Shown piece by piece: positions 1 to 46,847 of a stretch of 46,847 bases of DNA (positions are counted from its first letter, which is position 1; every line of letters starts with the position of its first letter). Location of the stretch: assembly GCA_003990765.1 (NCBI GenBank), contig RBNJ01000052.1, positions 1-46,847 of the forward strand, written 5' to 3'. Below the pieces are notes generated by a model. It saw only the letters and a program-made list of their open reading frames with translations, made no database searches and had not been told where the DNA came from. The position numbers and the translations under genes were made by a program. The stretch is from Jimgerdemannia flammicorona. Lineage: Eukaryota.

Positions 1-139
1 CCCTAACCCTAACCCTAACCCTAACCCTAACCCTAACCCTAACCCTAACCCTAACCCTAACCCTAACCCTAACCCTAACCCTAACCCTAACCCTAAGCCT
101 AACCCTAACCTAACCCTAACCCTAACCCTAACCCTAACC
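1..139 (+). repeat. Terminal telomeric tract (CCCTAA)n, ~23 units, left chromosome end
   Basis: Direct CCCTAA repeats from base 1. One GCCTAA variant (97-102) and one CCTAA variant. Confidence 0.98.
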
Positions 140-217
140 TTTCTGCGATCTAACACGGCTATTGCTCGACTCTGTCGATTTCTTGCACAAATCTTTGCTT
201 AAACTACACAACCGTCA

Positions 218-240
218 CCCTAACCCTAACCCTAACCCTA
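218..240 (+). repeat. Internal short telomeric tract (~4 CCCTAA units) at the 5' junction of retrotransposon copy 1
   Basis: CCCTAA x3 + CCCTA immediately before GGCCGCTCACGTG, the 5' end shared with copies 2 and 4. Confidence 0.95.
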
Positions 241-316
241 GGCCGCTCACGTGATTTCCCCATTTGGTTAGACTCGGCTTTACGGCCCGACAAACACACC
301 TCCGCCTATTTCGGCA

Positions 317-1816
317 ATGTCGGCCTCCTCCTCCGTCGTCGGTGATGACGGCAACGCCACCCGCCTTTTCGCGCGCTTCGGCGCCTCGCTCCACTGTGCT
401 GAATGTCGCGGCGTCGGTCTTCTCTCCCTCGGCTTCGGCGAGGGTAGCCTTATGGCAATGTGCAGGTCGTGCGGGGATGTACGACCGATATCGGCATATT
501 TATCTTTCCTGCGCGATGCGGAAGATGACGAAGAGATTGCGATCTCTTCCGATTCGGACCACAACGCCCAGCGCCAAAATTACTCTCCCATGCCCCCGCC
601 CCTCAATCGGAACAAGCGTGGTCGCCTGAACATTAGTTTGGGAATGACCCCGACGGCCGGTCATGTGGGCCCCTCAGCCGACCCCGATCTGGTCACGGAG
701 ATGGCCACGATGAGGAAGCAGATCTCGGATCTGCTGGCTCAGGTGGCCGAACTGGCCAAGATCAATGCCCAACTAATGGCGCAGCTTGCCGAGAGGTCGG
801 CTGCCCCAACTTCGTTGCTGTACGGTGCCTCTTCGGGAGGTACCCCCGCCACCCCTTCCACATCCGCCCCCCCCAAGTCATCGGCCCCCCCTCCTACTGG
901 TCCTGCCACGAACACGCGGTCAAAGGCCCAGAAGCGAGCGGACAAGCGGGCCGCTAAAGCCGCCGCGTCGCAGTCTGGTGCGCCGCCAAAGGAGGCAACT
1001 CCCACGGTTGCGCCTCCGGCCGCTAAAGCCGCGCCCCCTAAAAAGGGCAAGGCTAAGGCTCCCGGGCCAGTGCCCCAGGTTACGCCTGTGGGACCCAGCG
1101 CCGCCGGTCCGTCTTCGTCCCCCGCTTCGACCCCCGCCCCCCCCAAATTATACGCTGCCGCCGCCAAGAAGGTCTCTATCAAGGATAAGACCCAGGCATA
1201 CCCCGAGATGGAAAGGGCTGCTGCCGCAGCCGCTCTTTCACGCATGACCCGCAAGCCGACCTCTCATTTGTCGCCGACTGAGAAGGGTGCTAGGCTGCAG
1301 CGTGTGTACGTCGATGGATTCGCCCATCTTAAGATCGGGCAGATCCGGAAGAACTTGTATGACGTCCATGTGATGTTGTCAAAAGTTCTCAACATGTCGT
1401 ACATCTCGGCGTCGACCATCGAATTCCTGCTCCGCCCTGATTATGTCACGGCGTTCCAAAAGAAGATGAAGGTGCTCGGGTTCTCGGTGCTTTCGGCCTG
1501 GGACCCCGCCCTCCCACGCAACAAGAACACCACGGAGGCCGTGAAAACGCGGGTACTCCAATCTTTCCATGCCCGGGTCCGGCAGTTGGCAGGCGAAGCC
1601 ACTGCGAAGAGGCCTGAAGTGCAGACCTTCTACAAGGCGTGGGCCGCGGAACCTTGCCTCGCCCTCCCCTCTGTCGCCTCCCCGTCGGCCGGCCCTGCTT
1701 CGAAGGCAGGTGGTACTGTGGCCGTAACGGGTAATATGGCGATGGATTTGGAAGCTGAAGCCTCCGCCTCAGGTGCTTCTCACGCTGGTGGTGCTAACGC
1801 ACCCAGCCCACAATGA
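317..1816 (+). CDS. Retrotransposon ORF1 protein (499 aa): N-terminal CxxC-x18-CxxC Zn ribbon, coiled coil, P/A/K-rich linker, RRM-like C-terminal domain
   Basis: Open ORF upstream of the EN-RT ORF. Motifs CAEC...CRSC, heptad segment LVTEMATMRKQISDLLAQVAELAKINAQLMAQLAE, YAAAAKK, RVYVDGF...IEFLL. The RRM assignment is inference. Confidence 0.88.
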   Translation: MSASSSVVGDDGNATRLFARFGASLHCAECRGVGLLSLGFGEGSLMAMCRSCGDVRPISAYLSFLRDAEDDEEIAISSDSDHNAQRQNYSPMPPPLNRNKRGRLNISLGMTPTAGHVGPSADPDLVTEMATMRKQISDLLAQVAELAKINAQLMAQLAERSAAPTSLLYGASSGGTPATPSTSAPPKSSAPPPTGPATNTRSKAQKRADKRAAKAAASQSGAPPKEATPTVAPPAAKAAPPKKGKAKAPGPVPQVTPVGPSAAGPSSSPASTPAPPKLYAAAAKKVSIKDKTQAYPEMERAAAAAALSRMTRKPTSHLSPTEKGARLQRVYVDGFAHLKIGQIRKNLYDVHVMLSKVLNMSYISASTIEFLLRPDYVTAFQKKMKVLGFSVLSAWDPALPRNKNTTEAVKTRVLQSFHARVRQLAGEATAKRPEVQTFYKAWAAEPCLALPSVASPSAGPASKAGGTVAVTGNMAMDLEAEASASGASHAGGANAPSPQ

Positions 1817-4779
1817 GAGTCGGGTTCCTCAATGCACATGGACTAACTCAGGACAAGTTCGATGTGCTCAGTCGGTTGATTGGTCCTGCTCTTGACGTTC
1901 TTTTCATTTGTGAAACGTGGCACATTCCGCTGCATCCCTCTCCACTCGTTCACATGTCCTCCCCCCCGGCATCGCACAGGATCGTGGGTCACCAGAACGG
2001 TGGTCTCGTGGTCCTTGTGTCAAACCGTTTCGCCCCCCTCATTTCTGGGTCTTCCGCCGACCCCTTCTATATCCGGCTCATGTTCCAGGGCTTGGCTTTG
2101 ATTGGGGTTTACACCCCCCCATCTCTTTCCATTGGTGGCTTCCGTGATCTGGTGTCTGGACCCTTTCCGGGTAAGGCCCTTTTGATCGGTGACATCAATA
2201 CCCGCTTCGGTGCCCGCCTTGGTGATGTCAACTCCGGTCCTCGTGATCGAATGGATGTCGTCGACACCTCTCTGATGACGTGGTCGCTGAACCACCTGAC
2301 TCCGGTGGCTGGATCCACACGCGTTGATCACGCGTTCGCCACCGCGTCCCTCCATGCGTCCCTCACCTGCTCCACCCCTCCTGTCGCCACCGACCACCCC
2401 TCCCTCCTCACCGTCTCTTTCCCCTTCTCCCCCTTGCCGGTTGCTACCCTGGCAGGCATCCATCGTTACTCTGCGAGATACCTGACCGACCCGGTCGTTC
2501 AAGCCCACCTTCGGGAATCAGCGGATATCGTTTGTGATACCGTTATCAGGTCCATTTACTCTATCAGAGACCACATCGCCGGCTTTCGCTCTGTGGATGA
2601 TCACCAGCAGTTTGTGGATTCCCTTGATGCCCTTTTGACCTCTGGTCTACAGTCAGTGTGTGAGGACACTCTTGGCTCGTATGACGCAAGAGAGATCAGG
2701 GCAGCGCCACTTCCTAGGCGGGACCTCCTTCGCAGTGCATCTTCGGTCTCTGATGCCATCCGTGGTTTCAAGCGAGCGTATCGCTCCACCCCCTCCGCTC
2801 CCCTTCAATCTCGTTCCCCCAACGTCCCGGTGTTCGATAATGTGGTTGCTCACTTTACCACTATCTTCAGCCGGCCGGACGCCTCCCTCCGTCTCGATGA
2901 CTCTGAGGACGTCTTCCCCCTTGGCATGGGAGCTCTTGGGCTGCAGTTTTGGTTTGACCAACCTGCGGTTTGGAGAGCTATCCGCAGCTACCCCCTCTCA
3001 AAGGCATGTGGTGCTGACTCCTTACATGTCCGGATCCTTCGGGTGATGGCAGGTGAGAAGGATGCCCCCTGTAGCCTTTCGAAGGCCCTTTCGTTCTTCT
3101 TCCAGATGTGCGTGGTTTGGGGGCTCACTCCCCGCCGCTGGAACTCTGCCATCATCACCCCGGTCCCCAAGAAGGAGGAATCGTGTACGATCGATGGATT
3201 TCACCCTATTGCTCTGACTGAAATGTTTCGCAGACTCTTCGAGCGGTGCTTGGAAGGATACGTCAAGAGCCGAAGTGGACTGACAGAAATGTCATGCTGC
3301 CAAGGTGGCTTCCGAACCCGCTTCTCATCCCTATCTCATGTCTTGCTCTCGCACGAGACGTGGGCCAAGGGGTGGGGCCGCCGTGTCTTCTTGGACCTCC
3401 GGCAGGCGTATGATCGAGTCCCCCTCAAGTGCATTCTTTCCCGCCTTGAGGAGCGAGGTGCCAATGCGGCCCTCCTTAGCATTATTCGTAGCCTGTTCAA
3501 TCACTGTTCTTATCAGGTGGTTGTTAATGGCCTCGTCACCCCTTCGGTCCCCACTGAGCATTGCCTCTTCCAGGGCTCCCTCCTCTCCCCTTGGCTGTTT
3601 GATGTCTTTATCAACCCCCTTGCCGCCTCCTTCGATGAACAATTTAAGGAGTACGACTTCCCCCTCGGGCTTTTCTTTGCTGATGACATCGCCCTTACCC
3701 CCCGCACTGCCGCGGAAGGGCAAAGGATGGTCGATTTTTGTGAGGACTGGCTCCGGGCGAACGGTATGGAGCTCAATCCCAAGAAGTATGGTTATGTTGG
3801 CCCGGCTGACTGTACTGTGCTTATTGGGGGCGAACCCTGCCCGCGACCCACCTCCTACATGTACCTGGGCGTGCCGTACACCAACAAGGGGTTTGACTTT
3901 GTCGATCTTGCATTGCAGAATGCGGCAAAGGCAGAACATACTCTCGGGTTCTGCCGCGCCCGTGGTCCCCTCTGGTCGCCAATGGTCAAGCTGGCCATCA
4001 TATGTACTTTCATCAGGCCTCAGCTGGAATATGGCCTCCCCCTTCTACGAGCTTCCTGTCCGGCTACTACCACGGGGCTTCAGGTGTTGAAGTGCCCCGA
4101 GCAGGTCTTTGATGATGCTGTCGCCTGGGCGGTTGGATTTTCCGGCCGTCCCTTGCTCGGCAGTTCGATTCTCGGCCTCCCTTCCTTTCTCCGTCGAACG
4201 TCTGACCTCTGCTGCATGTTCCAAGCCCACCTGGATTGGTGTAGCAAGTCGGGCAACAACCCCATCGGTCCTCTTAGTGAGCGCTTTGTCACGCGTCCCC
4301 CGGGTTCTATTATTGACAAGTTCCAGCATTGGACCTCTTGGCTTGACTTCCTCGACTGGTACTGGGACCTCCATCCCCAGGTCCGCAAGACTCGCTTGCT
4401 CCGCTCCTTTCTCCAGTCCTTCCTTCGGGATCAGTTGCTGCAGGAATGGGCCTCCTCCTCCCAGGCTCTCGTTTGGTATATCACCCCCAAAGGCCGCTTG
4501 CGGTCGTGGGGCACCGACCGCGTCCTTTCCTTCCCCCCCCGGCTTGTGCGTTCTGCCCTCACCTGGCACTATGGCTACTTTGGCCAACCCCGCCCCTGCC
4601 CCTGTGGAGATAAGTTTCATCGTGGCCATCTCCTCAGGTGCGGTCTTCTCGACGGTTCTTATTCTGCTTTCCGAGGTTCTTCAGATCGAGATGAACAACT
4701 CGACTGGTTTACCAGTGACGAATGGCAGGAGGAACTTTGCGCCTACCCTCTTCACGCTCTTCACGAGACAGCCTACTAA
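1813..4779 (+). CDS. Retrotransposon ORF2: APE endonuclease + reverse transcriptase + C-terminal Cys/His motif (988 aa; premature stop, consensus stop at 4860)
   Basis: APE motifs FLNAHGL, CETW, GVY, GDIN, VDH, TDH. RT motifs KACGADSL, PVPKK, GFHPIAL, QGGFR, FLDLRQAYDRV, FQGSLLSP, FFADD, YLG. Tail CPCGDKFHRGHLLRC. Copy 2 reads CAC where this copy has TAA (4777). Confidence 0.96.
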   Translation: MRVGFLNAHGLTQDKFDVLSRLIGPALDVLFICETWHIPLHPSPLVHMSSPPASHRIVGHQNGGLVVLVSNRFAPLISGSSADPFYIRLMFQGLALIGVYTPPSLSIGGFRDLVSGPFPGKALLIGDINTRFGARLGDVNSGPRDRMDVVDTSLMTWSLNHLTPVAGSTRVDHAFATASLHASLTCSTPPVATDHPSLLTVSFPFSPLPVATLAGIHRYSARYLTDPVVQAHLRESADIVCDTVIRSIYSIRDHIAGFRSVDDHQQFVDSLDALLTSGLQSVCEDTLGSYDAREIRAAPLPRRDLLRSASSVSDAIRGFKRAYRSTPSAPLQSRSPNVPVFDNVVAHFTTIFSRPDASLRLDDSEDVFPLGMGALGLQFWFDQPAVWRAIRSYPLSKACGADSLHVRILRVMAGEKDAPCSLSKALSFFFQMCVVWGLTPRRWNSAIITPVPKKEESCTIDGFHPIALTEMFRRLFERCLEGYVKSRSGLTEMSCCQGGFRTRFSSLSHVLLSHETWAKGWGRRVFLDLRQAYDRVPLKCILSRLEERGANAALLSIIRSLFNHCSYQVVVNGLVTPSVPTEHCLFQGSLLSPWLFDVFINPLAASFDEQFKEYDFPLGLFFADDIALTPRTAAEGQRMVDFCEDWLRANGMELNPKKYGYVGPADCTVLIGGEPCPRPTSYMYLGVPYTNKGFDFVDLALQNAAKAEHTLGFCRARGPLWSPMVKLAIICTFIRPQLEYGLPLLRASCPATTTGLQVLKCPEQVFDDAVAWAVGFSGRPLLGSSILGLPSFLRRTSDLCCMFQAHLDWCSKSGNNPIGPLSERFVTRPPGSIIDKFQHWTSWLDFLDWYWDLHPQVRKTRLLRSFLQSFLRDQLLQEWASSSQALVWYITPKGRLRSWGTDRVLSFPPRLVRSALTWHYGYFGQPRPCPCGDKFHRGHLLRCGLLDGSYSAFRGSSDRDEQLDWFTSDEWQEELCAYPLHALHETAY

Positions 4780-5367
4780 GCCATAGATGCCATGTGTAAT
4801 TCTGGTGGCCACCTCGCGGTCGGGTTTTACCTGACCGAGATTACGAAGATGCTTGGGTGATCGAGCGATTGCACATTTTCTTTATTTCTTTCTTTCCCCT
4901 CATTCGCCTTGGTTGGTTCCCCCGTTGTTAAGAGCGCATTGAGTTATTCATCTCATATCAGTCGTTTGGAGTTCAGTTGTCGATACGGTTCATGTAGTTG
5001 GCGCTGGGCGAATGTGTATTATATTTTAGCTTCTCTCTTTTTTGCTTTCTGCATTTATTATCCTTACGGCCGTGACTAAATGGTTTTATCCAGCCCGTCC
5101 ATAGGGTGGTCACCTCTCTGGCCTTTGTTTTGTACTTCTTAGCTAGTTGTTTACTTCGCTGGCCTTGTTTTGCTTTTCTCATCTTAGGAGTCTTTGCCAT
5201 TTGTTGCTCTGATGTATCTTATCTTTTCTACAATGAATAAATCCTTACTTGAAGCCTAACCCTAGCCACTCACGTGATTTCCCCATTTGGTTAGACTCGG
5301 CTTTACGGCCCGGAGCTATTCCAAATTAAGAAAGCAGTCACTTTGATTAGCTAAGCCTCTCATCAGG

Positions 5368-5375
5368 TATAAATA
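5368..5375 (+). promoter_or_regulatory. Candidate TATA box (TATAAATA) in the element 5'UTR
   Basis: TATAAATA ~110 nt upstream of the ORF1 ATG (5478). Conserved in copy 4 (11446-11453) and deleted in copy 1. Function not shown. Confidence 0.45.
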
Positions 5376-5477
5376 CCCCCCTTCCCCATTATTTTTTCAT
5401 TGCACAAACAAAGGTCATGTGACCCGTGTTACACAATTTCAACCAAACAAACAAACACACCTCCGCCTATTTCGGCA

Positions 5478-6965
5478 ATGTCGGCCACCTCCTCCGTCGT
5501 CGGCGATGACGGCAGCGCCACCCGTCTCTTCGCGCGCTTCAACGCCTCACTCTGCTACGCTGAATGTCGCGGCGTCGGTCTCCTTTCCCTTGACTTTGGC
5601 GAGGGTAGCCTTACGGCGATGTGCAGGTCGTGCGGGGATGCACGACCGATATCGGCGTATTTATCTTCCCTTCGCGACGCGGAGGATGATGAAGAGATTG
5701 CGATCTCTTCCGATTCGGACCATGATGCCCAGCGCCCCACCAATTACTCTCCCACACCCCACCCCTCAATCGGAACAAGCGTGGTCGCCCAAACATTAGT
5801 TTGGGAATGACCCCAACGGCCGGTCATGCGGGCCTCTCAGCCCACCCCGATTTGGTCACGGAGATGGCCGCAATGAGGAAGCAGATCTCGGATCTGCTGA
5901 CTCAGGTGGCCGAACTGGCCAAAATCAATGCCCAATTGATGGCGCAGCTCGCCGAGAAGTCAGCCGCCCCAACCTCGTTGCTGTATGGTGCTCCTTCGGG
6001 AAGCACCCCCGCCGCCCCTTCCACATCCGCCCCCCCAAGTCCTCGGCCCCCCCTCCTACTGGTCCTGCCGCTAACACGTGGTCGAAGGCCCAGAAAAGAG
6101 CGGATAAGCGGGCCACTAAAGCCGCCGCGTCACAGTCTGGTGCACCGCCAAAGGAGGTAACTCCTGCGGTGGAGCCTCCGGCCACTAAAGCCGCGCCCCC
6201 TAAAAAGGGCAAGGCCAAGGCTCCCGGGCCAGTGCCCCAGGCTACGCCTGTGGGACCCAGCACCACCGGTCCATCTCCGTCCCCCGCTTCGGCCCCCGCC
6301 CCCCCCAAATCGTACGCCGCCGCCGCCAAGAAGGTCTCTATCAAGGATAGGACCCAGGCCTACCCCGAGACAGAAAGGGCAGCTGCTGCCGCCGCCCTTT
6401 CGCGCATGACTCGCAAGCCGACCTCTCATTTGTCGCCGACTGAGAAGGGTGCTAGGCTGCAGCGCGTTTATGTTGACGGGTTCGCCCATCTGAAGATCGG
6501 GCAGATCCGGAAGAACCTGAACGACGTCCATGTAATGTTGTCAAAAGTTCTCAACATGTCATACGTCTCGGCGTCGACAATCGAATTCCTTCTCCGCCCT
6601 AATTATGTCACGGCGTTCCAAAAGAAGATGAAGGTGCTCGGGTTCTCGGTGCTGTCGGCCTGGGACCCTGCACTCCCACGCAACAAGAACGCCACGGAGG
6701 GGTTCTCCAATCATTCCATGCTCGGGTCTGGCAGTTGGCAGGCAAAGCCACTGCGAAGAGGCCTGAGGTGCAGACCTTCTACAGGGCGTGGGCCACGGAA
6801 CTCGGCCTCACCCTCCCCTCCCCCGCCTCCCTGATGGCCGGCCCTGCTTCGAAGGCAGGAGGTACTGTGGCCGTGACGGGTGATATGGCGATGGATTTGG
6901 AAGCTGAAGCTTCCACCTCAAGTGCTTCCCATGCTGTTGGTGCTAACGCGCCCGGCCCCCAATGA
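5478..6965 (+). pseudogene. Copy 2 ORF1, frameshifted
   Basis: ORF1 peptide split over ORFs 5400-5810, 5801-6160, 6169-6834 and 6735-6965. Indels near 5760, 6035 and 6700. Confidence 0.9.
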
Positions 6966-9900
6966 GAGTCGGGTTCCTCAATGCACACGGACTACCCCAG
7001 GACAAGTTCGATGTGCTCAGTCGGTTGATTGGTCCTGCCCTCGATGTTCTTTTCGTATGTGAAACGTGGCACATCCCGCTGCGTCCCTCTCCACTCATTC
7101 ACATGTCCTCCCCTCCGGCATCGCACAGGATCGTGGGTCACCAGAATGGTGGTCTCGTGGTCCTTGTGTCAAACCGTTTCGCCCCCCTCATCTCTGGGTC
7201 CTCCGCCGATCTCTTCCATATCCAGCTCATATTCCAGGGCCTGGCTTTGGTTGGGGTTTACGCCCCCCCCTCTCTTCCCATTGGTGGTTTCCGCGATCTA
7301 GTGTCTGGACTCTTCCCGGGTAAGGCCCTTTTGATCGGTGACATCAATACCCATTTCGGTGCCTGCCTTGGTGACGTCAACTCTGGTCCTCGTGATCGGA
7401 TGGATGTCGTCGACACCGCATTGATGACGTGGTCATTGAACCATCTGACCCCAGTGGCTGGATCCACACACGTTGATCACGCGTTCGCCACCCCGTCCCT
7501 CCACGCATCCCTCACCTGCTCCACCCCTCCTGTCGCTACCGATCATCCCTCCCTCCTCACTGTCTCCTTCCCCTTCTCTCCCTCGCCGGTTGCTGCCTTG
7601 GCTGGTATCCATCGTTACTCTGCGAGATACCTGACCGACCCGGTCATTCAAGCTCACCTTCGGGAATCAGCAGATATCGTTTACAATACCGTTATCAGGT
7701 CTATTTACTCTGTTAGGGACCACATCGCCGGCTTTCACTCTGTGGATGATCGCCAGCAGTTCGTGGATTCCCTTGATGCTCTTTTGACCTCTGGTCTACA
7801 GTCTGTCTGTGAGGACATTCTTGGCTCGTATGACGCAAGAGAAATCAGAGCAGCGCCGCTCCCTAGGCATGACCTCCTCTGCAGTGCATCTTCGGTCTCT
7901 GATGCCATCCATGGCTTTAAGCGAGCTTATCGCTCTACCCCTTCCGCACCCCTTCAGTCTCGCTCCCCCAATGTCCCTGTGTTTGATGATGTGATTGCAC
8001 ACTTTACCACTATCTTCAGCCAGCTGGATGCCTCCCTCTGCCTCGATGACTCTGAAGATGTCTTCCCCCTTGGCGTGGGCGCTCTTGGGCTGCAGTCTTG
8101 GTTTGACCAACCTGCGGTTTGGAGGGCTGTCCGCAGCTACCCCCTCTCTAAGATATGTGGTGCCGACTCCTTGCACGTCCAGATCCTTCGAGTGATGGCG
8201 GGTGAGAAGGACGCCCCCTGTAGCCTTTCGAAAGCCCTCTCATTCTTCTTCCAGATGTGTGTGGTCTGGGGGCTCACTCCCCGCCGCTGGAACTCAGCCA
8301 TCATCACCCTGGTCCCTAAGAAGGAGGAATCGCGTACGATCGATGGATTTCGCCCTATTGCTCTGACTGAAATATTTCGTAGACTCTTCGAGCGGTGTTT
8401 GGAAGGATACGTCAAGAGCCGAAGTGGCCTGACAGAAATGTTGCGCTGCCAAGGCGGCTTCCGAACCCGCTTCTCGTCCCTTTCCCATGTCCTGTTATCG
8501 CACAAGACATGGGCCAAGAGATGGAGCCACCGTGTCTTTTTGGACCTCCGGCAGGCGTACGATCGAGTCCCCCTCAAGTGCATTCTTTCTCGCCTTGAGG
8601 CGCGAGGTGCCGATGTGGCCCTCCTTAGCATTATCCGAAGCTTGTTCAACCACTGTTCTTATCGAGTGGTTGTTAATGGCCTCATCACCTCTTCGGTCCC
8701 CACTGAGCATGGCCTCTTTCAGGGCTCCCTCCTCTCCCCCTGGCTCTTTGATGTCTTTATTGATCCTCTCGCCGCCTCTTTTGATGAACAGTTCAAGGAG
8801 TATGACTTTCCCCTCGGGCTCTTCTTTGCTGATGACATCGCCCTTACCCCCCGCACTGCCGCGGAAGGGCAAAGGATGGTCAATTTTTGCGAAGACTGGC
8901 TCCGGGTGAACGGCATGGAGCTCAATCCCAAGAAGTGTGGTTATGTTGGCCCTGCTGACTGTACTGTGCTGATTGGGGGTGTGCCCTGCCCGTGAGCCAC
9001 CTCCTACGTGTACCTGGGAGTGCCATACACCAACAAAGGGTTTGACTTTATCGACCTGGCGTTGCAGAATGCGGCGAAGGCGGAACGAACTCTTGGGTTC
9101 TGCCGTGCCCGTGGTCCCCTCTGGTCGCCAATAGTCAAGCTGGCCATCATACGTACTTTCATCAGGCCTCAGCTGGAGTATGGCCTCCCCCTTCTACGAG
9201 CTTCCTGTCCGGCTACTACCACGGGGCTTCAGGTGTTGAAGCGTCCTGAGCAGGTCTTTGATGATGCTGTCACTTGGGCAGTTGGATTTTCCGGCCGTCC
9301 CTTGCTCGGCAGTTCGATTCTCGGCCTCCCTTCCTTCCTTCGTCATATGTCTGACCTCTGCTGCATGTTCCAAGCCCACCTGGATTGGTGTAGCAAGTCG
9401 GGCAACAACCCTGTCAGCCCCCTTAGCGAGTGTTTTGTCACACGTCCCCCGGGTTCTATTATTGACAAGTTCCGGTGTTGGACCTCCTGGCTTGACTTCC
9501 TCGACTGGTACTGGGACCTCCGTCCCCAGGTCTGCAAGACTCACTCACTCCGCTCCTTCCTCCAGTCCTTCCTCCTGGATCAGCTGCTGCAGGAATGGGC
9601 CTCCTCCTCCCAGGCTCTCATTCGGTACATTACCCCCAAAGGCCGTTTATGGTCGCGGGGCACCAATCGCGTCCTCTCCTTTCCCCCCTGGCTTGTGCAT
9701 TCTGCCCTCGCTTGGTGCTCTGGCTATTTTGGCCAACCCCGCCCCTGCCCCTGTAGAGATAAGTTTCATCGTGGCCATCTTCTCAGGTGCGGTCTTCTCG
9801 ACGGTTCGTATTCTGCTTTCCGAGGTTCTTCAGATCGAGATGAACAGCTCGACTGGTTTACCAGTGACGAATGGCAGGAGGAACTTCATGCCTATCCTCT

Positions 9901-10009
9901 TCACACTCTTCACGAGACAGCCTACCACGCTATCGACGCCATGTGTAATTCTGGTGGCCACCTTGCGGTCGGGTTCTGCCTGACCGAGATTATGAAGATG
10001 CTTGGGTGA
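6962..10009 (+). pseudogene. Copy 2 ORF2 (EN-RT), 1015 codons with one in-frame CGA>TGA stop at 8993-8995
   Basis: ORFs 6962-8995 and 9008-10009 share a frame. Total 3048 nt, equal to copy 1 1813-4860. Confidence 0.93.
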
Positions 10010-10413
10010 TCGAGCGATCGCACATTTTCTTTACTTCTTTCTTTCCCCTCATTCACCCTGGTTGGTTCCCCCGTTGTTGAGAACACATTGAATTGTTCAT
10101 TTCATATCAGTCGTTTGGTGTCTGGTTGACGATATGGTTCTTGTAGTAAGCGCCGGGCAAATGTGTATTATATCTTAGCTTTTCTTTTTCTGCTTTCTGC
10201 ATTTATTATCTCTACGGCCGTGACTAAATGGTTTATCCAGCCCGTCCATAGGGTGGTCACCTCTCTGGCTCTTGTTTTGTACTTCTTAGCTAGTTGTTTA
10301 CTTCGCTGGCCTTGTTTTGCTTTTCTCGTCTTAGGAGTCTTTGTCTTTTGTTGCTCCGATGTAACTTGTCTTCTCTACAATGAATAAATTCTTACTTGAA
10401 GCCTAACCCTAAC

Positions 10414-11324
10414 CCTTGACTGGTACTGGGACCTCCATCCCCAGGTCCACAAGACTTGCTTGCTCCACTCCTTCCTTCAGTCTTTCCTTTGGGATCAGCT
10501 GCTGCAGGAATGAGCCTCCTCCTCCCAGGTTCTCATTCAGTATATCACCCCCAAAGGCTGCTTGCGGTCGCAGGGCGCCGACTGTGTCCTCTTCTTCCCC
10601 CCCTGGCTTGTGCATTCTGCACTCGCCTAGCATTACGGCTATTTTGGCCAACCCTGCTCCTGCCCTTGTGGAGATAAGTTTCATCATGGCTATCTCCTCA
10701 GGTGCGCTCTTCTTGATGGTTCATATTCTGCTTTCTGAGGTACTTCCGATCGAGATAAACAACTTAATTGGTTTACCAGTGACGAATAGTAGGAGGAACT
10801 TCATGCCTACCCTCTTCACACTCTTTACGAGATAGCCTATCATACTACAGATACCATGTATAATTCTGGTGGCCACCTCATGGTTGGGTTTTGCCTGGCT
10901 GAGACCACAAAGATGCTTGGGTGATTGAGCGATCGCACATTATCTTTACTCCTTTCTTTCCTCTTGTTTGCCTTGGTTGGTTTCCAATTATTAAGAGTAT
11001 ATTGAGTTATTTATCTCATATCAGTCGTTTGGTGTTTGGTTGTTGATACAATCTCTGTAGTTAGTATCAAGCGAACATATATTATATCCTAGCCTTCCTC
11101 TTCTTTGCTCTTTTGTATTTATTATCTTTATGGCCATGACAAAATGGTTTTATCTAGCCTGTCCATAGGGTGGTCACCTCTCTGGCCTTTGGTTTATTTT
11201 TCTTAGCTAGTTGTTTTACTTTGCTGATCTTGCTTTACTTCTTCTATCCTAGGAGTCTTTGCCTTTTATTGCTCTGATATATCTTATCTTCTCTACAATA
11301 AATAAATTCTTACTTAAAGCCTTA
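10414..11324 (+). mobile_element. Telomeric retrotransposon copy 3, 5'-truncated (end of ORF2 + 3'UTR)
   Basis: Starts at the position equivalent to ~4350 of copy 1 (CCT-TGACTGGTACTGGG). AATAAA 11301-11306. Ends AAAGCCTTA, followed by CCCTTA CCCTTA CCCTAA. Confidence 0.93.
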
Positions 11325-11883
11325 CCCTTACCCTTACCCTAACCCACTCAAGCGATTTCCCCATTTGGCTAGACTCGGCTTTATGGCCTGAAGCTATTCC
11401 AAATTCAGAAAGCAGTCACTTTGATTAGCTAAGCCTCTTATTAGGTATAAATACCCCTTTCTTCATTATATTTTCATTATACAAACAACAGTCATGTGAC
11501 CTATATTTCACAATTTCATAAACACAAACAAACACACCTCTGCCTAATTTAGCAATGTCAGTCACCTCCTCTGTCATAGGTGATGATGGCAATGCCAACC
11601 ATCTCTTTGTGCACTTCAGGGCCTCTCTCTACTGTGCCAAATATCATGACGTCAGTCTCCTCTCTCTTGGCTTCAACAAGGGTAGCCTTATGGTAATGTG
11701 CAGGTCATATAGGGATATTTGACTGATATCAGCGTATTTATCTTCCCTGTATGGTGCGGAAGAAGATGAAGAGATTATAATCTCTTCTGATTCAGACTCA
11801 GATGCCCAGTGCCCCCCCTACTCTCCCACACCCTTGCACCCTCAATCGGAATAAGTATGGTTGCCCAAACACTAGTTTAGGTA

Positions 11884-11995
11884 GTCAAGTCCTTCGGGAC
11901 CGCTGACACTTGAAAAAATTGGAATGATACAGAGAAGATTAGCATGGCCCCTGCACAAGAATGACAGTATCTTCCTGAGTGGATAGCCCTATACG
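11884..11995 (+). pseudogene. U6: U6 snRNA retrocopy inserted in copy 4 ORF1
   Basis: 5' hairpin GTCC-TTCG-GGAC. Core AAATTGGAATGATACAGAGAAGATTAGCATGGCCCCTGCACAAGAATGACA (ACAGAGA box, AGC triad, ISL). Flanked by the 16-bp direct repeat AACACTAGTTTAGGTA (11868-11883, 11996-12011). Confidence 0.93.
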
Positions 11996-12753
11996 AACAC
12001 TAGTTTAGGTATGACCCCGACTGCCAGTCATGCGGGCCCCTCAGCCGTCTCTGATCTAGTTATGAAGATGGCTACAATGAGGAAGCAGATTTTGGATCTG
12101 TTGACTCAAGTGGTCAAACTGGCCAAGATCAATGCCCAGCTGATGGTGCAGCTTGCTGAATGATCTGCACCCACTGCCCCCTTGTCATCTGGTGCTCCTT
12201 CGGGAAGTACCCCCACCACTCCTTCCACATCCACTCCCCCCCAAGTCCTTGGCCCCCCCTCCTACTGGACCTACTATAAACACACAGTTGAAGGCCTAGA
12301 AGAGAGTAAACAAGCAGGCTGCTAAAGCTGCCATATTGTAGTCTGGCACACTGCTAAAGGAGGTAGCTCCCATGGCTGTGCCTCTGGTCACTAAAGCCAA
12401 GCCCCCTAAAAAGAGCAAGGCCAAAGCCCCCAGACCAGTGCCCCAGGTTATGCCTGTAGGACTCAGTGCCACCATTCCGTCTTTATCTCCTGCTTCAACC
12501 CCTGTCTCCCCCAAATCATCCACTACTGCCACCAAGAAGGTCTCTATCAAAGATAGGACCCAGGCCTACCTCGAGATGGAAAGGGCAGCTGCTGCCACCA
12601 CTCTTTTGTGCATGACCTACAAGCCGACCTCTCATTTATTGCTGACTGAGAAGGGCACTCGGCAGCAGTATGTTTACATTAATGGGTTTGTACATCTTAA
12701 GATCAGGCAGATCTGGAGGAACTTGTATGACATCCATGGGATGTTCTCAAAAG

Positions 12754-12758
<5 letters not shown>

Positions 12759-12809
<51 letters not shown>

Positions 12810-14265
12810 CATTTATTAACTATCTATAACATTCTACATATCCTCATACAACATCAGTAGTCCCATTCTACCCCAATCTCAACCCACTCCCAGCCTTGCA
12901 TCTTTAGGGTGTGAGTTGTAACCTCAATGCCTAAGTAACTAGATCCTCCTACCCAGCCTACCCCACCCAGTGGGTATGGGTTGTGAGCCCCAACCACCTC
13001 AAGTACTTGACATCTAGTACACCTGACCTACCCCTATTAGTACCTTCTGTCTTGCCTATCTAGCCTGTCTTGCCTGCCCATGTTACCCATATTGCCATCT
13101 TGCTGTCTTGCCCATCTTACCCATCTTGCCCGTCTTGCCTGCCCATGTTGCCCGTGTTGCCCATATTACCCTGTTGCCCGCTCGTGTTGCCTGTATTGCC
13201 CGTCTTGCCCATCTTGCCCATGTTGCCCATATTACCCATCTTGCCCATCTTGCCCGTCTTGTCCATCTTGCCCACCCATATTGCCCCTGTTGCCCATGTT
13301 GCCCAAGTTACCCGTGTTGCCCGTATTGCCTGTTTTGCCTGTTTTGCCTGTTTTGCCCGTATTGCCTGTTTTGCCTGTTTTGCCTGTTTTGCCCATCTTG
13401 CCCATGTCGCCTGTCTTGCCATCTGCCCATCTTGCCCATGTTGACCATCTTGCTGTCTTGCCCTTCTTGCCCATCTTGCCCCCCTGTGTTGCCCATATTG
13501 CCCATGTTGCCCGTGTTTTCCATATTGCCCATGTTGCCCATATTGCCCATATTGCCTGTGTTGCCCATGTTGCCCATATTGCCCATATTGCCCATATTGC
13601 CTGTATTGCCTGTATTGCCCATGTTGCCCGTATTGCCCGTGTTACCCAACCATGTTGCCCATATTGCCCATATTGCCCGCCTGTGTTGCCAGTGTTGCCC
13701 GTATTGCCCGTTTTGCCCATTTTGCCCATTTTGCCCATTTTGCCCATTTTGTCCATTTTGCCCATTTTGCCCATTTTGCCCATTTTGCCCATTTTGCATG
13801 GCTTGTCCATGTCTCCTGTCTTGCTCTCTGCCCATCTTGCCCAGCCATCTTGCCGTCTTGCCCATCTTGCCCGTCTTACCCATCTTGCCCATCTTGCCCA
13901 TCTTGCCCATCTTGCCTGTCTTGCCCATCTTGTCCATGTCATCCATCTCCCATCTTGTCATCTTTCCATCTTGCCCATCTTGCCCGTCTTGCCCGTCTTA
14001 TCCGTCTTGCCTACCTGTATTGCCTGTGTTGCCCATGTTGTCCTTGTTACCTGTGTTGCCCATTTTGCCTGTTTTGCCCATGTCACCTATCTTGCCGTCT
14101 GCCCATCTTGCCCATATCGCCCATCTTGCTGTCTTGCCGTCTTGTCTGTCTTGCCCGTCTTGCCTATGTTGCCCATGTTGCCCATGTTGCCCGGGTTTGT
14201 TTCTCCCAGTTATATGTAAAACCATTGCTTGAAGTTTATGTCATGCGAATTGTACTGGAGAGAGG
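12759..14265 (-). mobile_element. Non-autonomous poly(A) retroposon with L1/Tx1-family 5' end and internal minisatellite
   Basis: T48 at 12759-12806, with TTTATT (AATAAA on minus) at 12812-12817. 17-bp TSD TGTT(C/G)TCAAAAGTTCTC (12742-12758, 14266-14282). Minus-strand 5' end CCTCTCTCCAGTACAATTCGCAT resembles the 5' ends of the LINEs in this window. Confidence 0.85.
13048..14193. repeat. Degenerate 9-bp minisatellite (TTGCCCATN / TTGCCCGTN / TTGCCTGTN), ~120 units
   Basis: Direct reading of the tandem units. Produces repetitive ORFs in multiple frames on both strands. Confidence 0.95.
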
Positions 14266-17200
14266 TGTTGTCAAAAGTTCTCAATATGTTATACGTCTCA
14301 TCGTTGACCATTGAATTTCTGCTCTACCCTGATTATGTCACAGCATTCCAAAAGAAGATGAAGGTGCTCAGGTTCTCGGTGCTATTGACCTGGAACCCTG
14401 CAACAAGAATGCCATGGAGGCCATGAAGACATGGATACTTCAGTCATTCCATGCTTGGGTCCGGCAGTTAGCTGGTGAAGCCACTGCGAAGAGGCCTGAG
14501 GTGCAGACCTTCTACAGAGCTTGGGCCATGGAACTCAGCCTTACTCTCCCATTCTCTGTCCCCCCATCAGCTGGCTCAGCTTCGAAGGCAAGTGGTACCA
14601 TGGCTATGATGGGTGATATGGCAATGGATTTGGAAGCCAAAGCTTCCTTCTCAGGTACTTTTCATGCTGTTGGCACTAATACGCCCAGCCCACAATGAGA
14701 GTTAGATTCCTCAATACACACAGACTACTCTAGGACAAGTTTGATGTGCTCAGTTGGTTGATTGATCCTGCCCTTGACATTCTTTTCATATGTGAAACAT
14801 TGCACATCCTGCTGCGTCCCACTCCGCTCAATCACATGTCCTCCTCCCCGGTATCGCACAGGATCGTTGGTCATCAGAATGGTGGCCTCGTGATTCTCAT
14901 GTCAAACCGTTTTGCCCCCCTTATTTCTGAGTCCTCTGCTGACCCCTTCCATATCTGGCTCATGTTCCAGGGCCTGACTTTGATTGGAGTTTATGCCCCA
15001 CCCTCTATTCTTATTGGTGGTTTCTGAGATGTGGTTTCTGGACCCTTTTCAGGTAAGGCCCTTTTGATTGGTGACATCAATACCCACTTCAGTGCCTGCC
15101 TTGGTGATGTCAACTCTGGTCCCCGTGACCAGATGGATGTCGTCAACACCTCCCTGATAACGTGGTCATTGAACCATCTGACCCTGGTGGCTGGATCCAC
15201 ATACATTGATCATGCATTCACCACCATGTCCCTCTATGCATCCCTCACTTGCTCTACTCCTCTTATCACTACTGACCACCACTCCCTCCTAATTGTCTCC
15301 TTTCCCTTCTCCTCCTCACCGGTTGCTGCCTTGGCTGGTATCCATCATTACTCTGCAAAATACCTATCCAATCTGATCATTCAAGCTCACCTCCGAGAAT
15401 CAGTGGATATCATTTGCGATACTGTTGTCAGGTCCATCTACTCTATCAGAGACCCTATCCCTGGCTTTTGCTCTGTGGAAGACTGCCAGCAGTTTGTAGA
15501 TTCTCTAGATGCCCTTTTGACCTCTGGTCTATAGTTAGTCTGTGAGGACATTCTTGGCTCGTATGACATAAGAGAGATCAGGGTGGCACCACTCTCTCAG
15601 TGGGACCTTCTTCACAGTGCATCTCCAGTCTCTGATACCATTCGTGGTTTCAAGTAAGCATACTGCTCTACTCCTCTTGCACTCCTCCAATCTCACTCCA
15701 CCAATGTCCCAGTGTTTGATGATGTGGTCACCCATTTCACCACTATCTTCAGTCAGTCTGATGCCTCTCTCTGTCTCGATGACTCTGAGGATGTCTTCTC
15801 CTTCAGCGTGGGTGCTCTTGGACTGCAGTCTTGGTTTGACCAGCCTGTGGTTTGGAGGGCTATCCGTAGCTACTGCCTCTCGAAGGTGTGTGGAACTGAC
15901 TCCTTATATGTCCAGATCCTTCGAGTGATGGCAGGTGAGAAGGATGCCCCCTGTAGCCTGTCAAAGGCCCTATTGTTCTTCTTCCAGATCTGCGTGGTTT
16001 GGGGGCTCACTCTCTACTGCTGGAACTCTGCCATTATCACTCCGGTCTCTAAGAAGGAGGAATCACATACAATTAATGGATTTCGCCCTATTGCTCTGAC
16101 TGAAATGTTTCATAGACTCTTCGAGCAGTGTTTGGAAGGATATCTCAAGAGCCGAAGTGGCCTGACAGAAATATCATGCTGCCAAGGTGGCTTCTGAACC
16201 CACTTCTCATCCCTCTCTCATATCTTTCTTTCACACGAGATGTTGGCTAAGGGATGGGGGCACCGTGTCTTTCTTGACCTCTGGCAGGCATATGACTGGG
16301 TCTCCCTCAAGCTCATTCTTTCACGACTTGAGGTGCGAGGTACCGATGTGGCCCTCCTTAGCATTATCCGAAGCCTGTTCAATCACTGTTCCTACCAGGT
16401 GGTTTTTAATGGCCTTGTCACTTCTTCGATCCCCACTGAGCATGGCCTCTTCCAGGGCTCCCTCCTCTCTCCTTGGCTGTTTGATGTCTTTATTAACCCT
16501 CTTGCTGCCTCCTTTGATGAACAATTTAAGGAGTATAACTTCCCCCTCAGGCTCTTCTTTGCTAATGATATTGCCCTTACCCCCCGCACTGCTGCAGAAG
16601 GGCAGAGGATGGTTGACTTTTGTGAAGACTGGCTTTCGGTGAATGGTATGGAGCTCAACCCCAAGAAGTGTAGTTATGTTGGCCCTGCTGACTGTACCAT
16701 GCTGATTGGGGGCAAACTCTGCCTGCGACCCCCCTCCTACATATACCTGGGCATACCATATACCAACAAAGGGTTTGACTTTGTCAGCCTCGCTTTGTGG
16801 AATGTGGCAAAGGCAGAATGAACTCTTGGGTTCTGCCATGCCCATGGTCCTCTCTGGTCGCCAATGGTTAAGTTGGCAATTGTATGAACATTCATCAGAC
16901 CTCAGCTGGAGTATGGCCTCCCCTCTTTCGTCTGTCATATGTCTGACCTCTGCTGCATGATCCAAGCCCACCTGGATTGGTGGTGCAAGTCTAGCAATAA
17001 CCCCATCGGCCCCCTTAGCGAGTGCTTTATCATGCATCCCCTAGATTCTATCATTGACAAGTTCTGGCATTGGACCTCCTGGCTTGACTTCCTCAACTGA
17101 TACTGGGACCTTTGTCTCCAGGTCTGCAAGACTCGCTTGCTCTGCTCCTTCCTCCAGTCCTTCCTTTGGTATTAGCTGCTGCAGGAATGGGCCTCCTTCT

Positions 17201-17997
17201 CTAGGCTCTCATTTGGTATATCACCCCCAAAGGCCACTTGCAGTCACAGGGTGCCAACTACGTCCTCTCCTTCTCTCCCTGGCTGGTGCGTTCTGCCCTT
17301 GTCTGGCGTTATGGCTATTTTGGCCAACCCCCCCCTGCTCCTGTGGAGATAAGTTTCATCATGGCCATCTCCCCAGGTGTGGTCTTCTCTATGGTTTATA
17401 TTCTGCTTTCCAAGATACTTTCAATTGAGATGAACAGCTTGATTGGTTTACCAATAACGAATGGCAGAAGAACTTTATGCCTACCCTCTTCACGCTCTTC
17501 ACGAGACAGCCTATCATGCTATCGATGCTATGTGTAATTCTGGTGGTCACCTGGCGGTTGGGTTCTGCCTGATCAAGATTATGAAGATGCTTGGGTGATC
17601 GAGCGATTGCACATTTTCTTTACTTCTTTCTTCCCTCTTGTTTGCCTTGGTTGGTTCTCTCATTGTTGAGAACATATTGAGTTATTCATCTCATGTCAGT
17701 CGTTTGGTGTTTGGTTGTTGATACAGTTCATATAGCTGGCACTGGGCAAATGTGTATTATATCTTAGTTTTTCTTTTCTTTACTTTCTGCATTTATTATC
17801 TTTATGACTATGACAAAATGGTTTTATCCAGCCCATCCATAGAGTGGTCACCTCTCTGGCCTTTGTTTTGTTTTTCTTAACTAGTTGTTTACTTCGTTGG
17901 TCTTGTTTTGCTTTTCTCATCTTAGGAGTCTTTGTCTTTTATTGCTCTGATGTACCTTGTCTTCTCTATAATGAATAAATCCTTACTTGAAGCCTAA

Positions 17998-18007
17998 CTC
18001 TAACCCT
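17998..18007 (+). repeat. Innermost relic telomeric repeats (CTCTAA CCCT), proximal boundary of the array
   Basis: Follows GAAGCCTAA of copy 4. The CCCT overlaps the broken end of the minus-strand LINE. Confidence 0.75.
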
Positions 18008-20840
18008 CCAAATCGCCTCTGTCCTAAAAGCCCCCAATGATCCAATCGAGGATACCATTCCACTTCCAGTAACTTTCAAACATCTAAGCCCCAGTAGCTG
18101 GCTATCAGGATCTGATCAATTCTTGTCTCCAAGCCCTCTGCCCAATATATATATACCCTCCTATCCCTCCAGCACTCCCTACCCACATCTACCAGAGCAC
18201 TCAGCCTCTCCACTTCCTCCTATACTGCCAGTTCTCCACTCTGACTCTCAGCTCCCTATCCTCTATCTGTTCTGTTCAACAGTACATCTTGGACTATATT
18301 GTAGTCTTCACCCAGCATATCCACCCCAGCCTCTGTGAGGATCCCACTCTCCTGATGGCCCTTCACCCAATCCACATCCTCACTCCATACCATGGGGTAG
18401 TAATAAGATCCCACTGTAACTGACTCCCATCCTGAATATATCCACTCACTCCAGACCAATCTATCCTGCTCTGCATATCCCTTGTCTCTCCTCTGCCTTT
18501 TCATACCAGAATCCCAACCTTGTCTTTCCAAACTACCTCACCTTTCTATTTCTGTGTCCATTCCAGTCTATCTAAATCATCTTCACACCTGACATCCTAT
18601 AAGAGGAAGAGATTGGTCTCTAATTCCTTCAGCCAAGTAAAAATGTTCCTGTATCAATAAGCACCCTGTAACCCATTCACATTCAAAGAAAAAATATTAG
18701 TTGTACCATTCATAATAAAGTATGGTATATTAATTTAGTCCATTCCTACTGCTCTATTTCATTTCTTCCTGCATCATATCCAGATTATGTTCTGAAGTCA
18801 CTGCCTACTCCTCAGCCCACTAAGTCTCCAATTCTGCCAATAGCTCATTCATCTCCCCATCTGCCTTCTCCTCAAACTCCTCTCAGTACTCCAGGTAGGT
18901 CTTGTGCCAGAGCTATAATTAATATCACTTGGCTCAATAGTATTTGGCCCTCTCACCAGCAACCACTACTAGCTCAGCCTCCTGCTCCTTATCCACTTCT
19001 ATCCTTCCTCTTCCAGATACACTACAAGAATAGCTGCCTTCAATGCCAACTTCACACCCTCCCTCTACAGGACTCACCCAATACTCATTACTCATTACTC
19101 TCAAGTCCACCTCTCCCAGCTCTTCAGCCACCAGATTATTCATCATTCTACATATCCAAAGTAGGTTTCCTACCTCCTTCCCTCCTGGGGTTACCAGTCT
19201 CCTACTGTCCAACATTGTGATATCAGTCCTGGTACTTACAGCCTCATTCCAAACCTCTGGGACATCCAGCAGTTCCTTCTCTCCAACTGCCTCTACCTAT
19301 CCCCCATTCGCCAATTCTGGAACTCCAAATTGTACTCACTGGGCCCCCTTCATAGGTATATCCTCCCCCATCCTACTCTGGGAAGCTGGACCTCTCCTGA
19401 TAAGCAGAGTAGAAGTAGGTAATCCCTCCTATTCCTCTTCCCAGACCTCAAACATACCATCAATATATGGGTCACTACTAGCAGCTTTTCTGTCCACTCC
19501 TGATCCTTTTCCCACACTTCTACTATCTTTGTCAGCCCAGACACTCACTTTGGAACCCCCTATTTCTACCATTCCACTTGTCTCCTTCTATGGTCAACTT
19601 TCCATCTTGGCCAGTAGCTTCTTCTGATGTTTATATCTCTGAGCTTTTTCCCATTATCTCTTGTCCACTCTAATCTGCTTCCCATCCACTATCTCCAAGT
19701 GTATTGACTCCTCAAAAGCCTTCCAAGCCTTTATCTACCACTCTATTGCTCTGCTCAGTTCTTCTAGTACCTCCAGCAAGTCCTCTTCCTCCTCCTCACT
19801 CCTCTTTACCCTTATCACCTTGCATAAGATCACCCCCCAGACCATCTCCGAAGGTCAGTCTCTTGCCTTCTCAGTAGCTTCTTCTCTATCAGCTGAATCC
19901 TTACATCTACATCTCCCATCCTGAGTGAGGTCCTCTCCCAGACTCTGAACCCAATATCTACTACCTCTCTATACTCCACTATAACCTCCTTGACTCTCCT
20001 TCTCATCTTCACTGTCATTACCATGGGCACTTCTTTCACCTGTAGTTGGCCCACCCTGGAGTCCAATTTCAGACAGTATGCCATCAGGACAGATACTTCC
20101 CCAACTATTAATCCAACCATCAGTGCTTCCCCCAGAGGCTCAACCTCCTCAAAACACACCTCCACTCCTTCTTATCTCTTTAGGAACTTTATAGATGCCA
20201 CTCTAGTCACCTGTTTAGCAATAAGCCCCAGTACTATTTTTTCCATCACTGCCAGACCCTGAAAGTACAATATCACTATAAATGCTAAGATCGATTTCTT
20301 GAGTAACAGAACCACCACCAGGCCCATTATACCATCTGCCAAATCTTCTTGCCTTCCAAGCCTCAGTCACCAGCCACACTATCAGCAGTCACATCTGGAT
20401 TTTTATCCAGATTGGCAGTTCCATCACCATCAGCTGTCACATTCTCCCCAGCCACTACTCCCCCAGCTCTACTGCCCTACCACCAAGGGCTACTTCCCTG
20501 TGAACAGCTGTCTTCTCCATCTTCTTGTCTTTTCTCAGCCAACCCTCCAGCCCAGTCATCTACTGCCTTCTCTTCACCATCTCTATAAAGCTCACCCTCC
20601 CAGACCCCTGTCCTCTACTGCTGCCTCCCCCCCCTCCTCATCCTCCTGCCAACAACCCCCTCATACCTCCCCCCAGGTCAGGACCTCTCCCCACCTGCTG
20701 CCAGTCAAATGTGCTAGAGCCATCTGACTTAGTATATACCCTAGATTGCTTGCTGTTTACTATTACCTTAGTATCTTTCTCCAATAAATACTTGAAAGTG
20801 TGTTATAAAGTATATATAATGTGAATAGTAGTTGAGAAAG
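18004..20840 (-). mobile_element. L1/Tx1-clade LINE A, decayed, with 5' end + ORF1 + most of the endonuclease; 3' part lost
   Basis: Homologous to 41170-44030 and 31183-33985. Minus-strand 5' motif CTTTCTCAACTACTATTCACAT at 20840. ORF2 start ATGAATGGTACAACTAATATTTTTTCTTTGAATGTGAATGGG (MNGTTNIFSLNVNG) at 18713. Confidence 0.88.
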
Positions 20841-20999
20841 GTAGCTGGTGTCTATTTTTATTTTTCATATTTATTATATCTCATCTTGACTCTATTTTCT
20901 TTGATCTTAGCTCAGGCTTTGCTTCTCTAACCAGATCTTCTGGTTCTCCCCTGGCTTCTGTTGTACTCTCTCTTCCTACTACTATAGTGACTAGTTCAG

Positions 21000-21770
21000 T
21001 AAAGTACTCATTCTATAGATATGATGTAGCTGGCTACTAGTAAATAGAAATCATATGTTTGTCAATAGTATATATACTATCTGCTAGCAGATACTGCTCT
21101 GTATTAAAGAATCTCTGAAGATCCTGCACTAGAGAATATGACTTCCAAATTGTTGAATTACTAATCAAATCTAGCCATCCTATAATAATATAGTAGATCT
21201 TCTTATAGTTATTATAAACTATCTGCAAATTATATATATATTACATCTTTCTATTAAAGTATATTTCCTCATCCTTTATTGAGCAATACTGGAGAATGAT
21301 ATTAGTTCTATTGAGAAATCCCACATAGTCTGAAAATCTATGAACAGCTATATACTCAGAAATCATCTGTCTTTCTTCATAATTTGGTCAGCTTATATAT
21401 ATGTTCACTAATGAGAACATTTCCTTCACTACTCATTCTATATATAAGATAACTATTTTGGCACTAATTTCCAAATCAACTAACAGATGAATTTTTCTAC
21501 TACAGTCTAGTTGCTTAAAGTATAAATACTTATTATTAAATAGATCTCTGCTTATAGGTATCAGTAGTATCTATGTAAAATTCTGGGTAGTTATTGATGA
21601 ATGAGATAATAGTCTTGAATATATTGAAGTCTATATATATGAAATCTGCATAAATTTTATGAGATTATAGAAGAATATCTACTAATTGAACATTTTATAT
21701 AACTGGACAATCTGATAGAAGTAACTACTCAGATACCATTATATCTATATATTCTCCAACTCATCCTCAA
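21000..21770 (-). mobile_element. Decayed PIF/Harbinger-type DDE transposase remnant
   Basis: Minus-strand peptides HRFSDYVGFLNRT (cf. GFPxCVGFLDGT) and QIVYN...IIGWLDLISNSTIW...FFNTEQYLLADSIY (cf. GWPGS, YLLADSAY). Boundaries approximate. Confidence 0.7.
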
Positions 21771-22438
21771 TATCTCTCAACAGATGTTTGAGCTGCTATA
21801 AATACTTATATAGTATTTTGAGAACAAAGGAACTTTGGTGATCATTTATAATCTCTTCAAACTATATCTTTTATTTCAAGTCTGGTTACTCCTCAGTTAA
21901 AAAATTCTCCTCATTCTCAAGTCAGTTAAATATCTGGCAATGTTTGCTAATATAAGCCATCTACTCTTTTCAGATTTAGTGCAATAGTTTAATCCAAATA
22001 TGCTGAGCTGAGCTATTTGAGTAGAGATGGGACAGAATAGAATAGTATATGATATCTGACTTTTCAAAGTTTACAATAGCCTAAGTTGATAATTTTATAA
22101 AGGGGCATATCTCTCAATAGATATTTGAGCTGCTATAAATACTTATACTATATTTTGAGAACAAAGGGGCTCAAGTAGTCATTTACAATTTCTTCAAACC
22201 ATATTTTTTATTTTAAGTCTAACTACTCCTCAGTTAGTAAACTTCTCCTCTTTTTAAGTCAGTCAAGCACCAGGTAATGTTTGTCAGTATTAAGTATCTA
22301 CTCTTTTCAGATTCAGTACAATGGTCCAATCTGGATGAGCTGGTCTAAGCTATTTGGATAGAGATGAGATAAGATGAGATAATACATACTGCCTGGCTTT
22401 TCTAAAGTTACATCAGCCCAAGTTGGTGGTTTCATGAA
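21770..22438. repeat. Diverged tandem duplication, 2 x ~337 bp
   Basis: ATATCTCTCAA.AGAT.TTTGAGCTGCTATAAATACTTATA begins at both 21770 and 22107, and the two units stay collinear throughout. Confidence 0.9.
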
Positions 22439-23182
22439 CTCCTTTTATTTGACCCTGATTTTCAGCCACAACAGAACTGGTTTTTATATTACCAAAAACT
22501 GGTTTTGCTATCAACTTAAAAAACATGCTTTTGAATTTCCCTAATAGTAATATTAAAAGTAAAATGATATTTCACCATTAAACTGAATAACACAATAAAC
22601 CAGATGAGTAGACAGTAGATATGGCAGCTATTCACCTAACAAAAGAGAAATATTCTGTTCTAGCCCAACTTCCAATAAAGGGCAGAAAAATATTAGAAGA
22701 CATTACAAGATGCAGTAAAATATCAGTGTAACACCCATGTCAACCAACCGTAACATTTGAAATATTTCATTGCAACTGCACTCAAGTCATTGCAAAAACG
22801 TGGGTCTACTGCGGTTATAACTCGGACAACCGCATCAAAATTGTTAATTTGGAATTGAATACATTTCCTATTATGTCTTATCTATCCTCACACAACTTTC
22901 CGAACACTGTTTCTGAGTGCTGCATGCTTCATTCAATGCTAAGAAACTTCCATACCGATATATTTGACTTTGGCAAAAGACAACATACAATCTCATAAAG
23001 ATCGTAGCTAGGAACGTGCTATCAACTAATTAACATGCAATGAAATAACCACTAGGCAAATAACTTCTAAGCAAACTTGGTGAGCATCAGCGCGAAGTTG
23101 AAGAAAGAGGACAATTTGAAAATATGCAAAACACAACCCTAGAGTCATGAGCCACCATCTACACTAAGAACAAATGCTAATC

Positions 23183-25956
23183 TCAATTAGGTGTATCGAA
23201 CGACCAAGGCAATACTATTCTTTGTGGCGTCCTATTACCCTCGTCGAGTATTTCCTCCAGCATCTCTTGTTCCGTTTGACTGGTCGGGCTATTTACTACA
23301 GACATACATTCTCGGACGATTTCCTGATTTAGATGTAATAATAATGAGAACAATAAAGTTATCTCATCATTACCAAATATAAAGCAAACGGAAAGATATT
23401 CCATACCTTGACCTGCCACACTCTTTTTAACACAAAAATGAGGTCCGCCAGCCTTCCAACGACTATAGGCACCTCGTTTAGATCATCTCGTTTCATTATA
23501 GATATATACCCTTTGGGGCTATTCATTCGCATGCTCTGCAATTTCAACCCTATAAATAAATTCAGTTATTATCTCATTCACAAGTGTCATACTAGATGAT
23601 GATTACAATTTCATTTCACTTACCACCATGTAGGATGCCTACCACCTGCAACTCTCTTACTTTGGGCTCTTCGAAACGGACGACGTGGCATAATTGGACA
23701 AGGATATCGTGCATGGCTTTTGCCAATTTACGGGCGTCATCCAACCATTTGGTCGCTGTCACTCCTTTGAAATCTTTAGAAACCTTAATTGCCCCATACT
23801 CGACTTCGTTGACATACGTTCGGAAGATGCCATCGACGCGGTACCCCATTTTGGCACGATTGCCCTTCGTTGAAGTTCGTTTTCGGTTCTTTCGTGTTGT
23901 AGTTGCAGTAGTAGTCGACTCCTTTCTGAAAATGAACAAAGATTAGAATAAAACGTAAAGTAAATTCAGGTACACCAACAATAAATATGCGGGGCACATA
24001 CCGCACGACTTCCAACCCCGTATTATTTTGGAATCCATGGTCGATGAGGGCACCCCAAATGTTCACATCATACCATCCCTTATGATGATACTTTTCGAGG
24101 GGATTGCTCGGATCTTCGTAGTCTGTGAGGCTATCAATTCACAGAGAGATAAATAAGCATATCCGTAATCGAAGTTAATAATGGAGCTAAATCTCAAAGT
24201 TCATACTCACGACTTCCGCAACACATATTCAGCCCACTCTTCATCGCAGTGAATTTCCCGATTGTATTCTTCGTCTCCTTGAACGGAAGTCGCCGCAAGA
24301 GTTTCCCGTAGTTGTTTCGTTGTCGTAACCTGAGATTCATAATACATTGGTTGGTATTTAATTGAAAATGATGCTCCGATCGAGAATAGACAGCTGTTAA
24401 GCGTCAACCTTCGTCGCTTCGCGGTCCGTCATAAATCAGCACTCTTAAGACGATTTTGAAAAATCCTATTCAGAGCACCGACTGCACATAAAAAATAAAG
24501 ATGCAAAATATGTATCTCACCGTTTCGAATTTCGATAAATACGTGGCGAATTTTTCGGCGACTCGAGGAAGGTGTTTTAATTCTCGATTTATCTCTGCCC
24601 AATCGGTAGCGCTAAACAGATCTCGGGTTACGATATCATCCACGTCGATAATCCAGGAATGGAGTGCCGAATCGGGTTTGGAGCTACAACAATGGGTGTA
24701 CACGACATCTTCGACACATGTCCCACTTGATAACATCCACTTCTTGCCAGGCATCATTGCTTTATAGCAATTGGAAAACTCCAATTGCGTAGGAGAACTC
24801 TCCGCTTCGTCGTCGTCCATGCTGAAGACATTGAAATAAATATTTTTTGTTAAAAATATCAAATATTATAATATTATGTGAACCGGCGAATCAGGGTAAC
24901 AGTACCATTCCACGAAATCGGATTCGGATTGAGCTTCTTCTTCATCGCCATCGTCTTCATCGGCTTTATCTTCATTGTCTTCGTCTATATCGCTCTAACA
25001 GTGTTCATTTTAGCTGCCATTGCCTGTTAATGTGACATTATTAATATATAATAAAACCAACCTCTTCTATCGGTTTCGATGATTCCCCATTTGCTTCTTG
25101 TCGATATGTCGTAACCCTCTTCCTCCGCAATCCAATCCGCGTAGATGTGGGCTCTTCCTGTTTAGAGGTATTTGAATATTAGCAATTAAATCCCCTTATC
25201 AGTGATTTCATTGTCAAATATCAAATTACCTGTGCAAAAGTATCCTTGGTGTTTAGTAATATCTCCGGAGCTTTTGAAGAACGTTCATTCCTGATGACTG
25301 CAGCAATCCACCATTCCGAGATATCCTTTGGGATAATTTTCTAAAAGTGAAAGGAAATAACGAAAACCGATTCAATTCCATAACAAATGAATATCTGATC
25401 GGAAGCCTCTGTTTCCGTAATGATCTATTCAGTTAATCCTCAGTCGCGTGCTCAAGGCACACATACAGGAAAGCTGATATCTCACAATATGTTCTGCAGT
25501 CTGTATGACAGCGGAACTTACAAAAGAATTTCACAGAAGTACTAACCGTGTTTTTGTAGAGTGCATTCGCTGACTTGAGCGCAGTGTCGGCAAATGTTAT
25601 CAGATCGTCGACGTCGATATCCTCGGTCACCTGTTGCGGAAACTCTAACAAGCTCTTGCTGCGATATTTCACGCTATCAAGTAGTTTTTTGAAAATGTAA
25701 TGCCACTGCCCCATTCGATCTTCTATCAGCATGTTTTTCTTGAAGAGCACGTCACGTTTCTCATTTAGCCACGATAAGAAGTCAACCTCTCTCCACTCGT
25801 TTGGCTGACGCTCGATGAAGTATTCGTAGTGTTCTGAAAAAGCCAAAGTGAAGGTTAAGGGAAACGATTACTGTCTTGGTGTAAACGAGGTAAGACAGCT
25901 GGTACTTTTAACCTACCGAAGAGCTTCGAAAATGATACACTGGCAGGCGTTGGCAT
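23183..25956 (-). CDS. 11-exon gene, ~585 aa, C-terminal PD-(D/E)xK restriction-endonuclease-fold domain (Crinkler-REase-like fungal family)
   Basis: Hand-spliced GT-AG exons 25956-25917, 25833-25547, 25340-25230, 25157-25062, 24994-24906, 24821-24521, 24329-24211, 24130-24002, 23925-23624, 23549-23407 and 23323-23183 join in frame (1758 nt) without stops. Motifs WMLSSGTCVED, LHSWIID, GWYDVNIW, KEST...RKN, GYRVDGIFR, EYGAIKVSK, KLAKAMHD, VVGILHGG. Exon 1 and the family call are inference. Confidence 0.8.
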
Positions 25957-26095
25957 TGGGGGGGACACAGTGGCCAGAGTTGATATCCGGAGGGAGGGGG
26001 GGAGGTTGGAGCAACAGTAAAACAAAGGAACGAGTGAATGGGGCGGGAGCAAAGGCGGTCACGGTGGGTAGGTCAATCGCCGTGGTCTGTGTCGA

Positions 26096-26343
26096 GGTCA
26101 CGCGACGAAAGCTTTTGACACAGTAAAGGGACAAGGTGAGAGACTGGGAGGCTGAAGGGCGGACGTGGAGGCGTATGTCAAGAGCCGTAGTCTTTGTTTA
26201 TCGTAAAGAAGTAAGATTTGAACGCAGTGATGGGACAAGGTGGACTGGGAGGCTAAAGGGCGGGAGTGGAGGCGTATGTCAAGAGCCGTAGTCTGTGTTT
26301 ATCGTAACAAGGTCACAGCGACGAAAGCTTTGAAATGCAGTAA
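26096..26343. repeat. ~100-110-bp imperfect tandem repeat (~2.3 units) upstream of the REase-like gene
   Basis: GACTGGGAGGCT.AAGGGCGG..GTGGAGGCGTATGTCAAGAGCCGTAGTCT.TGTTTATCGTAA occurs at ~26142 and ~26243. GGTCAC(A)GCGACGAAAGCTTT occurs at 26096 and 26311. Confidence 0.88.
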
Positions 26344-26464
26344 CGAAACTGTTGTGGAAACTTGGGAAGGGTGGAGAGAAGAAAGAAGCCTGTTGTTTAT
26401 TGATACTAGCTTACGCGCTTTGATGACGTTTCCAATGAAGACGTAGTCAGGCTGCGCCACCATA

Positions 26465-26973
26465 TGTCGAGTTGCTATAACTAAGATATTTCAATATTTC
26501 AACACTCCCGCTCAACGAGATATGTTCCAGAATATGCAAATTAAACATGACCAACTGGATGCTATCTGACCGAAAAAGGTCCAAATTCTCTGCTTATAAG
26601 CATGAAAATAGGCAAACAGGGTAGTGAAATGTAGAAATCCAGATCTATTCACAATGAAGGAATGTAAGAAATGTATATGCAAAATGCAAGATGTAGTGAG
26701 AGGCTTTTTAGCACTCTGAAAAACTTCTTATTATTACTGTATTGTCATTATTACTTATCACTCACTAGTGTATAGTTTCTGTTATTATAGAGTTATCTAT
26801 AAATTTCATTCCTTGCATACATAGGACAAACTTTACTTTGGAAAGAGTTTTAGTCAATGAATCCACTATCATATTCTCTATTAGGATGTATTCTAGATAT
26901 ATAGTATTATTTTCCAATATTTCTAAATAAAATAATACTATATGTCAATATACTTTACTTTCATATAAAATAT

Positions 26974-27011
<38 letters not shown>

Positions 27012-28050
27012 GACTTCTTTGTAATAGTAATTGTGAACTAATTGTCTAGTTGGAGTAGCATAGAGTGCAATTCTTGAGAAAATTCCAACTTCTTTAATTG
27101 TTTCCAAAGCTATATAACTTTATTCATTACTATAAATATTACTTAATACTTCACTTATATAGATAATATTATCACTAAAGATTGTTGGTAAGTTTGCTAT
27201 AAAATGACTTCATTTTTACTGATTGAAAAAAGATATCTTATTATAGAGCACCAATCATCAAGATCTCTAACTCAGTCTATATTATATATACTGAATAACC
27301 TTATAGTACTCCAACTTTATTACTTATTATTATTATTCAAACTGAGTATATATTATACTATATCTTTGATATATCTGAAAATATACTTGATTGCCATTTA
27401 ATGTGAATTGGTATTGTAGGATGAGTACTGCACCATCTTATTGACTATATATAATATATTAGGTCTCATCTAAAGTATAAGATATATATATAAGAAATTC
27501 TATAGCTTACTAATAGAAAATATCATTATCTTCAAACATATTATTAGACTTATTTAAATTTACAAATATCTCTATAGAGATTCTAATAGGCTTATATTTG
27601 TTTATATCAAATTATTTAAGTATAGTCTAAATATATATAGCATATAATAGATATATAGCATATTCATATATATTAAATATAATTAATATTTAAAAAAAAT
27701 AAAATATGTTACCAATATGTATTTATCATTTTAAATTTCTAGTATAGTATAATCTTTAAGTTATTAATCTTAATTACTATCCTAATCAGAATAATATTAT
27801 TAATTTAAATTTCAAAGTATACTATTCCTGAGAATATATATTGAGTATATATATATAGATCAGCTTTATATTACTTAAATTTATTATTTAAGAAGAATTT
27901 GTCAATTTATTGATTTCATATCCTTACTATTTATTTGATACTATAGAGACTTTTATATAATTTGCATATGAGTTTGTTTCTATTGTTATATAATTTATAT
28001 CTACAAATATATAACCTCCAAGTTATCAAAATCATATATCACTCTCAGAA
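26465..28050 (-). mobile_element. Decayed Ty1/Copia LTR retrotransposon 3' part (RT end, RNase H, PPT, start of 3' LTR)
   Basis: Minus-strand peptides CKLYKSLYSIK (cf. KSLYGLKQ), DLDDWCS (cf. DxDDRRST), KYIDI.YYFI (cf. KHIDIRYHFIR), NMIVDSLTKTL (cf. ADILTKAL). PPT TTGAGCGGGAG followed by TGTTG at 26504. Confidence 0.85.
26980..27005 (-). mobile_element. Poly(A)-only retroinsertion with 11-bp TSD
   Basis: T-run flanked by AATATAGACTT (26969-26979, 27006-27016) inside the Copia RNase H. Confidence 0.8.
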
Positions 28051-28297
28051 CAAATTTGGAAATCATCTACTAGATTATAAAGCTAAGTTAAACTGAAGTT
28101 ACAAAATTATAAAACTAAGTCAACTCAAGGTTACAGAATTCAAAATTATGAAAATGTGACCTTATTATTAAGACTAAAAGTATATATATCAAATATTTAA
28201 TATATCAAATAGAAAACTATAATAAACCAAACCAAATAATTATAACTCTCAAACTATACTCTAATATAACTACTAAAGTTAATAACTACATCTATAT

Positions 28298-28670
28298 TAA
28301 TATTCCTAATTAATTGAATTAAATTAAATTAGATCTAATTTCAATTCAATTCAAAAACTTTCAATTGAATTAAGGCTTAATTCAATTTGATTCAAATTTC
28401 AATTTGAACCTAAATTTTTAAAATTCAATAACTTGATGGGAAAATGTCCAAATTTAATAATCTTTATTATCCTGGATTTGACTTATTATAGTGAATCTAA
28501 CAAGGTAAAATTCATCAAATTTGGACATGTTTTTATCAAGTTATTTGATTTTTAAGTTTGATTTTCATTTTTGAATTAAATCAGGCCTCAATTCAATTCA
28601 ATTGATTTGAATTGAATCCCAATTTGAATTGAAAAATCCTCAATTTGATTTGATTCATTGGGAAATACTA
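28298..28670. mobile_element. hAT-type MITE (373 bp)
   Basis: Termini TAATATTCC...GGAAATACTA. 8-bp TSD ATCTATA(T/C) (28290-28297, 28671-28678). Body is palindromic and rich in AATTC/GAATT. Confidence 0.75.
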
Positions 28671-28699
28671 ATCTATACTAATATTTAGAATACTATTAT

Positions 28700-31167
28700 C
28701 AATTAAACTACAGTATATCTGTCTCTTACAAATATCTATAGCCTAGCACTTCTCTATTTTGTAGAAGCCCAATGAAATGCTCTGAATATACTTAGTATGG
28801 CCTACCAAATCAGACAAATCTCAAACTACTATTAGATCAGCCACCTCCTAGAAGATATAGTTAACTATCTCTATAATATTGATATTATCAAAATATCTTA
28901 ATACTAGAAACTATTATCTGTAAATACTAAGAGCTCTTTTATGAGTATATGTAGCTTCATTATTCTCTATCTTTGAGTTATAATCACTGAAATAGTTACT
29001 ATCCTAACTTATGGCTAAATCAATACTATAGTGTAAGAACTTAATTATAAATATATCAAGTATCCAAACTATAGATAGATCCTTCTCACATCCAGATGAT
29101 CATATTCTGTAAATATCTCAAGTTTGATATACCATGAAGAATATCTATGATATAATTTAGTTTGATAAGATAAAGTAGAAAATAATAATCTCTATGACAA
29201 TAATATAATATCTAGTCAAGAATTTCTATAAATACTGATCACTTTAACAATCTTACTAATAAACTTACAATAGTTCATAACTATATATAAGATCTATTGA
29301 GATAATGACCACTGGTATAAGAATTAACATATATTTATATCTGACTACTTCGATTATAATTAAGAGACTGGAGTACATAATCTATACCTTTAGATAACTC
29401 TTAATATATGACCAATAACCCTATCTCCTAGGTATAAATTAAATAAAAAACAGCTGCCAGTATACTATAACTCTATAATATAAAGCACTATAACCTACTG
29501 AAGATATACTAATAGTGAATCCAATAAAGTGAAGACAATATACTCTTCTCTACTATATCAGCATATGTGATAGATGACATCATACTGTGGGATTGAGATA
29601 TGGTTTCAACATATTACTATATAAATAAATAAAGAGATATAATCTATGAATCACTCTTTCTAGATAACTACTTAATTAGAGATAATATTATCAATTGTGA
29701 CTTATCAAAGAATATCCAGAGAGTCTTCCATTAGTATAAATATCTGCTCTTCCAGATCTCTGAAACTTAGACTAGTATATAGATAAATATGTAAGTCAAG
29801 AATACTTTTCCATATAAATATCCAATTATATACTATTCTTAGTACATATTAGCCAATAGCAATATTGTAAATAGTAAATAAAACATATTTATTTAACTAT
29901 AAACTACTCTTTAGTAAACCTATTCTATATTAGATCTCCCTCTTAACTAAATTCTGAAATTTCCTAATTGGGTATTATCTGTAGTAATATGCTGATTTAA
30001 CTAAACTAGTCTTAGTTTTTTAAACTTCCTGAAATATGGTAAATCCTGAATATCTAGAACAATTCAAAAAAACAACTTTGGTTGAGATATCAATCCAATC
30101 TTGAAATAAATAAGTATAGAGAATATACTCTATATAAAATTGATATTGATCTTAAGAAAATTATCTTCTAGAATATCCAGAACTTCTAGAAAATGCTTCT
30201 AGAACTATATACTAGTACTAATAAAGAATCCTCTTATAACTTAGTAGTGGTGGTTTACAATTCAAATTCTACTTCAAGATACTTTCTTATCTAGCTACAA
30301 CCCTCTACCAAATTCCTACAATTTAATATAAAGACCAACTGCTGAACTAGAATTTATTCCAAATTATCAGACAATCTAGAGTAAATTGAACCTAATGTAT
30401 AAAGACAATTAGACCTCTATATCTATAATAAGTAGGATAGCTTCACATATATGTATAAATAAATACTCCAATTAAACTAATATATAGGCAAAATCTTATT
30501 TCTGAACTCCTTACTCTATACTCTATAAGTCAAGATAAAGAAGGTTTTATAAAAGTCTTAACTCTTCTCAATAAAGTTTTGTAAGTTCTAAAAACTCAAG
30601 TAACTATAAACAATCAGCTGCTATCTTTCTTATCTTAGTTTCTCATAAAGTACAAGCCTTTATAGCTAAGTGACTCAACTCTACTAACTATCACTATGCC
30701 AGAACCAAGACTGCCTTATACTAACATTTTCAGAATTATAAGGCCTGCTATATTCTTAAAAAATAAGCTATAGAAACTCTTTATCAATATCAGACTCTGA
30801 GCCAGAAGCAGGTGCAGCTACAATCTTATCTAGATCTAAAGTAGAACCAGAACTAGCTTGTGATTTAAGTTCTTCTAAAATCTAATATATAACAGATACT
30901 ATGTATCTACTTTAATGCTAAATAAACCCAGCTATATAAAGACTTAAGTAAAGAGAAGGAAAGTATCTTATTGAGTTTAATATTAGATATACTACTAAAA
31001 AAATGTACCTATCTTAGGACAAAACATATCTACAGAACAACAGACAGTTATTTATCAAGCACTTATACCAGATCTATAGTAGATCTTAGCAACTCACACA
31101 GACCCAAAGAATACCATTAAACTCTATACTAGTATATCAGATTATATCAGTAATACATATCTCTAAT
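28700..31167 (+). mobile_element. Highly decayed AT-rich TE-derived DNA, probably including the 5'/gag part of the Gypsy element
   Basis: Contiguous with 37009 onward through the LINE B TSD. No clear motifs or LTR boundaries could be read. Confidence 0.35.
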
Positions 31168-31182
31168 AGTAGTTTAACTGCC

Positions 31183-34100
31183 ATATCTTTCTCTAGTAAT
31201 ATTCAGAATATACAATCTTCTAACAATACTTATGATATAGTTTTTGGAGAAACAGTACTAGCAATATGATGAGTGATAAGTATTCTAAGGTATATACTTA
31301 GCAGAGAGGCCCAAGTGAATTTGACTGGCAGCATATATAGAGCAGCCTAGACTTGGAGAGAAGCATGAGAGGCTTGTTGGCAGATGGATGAGGAAGGGGA
31401 GGAAGTAGTGTTAGAGGGCAGTGGAGTGGGAGGGTGAGCTTCATAGATAAGGTGAAGGAGAGACAGCCAGCAACTGGACTGGAGGGCTGGCTAAGGAAGA
31501 GCAAGGAGATGGTGAAGAATGTTGGGCAGCAGTAGCCAGAGGGAGCCTCACTGGGTGGTCAGAGTAGGGGGGCTAATGGTGTAGTAGCTGAGAGTGTGAC
31601 TACTGATGAGAGTATAACAGGTAATCTGAAAAAATTCAAATAAGACTACTGATGGTAGACTGAGTTGTGAGAAGAACATAAGGCCTAGTGATATGGCTGA
31701 TAGTATAATAGGACTGGTAGTAGCCCCTTTACTCAAGAAGTCAATTTTAGAGTTCATGGTTACTTTATGCTTCCAGGGCTTGGTAGTGATAGCAAAAATA
31801 GTCCTTGGACTAATTGCAAAGCAGATGGGTGGCACAGTGTCTATTAAGTTCCTGAGGGGCTCAAAAGGGCTAGAGGTGGACTTCGAGAAGGCTGGGCTAT
31901 TGGAGGATATGTTGAAGGCTAAGTTGATAGTTCAGAAGATATTTGTACTGATGGCATGCTGTCTGAGATAGGATTCCAGAGTGGTATAGCTTCTGGTGAA
32001 AGGATTTCCTATAGTGACCACAGTAGAGACAAGAAGGAGAGTAGAGGAAGTCATAGCTGAGTATAGGGAGGTGGTTGATATAGAGTATAAGTTGTGAGAA
32101 GGAATCTTTTTCTGGACAGGGGATGTTGATATCCAGATTTAGTTGGTAGAAAGGAAGGCCACTGAGAAGGCTTGGGACTGGCCTTCAGTGATAGTGTCAG
32201 GAGCCTTTATATGTAAGATGATGAGAGTGAAGGAGAGTGAGGAGGAGGAAGAGGACTTATTGAAGGTACCAGAGGAGTTGGTATAGTAGAGCAGAGGGTG
32301 AAGACTTGGAAGGCATTTGTAGAGTCAATATACCTAGAGATTATTGATGGAAAGCAGGTCTGTATCAATAAGGAGATATGAGAGAGGTCTCAAGAATGCA
32401 GGAGACAGAGAGAGTTGCTGGCAAAAATTGCAGAAGAGGCAAAGAGAAGTGCTAGTAGTAGTGAAGATACTGAAGGTGCCAAGGTAAGTGTCTGGGCCAG
32501 CAGAAGTAGAGGGCATGAGGAGGTGGGTTTGGAAGAGTCCAAGAAGATACTGAGTAATGACCCATATGAGGATGATATATTTGAAGTCTAGGAGGATACT
32601 TCTTCTGCTCTTATCAGACAGGAATCAGCTATAAGATAATGGGTGGCAAAGAATCTGCCAATGTACATTGCCCAGCAATTGCACTTTGGAGTTCCTGATA
32701 TAGTAAAGGGGGGACTAGTAGTGGCACTGGTAGTGAATGTCCCAGAGGAGGAGTGAGATGAGTCTGCAAGTATAGGGGCCAATAACACAATACTGGATAG
32801 AGAGAGACCAGTGACTTCAGGGAGGAGAACCAACTATGAGTGTGCTGGATGATGAATAACTTAGTAGTTGAAGGGTTGGGGAAAGTAGACCTTAGAGTGA
32901 TGAGTGATGAGCATTGGGCATGGATCCTGCAGGGTGGTGGTATTGAAGGTAGAAATACTTATAGTATACTTAAAGAAGGAAGGATATGAGATATATAAGA
33001 AGAGAGAGGCCAAGCTGGCAGTTGTTGCTGGTGAGCAGGCTACCTACTATTAGACTAAGTATCATGGATTGCAGCTCTGGCAGAAGGCCTGCCTGGAGTA
33101 TCATGAAGATTTCAAGGAAAAGAAGAATGGAGAGATGACTGAGCTACTGATTGGATTAGAGGCTAAGAGGACTGAAGAGGAGAAGGTATCTGCTGAATAT
33201 AATCTAAACATAGCATAGAAGGTGATGAATATGGAGCAGTAGAGAATATACTTGATATCACACTATTTTCTCTATGAACAGTATAACCAATATTTTTTCT
33301 ATATATGAATGGGTTACAGAGTTCTTTTTGACATTGGAATATTTTTACTTAGCTGAAGGGATTAGAGGCCAATCTCTTTCTTTTGCAGAATATCAGATGC
33401 AAGAATGATTTGGATTGACTAGAATGGATGAAGGAATGGGGAGATGAGGCAGTTTGGAAGAACAAGGTTGAGATTCTGGTTTGGAGAGACAGAGGGGAGT
33501 TATGCAATATGAGGAGCTAGAAAGATAGGCTCTTTTAGAGAGAGTGAATATAAACAGGTTGGGAGCCAGTTACAGTAGATTCCTGCTACTGCCCTGCTGT
33601 ATGGAGTGAGCATATAGATTGGATGAAGGGTCTCCAGGAGAGTGGGGCTCTCACAGAGGCTGGAGTAGATATGCTTGATAGAGACTTCAATATGGTCAGA
33701 GATGTACTGATAGATTGAACTAATAGAGGGCAGGGGGCTGAGAGTAGGAGTAGAGAGCTGGAGATATATGAGGAAGTAGATATACTAAGTGTTCTGGTGG
33801 ATGGTGGCAGGGGGATCTGGGGTAATAAGAGGGTGTATATGTATTGGGCAGATGGCCTGGGGATGAGGATTGACTGGATTCTGATTGCGAGCTGCTGGGG
33901 TTTGGATGTTTGGAAGTTGCAGGAGGCAGAGTGGTGTCTATGGTCAGATAATTGGGTCCTGCTAGGGCAGGGTCATTTTGGGGAGAGTGGGGATGGGTCT
34001 GGAAATTGGTACCTCAATTCCTCTTTGTTAAACAATAAGGTGCTATGAGATAAGTAGGCTGAGGATATTCAGCAGAAGGTGGAGGGCTGGATATAAGAAG

Positions 34101-36993
34101 GTGCTCCAGTTGGTATCTAGTGGATGAGGATGAAAGAGACTGCTAGGGCTTACTGAAGTAAGGCTGGTAAGGTAGCCAGAAGACAGAGGAGAAGGGTGAG
34201 ATGGGCTTCTACTAGAAGACTAGACTTTTGGAAGATTGGGCAGGTCTGGTGACACTGGAGGGGGGGGAGAATTGGAGCTTAATGAGAGTGAAAATGGAGG
34301 TTGGGGAACTACAACAAGTGTTGCAAGAAGAGGAGGAGGCACAGGTGCAGAGTTTGGTGGTACAGTTATATTGGCAGGGGCTGAAGAAAGGAGAAAGATC
34401 TTCTAAGTATCTCATGAGGGCCCTTCAGGCAAAGAGAGTAAAGGAGAGGTGGGAGAGAGTATTAGATTCTAATGGTCTGCTGGTACATGGTATATAAGAC
34501 ATTCTCAGATTGTTAAAGAAGAGATGGAGTGGTTTATAGAGTGAGGAGGAGGGTGGGGCTGATGCTGCCATCATTGACCATGCTTTGGAGGATTGGAACT
34601 CACTATAAGCAAAGGGCTGGGTGACTTAGTACTGTCAGTATAAGAGAAGGTGATCCACTAGGCACTTGCTGCAACTATGCTGGACATGGTGCCAGGGGAG
34701 GATAGTCTGCCCTGGGACTTCTGGAAGAAGATAGTGGGAGTTCCTAAAGTACTGAGAGAGCTGATGGTATTGTGTGACTTGATACTACAGTCAGGGAGAT
34801 GGGTGGGAGAGTTGAATCTGGAGCTGGTGGTACTGCTTTATAAGAATAAAAGAAGGAGAGAGGACTGGAAGAACTGACAGCTGATCATGCTACTAGATAT
34901 AGACAGAAAGTTAGTTACTAAGGTGGTAGTTACAAAGCTGCAAAAGGTGGCTCAGCAAGTCTTGAGTATAGAGCAGCAGGGCTTTATAGGAGGCTGGCTC
35001 ATTAGAGATGGCATGGCTTTGATACATAGAGTTATTGAAGAGATGTGAGCCTGTGGACTGGATGGGCAACTGGTCTTCCTGGATTAGGAGAAGGCATATG
35101 ACTAGAATTGGTGGGTCTGGTTGGTGAAGATATTGGATAGGATTGGTGTACCTCATTAGTTCCAGTTAGTAATTGTCAGCCTACTGGAAGGGAGTAAGGC
35201 TGTACTCATATACAATGAATACAGAGAGATAGTATTCCCCCTGGGTAGGGGTGTGCTCCAGGGGGATTCACTATTTCACATTCTGCATACTCTTTTCCTA
35301 GAGCTTGAATTAGGTGAAAGATAGTTGAGCTCTTAGTTTACGAAATTGGGTGGAAAGTTGGAGTCTTTGCAGTTGATATAGTGGTCAGTCTGAGATTGAT
35401 CACTGATGTCAAGGAGCTTAAAGAGTTAGTGGAGTGGTATGAGATGCACTCTGGGGCTAAACTCAATTGATATAAGTGTGAAATGATGATGTTAGGCAAT
35501 GGTCTGATAGGAGGGGATATCATTGGAACAATTATCCCTACTGGAGAGGTGGTGTGATACTTGGATATCTATCTGTCAGTACATGGGTCAGTCCTACCAA
35601 GACATTGGTAGGAGTAGAGAATTGTAATCTGAGAGGAGGCTCTGTAGAGTTAGAGAAGTCACCACTTGTCTCTGGCAGGGTGTGTTTCAATTTTGAACAT
35701 CTACTAACTGCCAAAGATATGGTATTTGGCTTATCATCTGGACTTCTTGGCCTGGGTGGTAAAGAGACTAATGAACCTGACCAAGGGGTGGATCTGGATC
35801 AGGAGAAGGATTCAGATCAGCTGGGAGGTCTTGTCTTTACTGGTGGCTAGAGGGGGTCTGGGCTGATTGATTTTCTGATGAGACTATATTGCCTGAGAGC
35901 ATAGTGGCTGAAGAGAGTGGTGAAATTGAGAGAGAGTAGCTGGGTTCTTCTGATGCAGAAGGTCTGGGAGATAATGTCCTCACCAAGAGACTCTACAGGA
36001 TATCTACTGTCTTTGGTTGGGCTTCAGAACAATGGACATATGTAGTATAAAGGCTTTTAGTAGTAGGTAGTAGATGGGTGCACTGCATTGGAATCTGCTG
36101 ATAGGGAAATGAAGAGGAGGTACTTTAAGATCCAGTGATATAGAGATAGGACTGAGAGTTGTTGAGAGATATCCCACTAGTTGATTTCAATATTAGCAAT
36201 GAGATTGAGTATCAGAGGGAGCCAAGACAGGATCTATAACCTAGCAGATGACAGTTGGCAGGTATTGGAGAGGAGTGGGACTGGAATTAGATTTGGCTCT
36301 AGAATGCTAAGGTAAGATGGTAGATGCTGCCAAAGTCCTGGATGGTCTAGTGGTACCTGCTGCAGAGAAATATCATGCTCAACTTCCACTCAGGACACCT
36401 TGATGAGGGAAGCTTTGACTGTGAGGAGTGCCACAATGTCAGACAGAAAGGGGGATTTGTGCAGATACCAGAACATTGGCTAGGAGCATGTGAGATACTT
36501 GGTGACTTTTGGCCAGCAATTGGGAATTTATTGGATATTATGTATAGTGGGAATGGTGAGCAGAGTTGATAGGAGGATTTGAGGGATAGATTGGTGAGTG
36601 GGGTGGAAAAGAAGTAGCTTACTTTAGATTGGGTATTGGTAGTTTGGATAGGATTAGCAGATTACTATTTATTTGTTTTCAAGGAAGAGAAGAACCTGGG
36701 TTTAGGGGTGAGGCTGTTGAGATAGCAAGGGCTAATAGAGGACATTATGATGGGCTGGTGGCTTGGTTGGGGTCTACAGAGTGGTCAGAGACATCACTTG
36801 GTGAAGAAAATCTATGAACAGAGTGGGGGGAGGATTGGGATAGTGAGTGGTAAAGTGGTCTTCAAATGTGAAAGTATTGGAGATAGCTCCCTTTAGGGGA
36901 TTGGGTAGTGGGAGGAGATCCTGTAACTATATCAACATACTGGTAATAAATAGCAAAGTCTAAGTGACTACAAAAAAAAAAAAAAAAAAAAAA
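31183..36993 (+). mobile_element. L1/Tx1-clade LINE B, full length, decayed
   Basis: 5' CTTTCTC motif at 31187. ORF2 ATG at 33274. RT motifs PGEDSLPWDFWKK, FLD.EKAYD, GVLQGDS. AATAAA then poly(A) 36972-36994. TSD AGTAGTTTAACT (31168-31179, 36994-37005). Confidence 0.92.
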
Positions 36994-37008
36994 AGTAGTT
37001 TAACTATC

Positions 37009-40000
37009 TTTAGTAAACAATATAGCAATAATGATAGCAACTTAGCTGAATGGATAAAATCAACAAAGTGCCTGAGTCTACCTATCTTTAATAGTACTAT
37101 ACAGAAAGTCCAAAGCTTTATTAGTATAATAGATATCAACTTCAAAGCCAATCAATAGACCAATAAGTGAGTTGCTGATTGTCTCTCAATAAACAACTAA
37201 GACCACACTATCAAACAACTCTTTATTACTACCATAGCCTATATCCATTAATTTGTTATATTCTTCTAAGGATCTGCTGAAGAATAGTAGTAAACTCTTC
37301 TGAAAAACCTCTTATATAGAATACCAGATCTGTGGTTATTGCCCAAAATATAACAAATAATACCCTGAGATATGAAGATGACCCTGTGGCCCCTGGGCTC
37401 AAACAACTTATAATTTCTCAATATCTAAGCAAAACTCTGATATCCAAATTTTAAGTAAAACTCCTCAATTTTAATTTTGATGTATATGGTAAAGAGGATT
37501 TGAAATCTTCTATACAAAACTCAAGTCACTCCTGAATACTGTTGGCCTCAGATATATTATCAATATTAAACTATAAAGTAGTATAACAGCAGACTATTTA
37601 TTCAATATACTATCAGAATAGCTCATAAGTAAGATCTGAGAATAAGAATACCCAGTTGGTTGTGATTACTAATAATAATACCTAGCAAGAATCAAGATCA
37701 TCATCAAGCAAATTCTAACAGCTGGACCAATTCTACCTCAAAAACAATTTAATAACAAGGAAAAATTCAGGACTAAGAAAGAAGAACCCATGTATGAAGC
37801 ATCCCAAGCACATTCTACATCTACCTCTTAGATATCTCAAAATTCTAAACCCACTTAGCTAGGTATCTTCAAGAAACTTCCTGAAGGAGAATGAAATGAA
37901 CTCTGAAGAAGTAGAGTAGAAAGCCAGGATACATAGCCAGTACTTACTATAACTGAAAACCCCAAACAACAATATATGCAACTGATATCACTCTGTACTA
38001 TCTTAATGATCTAACTACCAAAATACTAAATTTGTCAAGTTAAGGACAATAGCAATAGCCTCAATCAAATGAAGCCAAAAGGTAACTAGATATGACCTAT
38101 ATGTAGCTAAAAAAAAACTATAGTTTCTATCTGAGAAGTTAAGTAAGTCTATACAGAAATCAGTATTCAAATTTCTGAAGAATATGTTGAAATAAGCTAT
38201 TATAGTAGCCTAATATTAAAAGAACTCTCAGTAAAAGAAGGAGTCAATGTTGAAGATTATATAGGTGAAATTATTAATCTCATCCAAAACCATAGTTAAA
38301 TGCCATTTAAGATCTTTATTGATTACTACATTGCCCAGATCCTATTTGAGAAAATCAAATCAACCCTGATAGTCAAGGAAGTTCCCAAACTACTACTTAC
38401 CATCTGAGGATCCAAAGGGTTAGGCTTATCAAATAAAGCCCTAGCTCAATCTACCACAAATAAGAAGAATAATTCTACAGAATAATCAAAGATAGATTTG
38501 TACCAAGTGGCTGATACCTCTATGATATTGGAATATACTCTTTTCAAATAATTAATGATTACTTTTCATGTATCAATAAACTGGCCTAATAGAGAGCCAA
38601 TAGAAGGAAACCACTTATGACTGAAATTACCATCATTAGATCTAACAAACTGCTCAACCTCTAAGCATTTGTTAACTAAGCTCCTGTAAAGATCATAATA
38701 GATTATAGTATTTTAGACAATTTTAACAATGTAGAAATAGCCAACAGACTTAAAGTTCTGATCTTGCTGGTATAATAAACCTAAGCTATTACTACCACAG
38801 ATAGAACTTCACATATTATTAATAAGAAAGTCCACAATCTACTCTTCAGAATTAGTGACTACTGTATATATGTTACCCTCCAAATTATACTACTTCTTGA
38901 CAATGAGATCATTCTTGAGACACAATAGTTAAAATAGAAAACCCTATAATCAATTGAGTAAATCATTTTCTGACTATTAAGAAAGGACATCACAATTCAA
39001 ACTATAAGACAAAAGCGACCCACTCAGTTCTAGTAACCCAAGTCTAAAGGTCACCTATATCAATAAACTACAACTCAAGAAATTAGTGATGAAGTATCCT
39101 CTTTTTGCTATATCTATATTTCCATCCAAAGGAAAACCATCTTGAAGAAGACTTTCCAAAGTTAACAGTTGTGTCAGACCCTTACTCCAGAAATTCTGAG
39201 ATATATTCCCAAAGAAACTTCCAAAAGATCTACTGCTCAAACAAGTAGTCAATTATATAATCAAAACTATCTCAGATACTAAGCCATTCTTCAAGTTAAT
39301 CTATCACATATCTCCTAGAGAAATCAATACACTTAAGAGGAAAATTGATGAACTCCTAGAATAAAAATTTAATAGACCTAGTGTGTCATTATATAGTATA
39401 TCAGTTCTCTTTGTTATCAAAAAAGAAAAATATCTATAAATATATATTGACTACTAAGACCTCAATGAGCTGATCATTATGAACTATTATCTACTTTTCC
39501 AAATAAATTAAATATTCAATAGGCTTATCAATCTACAATTCATAAGCTCTTTTAATATATATAATAGCTACTAGTAAATTGCTATGAAAGAAGAAGATAT
39601 CTACAAAACTATCTTTTAAACTTACTATAGACATTTTGAGTTCCTAGTTATATCCTTTGGCTTAACCAATGCTTCTGCAACCTTCCAGGCTCTAATAAAT
39701 ACTATCCTTATCTTTTCCAAGATAAATTTGTTATTATATATATTAATGACATTCTAGTCTTTAGCAAAACTCTGGTGGAACATCTTGAATATCTTGAACT
39801 AGTACTATTGAAGCTTCAAGAAAACTGACTCTTTGCAAAACTTAACAATGTAAATTCTCCTGAAGGAAATTCTATTCTTTAAATACATTATCAAACTCAA
39901 TAGAATCAAAGTAGACCCTAGCAAAATATCTGCAATCAAGGAATAGACCAGATTCAAGAAGCTGAAAGACCTTCAGTCATTCCTAAGACTAGCAAACTAT

Positions 40001-41169
40001 TACCAGCAATTTATTGCAAACTTTGCCAAGATCATTACTGTATTTATCTAACTGATCAAGTAGAGCAAAAAGCAGAATAGCCTTGGACTACAAAGTAAGA
40101 AATAGACTTCAACAATTTAGTAAATTGTAGATCTGAACAAGATATAGCCTTTCAAGCTCTGAAAGATACCCTAATAACTACTCTAGTACTTCAAGCAGTA
40201 AATTCTACTCTATTATATAAGTTACTACTGATGCCTTTAGTACTTCCAAATAAATTGAATAATTTTAGTTGAATCAAATTTGGGGTGATTCAAATCGAAT
40301 CAAATTGGGGTTTTTTCAATTTAAATCAAGGTTAATTCAAATTGAATTCAAATTGAATTGAGGGTTCAAATCAAATCTTAAATTGAATTTGACCTTTGAT
40401 TTGTTAGAAATACTAGATACCTATAATCTAGCTCTTGGAGCAGTACTCATTCAAGAAGGATACTTTGTAGTCAATCATTCTCACAAGTTCAATGATACTG
40501 AAATCAATTATACTACTCATAAGAAGGAAATATTAGCTATTGTAGACAATCTGATTAAATAATACCCATATCTCAAAGAAGTATACTTTACTATATTAAC
40601 AGACTATAAGTCATTGATCAATATCAAAACCTAGACTTCCCTTTTTCAAAAATATACTAGATGAATGTAAGTTCTCACCAATTTTGACTATGAAATCCAA
40701 ACTACCCTGACAAAGAAAATATTATTACTGATGCAATATCTAGATCACTAATTGAAGAAGTTATACAAACCTTCAACTTGGTTATCAACTCTATTATAGA
40801 ATAAATTATTATAGTATATACTGATGATAAAGAAGCTCAAGTACTCTATGAAATCCTGAGCAGTGATGATATTGACAAGTACTCCTAGTATCATCAATAT
40901 CAATTAAAGGACAATACTATCTATTACAAGGATAGATTATATAAGCTTAATGATTAAGACCTCTGAAGGACTATTTTGTTTGAATATTATAATGGTCCAA
41001 TAGCTAGATATCTAGAATTTGACAAATATTATGAAATTATTTCCTGAAACTTCTATTGGTCTTATATGATAGATCAGTTAAAGACTTATATTTCTTTCTG
41101 TTGTGATGCCTACAAATGTAACAAATTCTCAACTCTAGCAAAACCTGGACTACTAGACCCTATTGTCAT
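37009..41169 (+). mobile_element. Decayed Ty3/Gypsy LTR retrotransposon gag-pol (PR-RT-RH-IN order)
   Basis: IDELLE.KFNRPSVS..VLFVIKK..IYIDY (~39340-39455), HFEFLVISFGLTNASATFQ (~39632), YINDILVFS (~39740), RNase H VTTDA../LALGAVL, integrase Zn-finger region CCDAYKCNK...GLLDP (~41100-41165). Confidence 0.9.
40238..40415. mobile_element. hAT-type MITE (178 bp), same family as 28298-28670, inserted in Gypsy RNase H
   Basis: Termini TAGTACTTCC...AGAAATACTA. 8-bp TSD GATGCCTT/GATACCTA (40230-40237, 40416-40423). Interrupts the VTTDA-xxLALGAVL motif. Confidence 0.75.
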
Positions 41170-44100
41170 CTTTCTCTGCTACAATTCACATTACACACAC
41201 TTTTATAACACACTTTCAAGTCGTTTATTGGAGAAAGATATTAAGACAATGTCGACCATCAAGCAAGCCGATACACATACTAGGTCAGGTGGACCTGGGG
41301 CCTTCAACTGGCAGTATGTCAGGAGAGGGTATAGACTGGGAATGGAGTCTTTTGGTGGCCCAGGTGGGCAGGACAGCTTGGGTAATAGAAGTGGCACTGG
41401 TGGGAGAATTGGAGGGAAGCAGGGGAGGAGCTTTGAGACATACTGAGATCAGGAGGTTGGCTGGTTGGAGATCACAGTGGACAGATAGGAGGGAAGTGGA
41501 AGAAGAAGGTTGGGAGTGCTGAGGGAGCTGGGCCTTTAGTGGTGGGAGGTGGAGGAGGTGGAGTAGCTGCTGGGGGTAGTGACAGGACTACTGATAGCAG
41601 CATGACAGTAAATTAGGAGGAAAAAAAAAGAGATTTGAGGACTGATGGTCAGGGGGGACAGGGGTTCCCAATGTAGAAGGAGAACTTAGTGGATGGTGTA
41701 ACAGGACTAGCAGTGGCCCCATTGCTCAAGAAGTCAATTTCGGAGTTTGGAGTGACCTTGTGCTTCTAGGGCTTGGCAGTGATGGTGAGGATGGTTCTGG
41801 GGATTGTTTCGAAGCAGGTGGTTGGGGTGGCCTTGGTGAAGTTCTTGAAGGGTCTGGAGGGGGTTGAGGTGGGCTTTGGGGAGGCAGGCTCACAGGACGA
41901 GGCACTGAAGACTAGAGTAGTGGTGGGAGAGGTTGTGGTCTCCATGGTGCAGTGCTTGTGATGGGATCCCAGGGTGGTGCAGTTTCTGGTGAGAGGGGTG
42001 CCCACGGTAACTAAGGAAGAGACTAGGAGGAGGGTGGAGGAGGTTATGATAGAGTATGGTGATGTGGTGGACATTGGCTTTCAGGTGTAGGAGGGAATAA
42101 CAATTAGAACAGGTGATATTGATGTCAGGATTTGGCTGGCAGATAAGGAGACCACAGAGAAGACTAGTAACTGGCCTTCTGTGCTGATGTGGGGGGTATT
42201 CATCTGTAAGGTGTTGAGGGTGAAGGGGAGTGAAGAGGAGGAGGAGGCCTTGTTGGAGGTACTGAAGGAGTTGAGTGGAGCTGTAGAGAGGAGGGCAAAG
42301 GCCTGGAAGATGTATGAGGAGTCGATACATCTGGAGGTTGTGGATGGGAAGCATGTCCATACTGACAGGAAGCAGTGGGAGTGGGCACAGGGATGCAGGA
42401 GATAGAGGGAGTTGTTGGCGAGTATGACAGGAGGGGGAAAGACAAAGTTGGCTGGAGCTATAGAGTCTGGCAGTGTCGAAGCCAGTGCCTGGGCTGGCAA
42501 GAGTGGAGAGGAGGTGGAGGCAATTGTGGAAGGAGCTGGGAAGATGCTGGGCAAGAATCTGTATGCTGATGGTACCTTTGAAGTTTGGGAGTAGGAGTCA
42601 GATGGCACCCCCCCCCCCTACTATCAGGAGGGGCCTGGTTGAGAAGTACAGAGTAGTGGAAGATATGCAGATACAGGGGGCCCAGCAAGTTTACTTTGGG
42701 GTCAAAGATGTGACAAAAGGGGGCCAGATGGTGGCAGTTGGTGAGGATGAGCTGGTGGATATCCCAGAGGTAGAGTTGGATGAGGCTGCCAGTGTCGGGG
42801 CTGACATTACAATGATAGATGCAGGGTGGCCAGGGACTCCTGGTGGGAAGGAGGTCAGAAACCTTCTGTGGATGAGTAAGGTGATAGACAATCTGGTGGC
42901 TGAGGCATTGGGAGAAGTAGACCTATATGTTATGTCTGAGAAGCATTGGGTATGGATTCTGTGAGGTGATGGAGTGGTAGAGGCACTGAAGGTGGAGATT
43001 CTTGCAATCTTTCTGAAAGAGAAGAAATATGAGGTTAATGAGGTGAGGAAGGCAGAGCTGGTGGTTGTCACTGGGGAATGGGTGGCTTATTATTGGGCTG
43101 AGCATCATGGTTTGCAGCTCTGACAGGAGGTCTGTCTGGAGTATTGTGAGAACTTTGAGGAGAAAGAGGATGGGGCTATGGTTGAACTTCTGGGGGAGTT
43201 GGAGGCACAGGAAGCTGAGTAGAGAGAACTGACTGTAGAACATATCTTGGACTTGGCATGGGAGGCTTGAATATAGATTTGTAGAGAATGAGTCTGATAT
43301 ATAATAATATTTCTTATGAACAATATAACTAACATTTTCTCACTAAATGTGAATGGACTATGGGGTTCTGGACAGCATAAGAACATTTTTACTTGGCTCA
43401 AGGGATTGGAGGCTGACCTATTTCTAATACAGGATATATGGTGTGAGAATGAGGAGGATTGGATAGAGTAGACTAAGGAATGGGGCAGGACTATTACTTG
43501 GTTTGGAAAGGTGGCAATTCTGGTGAAGAAGGGTAGAGGGGATTTGGAGGGAATCAGGAACTGGGGTGAGCACTTGGTCTGGGGAGAATGGTATAGACCA
43601 GGGTGGGAATCATTAAGGGTGGGCTCTTGCTATTGCCCAGCAGTTAGGGGGCAAGCGGATTGCTTGGATTAGAGAGCTGCTGGAGGAGGGTATTTTCTTG
43701 GAGGAAGGTGTTGATGTTCTTAGTGGTGATTTTAATATGGTTTGGGATCCGCAACTGGATAGAACTGATAGAGGGAGAAATGCCAGTAGCAGAAGTGGTG
43801 GTCTGGATACATGGGAGGATGTGGAAAACCTTAGCTCCTTAGGAGATATGGGCCAAGCATAGTGGGGGGACACCAAGGTCTACACACATTGAGTGAATGG
43901 GTTGGGCATGAGGATTGATTGGATTTTGACAGCTAAATGTTGGGGTACTGATGTCTGGAAGGCTTTGGAGGTGGTGTGGTGGCCGTGGTCTGATCACTAG
44001 AGACTGTTAGGGCAAGGGCAGTTTGGGGGGAGTGGAGATGGACCTGGACATTGGTGCCTTAACTCCTCCCTGCTGGCTGAGGAGGGGTTGTGGGACTTAT

Positions 44101-46847
44101 GGACAGAGGATGTTCAGGAGAAGGTTCCTCTCTAGAGGCATGAGGGTCTGTCTGTGGATGTCCATTGGATGAGATTGAAAGAGGCTACAAAGGCCTATTG
44201 GGAAGGAGCTGGTAGAGAGACTGGGAGGTGGAGGAGGAAGCATATCTGGTGTGCTTCTAATAGGCTGATGAGATTGCAGATAGAATGGGCTGATTTACTT
44301 AACTCTGATGGAGTGGAGGACTGGAGGTTTGAGCAAGCTAGATTGGAGATAGTGGAACTACAGTAGGTGTTGCATGAGGAGGAGGAGACTTATATGTAAG
44401 AGATGGCTGCCAGGCTATGGTGGCAGGGGTTAGAGGAGGGAGAGAGGCCCACTCAGTACTTGTCTAGGCTTCTTAAAGCTTAGAGAGTATGACATCAGAG
44501 GAATAGGGTCCTTGATGCTGAGGAGGAGCTGGTGCATGTTATGTAACAGATCTTGGGAGTACAGAAGGAGTGATGGCGGGGTCTATGGAGTGAAGAAGAA
44601 GGGAGTGCTGATACAGAGGTGATTGAAGACATGTTAGAGGAGTGGGACCTGCCACAGATAGAGGGCCTAGGTGACTTGATCTTACTAGTCCAGGAGGAGG
44701 AGATCCAGAGGGTTCTTGTGGCTACTAAGCTTGGGACTATACCTGGGGAGGATGGACTACCTTGGGACTTCTGGAAGAAGATGGTGAAAATCCTGGGAAT
44801 GCTGGGAGAGATGGCTGCCCTCTGTGACCATGTTCTTCTGTATGGTGAGTGGATTAGAGAGCAGGACTTGGGGTTGGTGGCCTTATTATACAAAGACAAA
44901 GGCAGGTGAGAGGACTGGAAGAATTGGAGGCCAATCATGCTTTTGGATATAGACTGGAAGTTGGTGATGAAAGTGATTGTTGCAAGACTGCAGAAGGTTG
45001 CTCAACAGGTGCTGAGTGAGGAGCAGTGGGGTTTTGTGGGAGGCTGGCTTATCAGAGATGAGACTGCCTGGGTGCATGGTATCATTAAAGGGGCTCAGGC
45101 CAGTGGGCTAGATGGTAGGCTGGTCTTTTTGGACCAGAAGAAGGCCTATGACCATGTTCGAAGAGTATGGCTGGATAAGGTACTGGACAGAATTGGTGTC
45201 CTACTGCAGTTTCGGGCCTCTATGTTGAGTTTGTTGGAGGGTAGTAGGGTGGTGCTGATGTGCAATGATCATAAGGGTTTGGTGTTCTCCTTGGGGAGAG
45301 GAGTTCCTCAAGGAGACCCACTGTCCACTATTCTGTATGCCCTTTCACTTGAACCTTTGAAGGATCAGATCCATTGAAAGGTGGCTGAGCTCTCAGTGTA
45401 TGGTATAGTATGGAAGGTAGGGGCCTTTGCAGATGATATAGTAGTTGGGCTTAGATCAGTAGCAGATGTCAAGGTGATTACAGATATAGTAGAATGGTAT
45501 GAGGCAGACTCTGGGGTGAAGCTCAACAGGCATAAGTGTGAGACATTGGTGTTGGGGAATAGGTTGGTGTGAGGGGATATCATTGGAACAATGTCTCCAC
45601 AGGAGAGGTGGTGCAGTATCTTAGTATCTTTCTTTCTGTATATGGATCAGTCTTGCCATGGGTGTGGTGGAAGAGGAAGGTAGTTACTTGGGGGGAGGCT
45701 CTGAGGGATTGGGGGGGGTCGTCACATCTCTCTGGTAGCACAGGTGACAATCCTGAATGTATACTAGTTCCCCAAGCTGTGGTATGTGGCATATCACTTA
45801 GACTTTCCAGCCTAGGTGGTAAAGAGGCTGATGAAGCTGACTTGGGATTGGATTTGGGCAGAAAGATGGTTGCAGATTAGTTGGGATACTCTTATAGAGC
45901 CAGTGACTAGGGGAGGCCTAGGTCTTGTGGATTTCCCTAGGAGACTATACTGTCTATAAGCTTAGTGGTTGAAGAGGACAGTTGAACTAAGAGGAGGAGG
46001 TTGGGTTCTGCTGATGCAGAAGGTGTGGGAGATGAGGTTCTCACTCTGGGAGTCCTCAGGAGACTTGCTCTCTCTGGTGGAGCTGAATGGAAGCCAACAG
46101 CTATGGTATAAGAACTTCTGGTGGGGGGTATTGGATGGAGTACACTAGATAGGCCTGCACTGGCAAGGTAATGAGGGGGAGGAGGTGTGGGGCCCTGCTA
46201 TATGGTAATGGGACCAACTGTTGCTAGGGGGGGTTCCACTTGCTGAGTTTGATATTAGTGATAGAGTGGAGTATCAGTGGAGACTTGGCCAGGATCTTTG
46301 GCTGAGCAGTTGGCAGATGGTGGGGATTGGTGAGGAGTGGGACTGGGCGGAAATCTGGTGGCTGGTAGATGATTAGATTGTGAGGAGTGTTATAATGTAG
46401 GGCAATATGTAGGCTGTGTACAGATGCCAGAACATTGGCTGAGAGAGTGTGAGGTTTTGGGGGACTTTTGGGTAGCTATAGAATATATGCTGGTGTAGAA
46501 AAGAGGTCAGATAGTGAGCAAGGTCAATGGGAGGATTTGAAATCTAGACTGGTAGGGGGAGTTGGCAATGGGTGGCTCACTGTAGGGTGGGTGATTGCAG
46601 TGTAGGTAGGGTTGGCTGGACATTGGCTATTTGTTTTTGAGGAAGGGCAACAGATGGGGTTACAGGAGAAGTTAGTAAGGTGAGAGGATTTGATGAGTGA
46701 TCTTCTTACTGAGTGATGGGTTGGGTGAATTCCCCAGAGTAGGCAACATTACCATCTGATAGAAGGGATCTGTAGTGAGAGTGATGGGAGGGTGGAGATG
46801 GTGGCTGACAAAGTGGTCTTCTATCGAGAGAGAGTGTGGGGGGGGGG
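41170..46847 (+). mobile_element. L1/Tx1-clade LINE C, decayed, inserted in Gypsy integrase; runs off the window just before its 3' end
   Basis: 5' CTTTCTCTGCTACAATTCACAT. ORF2 MNNITNIFSLNVNGL at 43316. Motifs GDFN, RIDW, SDH, PGEDGLPWDFWKK, NWRPIMLL, FLDQKKAYD, GVPQGDPLS, AFADD. Confidence 0.93.

Follow-up and report, generated by a model that had tools for sequence, protein, structure and literature searches.

TRAS1 and SART1 of Bombyx mori, which belong to the R1 clade, are two-ORF LINEs with an APE-type endonuclease (EN) and a reverse transcriptase (RT) that are specific for the telomere repeat and lie in it in a fixed orientation. TRAS is oriented with its sense strand on the C-rich strand, the ORF1 stop and ORF2 start of SART1 overlap, and TRAS and SART carry a poly(A) tail between the 3'UTR and the target repeat. 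The Drosophila elements HeT-A, TART and TAHRE (Jockey clade) form head-to-tail terminal arrays with tipward 5' ends and the younger copies distal; telomerase repeats are absent from Drosophila and these elements attach by poly(A) tails. The fungal elements MoTeR, FoTeR and Cnl1 encode a single ORF with the endonuclease in a C-terminal position. RT and REL-domain trees place FoTeR in a clade with MoTeR1, Cnl1, SLACS, CRE1/2 and CZAR, which has a REL-type endonuclease; it inserts into the telomere repeat with three to seven TAACCC units after its 3' end and about one unit at its 5' end, and forms head-to-tail arrays that include 5'-truncated copies (PMC12857005). Athena and Coprina have short, species-specific telomere repeats at a 3' end that points away from the tip, and their RNA tail has been proposed to pair with the G-overhang (PMC4522978).

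In the window, by which we mean the whole 46,847-nucleotide stretch of Jimgerdemannia flammicorona DNA that was analysed, an array of a two-ORF non-LTR retrotransposon of 5.0-5.1 kb physically constitutes about 18 kb of chromosome end, with canonical repeats still capping the tip (Table 1). That it serves to lengthen ends alongside telomerase, as was originally inferred, is a possibility that goes beyond this anatomy. The original prediction of four ~5.1 kb copies was right as to their number, but only three are full-length and copy 3 is 5'-truncated. A search for TTAGGGTTAGGG with at most one mismatch gave 26 matches in the window (expected number 0.37; none of 100 shuffles reached 26), all on the minus strand at 1-137, 218-241, 10401-10412 and 11331-11342. 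Direct reading added two tracts that are shorter or mutated, 5254-5264 and 17992-18007; motif search and reading together confirm that telomere repeats bound each copy at all boundaries. All 4 copies have telomere repeat at both sides and share a single orientation, their sense strand being the C-rich one and their 5' end facing the tip. The predicted orientation is also upheld by a BLAST search of the window with copy 1 (241-5253), in which homology was confined to 241-17991 and was on the plus strand throughout, and the locus is indeed a head-to-tail end array with the same polarity as HeT-A/TART, TRAS and Athena/Coprina. The further claim that no copy lies elsewhere in the window also stood, as tblastn with ORF1 and ORF2 found no further copies between 18 and 46.8 kb, one distant RT aside (45114-45536, 31% identity over 150 aa). 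An unrelated decayed repeat lies inward of 18007, and no host genes were identified in the window. The terminal tract has a period of 6 with 23.3 copies and 97% matches (TRF). The orphan segment just inward of it has no significant match in the rest of the window or in 79 related loci and may be the stub of a different telomeric retroelement.

Table 1. Coordinates of the telomere tracts, element copies and associated features, counted from the first nucleotide of the window.
Feature	Position	Strand	Remarks
Terminal telomere tract, (CCCTAA)n, two variant units	1-137	+	Chromosome tip, C-rich strand 5'->3'
80-bp orphan segment	138-217	.	Telomere tract on either side
Telomere tract, CCCTAA x ~4	218-240	+	Adjoins copy 1 5' end
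Copy 1, intact	241-5253	+	Sole copy with open ORFs
Copy 1 5'UTR	241-316	+	
Copy 1 ORF1, 499 aa	317-1816	+	
Copy 1 ORF2, 988 aa	1813-4779	+	APE ~1-205, RT ~380-750, Cys/His motif ~926-943
Copy 1 3'UTR	4780-5253	+	AATAAA at 5236-5241
Junction tract GCCTAACCCTA	5254-5264	+	Copy 1 3' end / copy 2 5' end
Copy 2, full length, decayed	5265-10400	+	90% identity to copy 1
Junction tract GCCTAACCCTAACCC	10401-10415	+	Between copies 2 and 3
Copy 3, 5'-truncated, last ~0.9 kb	about 10416-11318	+	84% identity to copy 1
Junction tract GCCTTACCCTTACCCTTACCCTAACC, mutated	11319-11344	+	Between copies 3 and 4
Copy 4, full length, most decayed	11345-17991	+	77-86% identity to copy 1
Unrelated insertion in copy 4: poly(A) retroposon	12759-14270	minus	12-bp target-site duplication
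Innermost junction tract GCCTAACTCTAACCCT	17992-18007	+	

The copies differ in structure and in state of decay. Copy 2 has a frameshift in ORF1, one stop in ORF2 and, in its 5'UTR, 138 bp that are absent from copy 1 (5313-5450, with TATAAATA); copy 3 starts at ORF2 residue ~848, with CCCT microhomology at the truncation point, and runs to the 3' end with five stops; copy 4 has many stops. From the tip inward, copies 1-4 have a CpG o/e of 0.86, 0.79, 0.36 and 0.27, a GC content of 0.57, 0.56, 0.43 and 0.48, and 23, 34, 77 and 51 private changes in the common 3' 900 bp. The decay consists of CpG transitions and is CpG-specific, unlike classic CpA RIP. Such inward-rising CpG decay is expected from successive additions at a chromosome end, and the outermost copy 1 is, as judged from the sequence, the youngest. 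A repeat search detected only copy-to-copy repeats and no terminal repeats belonging to the element itself.

The 3' boundaries follow one plan, AATAAA-N12-G|CCTAACCC at all four junctions, where the element passes without intervening sequence into 10-26 bp of CCCTAA-type repeat, and there is no A-run or poly(A) at any of the 4. The junction tracts measure 11, 15, 26 and 16 bp and the 5' ends of copies 1-4 are GGCCGCTC, GCCACTC, truncated and ACTCAAGC respectively; these differing tract lengths and 5' ends, together with the one 5'-truncated copy, point to independent TPRT events. Random nicking of a ~140-bp telomere would be expected to leave tracts longer than the at most 26 bp seen here. The short junction tracts are explained equally well by later shrinkage and by priming on a tract that was very short or terminal.

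The predicted proteins are those of an APE-type two-ORF LINE, with an N-terminal APE domain retaining all catalytic residues and a LINE RT downstream, as was originally proposed. In an ORF2 alignment of 40 full-length homologues (25-35% identity), endonuclease residues N7, E34, Y100, D127, N129, D194 and H195 are invariant and D172 and H173 at least 90% conserved, and D624 and D625 of the RT motif FADD are likewise invariant, with A623 at least 90% conserved. RVT_1 matches ORF2 residues 452-687 (2e-18); Pfam Exo_endo_phos is weak on the window protein alone (0.017) and matches 20 of the 40 homologues. The best match of the ORF2 profile among solved structures is human L1 ORF2p (1.8e-56, positions 3-745), followed by R2 proteins at about 1e-43, a ranking that assigns no clade as the full-length solved-structure matches are L1-type and R2-type only. 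An EN-only profile matched L1 EN at 5.5e-11, with TRAS1 EN and R1Bm EN not listed even at E<=10, and a structure model of this domain (pLDDT 87.5) matched L1 EN 1vyb (E 1.4e-10, TM 0.67), with TRAS1 EN ranking 18th, after L1 EN and APE1, and R1 EN 40th. By profile and modelled fold, this endonuclease appears to resemble L1 EN more than TRAS1 or R1 EN. The region of ORF2 beyond the RT holds a Cys/His motif alone. ORF1 comprises a predicted coiled-coil-like stretch and, after it, a compact alpha/beta domain; the model of this C-terminal domain has no significant PDB match, and the domain is common to 19 of the 79 related loci.

The locus shares features with each of the described systems. Its C-strand-sense orientation is that of TRAS, and the ATGA in which the ORF1 stop of copy 1 overlaps the ORF2 start recalls SART1, the mirror orientation of which is present in a neighbouring clade. 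However, the target is TTAGGG rather than the TTAGG of TRAS1/SART1, the 3' end runs into the repeat without the poly(A) of TRAS/SART, and the relatives are metagenomic, whereas TRAS1/SART1 are insect elements. Unlike in the HeT-A/TART/TAHRE arrays, canonical CCCTAA repeats form the cap at the tip and stand between all the copies. Human L1 ORF2p, the best solved-structure match for both EN and RT, likewise has a C-terminal Cys/His motif, and L1 shares the ORF1 plan of a coiled-coil-like stretch before a compact alpha/beta domain, but L1 uses degenerate TTTT/A sites with poly(A). Polarity is the same as in MoTeR/FoTeR/Cnl1; two ORFs and an N-terminal APE endonuclease rule out membership of these CRE-type elements, and the predicted distinctness from MoTeR is sustained by the placing of MoTeR, FoTeR and Cnl1 in a clade with REL-type endonucleases (PMC12857005). 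Athena/Coprina membership is likewise ruled out, those being Penelope-like RTs without endonuclease, compared with a LINE RT, an intact APE and an ORF1 here. As the endonuclease is nearer to L1 EN than to TRAS1/R1 EN, an independent origin of telomere specificity is plausible. We found no description of this element in the published literature (Repbase and Dfam being outside the search).

The RT tree splits into two halves, one holding the window and 34 related metagenomic loci, the other 34 further loci. We defined a 3' pattern as AATAAA, 0-22 nt and then at least two sense-strand C-type telomere units 3' of ORF2. It occurs in 18/34 loci of the window's half (25-35% identity), only 29 of which have at least 250 nt downstream; of the 16 loci without it, 5 have less than 250 nt downstream and the rest have no detected tract. 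In the same half, a G-type pattern downstream of ORF2 and the 3' pattern on the antisense strand were each found in 0/34 loci and the 3' pattern upstream in 1/34, and the other half of the tree has the 3' pattern in 0/34. The difference between 18/34 and the 0/34 controls indicates that telomere targeting is a lineage-wide trait, which goes further than the original prediction from a single window. Head-to-tail arrangements with short tracts also occur in several relatives (L003, L004, L035, L060), and the neighbouring LINE clade carries sense-strand TTAGGG at its 3' end, in L077 as a 70-bp terminal tract. The basal split of the RT tree has an SH-aLRT of 23, and a supported clade of 33 rows leaves out the window and L001, the window's own branch standing outside any well-supported clade. 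The lineage is widespread and, on the literature searched, apparently undescribed.

We consider it about 80% probable that the element is a telomere-repeat-specific APE-type LINE, successive TPRT of which in terminal TTAGGG/CCCTAA built the ~18 kb head-to-tail array. Transcription would start from the element's 5'UTR, and the AATAAA 12-13 nt before the junction would, given its conserved spacing, direct RNA cleavage a few nt into the adjoining telomere repeat, leaving a transcript ending ...GAAG-CCUAACCC(UAA). Most likely this 3' CCCUAA tail would pair with a 3'-OH of the G-rich strand and prime reverse transcription, and we lean slightly towards a nick by the element's own APE endonuclease, over a natural G-overhang, as the source of that 3'-OH. 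That reverse transcription runs from this point is borne out by the anatomy of the copies, which lack poly(A), close with 10-26 bp of telomere repeat and lie C-strand sense with the 5' end tipward; where it stops early, 5'-truncated copies result. Telomere repeats would then cap the new outer end again.

The most serious rival, which we regard as unlikely, is endonuclease-independent healing, in which the CCCUAA tail pairs with the G-overhang naturally present on a (critically short) telomere and the chromosome end is lengthened directly by the RT, the APE domain serving other steps or rare internal insertions. Such a mechanism has been proposed for HeT-A/TART and for Athena and Coprina, Penelope-like elements that are EN-deficient; for PLEs with 3' telomeric repeats it is summarised in PMC4522978. 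Inter-copy tracts of 11-26 bp, against 137 bp at the tip, are what eroded ends would leave, although interstitial tracts can also shrink after insertion; the orientation is the only one that allows priming from a G-strand 3' end, and age rises strictly inward between the young and the old pair of copies. Against this, the 40 full-length homologues have kept the catalytic residues of the APE domain with little or no change, which at 25-35% identity argues for selection for nuclease activity, and the sense-strand TTAGGG of the neighbouring clade cannot use the overhang, implying nick-dependent telomere targeting in close kin.

We think it improbable that the repeat is a tail and not a target, the element being an ordinary dispersed LINE with a telomere-like microsatellite tail and the array a product of self-nesting or subtelomeric repeat pile-up. 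Short repeat tails are carried by many LINEs, and many relatives have a 3' tract of just 2-3 units followed by non-telomeric sequence; moreover, the upstream sequence of 12 relatives checked (including 3.2 kb in L014) contains no telomere tract of at least 2 units, a single CCCTAA occurring in two of the 12. Yet every copy in the window is telomere-flanked on both sides in the orientation matching the end, and no copy occurs in the 29 kb of repeat-rich DNA that follow. In addition, the tail motif varies among relatives as host telomere motifs do (CCTAA units in L030, CCTAAACCCTAA in L011), and the mirror clade, L077 included, has TTAGGG tails. Two LINE families that are only ~65% identical, L005 and L014, adjoin the same telomere-containing satellite and 3.4 kb flank (96.8% identity), which suggests that sites of one kind have been targeted repeatedly. 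Least probable of all is that one or two insertions were amplified through unequal exchange or break-induced replication among chromosome ends, recombination to which subtelomeres are prone, or that the array is an assembly artefact, as no two boundaries agree in junction tract or 5' end, copy 3 is a clean 5' truncation between telomere tracts, and the copies are 10-23% divergent and differ by the 138-bp 5'UTR segment, a divergence that a collapsed or duplicated assembly does not yield.

Beyond telomere-specific insertion by TPRT in this array, we tentatively suggest, at somewhat less than even odds, that the element represents an old, widespread lineage of APE-type LINEs specialised on TTAGGG-type telomeres, with a neighbour clade in mirror orientation, that recognises the chromosome end by a short telomere-complementary RNA tail made by a conserved AATAAA ~10-20 nt before the repeat and that forms the terminal ~18 kb here beside telomerase-type repeats. 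If true, telomere specificity would have been reached independently for a third time, following the insect R1-clade and the fungal CRE-type elements, and the lineage would offer a LINE that naturally targets the vertebrate-type repeat.

A search for the telomere motif TTAGGGTTAGGG at up to one mismatch returned 26 matches in the window (0.37 expected; none of 100 shuffles reached 26), all on the minus strand, indicating that the plus strand is the C-rich strand and runs from the tip inward. When copy 1, the outermost copy of the two-ORF element, was used as a BLAST query against the entire window, matches were confined to 241-17991 and were on the plus strand throughout. The original prediction was therefore right on coordinates and polarity; its "four ~5.1 kb copies" fails as a count and stands as three full-length copies with one 5'-truncated fragment (table). 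Farther inside (18-46.8 kb), tblastn with ORF1 and ORF2 found nothing except a distant reverse transcriptase (RT) at 45114-45536 (31%, 150 aa). All four copies share the 3' end ...AATGAATAAATCCTTACTTGAAG, which runs straight into CCTAACCCTA..., and on direct reading an A-run is absent at each of the four junctions. The unique segment lying between the terminal tract and the second telomere tract ends in ...ACAACCGTCA immediately before CCCTAA; it matches nothing significantly in the window or among 79 related loci from metagenome contigs, and may be the stub of some other telomere-inserting element.

Features of the window, with decay measures for the four LINE copies (private substitutions counted over the shared 3' 900 bp)
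Feature	Position	Strand	Details	CpG o/e	GC	Private substitutions
Terminal telomere tract (CCCTAA)n	1-137	+	2 variant units; TRF 23.3 copies, 97% matches
Orphan segment	138-217		80 bp, unique
Second telomere tract	218-240		between orphan segment and copy 1
Copy 1	from 241	+	5,013 bp; BLAST query	0.86	0.57	23
ORF1, copy 1	317-1816	+	499 aa
ORF2, copy 1	1813-4779	+	988 aa; overlaps ORF1 as ATGA
Copy 2	5265-10400	+	90% identity to copy 1 (BLAST)	0.79	0.56	34
138-bp 5'UTR segment, copy 2	5313-5450
Copy 3	~10416-11318	+	84%; last 0.9 kb of element only	0.36	0.43	77
Copy 4	11345-17991	+	77-86%; split by insertion	0.27	0.48	51
138-bp 5'UTR segment, copy 4	11392-11527
Insertion in copy 4	12759-14270	-
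Target-site duplication	12747-12758, 14271-14282		12 bp, TCAAAAGTTCTC
Second LINE, first copy	18008-21000	-	decayed
Stretch of normal CpG	22000-26000			0.7-1.2
Second LINE, second copy	31278-37000	+	decayed
Second LINE, third copy	41000-46847	+	decayed; RVT_1 3.6e-16 at 44910-45374

Against Pfam, ORF2 matched RVT_1 (2e-18) and, weakly, Exo_endo_phos (0.017). An exhaustive phmmer search with ORF2 returned 24,269 proteins at E<=0.001, of which 556 passed E<=1e-30; identity was only 33-38% for the best full-length matches and reached 71% and 76% in two short fragments. Across an alignment of 40 full-length ORF2 homologues the APE catalytic set (N7, E34, Y100, D127, N129, D172/H173 and D194/H195) is invariant or nearly so, and the same holds for the RT's FADD residues; in the C-terminal Cys/His motif C929 is invariant and C943 is conserved in at least 90%. 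The ORF2 profile aligned with human L1 ORF2p over positions 3-745 (1.8e-56), while a profile of the endonuclease (EN) alone, built from 23 sequences, matched L1 EN (5.5e-11) and next bacterial exonuclease III-type enzymes, with the EN domains of TRAS1 and R1Bm unlisted even at E<=10. An AlphaFold model of the EN (pLDDT 87.5) had L1 EN as its best fold match (1vyb, E 1.4e-10, TM 0.67), TRAS1 EN and R1 EN ranking 18th and 40th. Residue conservation, profiles and model thus identify a genuine APE-type endonuclease, and the profile and fold ranks place it in no special closeness to those of the insect telomeric elements. A profile search of a word-indexed protein collection gave 12 proteins, among which a single name appeared, itself uninformative for clade. 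ORF1 had no significant Pfam match. Conservation of its C-terminal domain (~residues 310-445) extends to 19 of the 79 related loci; this domain was modelled with confidence (pLDDT 85) as a beta-alpha-beta-beta-alpha unit with additional helices, for which the PDB held no match at E<=0.001, the weak rows including RRM/ACT-like folds.

To collect relatives, metagenome contigs were scanned with a back-translated pattern. Of 387 matching stretches, 172 proved to be relatives, and 79 loci were retained, each of which was scanned for telomere-repeat 12-mers with at most one mismatch. An RT tree was built from 68 loci plus the window, omitting 11 with stops or an RT match below 300 residues (L019, L029, L031, L035, L041, L049, L061, L070, L071, L074 and L079). 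It falls into two halves, the basal split being weak (SH-aLRT 23), and both the window and locus L001 lie outside a well-supported clade of 33 rows; the window's tie to that clade comes from the common ORF1 domain and from ORF2 matches at full length, which in the best loci span residues 1-950 with E-values of 1e-104 to 1e-137. We then asked how often AATAAA is followed, after 0-22 nt, by at least two CCCTAA-like (C-type) units 3' of ORF2. This pattern occurs in 18 of the 34 loci tested in the window's half, only 29 of which have at least 250 nt downstream, and is lacking in the other 16. In the same 34 loci the TTAGGG-like (G-type) version was never found at that place, the antisense strand carried the pattern nowhere, and a single locus had it upstream of the ORF2 end; in the opposite half the C-type pattern was found in 0/34 loci. 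This distribution shows that the telomere-repeat 3' trait belongs to the lineage and extends beyond the window element. The tails vary, as in L018 (AATAAATTCCGTAAAGCCTAACCCTAACCC...), L005 (AATAAACCCCCTAACCCTAACCCTAA), L011 (AATAAAAAACCGTTCAACCTAAACCCTAA) and L030, which has a five-base unit (AATAAAGACTCTTAACTCCTAACCTAACCTAA).

Head-to-tail arrangement with short tracts recurs in four relatives (L003, L004, L035 and L060). The LINE bodies of L005 and L014 share only one match, of 259 bp at 66%, and both adjoin a common 29-bp satellite and 3.4-kb flank (L005:4469-7846 and L014:8630-11934, 96.8% identity), each satellite unit at the border including a telomere repeat. Two dissimilar families of the C-tailed lineage have thus inserted at the same kind of site, and the flank is probably a shared subtelomere border. 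None of 12 relatives checked had an upstream telomere tract of at least two units, including L014 with 3.2 kb upstream, and two had a single upstream CCCTAA. In L002 (1-173) and L006 (1-27) the LINE is preceded by a ~118-bp unit, present once or twice and itself ending in ACCTAACCCTAA; such units may represent short, non-autonomous passengers using the same machinery. A neighbouring clade (L037, L065, L066 and L077; also L032 and L048) has AATAAA followed after 10-12 nt by (TTAGGG)n on the sense strand, with G-type tracts on both flanks of L077, whose terminal tract is at least 70 bp. Its orientation mirrors that of the C-tailed lineage, much as SART mirrors TRAS in silkworm. With the window copies and these relatives combined, the core of the original prediction, a telomere-specific APE LINE forming this chromosome end, is well supported by sequence comparison and can be extended to the whole lineage.

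The elements have the fixed polarity expected if an RNA with a CCCUAA end is reverse transcribed from a 3'-OH belonging to the G-rich strand. The conserved AATAAA precedes the junction by 12-13 nt in the window and by 0-22 nt in relatives, and normal cleavage after this signal would take place inside the first telomere units, giving the RNA a short telomere-complementary tail from its own downstream flank. Pairing of this tail with the primer would account for the lack of a copied poly(A), the presence of just two to four repeats in each unit and the variation of the tail motif among relatives. The priming end could be the natural G-strand overhang. Tracts between copies are short throughout (<=26 bp versus 137 bp for the terminal tract), which points to priming on eroded ends or near the tract's inner border. 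We lean, at little better than even odds, towards nicking by the APE domain as the source of the priming end, since its catalytic residues are conserved throughout the lineage and the TTAGGG-sense clade (L037, L065/L066 and L077), being unable to use an overhang, must nick the C strand.

The copies appear to have arrived separately. Their junction tracts measure 11, 15, 26 and 16 bp, and their 5' ends differ: GGCCGCTCACGTG in copy 1, GCCACTCACGTG in copy 2, ACTCAAGCG in copy 4, and in copy 3 a truncation within ORF2 with CCCT microhomology. Separate target-primed reverse transcription events are indicated by the unequal tracts, the differing 5' ends and the clean 5' truncation, which are not the marks that recombination multiplying one insertion would leave. 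The 5'UTRs of copies 2 and 4 include a 138-bp segment, bearing a TATAAATA motif, that is absent in the intact copy 1; the latter either has undergone a 5'UTR deletion or represents a different subfamily.

ORF damage rises in the same copy order as the decay measures (table): in copy 2 ORF1 is frameshifted and ORF2 has a single stop, whereas copy 3 carries five stops and copy 4 many. Between copies 1 and 4, 183 of 445 CpG cytosines (41%) are converted, against 9-16% in other contexts (CpA 79/496, CpC 78/642, CpT 41/472), and the converted CpG sites show no TCG preference. Older repeats farther inside have a CpG o/e of ~0 and a (CpA+TpG)/(ApC+GpT) ratio still above 1. Judged by substitution pattern, the decay is the signature of methylated-CpG deamination; classic CpA-directed RIP is ruled out because conversion is CpG-specific and this ratio exceeds 1 in the older repeats. 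The younger-outside, older-inside order fits successive additions at the tip.

The insertion in copy 4 carries a 48-T run followed by ~125 copies of the 9-bp minisatellite TGCCCATCT. The T-run and the target-site duplication point to a poly(A) retroposon that inserted later, on the opposite strand, and it looks like an ordinary one that landed in an old copy. Inward of the array lie three copies of a second, unrelated LINE, with a CpG o/e of ~0 and a very strong strand skew (GC skew ~0.45, sense strand G-rich). Among 51 stop-to-stop ORFs from 18-46.8 kb, Pfam searches found only decayed RT and one sub-threshold match at chance level. A single stretch of normal CpG is set among these CpG-depleted repeats; its non-repetitive minus-strand ORFs of 131 and 144 aa lack Pfam matches and may be a host gene.

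To our knowledge, described telomere-specific retrotransposons are few and lineage-restricted. They comprise the insect TRAS/SART elements, Drosophila HTT, CRE-type elements in some fungi and endonuclease-less Penelope-like elements. In one study, which built a tree from their restriction-like (REL) endonuclease domains, MoTeR1, the FoTeRs and Cnl1 form one clade with SLACS, CRE and CZAR (PMC12857005). The FoTeR junctions tabulated there, with 3-7 TAACCC units at the 3' end and ~1 at the 5' end, are strikingly similar to those of the window; however, MoTeR1, FoTeR and Cnl1 have a restriction-like endonuclease whereas the window element has an APE-type one, so that, on that account, the architectural likeness is convergent. 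Malassezia telomeric elements are reported to be Cnl1-like (PMC10055393). A subtelomeric 3.4-kb family of Mycosphaerella graminicola shares the polarity and 3' repeats of the window element and is Penelope-like in the interpretation of its authors (PMC4522978). Hebe of bdelloid rotifers is excluded as a relative by the Jockey-clade membership, poly(A) and CCHC knuckles given in its description (PMC2861651). TRAS1 and MoTeR are the sole telomeric cases cited in the accessible portion of a survey of target-specific LINEs (Kojima and Jurka, 2015; PMC4640811). Our literature search, made over the full text of papers, returned no account of CCCTAA-tailed LINEs forming an APE-type lineage in hosts other than insects; a consensus of such elements might already sit in Repbase/Dfam under a generic name.

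For annotation, arrays of this type explain chromosome ends that assemble as 5-kb repeats interrupted by short telomere tracts. Telomere-specific retrotransposons are the main natural models both for confinement to a harmless or useful site and for the relation between retroelements and telomerase. The TTAGGG repeat is common to vertebrates, many fungi and many other eukaryotes, and the lineage would supply a natural enzyme acting on it. With many diverse relatives and a simple, conserved 3' signal, a TTAGGG-aimed APE lineage would also give a broad comparative set on target choice, addressing whether the endonuclease or the pairing of the RNA tail encodes it, and would mean that the frequency of convergence on telomeres has been underestimated.

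What the first reader, a model, noticed from the sequence alone, without database searches (positions are those of the whole stretch)
5236..5264. 3' end has no poly(A) tail and mimics a telomere repeat, allowing telomerase-like priming on the G strand
Seen: all four copies end AATAAA-12 nt-GCCT(A/T)A and run in register into CCCT(A/T)A-type repeats (5254, 10401, 11319, 17992), with no A tail, whereas the L1-type insertions here have long tails. Inference: the RNA end ...GCCU-AA (or read-through GCCUAACCC) pairs with a G-strand 3' end such as ...GGGTT or ...TTAGG. That end could be an endonuclease nick (TRAS1 nicks between TT and AGG) or the natural chromosome overhang. Reverse transcription would then extend the G strand in the direction telomerase does.
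Basis: partly seen in the sequence, partly recalled or inferred. Interest (0 to 1): 0.75.

Follow-up and report, generated by a model that had tools for sequence, protein, structure and literature searches.

The report
Telomere-primed LINE end without poly(A)
This is the tail end of a jumping gene that stacks up at chromosome tips: instead of the usual poly(A) run it ends in a few telomere repeats, probably because its RNA pairs with the telomere's G-rich strand to start copying, a trick known from other telomere elements but not, in the papers found, from this family.

Summary
Observation confirmed and extended. The window is a chromosome end with four head-to-tail copies of an APE-endonuclease LINE. 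All 133 junctions examined in this genome keep the GCCTAA register (119 exactly) and none has poly(A) at the element end. AATAAA closely followed by telomere repeats recurs in 17 of 28 distant relatives and 0 of 33 outgroup LINEs. Arrays grow outward (25 of 28 pairs) and are never nested (0 of 25), so cDNA extends the G strand as telomerase does. The RNA is probably polyadenylated, with the tail bypassed. Pairing to a ...TTAGG primer is inferred, not shown. Nick versus free end is unresolved: the endonuclease is intact, yet junction tracts are short and an endonuclease-less Penelope-like element in the same arrays leaves similar tracts. No telomerase-like repeat addition is shown, and TERT loci exist. 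Precedents are TRAS1, MoTeR/FoTeR, Coprina/Athena and Tx1-1_ACar. The clade was not found in print. The scan noted this family before on at least eight other contigs. Verdict: new variant of a known kind.

The parts
1..139 (+). Terminal telomere tract (CCCTAA)23, C strand reading inward; one GCCTAA variant at 97-102
140..217 (+). 3' fragment (about 77 nt) of a second telomeric retroelement, an endonuclease-less Penelope-like element (family B)
   Evidence: 21 matches in G000; upstream ORF with PLE-type RT motifs and no GIY-YIG hit
218..240 (+). Telomeric junction tract between the family B fragment and copy 1
242..5253 (+). LINE copy 1 (outermost, near full length; 138-nt deletion in the 5' UTR)
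   Evidence: 93.7% to the family majority
317..1816 (+). ORF1, 499 aa, no Pfam family above cut-off; its stop overlaps the ORF2 start (ATGA)
1813..4860 (+). ORF2: APE endonuclease (N, E, Y, D-x-N, D-H and TDH motifs present), RT, C-terminal CxC-x7-H-x3-C; premature TAA at 4777-4779, 27 codons before the family stop
5236..5241 (+). AATAAA, putative polyadenylation signal
   Evidence: near-invariant in 133 copies; recurs before telomere repeats in 17 of 28 relatives
5242..5253 (+). 12-nt spacer TCCTTACTTGAA
5254..5264 (+). G + CCTAA CCCTA: element/telomere boundary and junction tract; predicted RNA ends after 5257/5258 or after 5263/5264
   Evidence: the RNA ends are inference
5264..10400 (+). 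LINE copy 2 (full length, decayed); AATAAA at 10383, tract 10401-10416 with 3-nt microhomology to truncated copy 3
10414..11318 (+). LINE copy 3 (5'-truncated, 0.9 kb); AATAAA at 11301, tract 11319-11345
11344..17991 (+). LINE copy 4 (innermost, most decayed, two later insertions); AATAAA at 17974, tract 17992-18007 joined to other DNA
11889..11996 (+). U6-like retro-copy inserted in copy 4 with a 14-bp target duplication
12759..14265 (-). Poly(A)-tailed (T48 on +) insertion with a 9-nt repeat, ~17-bp target duplication, in copy 4
31169..36994 (+). L1-type insertion with A23 tail 21 nt after AATAAA and 11-bp target duplication (comparison element)

Best explanation
The stretch is the 3' end of a telomere-specific APE-endonuclease LINE. 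SHOWN: copies are added one after another at chromosome tips, 5' end outward, and never leave poly(A). INFERRED: the RNA is cut, and probably polyadenylated, 17-24 nt after AAUAAA, that is at GCCU|A or GCCUAACCCU|A. Its last 5-11 nt before the tail (CCUAA or CCUAACCCUAA) pair with a G-strand 3' end of the type ...GGGTTAGG. RT starts inside this pairing, skips the tail and copies up to 5 kb onto the G strand. The new 5' end, which itself begins with a telomere-like CCTAA-GCC, is then capped by telomerase or by the next copy. The 3'-OH is most likely made by the element's own endonuclease in the terminal telomere tract (I put nick versus free end at about 60:35). Tracts left behind peak at 12-17 nt because stable pairing needs about two repeats and longer internalised tracts are rare or are later lost.
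For: 119 of 133 junctions start GCCTAA, the rest are 1-2 base variants, and none has A-tracts at the element end. Orientation is inward-facing in all telomere-anchored arrays. Outer younger in 25 of 28 pairs, p=2.7e-5; 0 of 25 nested. In 29 host A-tails with an upstream AATAAA, 21 lie 17-24 nt downstream (a few families, so not independent). AATAAA plus telomere repeat in 17 of 28 clade relatives, 0 on the reverse strand, 0 of 33 outgroup LINEs. The repeat type changes in some relatives: CCCTAAA in L095/L105 (one element) and CCTAA in L088. The base before the first CCTAA is non-C in 8 of 17 relatives and G here. Among 82 junctions onto truncated or unrelated DNA, 11 tracts are 11 nt or less, 49 are 12-17, 14 are 18-23 and 8 are 24 or more (11 vs 49, p=8e-7). 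EN catalytic motifs align with L1 EN and are kept across 26-36% identical relatives. TRAS1 and SART1 need 10-12 bp of repeat around the nick (PMC7265360 passages). MoTeR interstitial tracts of three or more repeats break (PMC7367193 passages).
Against: No RNA evidence, so the RNA end and the poly(A) status are predicted only. SART1 inserts at various repeats of a long tract (PMC7265360), which would give longer tracts than seen unless purging is strong, and MoTeR tracts run from half a repeat to over 20, unlike here. The endonuclease-less family B leaves comparably short tracts (median 19 vs 16 nt, p=0.15), so short tracts do not need an endonuclease. Microhomology at junctions (3 nt or more in 8 of 23 vs 1.8% null) is seen equally at telomerase-type caps (4 of 11 usable), so it does not show RNA-DNA pairing by the element. 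11 of 28 relatives lack the motif. The register inference from relatives is weak because the search pattern requires CCTA. Spacer length versus tract length in relatives is only weakly anticorrelated (rho -0.42, p=0.09, n=18).
Confidence: 0.55

Rival explanations
1. Endonuclease-independent healing. The same RNA-DNA pairing takes place, but the primer is the free 3' end of a critically short, broken or freshly seeded chromosome end. The element competes with telomerase for uncapped ends.
For: 82 of 133 junctions sit on truncated copies or unrelated DNA. Tracts of 30 perfect nt or more are 2, against 115 of 14 nt or more, while terminal tracts are 78-323 nt. No nesting and strict outward order. 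Family B, which lacks a detectable endonuclease, occupies the same arrays with similar tracts. EN-less Coprina/Athena attach to G-rich overhangs via reverse-complement repeats (PMC8557442 passages). L1 can insert at uncapped telomeres without its EN target site (PMC4700185 passages).
Against: The endonuclease active site is conserved across the clade. The tract distribution is more sharply peaked than that of family B (12-17 nt: 49 of 82 vs 3 of 15, p=0.009; six B-to-B junctions left out, B lengths read by eye). Loss of long internal tracts can explain the shortness without this model.
Confidence: 0.3
2. Element-encoded repeat tail with reiterative copying. The RNA carries its own (CCCUAA)n tail, and RT slips on it and writes telomere repeats de novo, as UnaL2 does with UGUAA. 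This would be truly telomerase-like.
For: GCCTAA is repeated three times (L059) and twice (L160) at 2 of 133 junctions. GCCTAA variants occur in 3 of 23 terminal tracts. A few junctions join non-telomeric DNA after only 7-11 nt. Precedent in PMC1636434 passages.
Against: Other variants (CCCTAC, CCCTCA) are amplified in the same way in old tracts, so replication slippage suffices. CCCTAC (4) and CCCTAG (3) are as frequent as GCCTAA (3) in terminal tracts. No tract variant is shared between related copies. The host cleavage window leaves at most two repeats on the RNA. No dispersed copy with a non-telomeric target duplication was seen among the copies listed.
Confidence: 0.1
3. The uniform junction is inherited. 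Arrays spread between chromosome ends by recombination or break-induced replication, so the many junctions reflect few events.
For: The junction ...AACCTAAGCC to full-length 5' ends recurs many times. One innermost junction is shared by two contigs (C631 and C853).
Against: Apart from alignment artefacts from short adjacent copies, pairs of copies share at most 7 rare changes in up to 1.5 kb. The 82 junctions to truncated or other DNA have almost all different breakpoints. The same end recurs in distant relatives.
Confidence: 0.05

Closest known systems
TRAS1 (R1 clade, Bombyx mori)
   Same: APE endonuclease LINE specific for telomere repeats; nick on the G strand (TT|AGG; PMC7265360 passages), so the same priming strand as inferred here; coexists with telomeric repeats.
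   Different: R1-clade elements mostly end in poly(A) (PMC7265360; for TRAS1 itself recalled), whereas this family leaves none. The EN model here matches L1 EN structures, and no TRAS1 or R1Bm EN appears among the listed top 50 ranks. SART1 inserts inside long tracts, not at the tip.
MoTeR1/2 (Magnaporthe oryzae), FoTeR (Fusarium oxysporum), Cnl1
   Same: Fungal, head-to-tail arrays in TTAGGG telomeres; FoTeR 3' ends are followed by 3-7 repeats and 5' ends by a single telomere-like motif (PMC12857005 section 19).
   Different: They are CRE/SLACS-type with a C-terminal REL endonuclease (PMC12857005 section 18; PMC7367193 introduction); this element has an N-terminal APE and a separate ORF1. MoTeR interstitial tracts run up to over 20 repeats; here 2 of 115 reach 30 nt.
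Coprina / Athena endonuclease-deficient Penelope-like elements
   Same: [quoted passage not shown] Such an element (family B) shares these arrays.
   Different: PLE RT, no endonuclease, hammerhead-associated ends. The element in question is a two-ORF LINE with an intact APE and an AATAAA-defined end.
Tx1-1_ACar (green anole) and Zepp1 (Chlorella)
   Same: [quoted passage not shown]
   Different: Their 3' junctions could not be read (Repbase report not held; FASTA supplement unreadable). No zf-RVT hit here. Membership in Tx1 is untested.
HeT-A/TART/TAHRE (Drosophila)
   Same: Outward-growing head-to-tail arrays with 5' ends to the tip (polarity recalled).
   Different: Drosophila lacks telomerase and repeats (PMC7265360 introduction); here perfect CCCTAA caps and TERT-like loci are present and there is no oligo(A) junction.
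UnaL2 (eel L2)
   Same: LINE whose DNA copies end in a short repeat instead of poly(A); slippage likened to telomerase (PMC1636434 passages).
   Different: UnaL2's repeat is element-encoded and not telomeric; slippage is not shown here.

Membership tests
APE-type non-LTR retrotransposon | ORF2 with N-terminal APE endonuclease and non-LTR RT | tested here: met
   Pfam RVT_1 E=2e-18 and weak Exo_endo_phos; profile aligns to L1 ORF2p over EN and RT, E=7.5e-42; fold match to L1 ORF2p and L1 EN
APE-type non-LTR retrotransposon | 5'-truncated copies with a fixed 3' end | tested here: met
Telomere-specific non-LTR retrotransposons (functional class) | Insertion only in or at telomeric repeats, single orientation | tested here: met
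   133 of 133 junctions begin with the telomere-like hexamer or a close variant; 20 of 21 listed telomere contigs carry the element within 10 kb, 18 directly under the cap
TRAS/SART (R1 clade) | Poly(A) at the 3' junction | tested here: not met
   0 of 133 at the element end
TRAS/SART (R1 clade) | R1-clade RT/EN phylogeny | tested here: inconclusive
   No labelled R1 references were available for the tree; the structure search favours L1 EN
TRAS/SART (R1 clade) | Endonuclease nicks the telomere repeat at a fixed bond | not testable with these tools
   needs a cleavage assay
MoTeR/FoTeR/Cnl1 (CRE-like) | C-terminal REL endonuclease, no APE | tested here: not met
   An N-terminal APE is present
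Coprina/Athena PLE | PLE-type RT without endonuclease | tested here: not met
   LINE-type RT with APE; family B, not this element, fits by motifs
L1/Tx1 clade | RT branches within L1/Tx1; zf-RVT domain | tested here: inconclusive
   Best PDB match is L1, but only L1 and R2 LINE RTs appeared among the hits; no zf-RVT hit; the element and 49 relatives form a separate 98%-supported group among unlabelled LINEs
Telomerase-like repeat addition | Reiterative copying of a short template | tested here: inconclusive
   GCCTAA x2-3 in 2 of 133 junctions, explainable by replication slippage
Telomerase-like repeat addition | Extends the G strand 5'->3' toward the chromosome tip | tested here: met
   orientation and age gradient

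The most novel reading that the evidence does not exclude
A widespread, undescribed LINE clade uses the host polyadenylation signal as a ruler, so that its RNA ends in a 5-11 nt telomerase-style alignment region. With this it primes on short or broken chromosome ends without nicking, and acts with a Penelope-like partner as a second end-healing system beside telomerase; the alignment repeat changes with the host repeat (CCCTAA, CCCTAAA, CCTAA).
Probability: 0.25. Interest if true: 0.78.

Novelty: new variant of a known kind. Interest (0 to 1): 0.52.

Why it matters
Every ingredient has a precedent, but the combination was not found in the searched literature: an intact APE endonuclease, no poly(A) in any copy, and a conserved AATAAA-to-telomere spacing across a deep clade. 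If it holds, it is an independent origin of telomere targeting. It offers a direct test of how a LINE RT chooses between poly(A) priming and sequence-specific pairing, and of whether an endonuclease-bearing LINE needs its nick at chromosome ends. The genome holds a built-in control, an endonuclease-less Penelope-like element in the same arrays. It does not show that the element maintains telomeres: telomerase-type caps and TERT-like loci are present.

Tried and rejected
RNA evidence: no RNA holder was listed for window 4300-5500, so no reads were laid; this is no evidence either way. Heritable tract variants as proof that the RNA templates the second repeat: C8>T occurs in 9 of 112 junctions, within the 12% background for CCC context, and carriers of rare variants share no more than 3 rare changes with any other copy apart from alignment artefacts and one same-contig neighbour pair with 5; inconclusive. 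Microhomology as proof of RNA-DNA pairing: rejected, because telomerase-type caps show it too (11 of 34 truncated junctions were dropped as not contiguous, and 2 of 13 caps were mis-registered). GCCTAA in terminal tracts as element footprints: rejected. Long interstitial tracts hidden by assembly breaks: none among the first 100 of 260 matches (21 contigs), all facing inward at contig ends; the other 160 rows were not seen. Target-site duplications for this family: only telomeric or neighbouring-copy matches (the class labels of that call were faulty and were redone; its five minus-strand hits came from two stretches my script had turned the wrong way). Clade assignment: no labelled references; ESM Atlas gave only unnamed RT clusters; Deceiver/Inkcap search gave nothing usable. 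Hammerhead in family B: 0 Rfam matches at E<=1 in three loci. Starnes et al. 2012 (PMC3374306) is not held, and the FASTA supplement of PMC10088271 could not be read; both may bear on how MoTeR and Tx1-1_ACar 3' ends compare. The host organism was not determined; earlier scan notes call it fungal.

Full report
1. What the window is. The window is G000:C52:1-46847. It begins with 23 CCCTAA repeats. Four same-strand copies of a 5.1-kb element follow, ending at 5253, 10400, 11318 and 17991. Copy 1 has ORF1 (317-1816) and ORF2 (1813-4860, with a stop 27 codons early). ORF2 has an RT (Pfam E=2e-18) and an N-terminal APE endonuclease. Its motifs (LNAHGL, ICETW, GVYTP, GDINT, RVDH, TDH) align with the L1 EN residues in the family profile. 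An AlphaFold model (mean pLDDT 77) matches L1 ORF2p and L1 EN best. TERT-like sequence lies on two other contigs; whether it is intact was not tested.

2. The observation. All four ends read AATAAA, 12 nt, GCCT(A/T)A at the stated positions, and they are the only 4 of 42 plus-strand AATAAA sites that do. Three other insertions in the window have A/T tails with target duplications; one carries an L1-type RT. Genome-wide there are 207 exact matches to the end motif and none to the reversed control. I collected 133 distinct junctions from fetched stretches, which is part of the family. GCCTAA follows in 119 and a close variant in 14. One has an A-run within 40 nt, after 24 nt of telomere repeat.

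3. Where and how copies are added. Of 21 contigs listed with 12 or more repeats (the first 100 of 260 rows), all have the tract at a contig end facing inward; 20 carry the element within 10 kb and 18 directly under the cap. In telomere-anchored arrays the outer copy is closer to the family majority in 25 of 28 neighbouring pairs (p=2.7e-5). Where a copy sits on a truncated older copy, the missing part is never found on the far side (0 of 25). Copies share few rare changes, so most junctions are separate events. Addition is therefore at the tip, and the cDNA extends the G strand.

4. Where the RNA probably ends. No RNA run was listed. As a substitute I measured AATAAA-to-tail distances in this genome's A-tailed insertions: 21 of 29 are 17-24 nt (55 A-runs examined, 26 without a hexamer; a few families). 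It also suggests that the RNA is polyadenylated. SART1 junctions keep poly(A) (PMC7265360, part 1 of 6 and passages); here none do. Pairing must then reach into CCU and skip the tail, which favours a ...TTAGG primer over AA:TT pairing alone. This step is inference.

5. A clade trait. Thirteen full-length relatives at 26-36% identity were found, and a metagenome scan gave 79 loci. The element and 49 rows form one group with 98% SH-aLRT support among unlabelled LINEs (five loci left out as too short). Of 37 clade loci, 9 were set aside because the 3' end may lie outside the contig. Of the other 28, 17 show A(A/G)TAAA followed within 20 nt by telomere repeats, 0 show it on the reverse strand, and 11 lack it. 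Among 33 outgroup loci with at least 900 nt downstream, 0 show it. L095 and L105 are one element with CCCTAAA; L088 has CCTAA. The hosts' repeats are unknown. The base before the first CCTAA is not C in 8 of 17, which weakly fits a boundary at TTAGG.

6. Nick or free end. Junction tracts are short. Genome-wide, 115 have at least 14 perfect nt and 2 have at least 30, while 23 terminal tracts measure 78-323 nt. For the 82 junctions onto truncated copies (34) or other DNA (48), 11 are 11 nt or less, 49 are 12-17, 14 are 18-23 and 8 are longer. Priming on an intact overhang is thus disfavoured unless long tracts are lost. MoTeR work shows that tracts of three or more repeats break (PMC7367193 passages), and TRAS1/SART1 need 10-12 bp, so a minimum length plus purging can give this peak. 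For a nick: the active site is conserved. For free ends: window 140-217 is the 3' end of a second family (21 matches) with Penelope-type RT motifs (motif assignment recalled), RT-bearing homologues and no GIY-YIG hit in the N- and C-terminal parts scanned. It shares the arrays and polarity and leaves tracts of median 19 nt (15 of 21 junctions, six B-to-B junctions dropped) against 16 nt (p=0.15), though less sharply peaked (p=0.009). Microhomology of 3 nt or more occurs in 8 of 23 contiguous truncated junctions against 1.8% expected, but also in 4 of 11 telomerase-type caps. The question stays open; I put a nick at about 60% and a free short end at about 35%.

7. Telomerase-like? Only in direction and, by inference, in using a short alignment region. 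GCCTAA is reiterated at 2 of 133 junctions, but other variants are amplified likewise, and no variant is inherited.

8. What is known. Telomeric LINEs are listed for insects, Giardia, Chlorella, Magnaporthe and anole (PMC10088271 passages). FoTeRs end in 3-7 repeats and group with the REL-type MoTeR, Cnl1 and CRE elements (PMC12857005 abstract and sections 18-19). Coprina/Athena attach to G overhangs through reverse-complement repeats (PMC8557442 passages). L1 can insert at uncapped telomeres (PMC4700185 passages). UnaL2 slips on a repeat tail (PMC1636434 passages). Searches listed no description of an APE-type, poly(A)-less telomeric LINE clade like this one; the library lacks most subscription journals and Repbase. 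The scan itself reported this family on at least eight other contigs of this genome and on this window.

9. Verdict. The mechanism is plausible and partly precedented. The clade and its AATAAA-ruled telomeric end look undescribed. New variant of a known kind; interest 0.52.

Noticed in passing
window 140-240; L181-L200, L202: A second telomeric retroelement, Penelope-like and apparently without endonuclease (about 3.2-kb unit; several copies 97-98% alike at the 3' end, so younger than the LINE), shares the arrays and polarity. Its 77-nt 3' fragment is the outermost insertion in this window.
   Followed up: partly
window 11882-11996; L159 near 4318-4460: U6-derived retro-copy with a divergent 3' part, no A tail and a 14-bp target duplication; a similar copy lies on contig C5358, which suggests a small U6-derived repeat family.
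   Followed up: partly
window 1813-1816 and 6962-6965: ORF1 stop and ORF2 start overlap as ATGA, suggesting coupled termination-reinitiation.
   Followed up: no
window 289-290 versus 5313-5450: Copy 1 lacks 138 nt of the 5' UTR, including a TATA-like TATAAATA and a GGTCATGTGACC palindrome; the ends are not GT-AG.
   Followed up: no
window 5259-5270 and many F-class junctions: Full-length 5' ends cluster at (A)CCTAA-GCCACTCACGTG, so a finished cDNA ends in TTAGG, a ready seed for telomerase or the next copy.
   Followed up: partly
G000:C164:27429-27917 and C902:18572-18964: Two separate loci match the telomerase RNA-binding domain over overlapping profile positions, so there may be two TERT paralogues.
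   Followed up: partly
L032 near 3270, L049 7697-7739, L179, L176, L065 4788-4845: Tiny (25-45 nt) 3'-end fragments occur in tandem, each with its own repeat tract, here and in a distant relative; these are probably abortive cDNAs.
   Followed up: partly
window 12759-14265: Reverse-oriented A-tailed insertion made largely of a 9-nt repeat (TGCCCATCT); a similar repeat lies in L204.
   Followed up: no
element bodies: Strong C-to-T decay on both strands, highest at CpG (24-45%) and raised at CpA (10-18%).
   Followed up: no
window about 22700-26000: A less decayed, apparently intron-containing gene-like stretch on the minus strand, about 23 kb from the telomere; not identified.
   Followed up: no
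L068, L072, L073, L089: An AT-rich subgroup of the clade (100% support) shows no telomeric ending; L073 has A-rich runs downstream, a possible loss of telomere targeting.
   Followed up: partly
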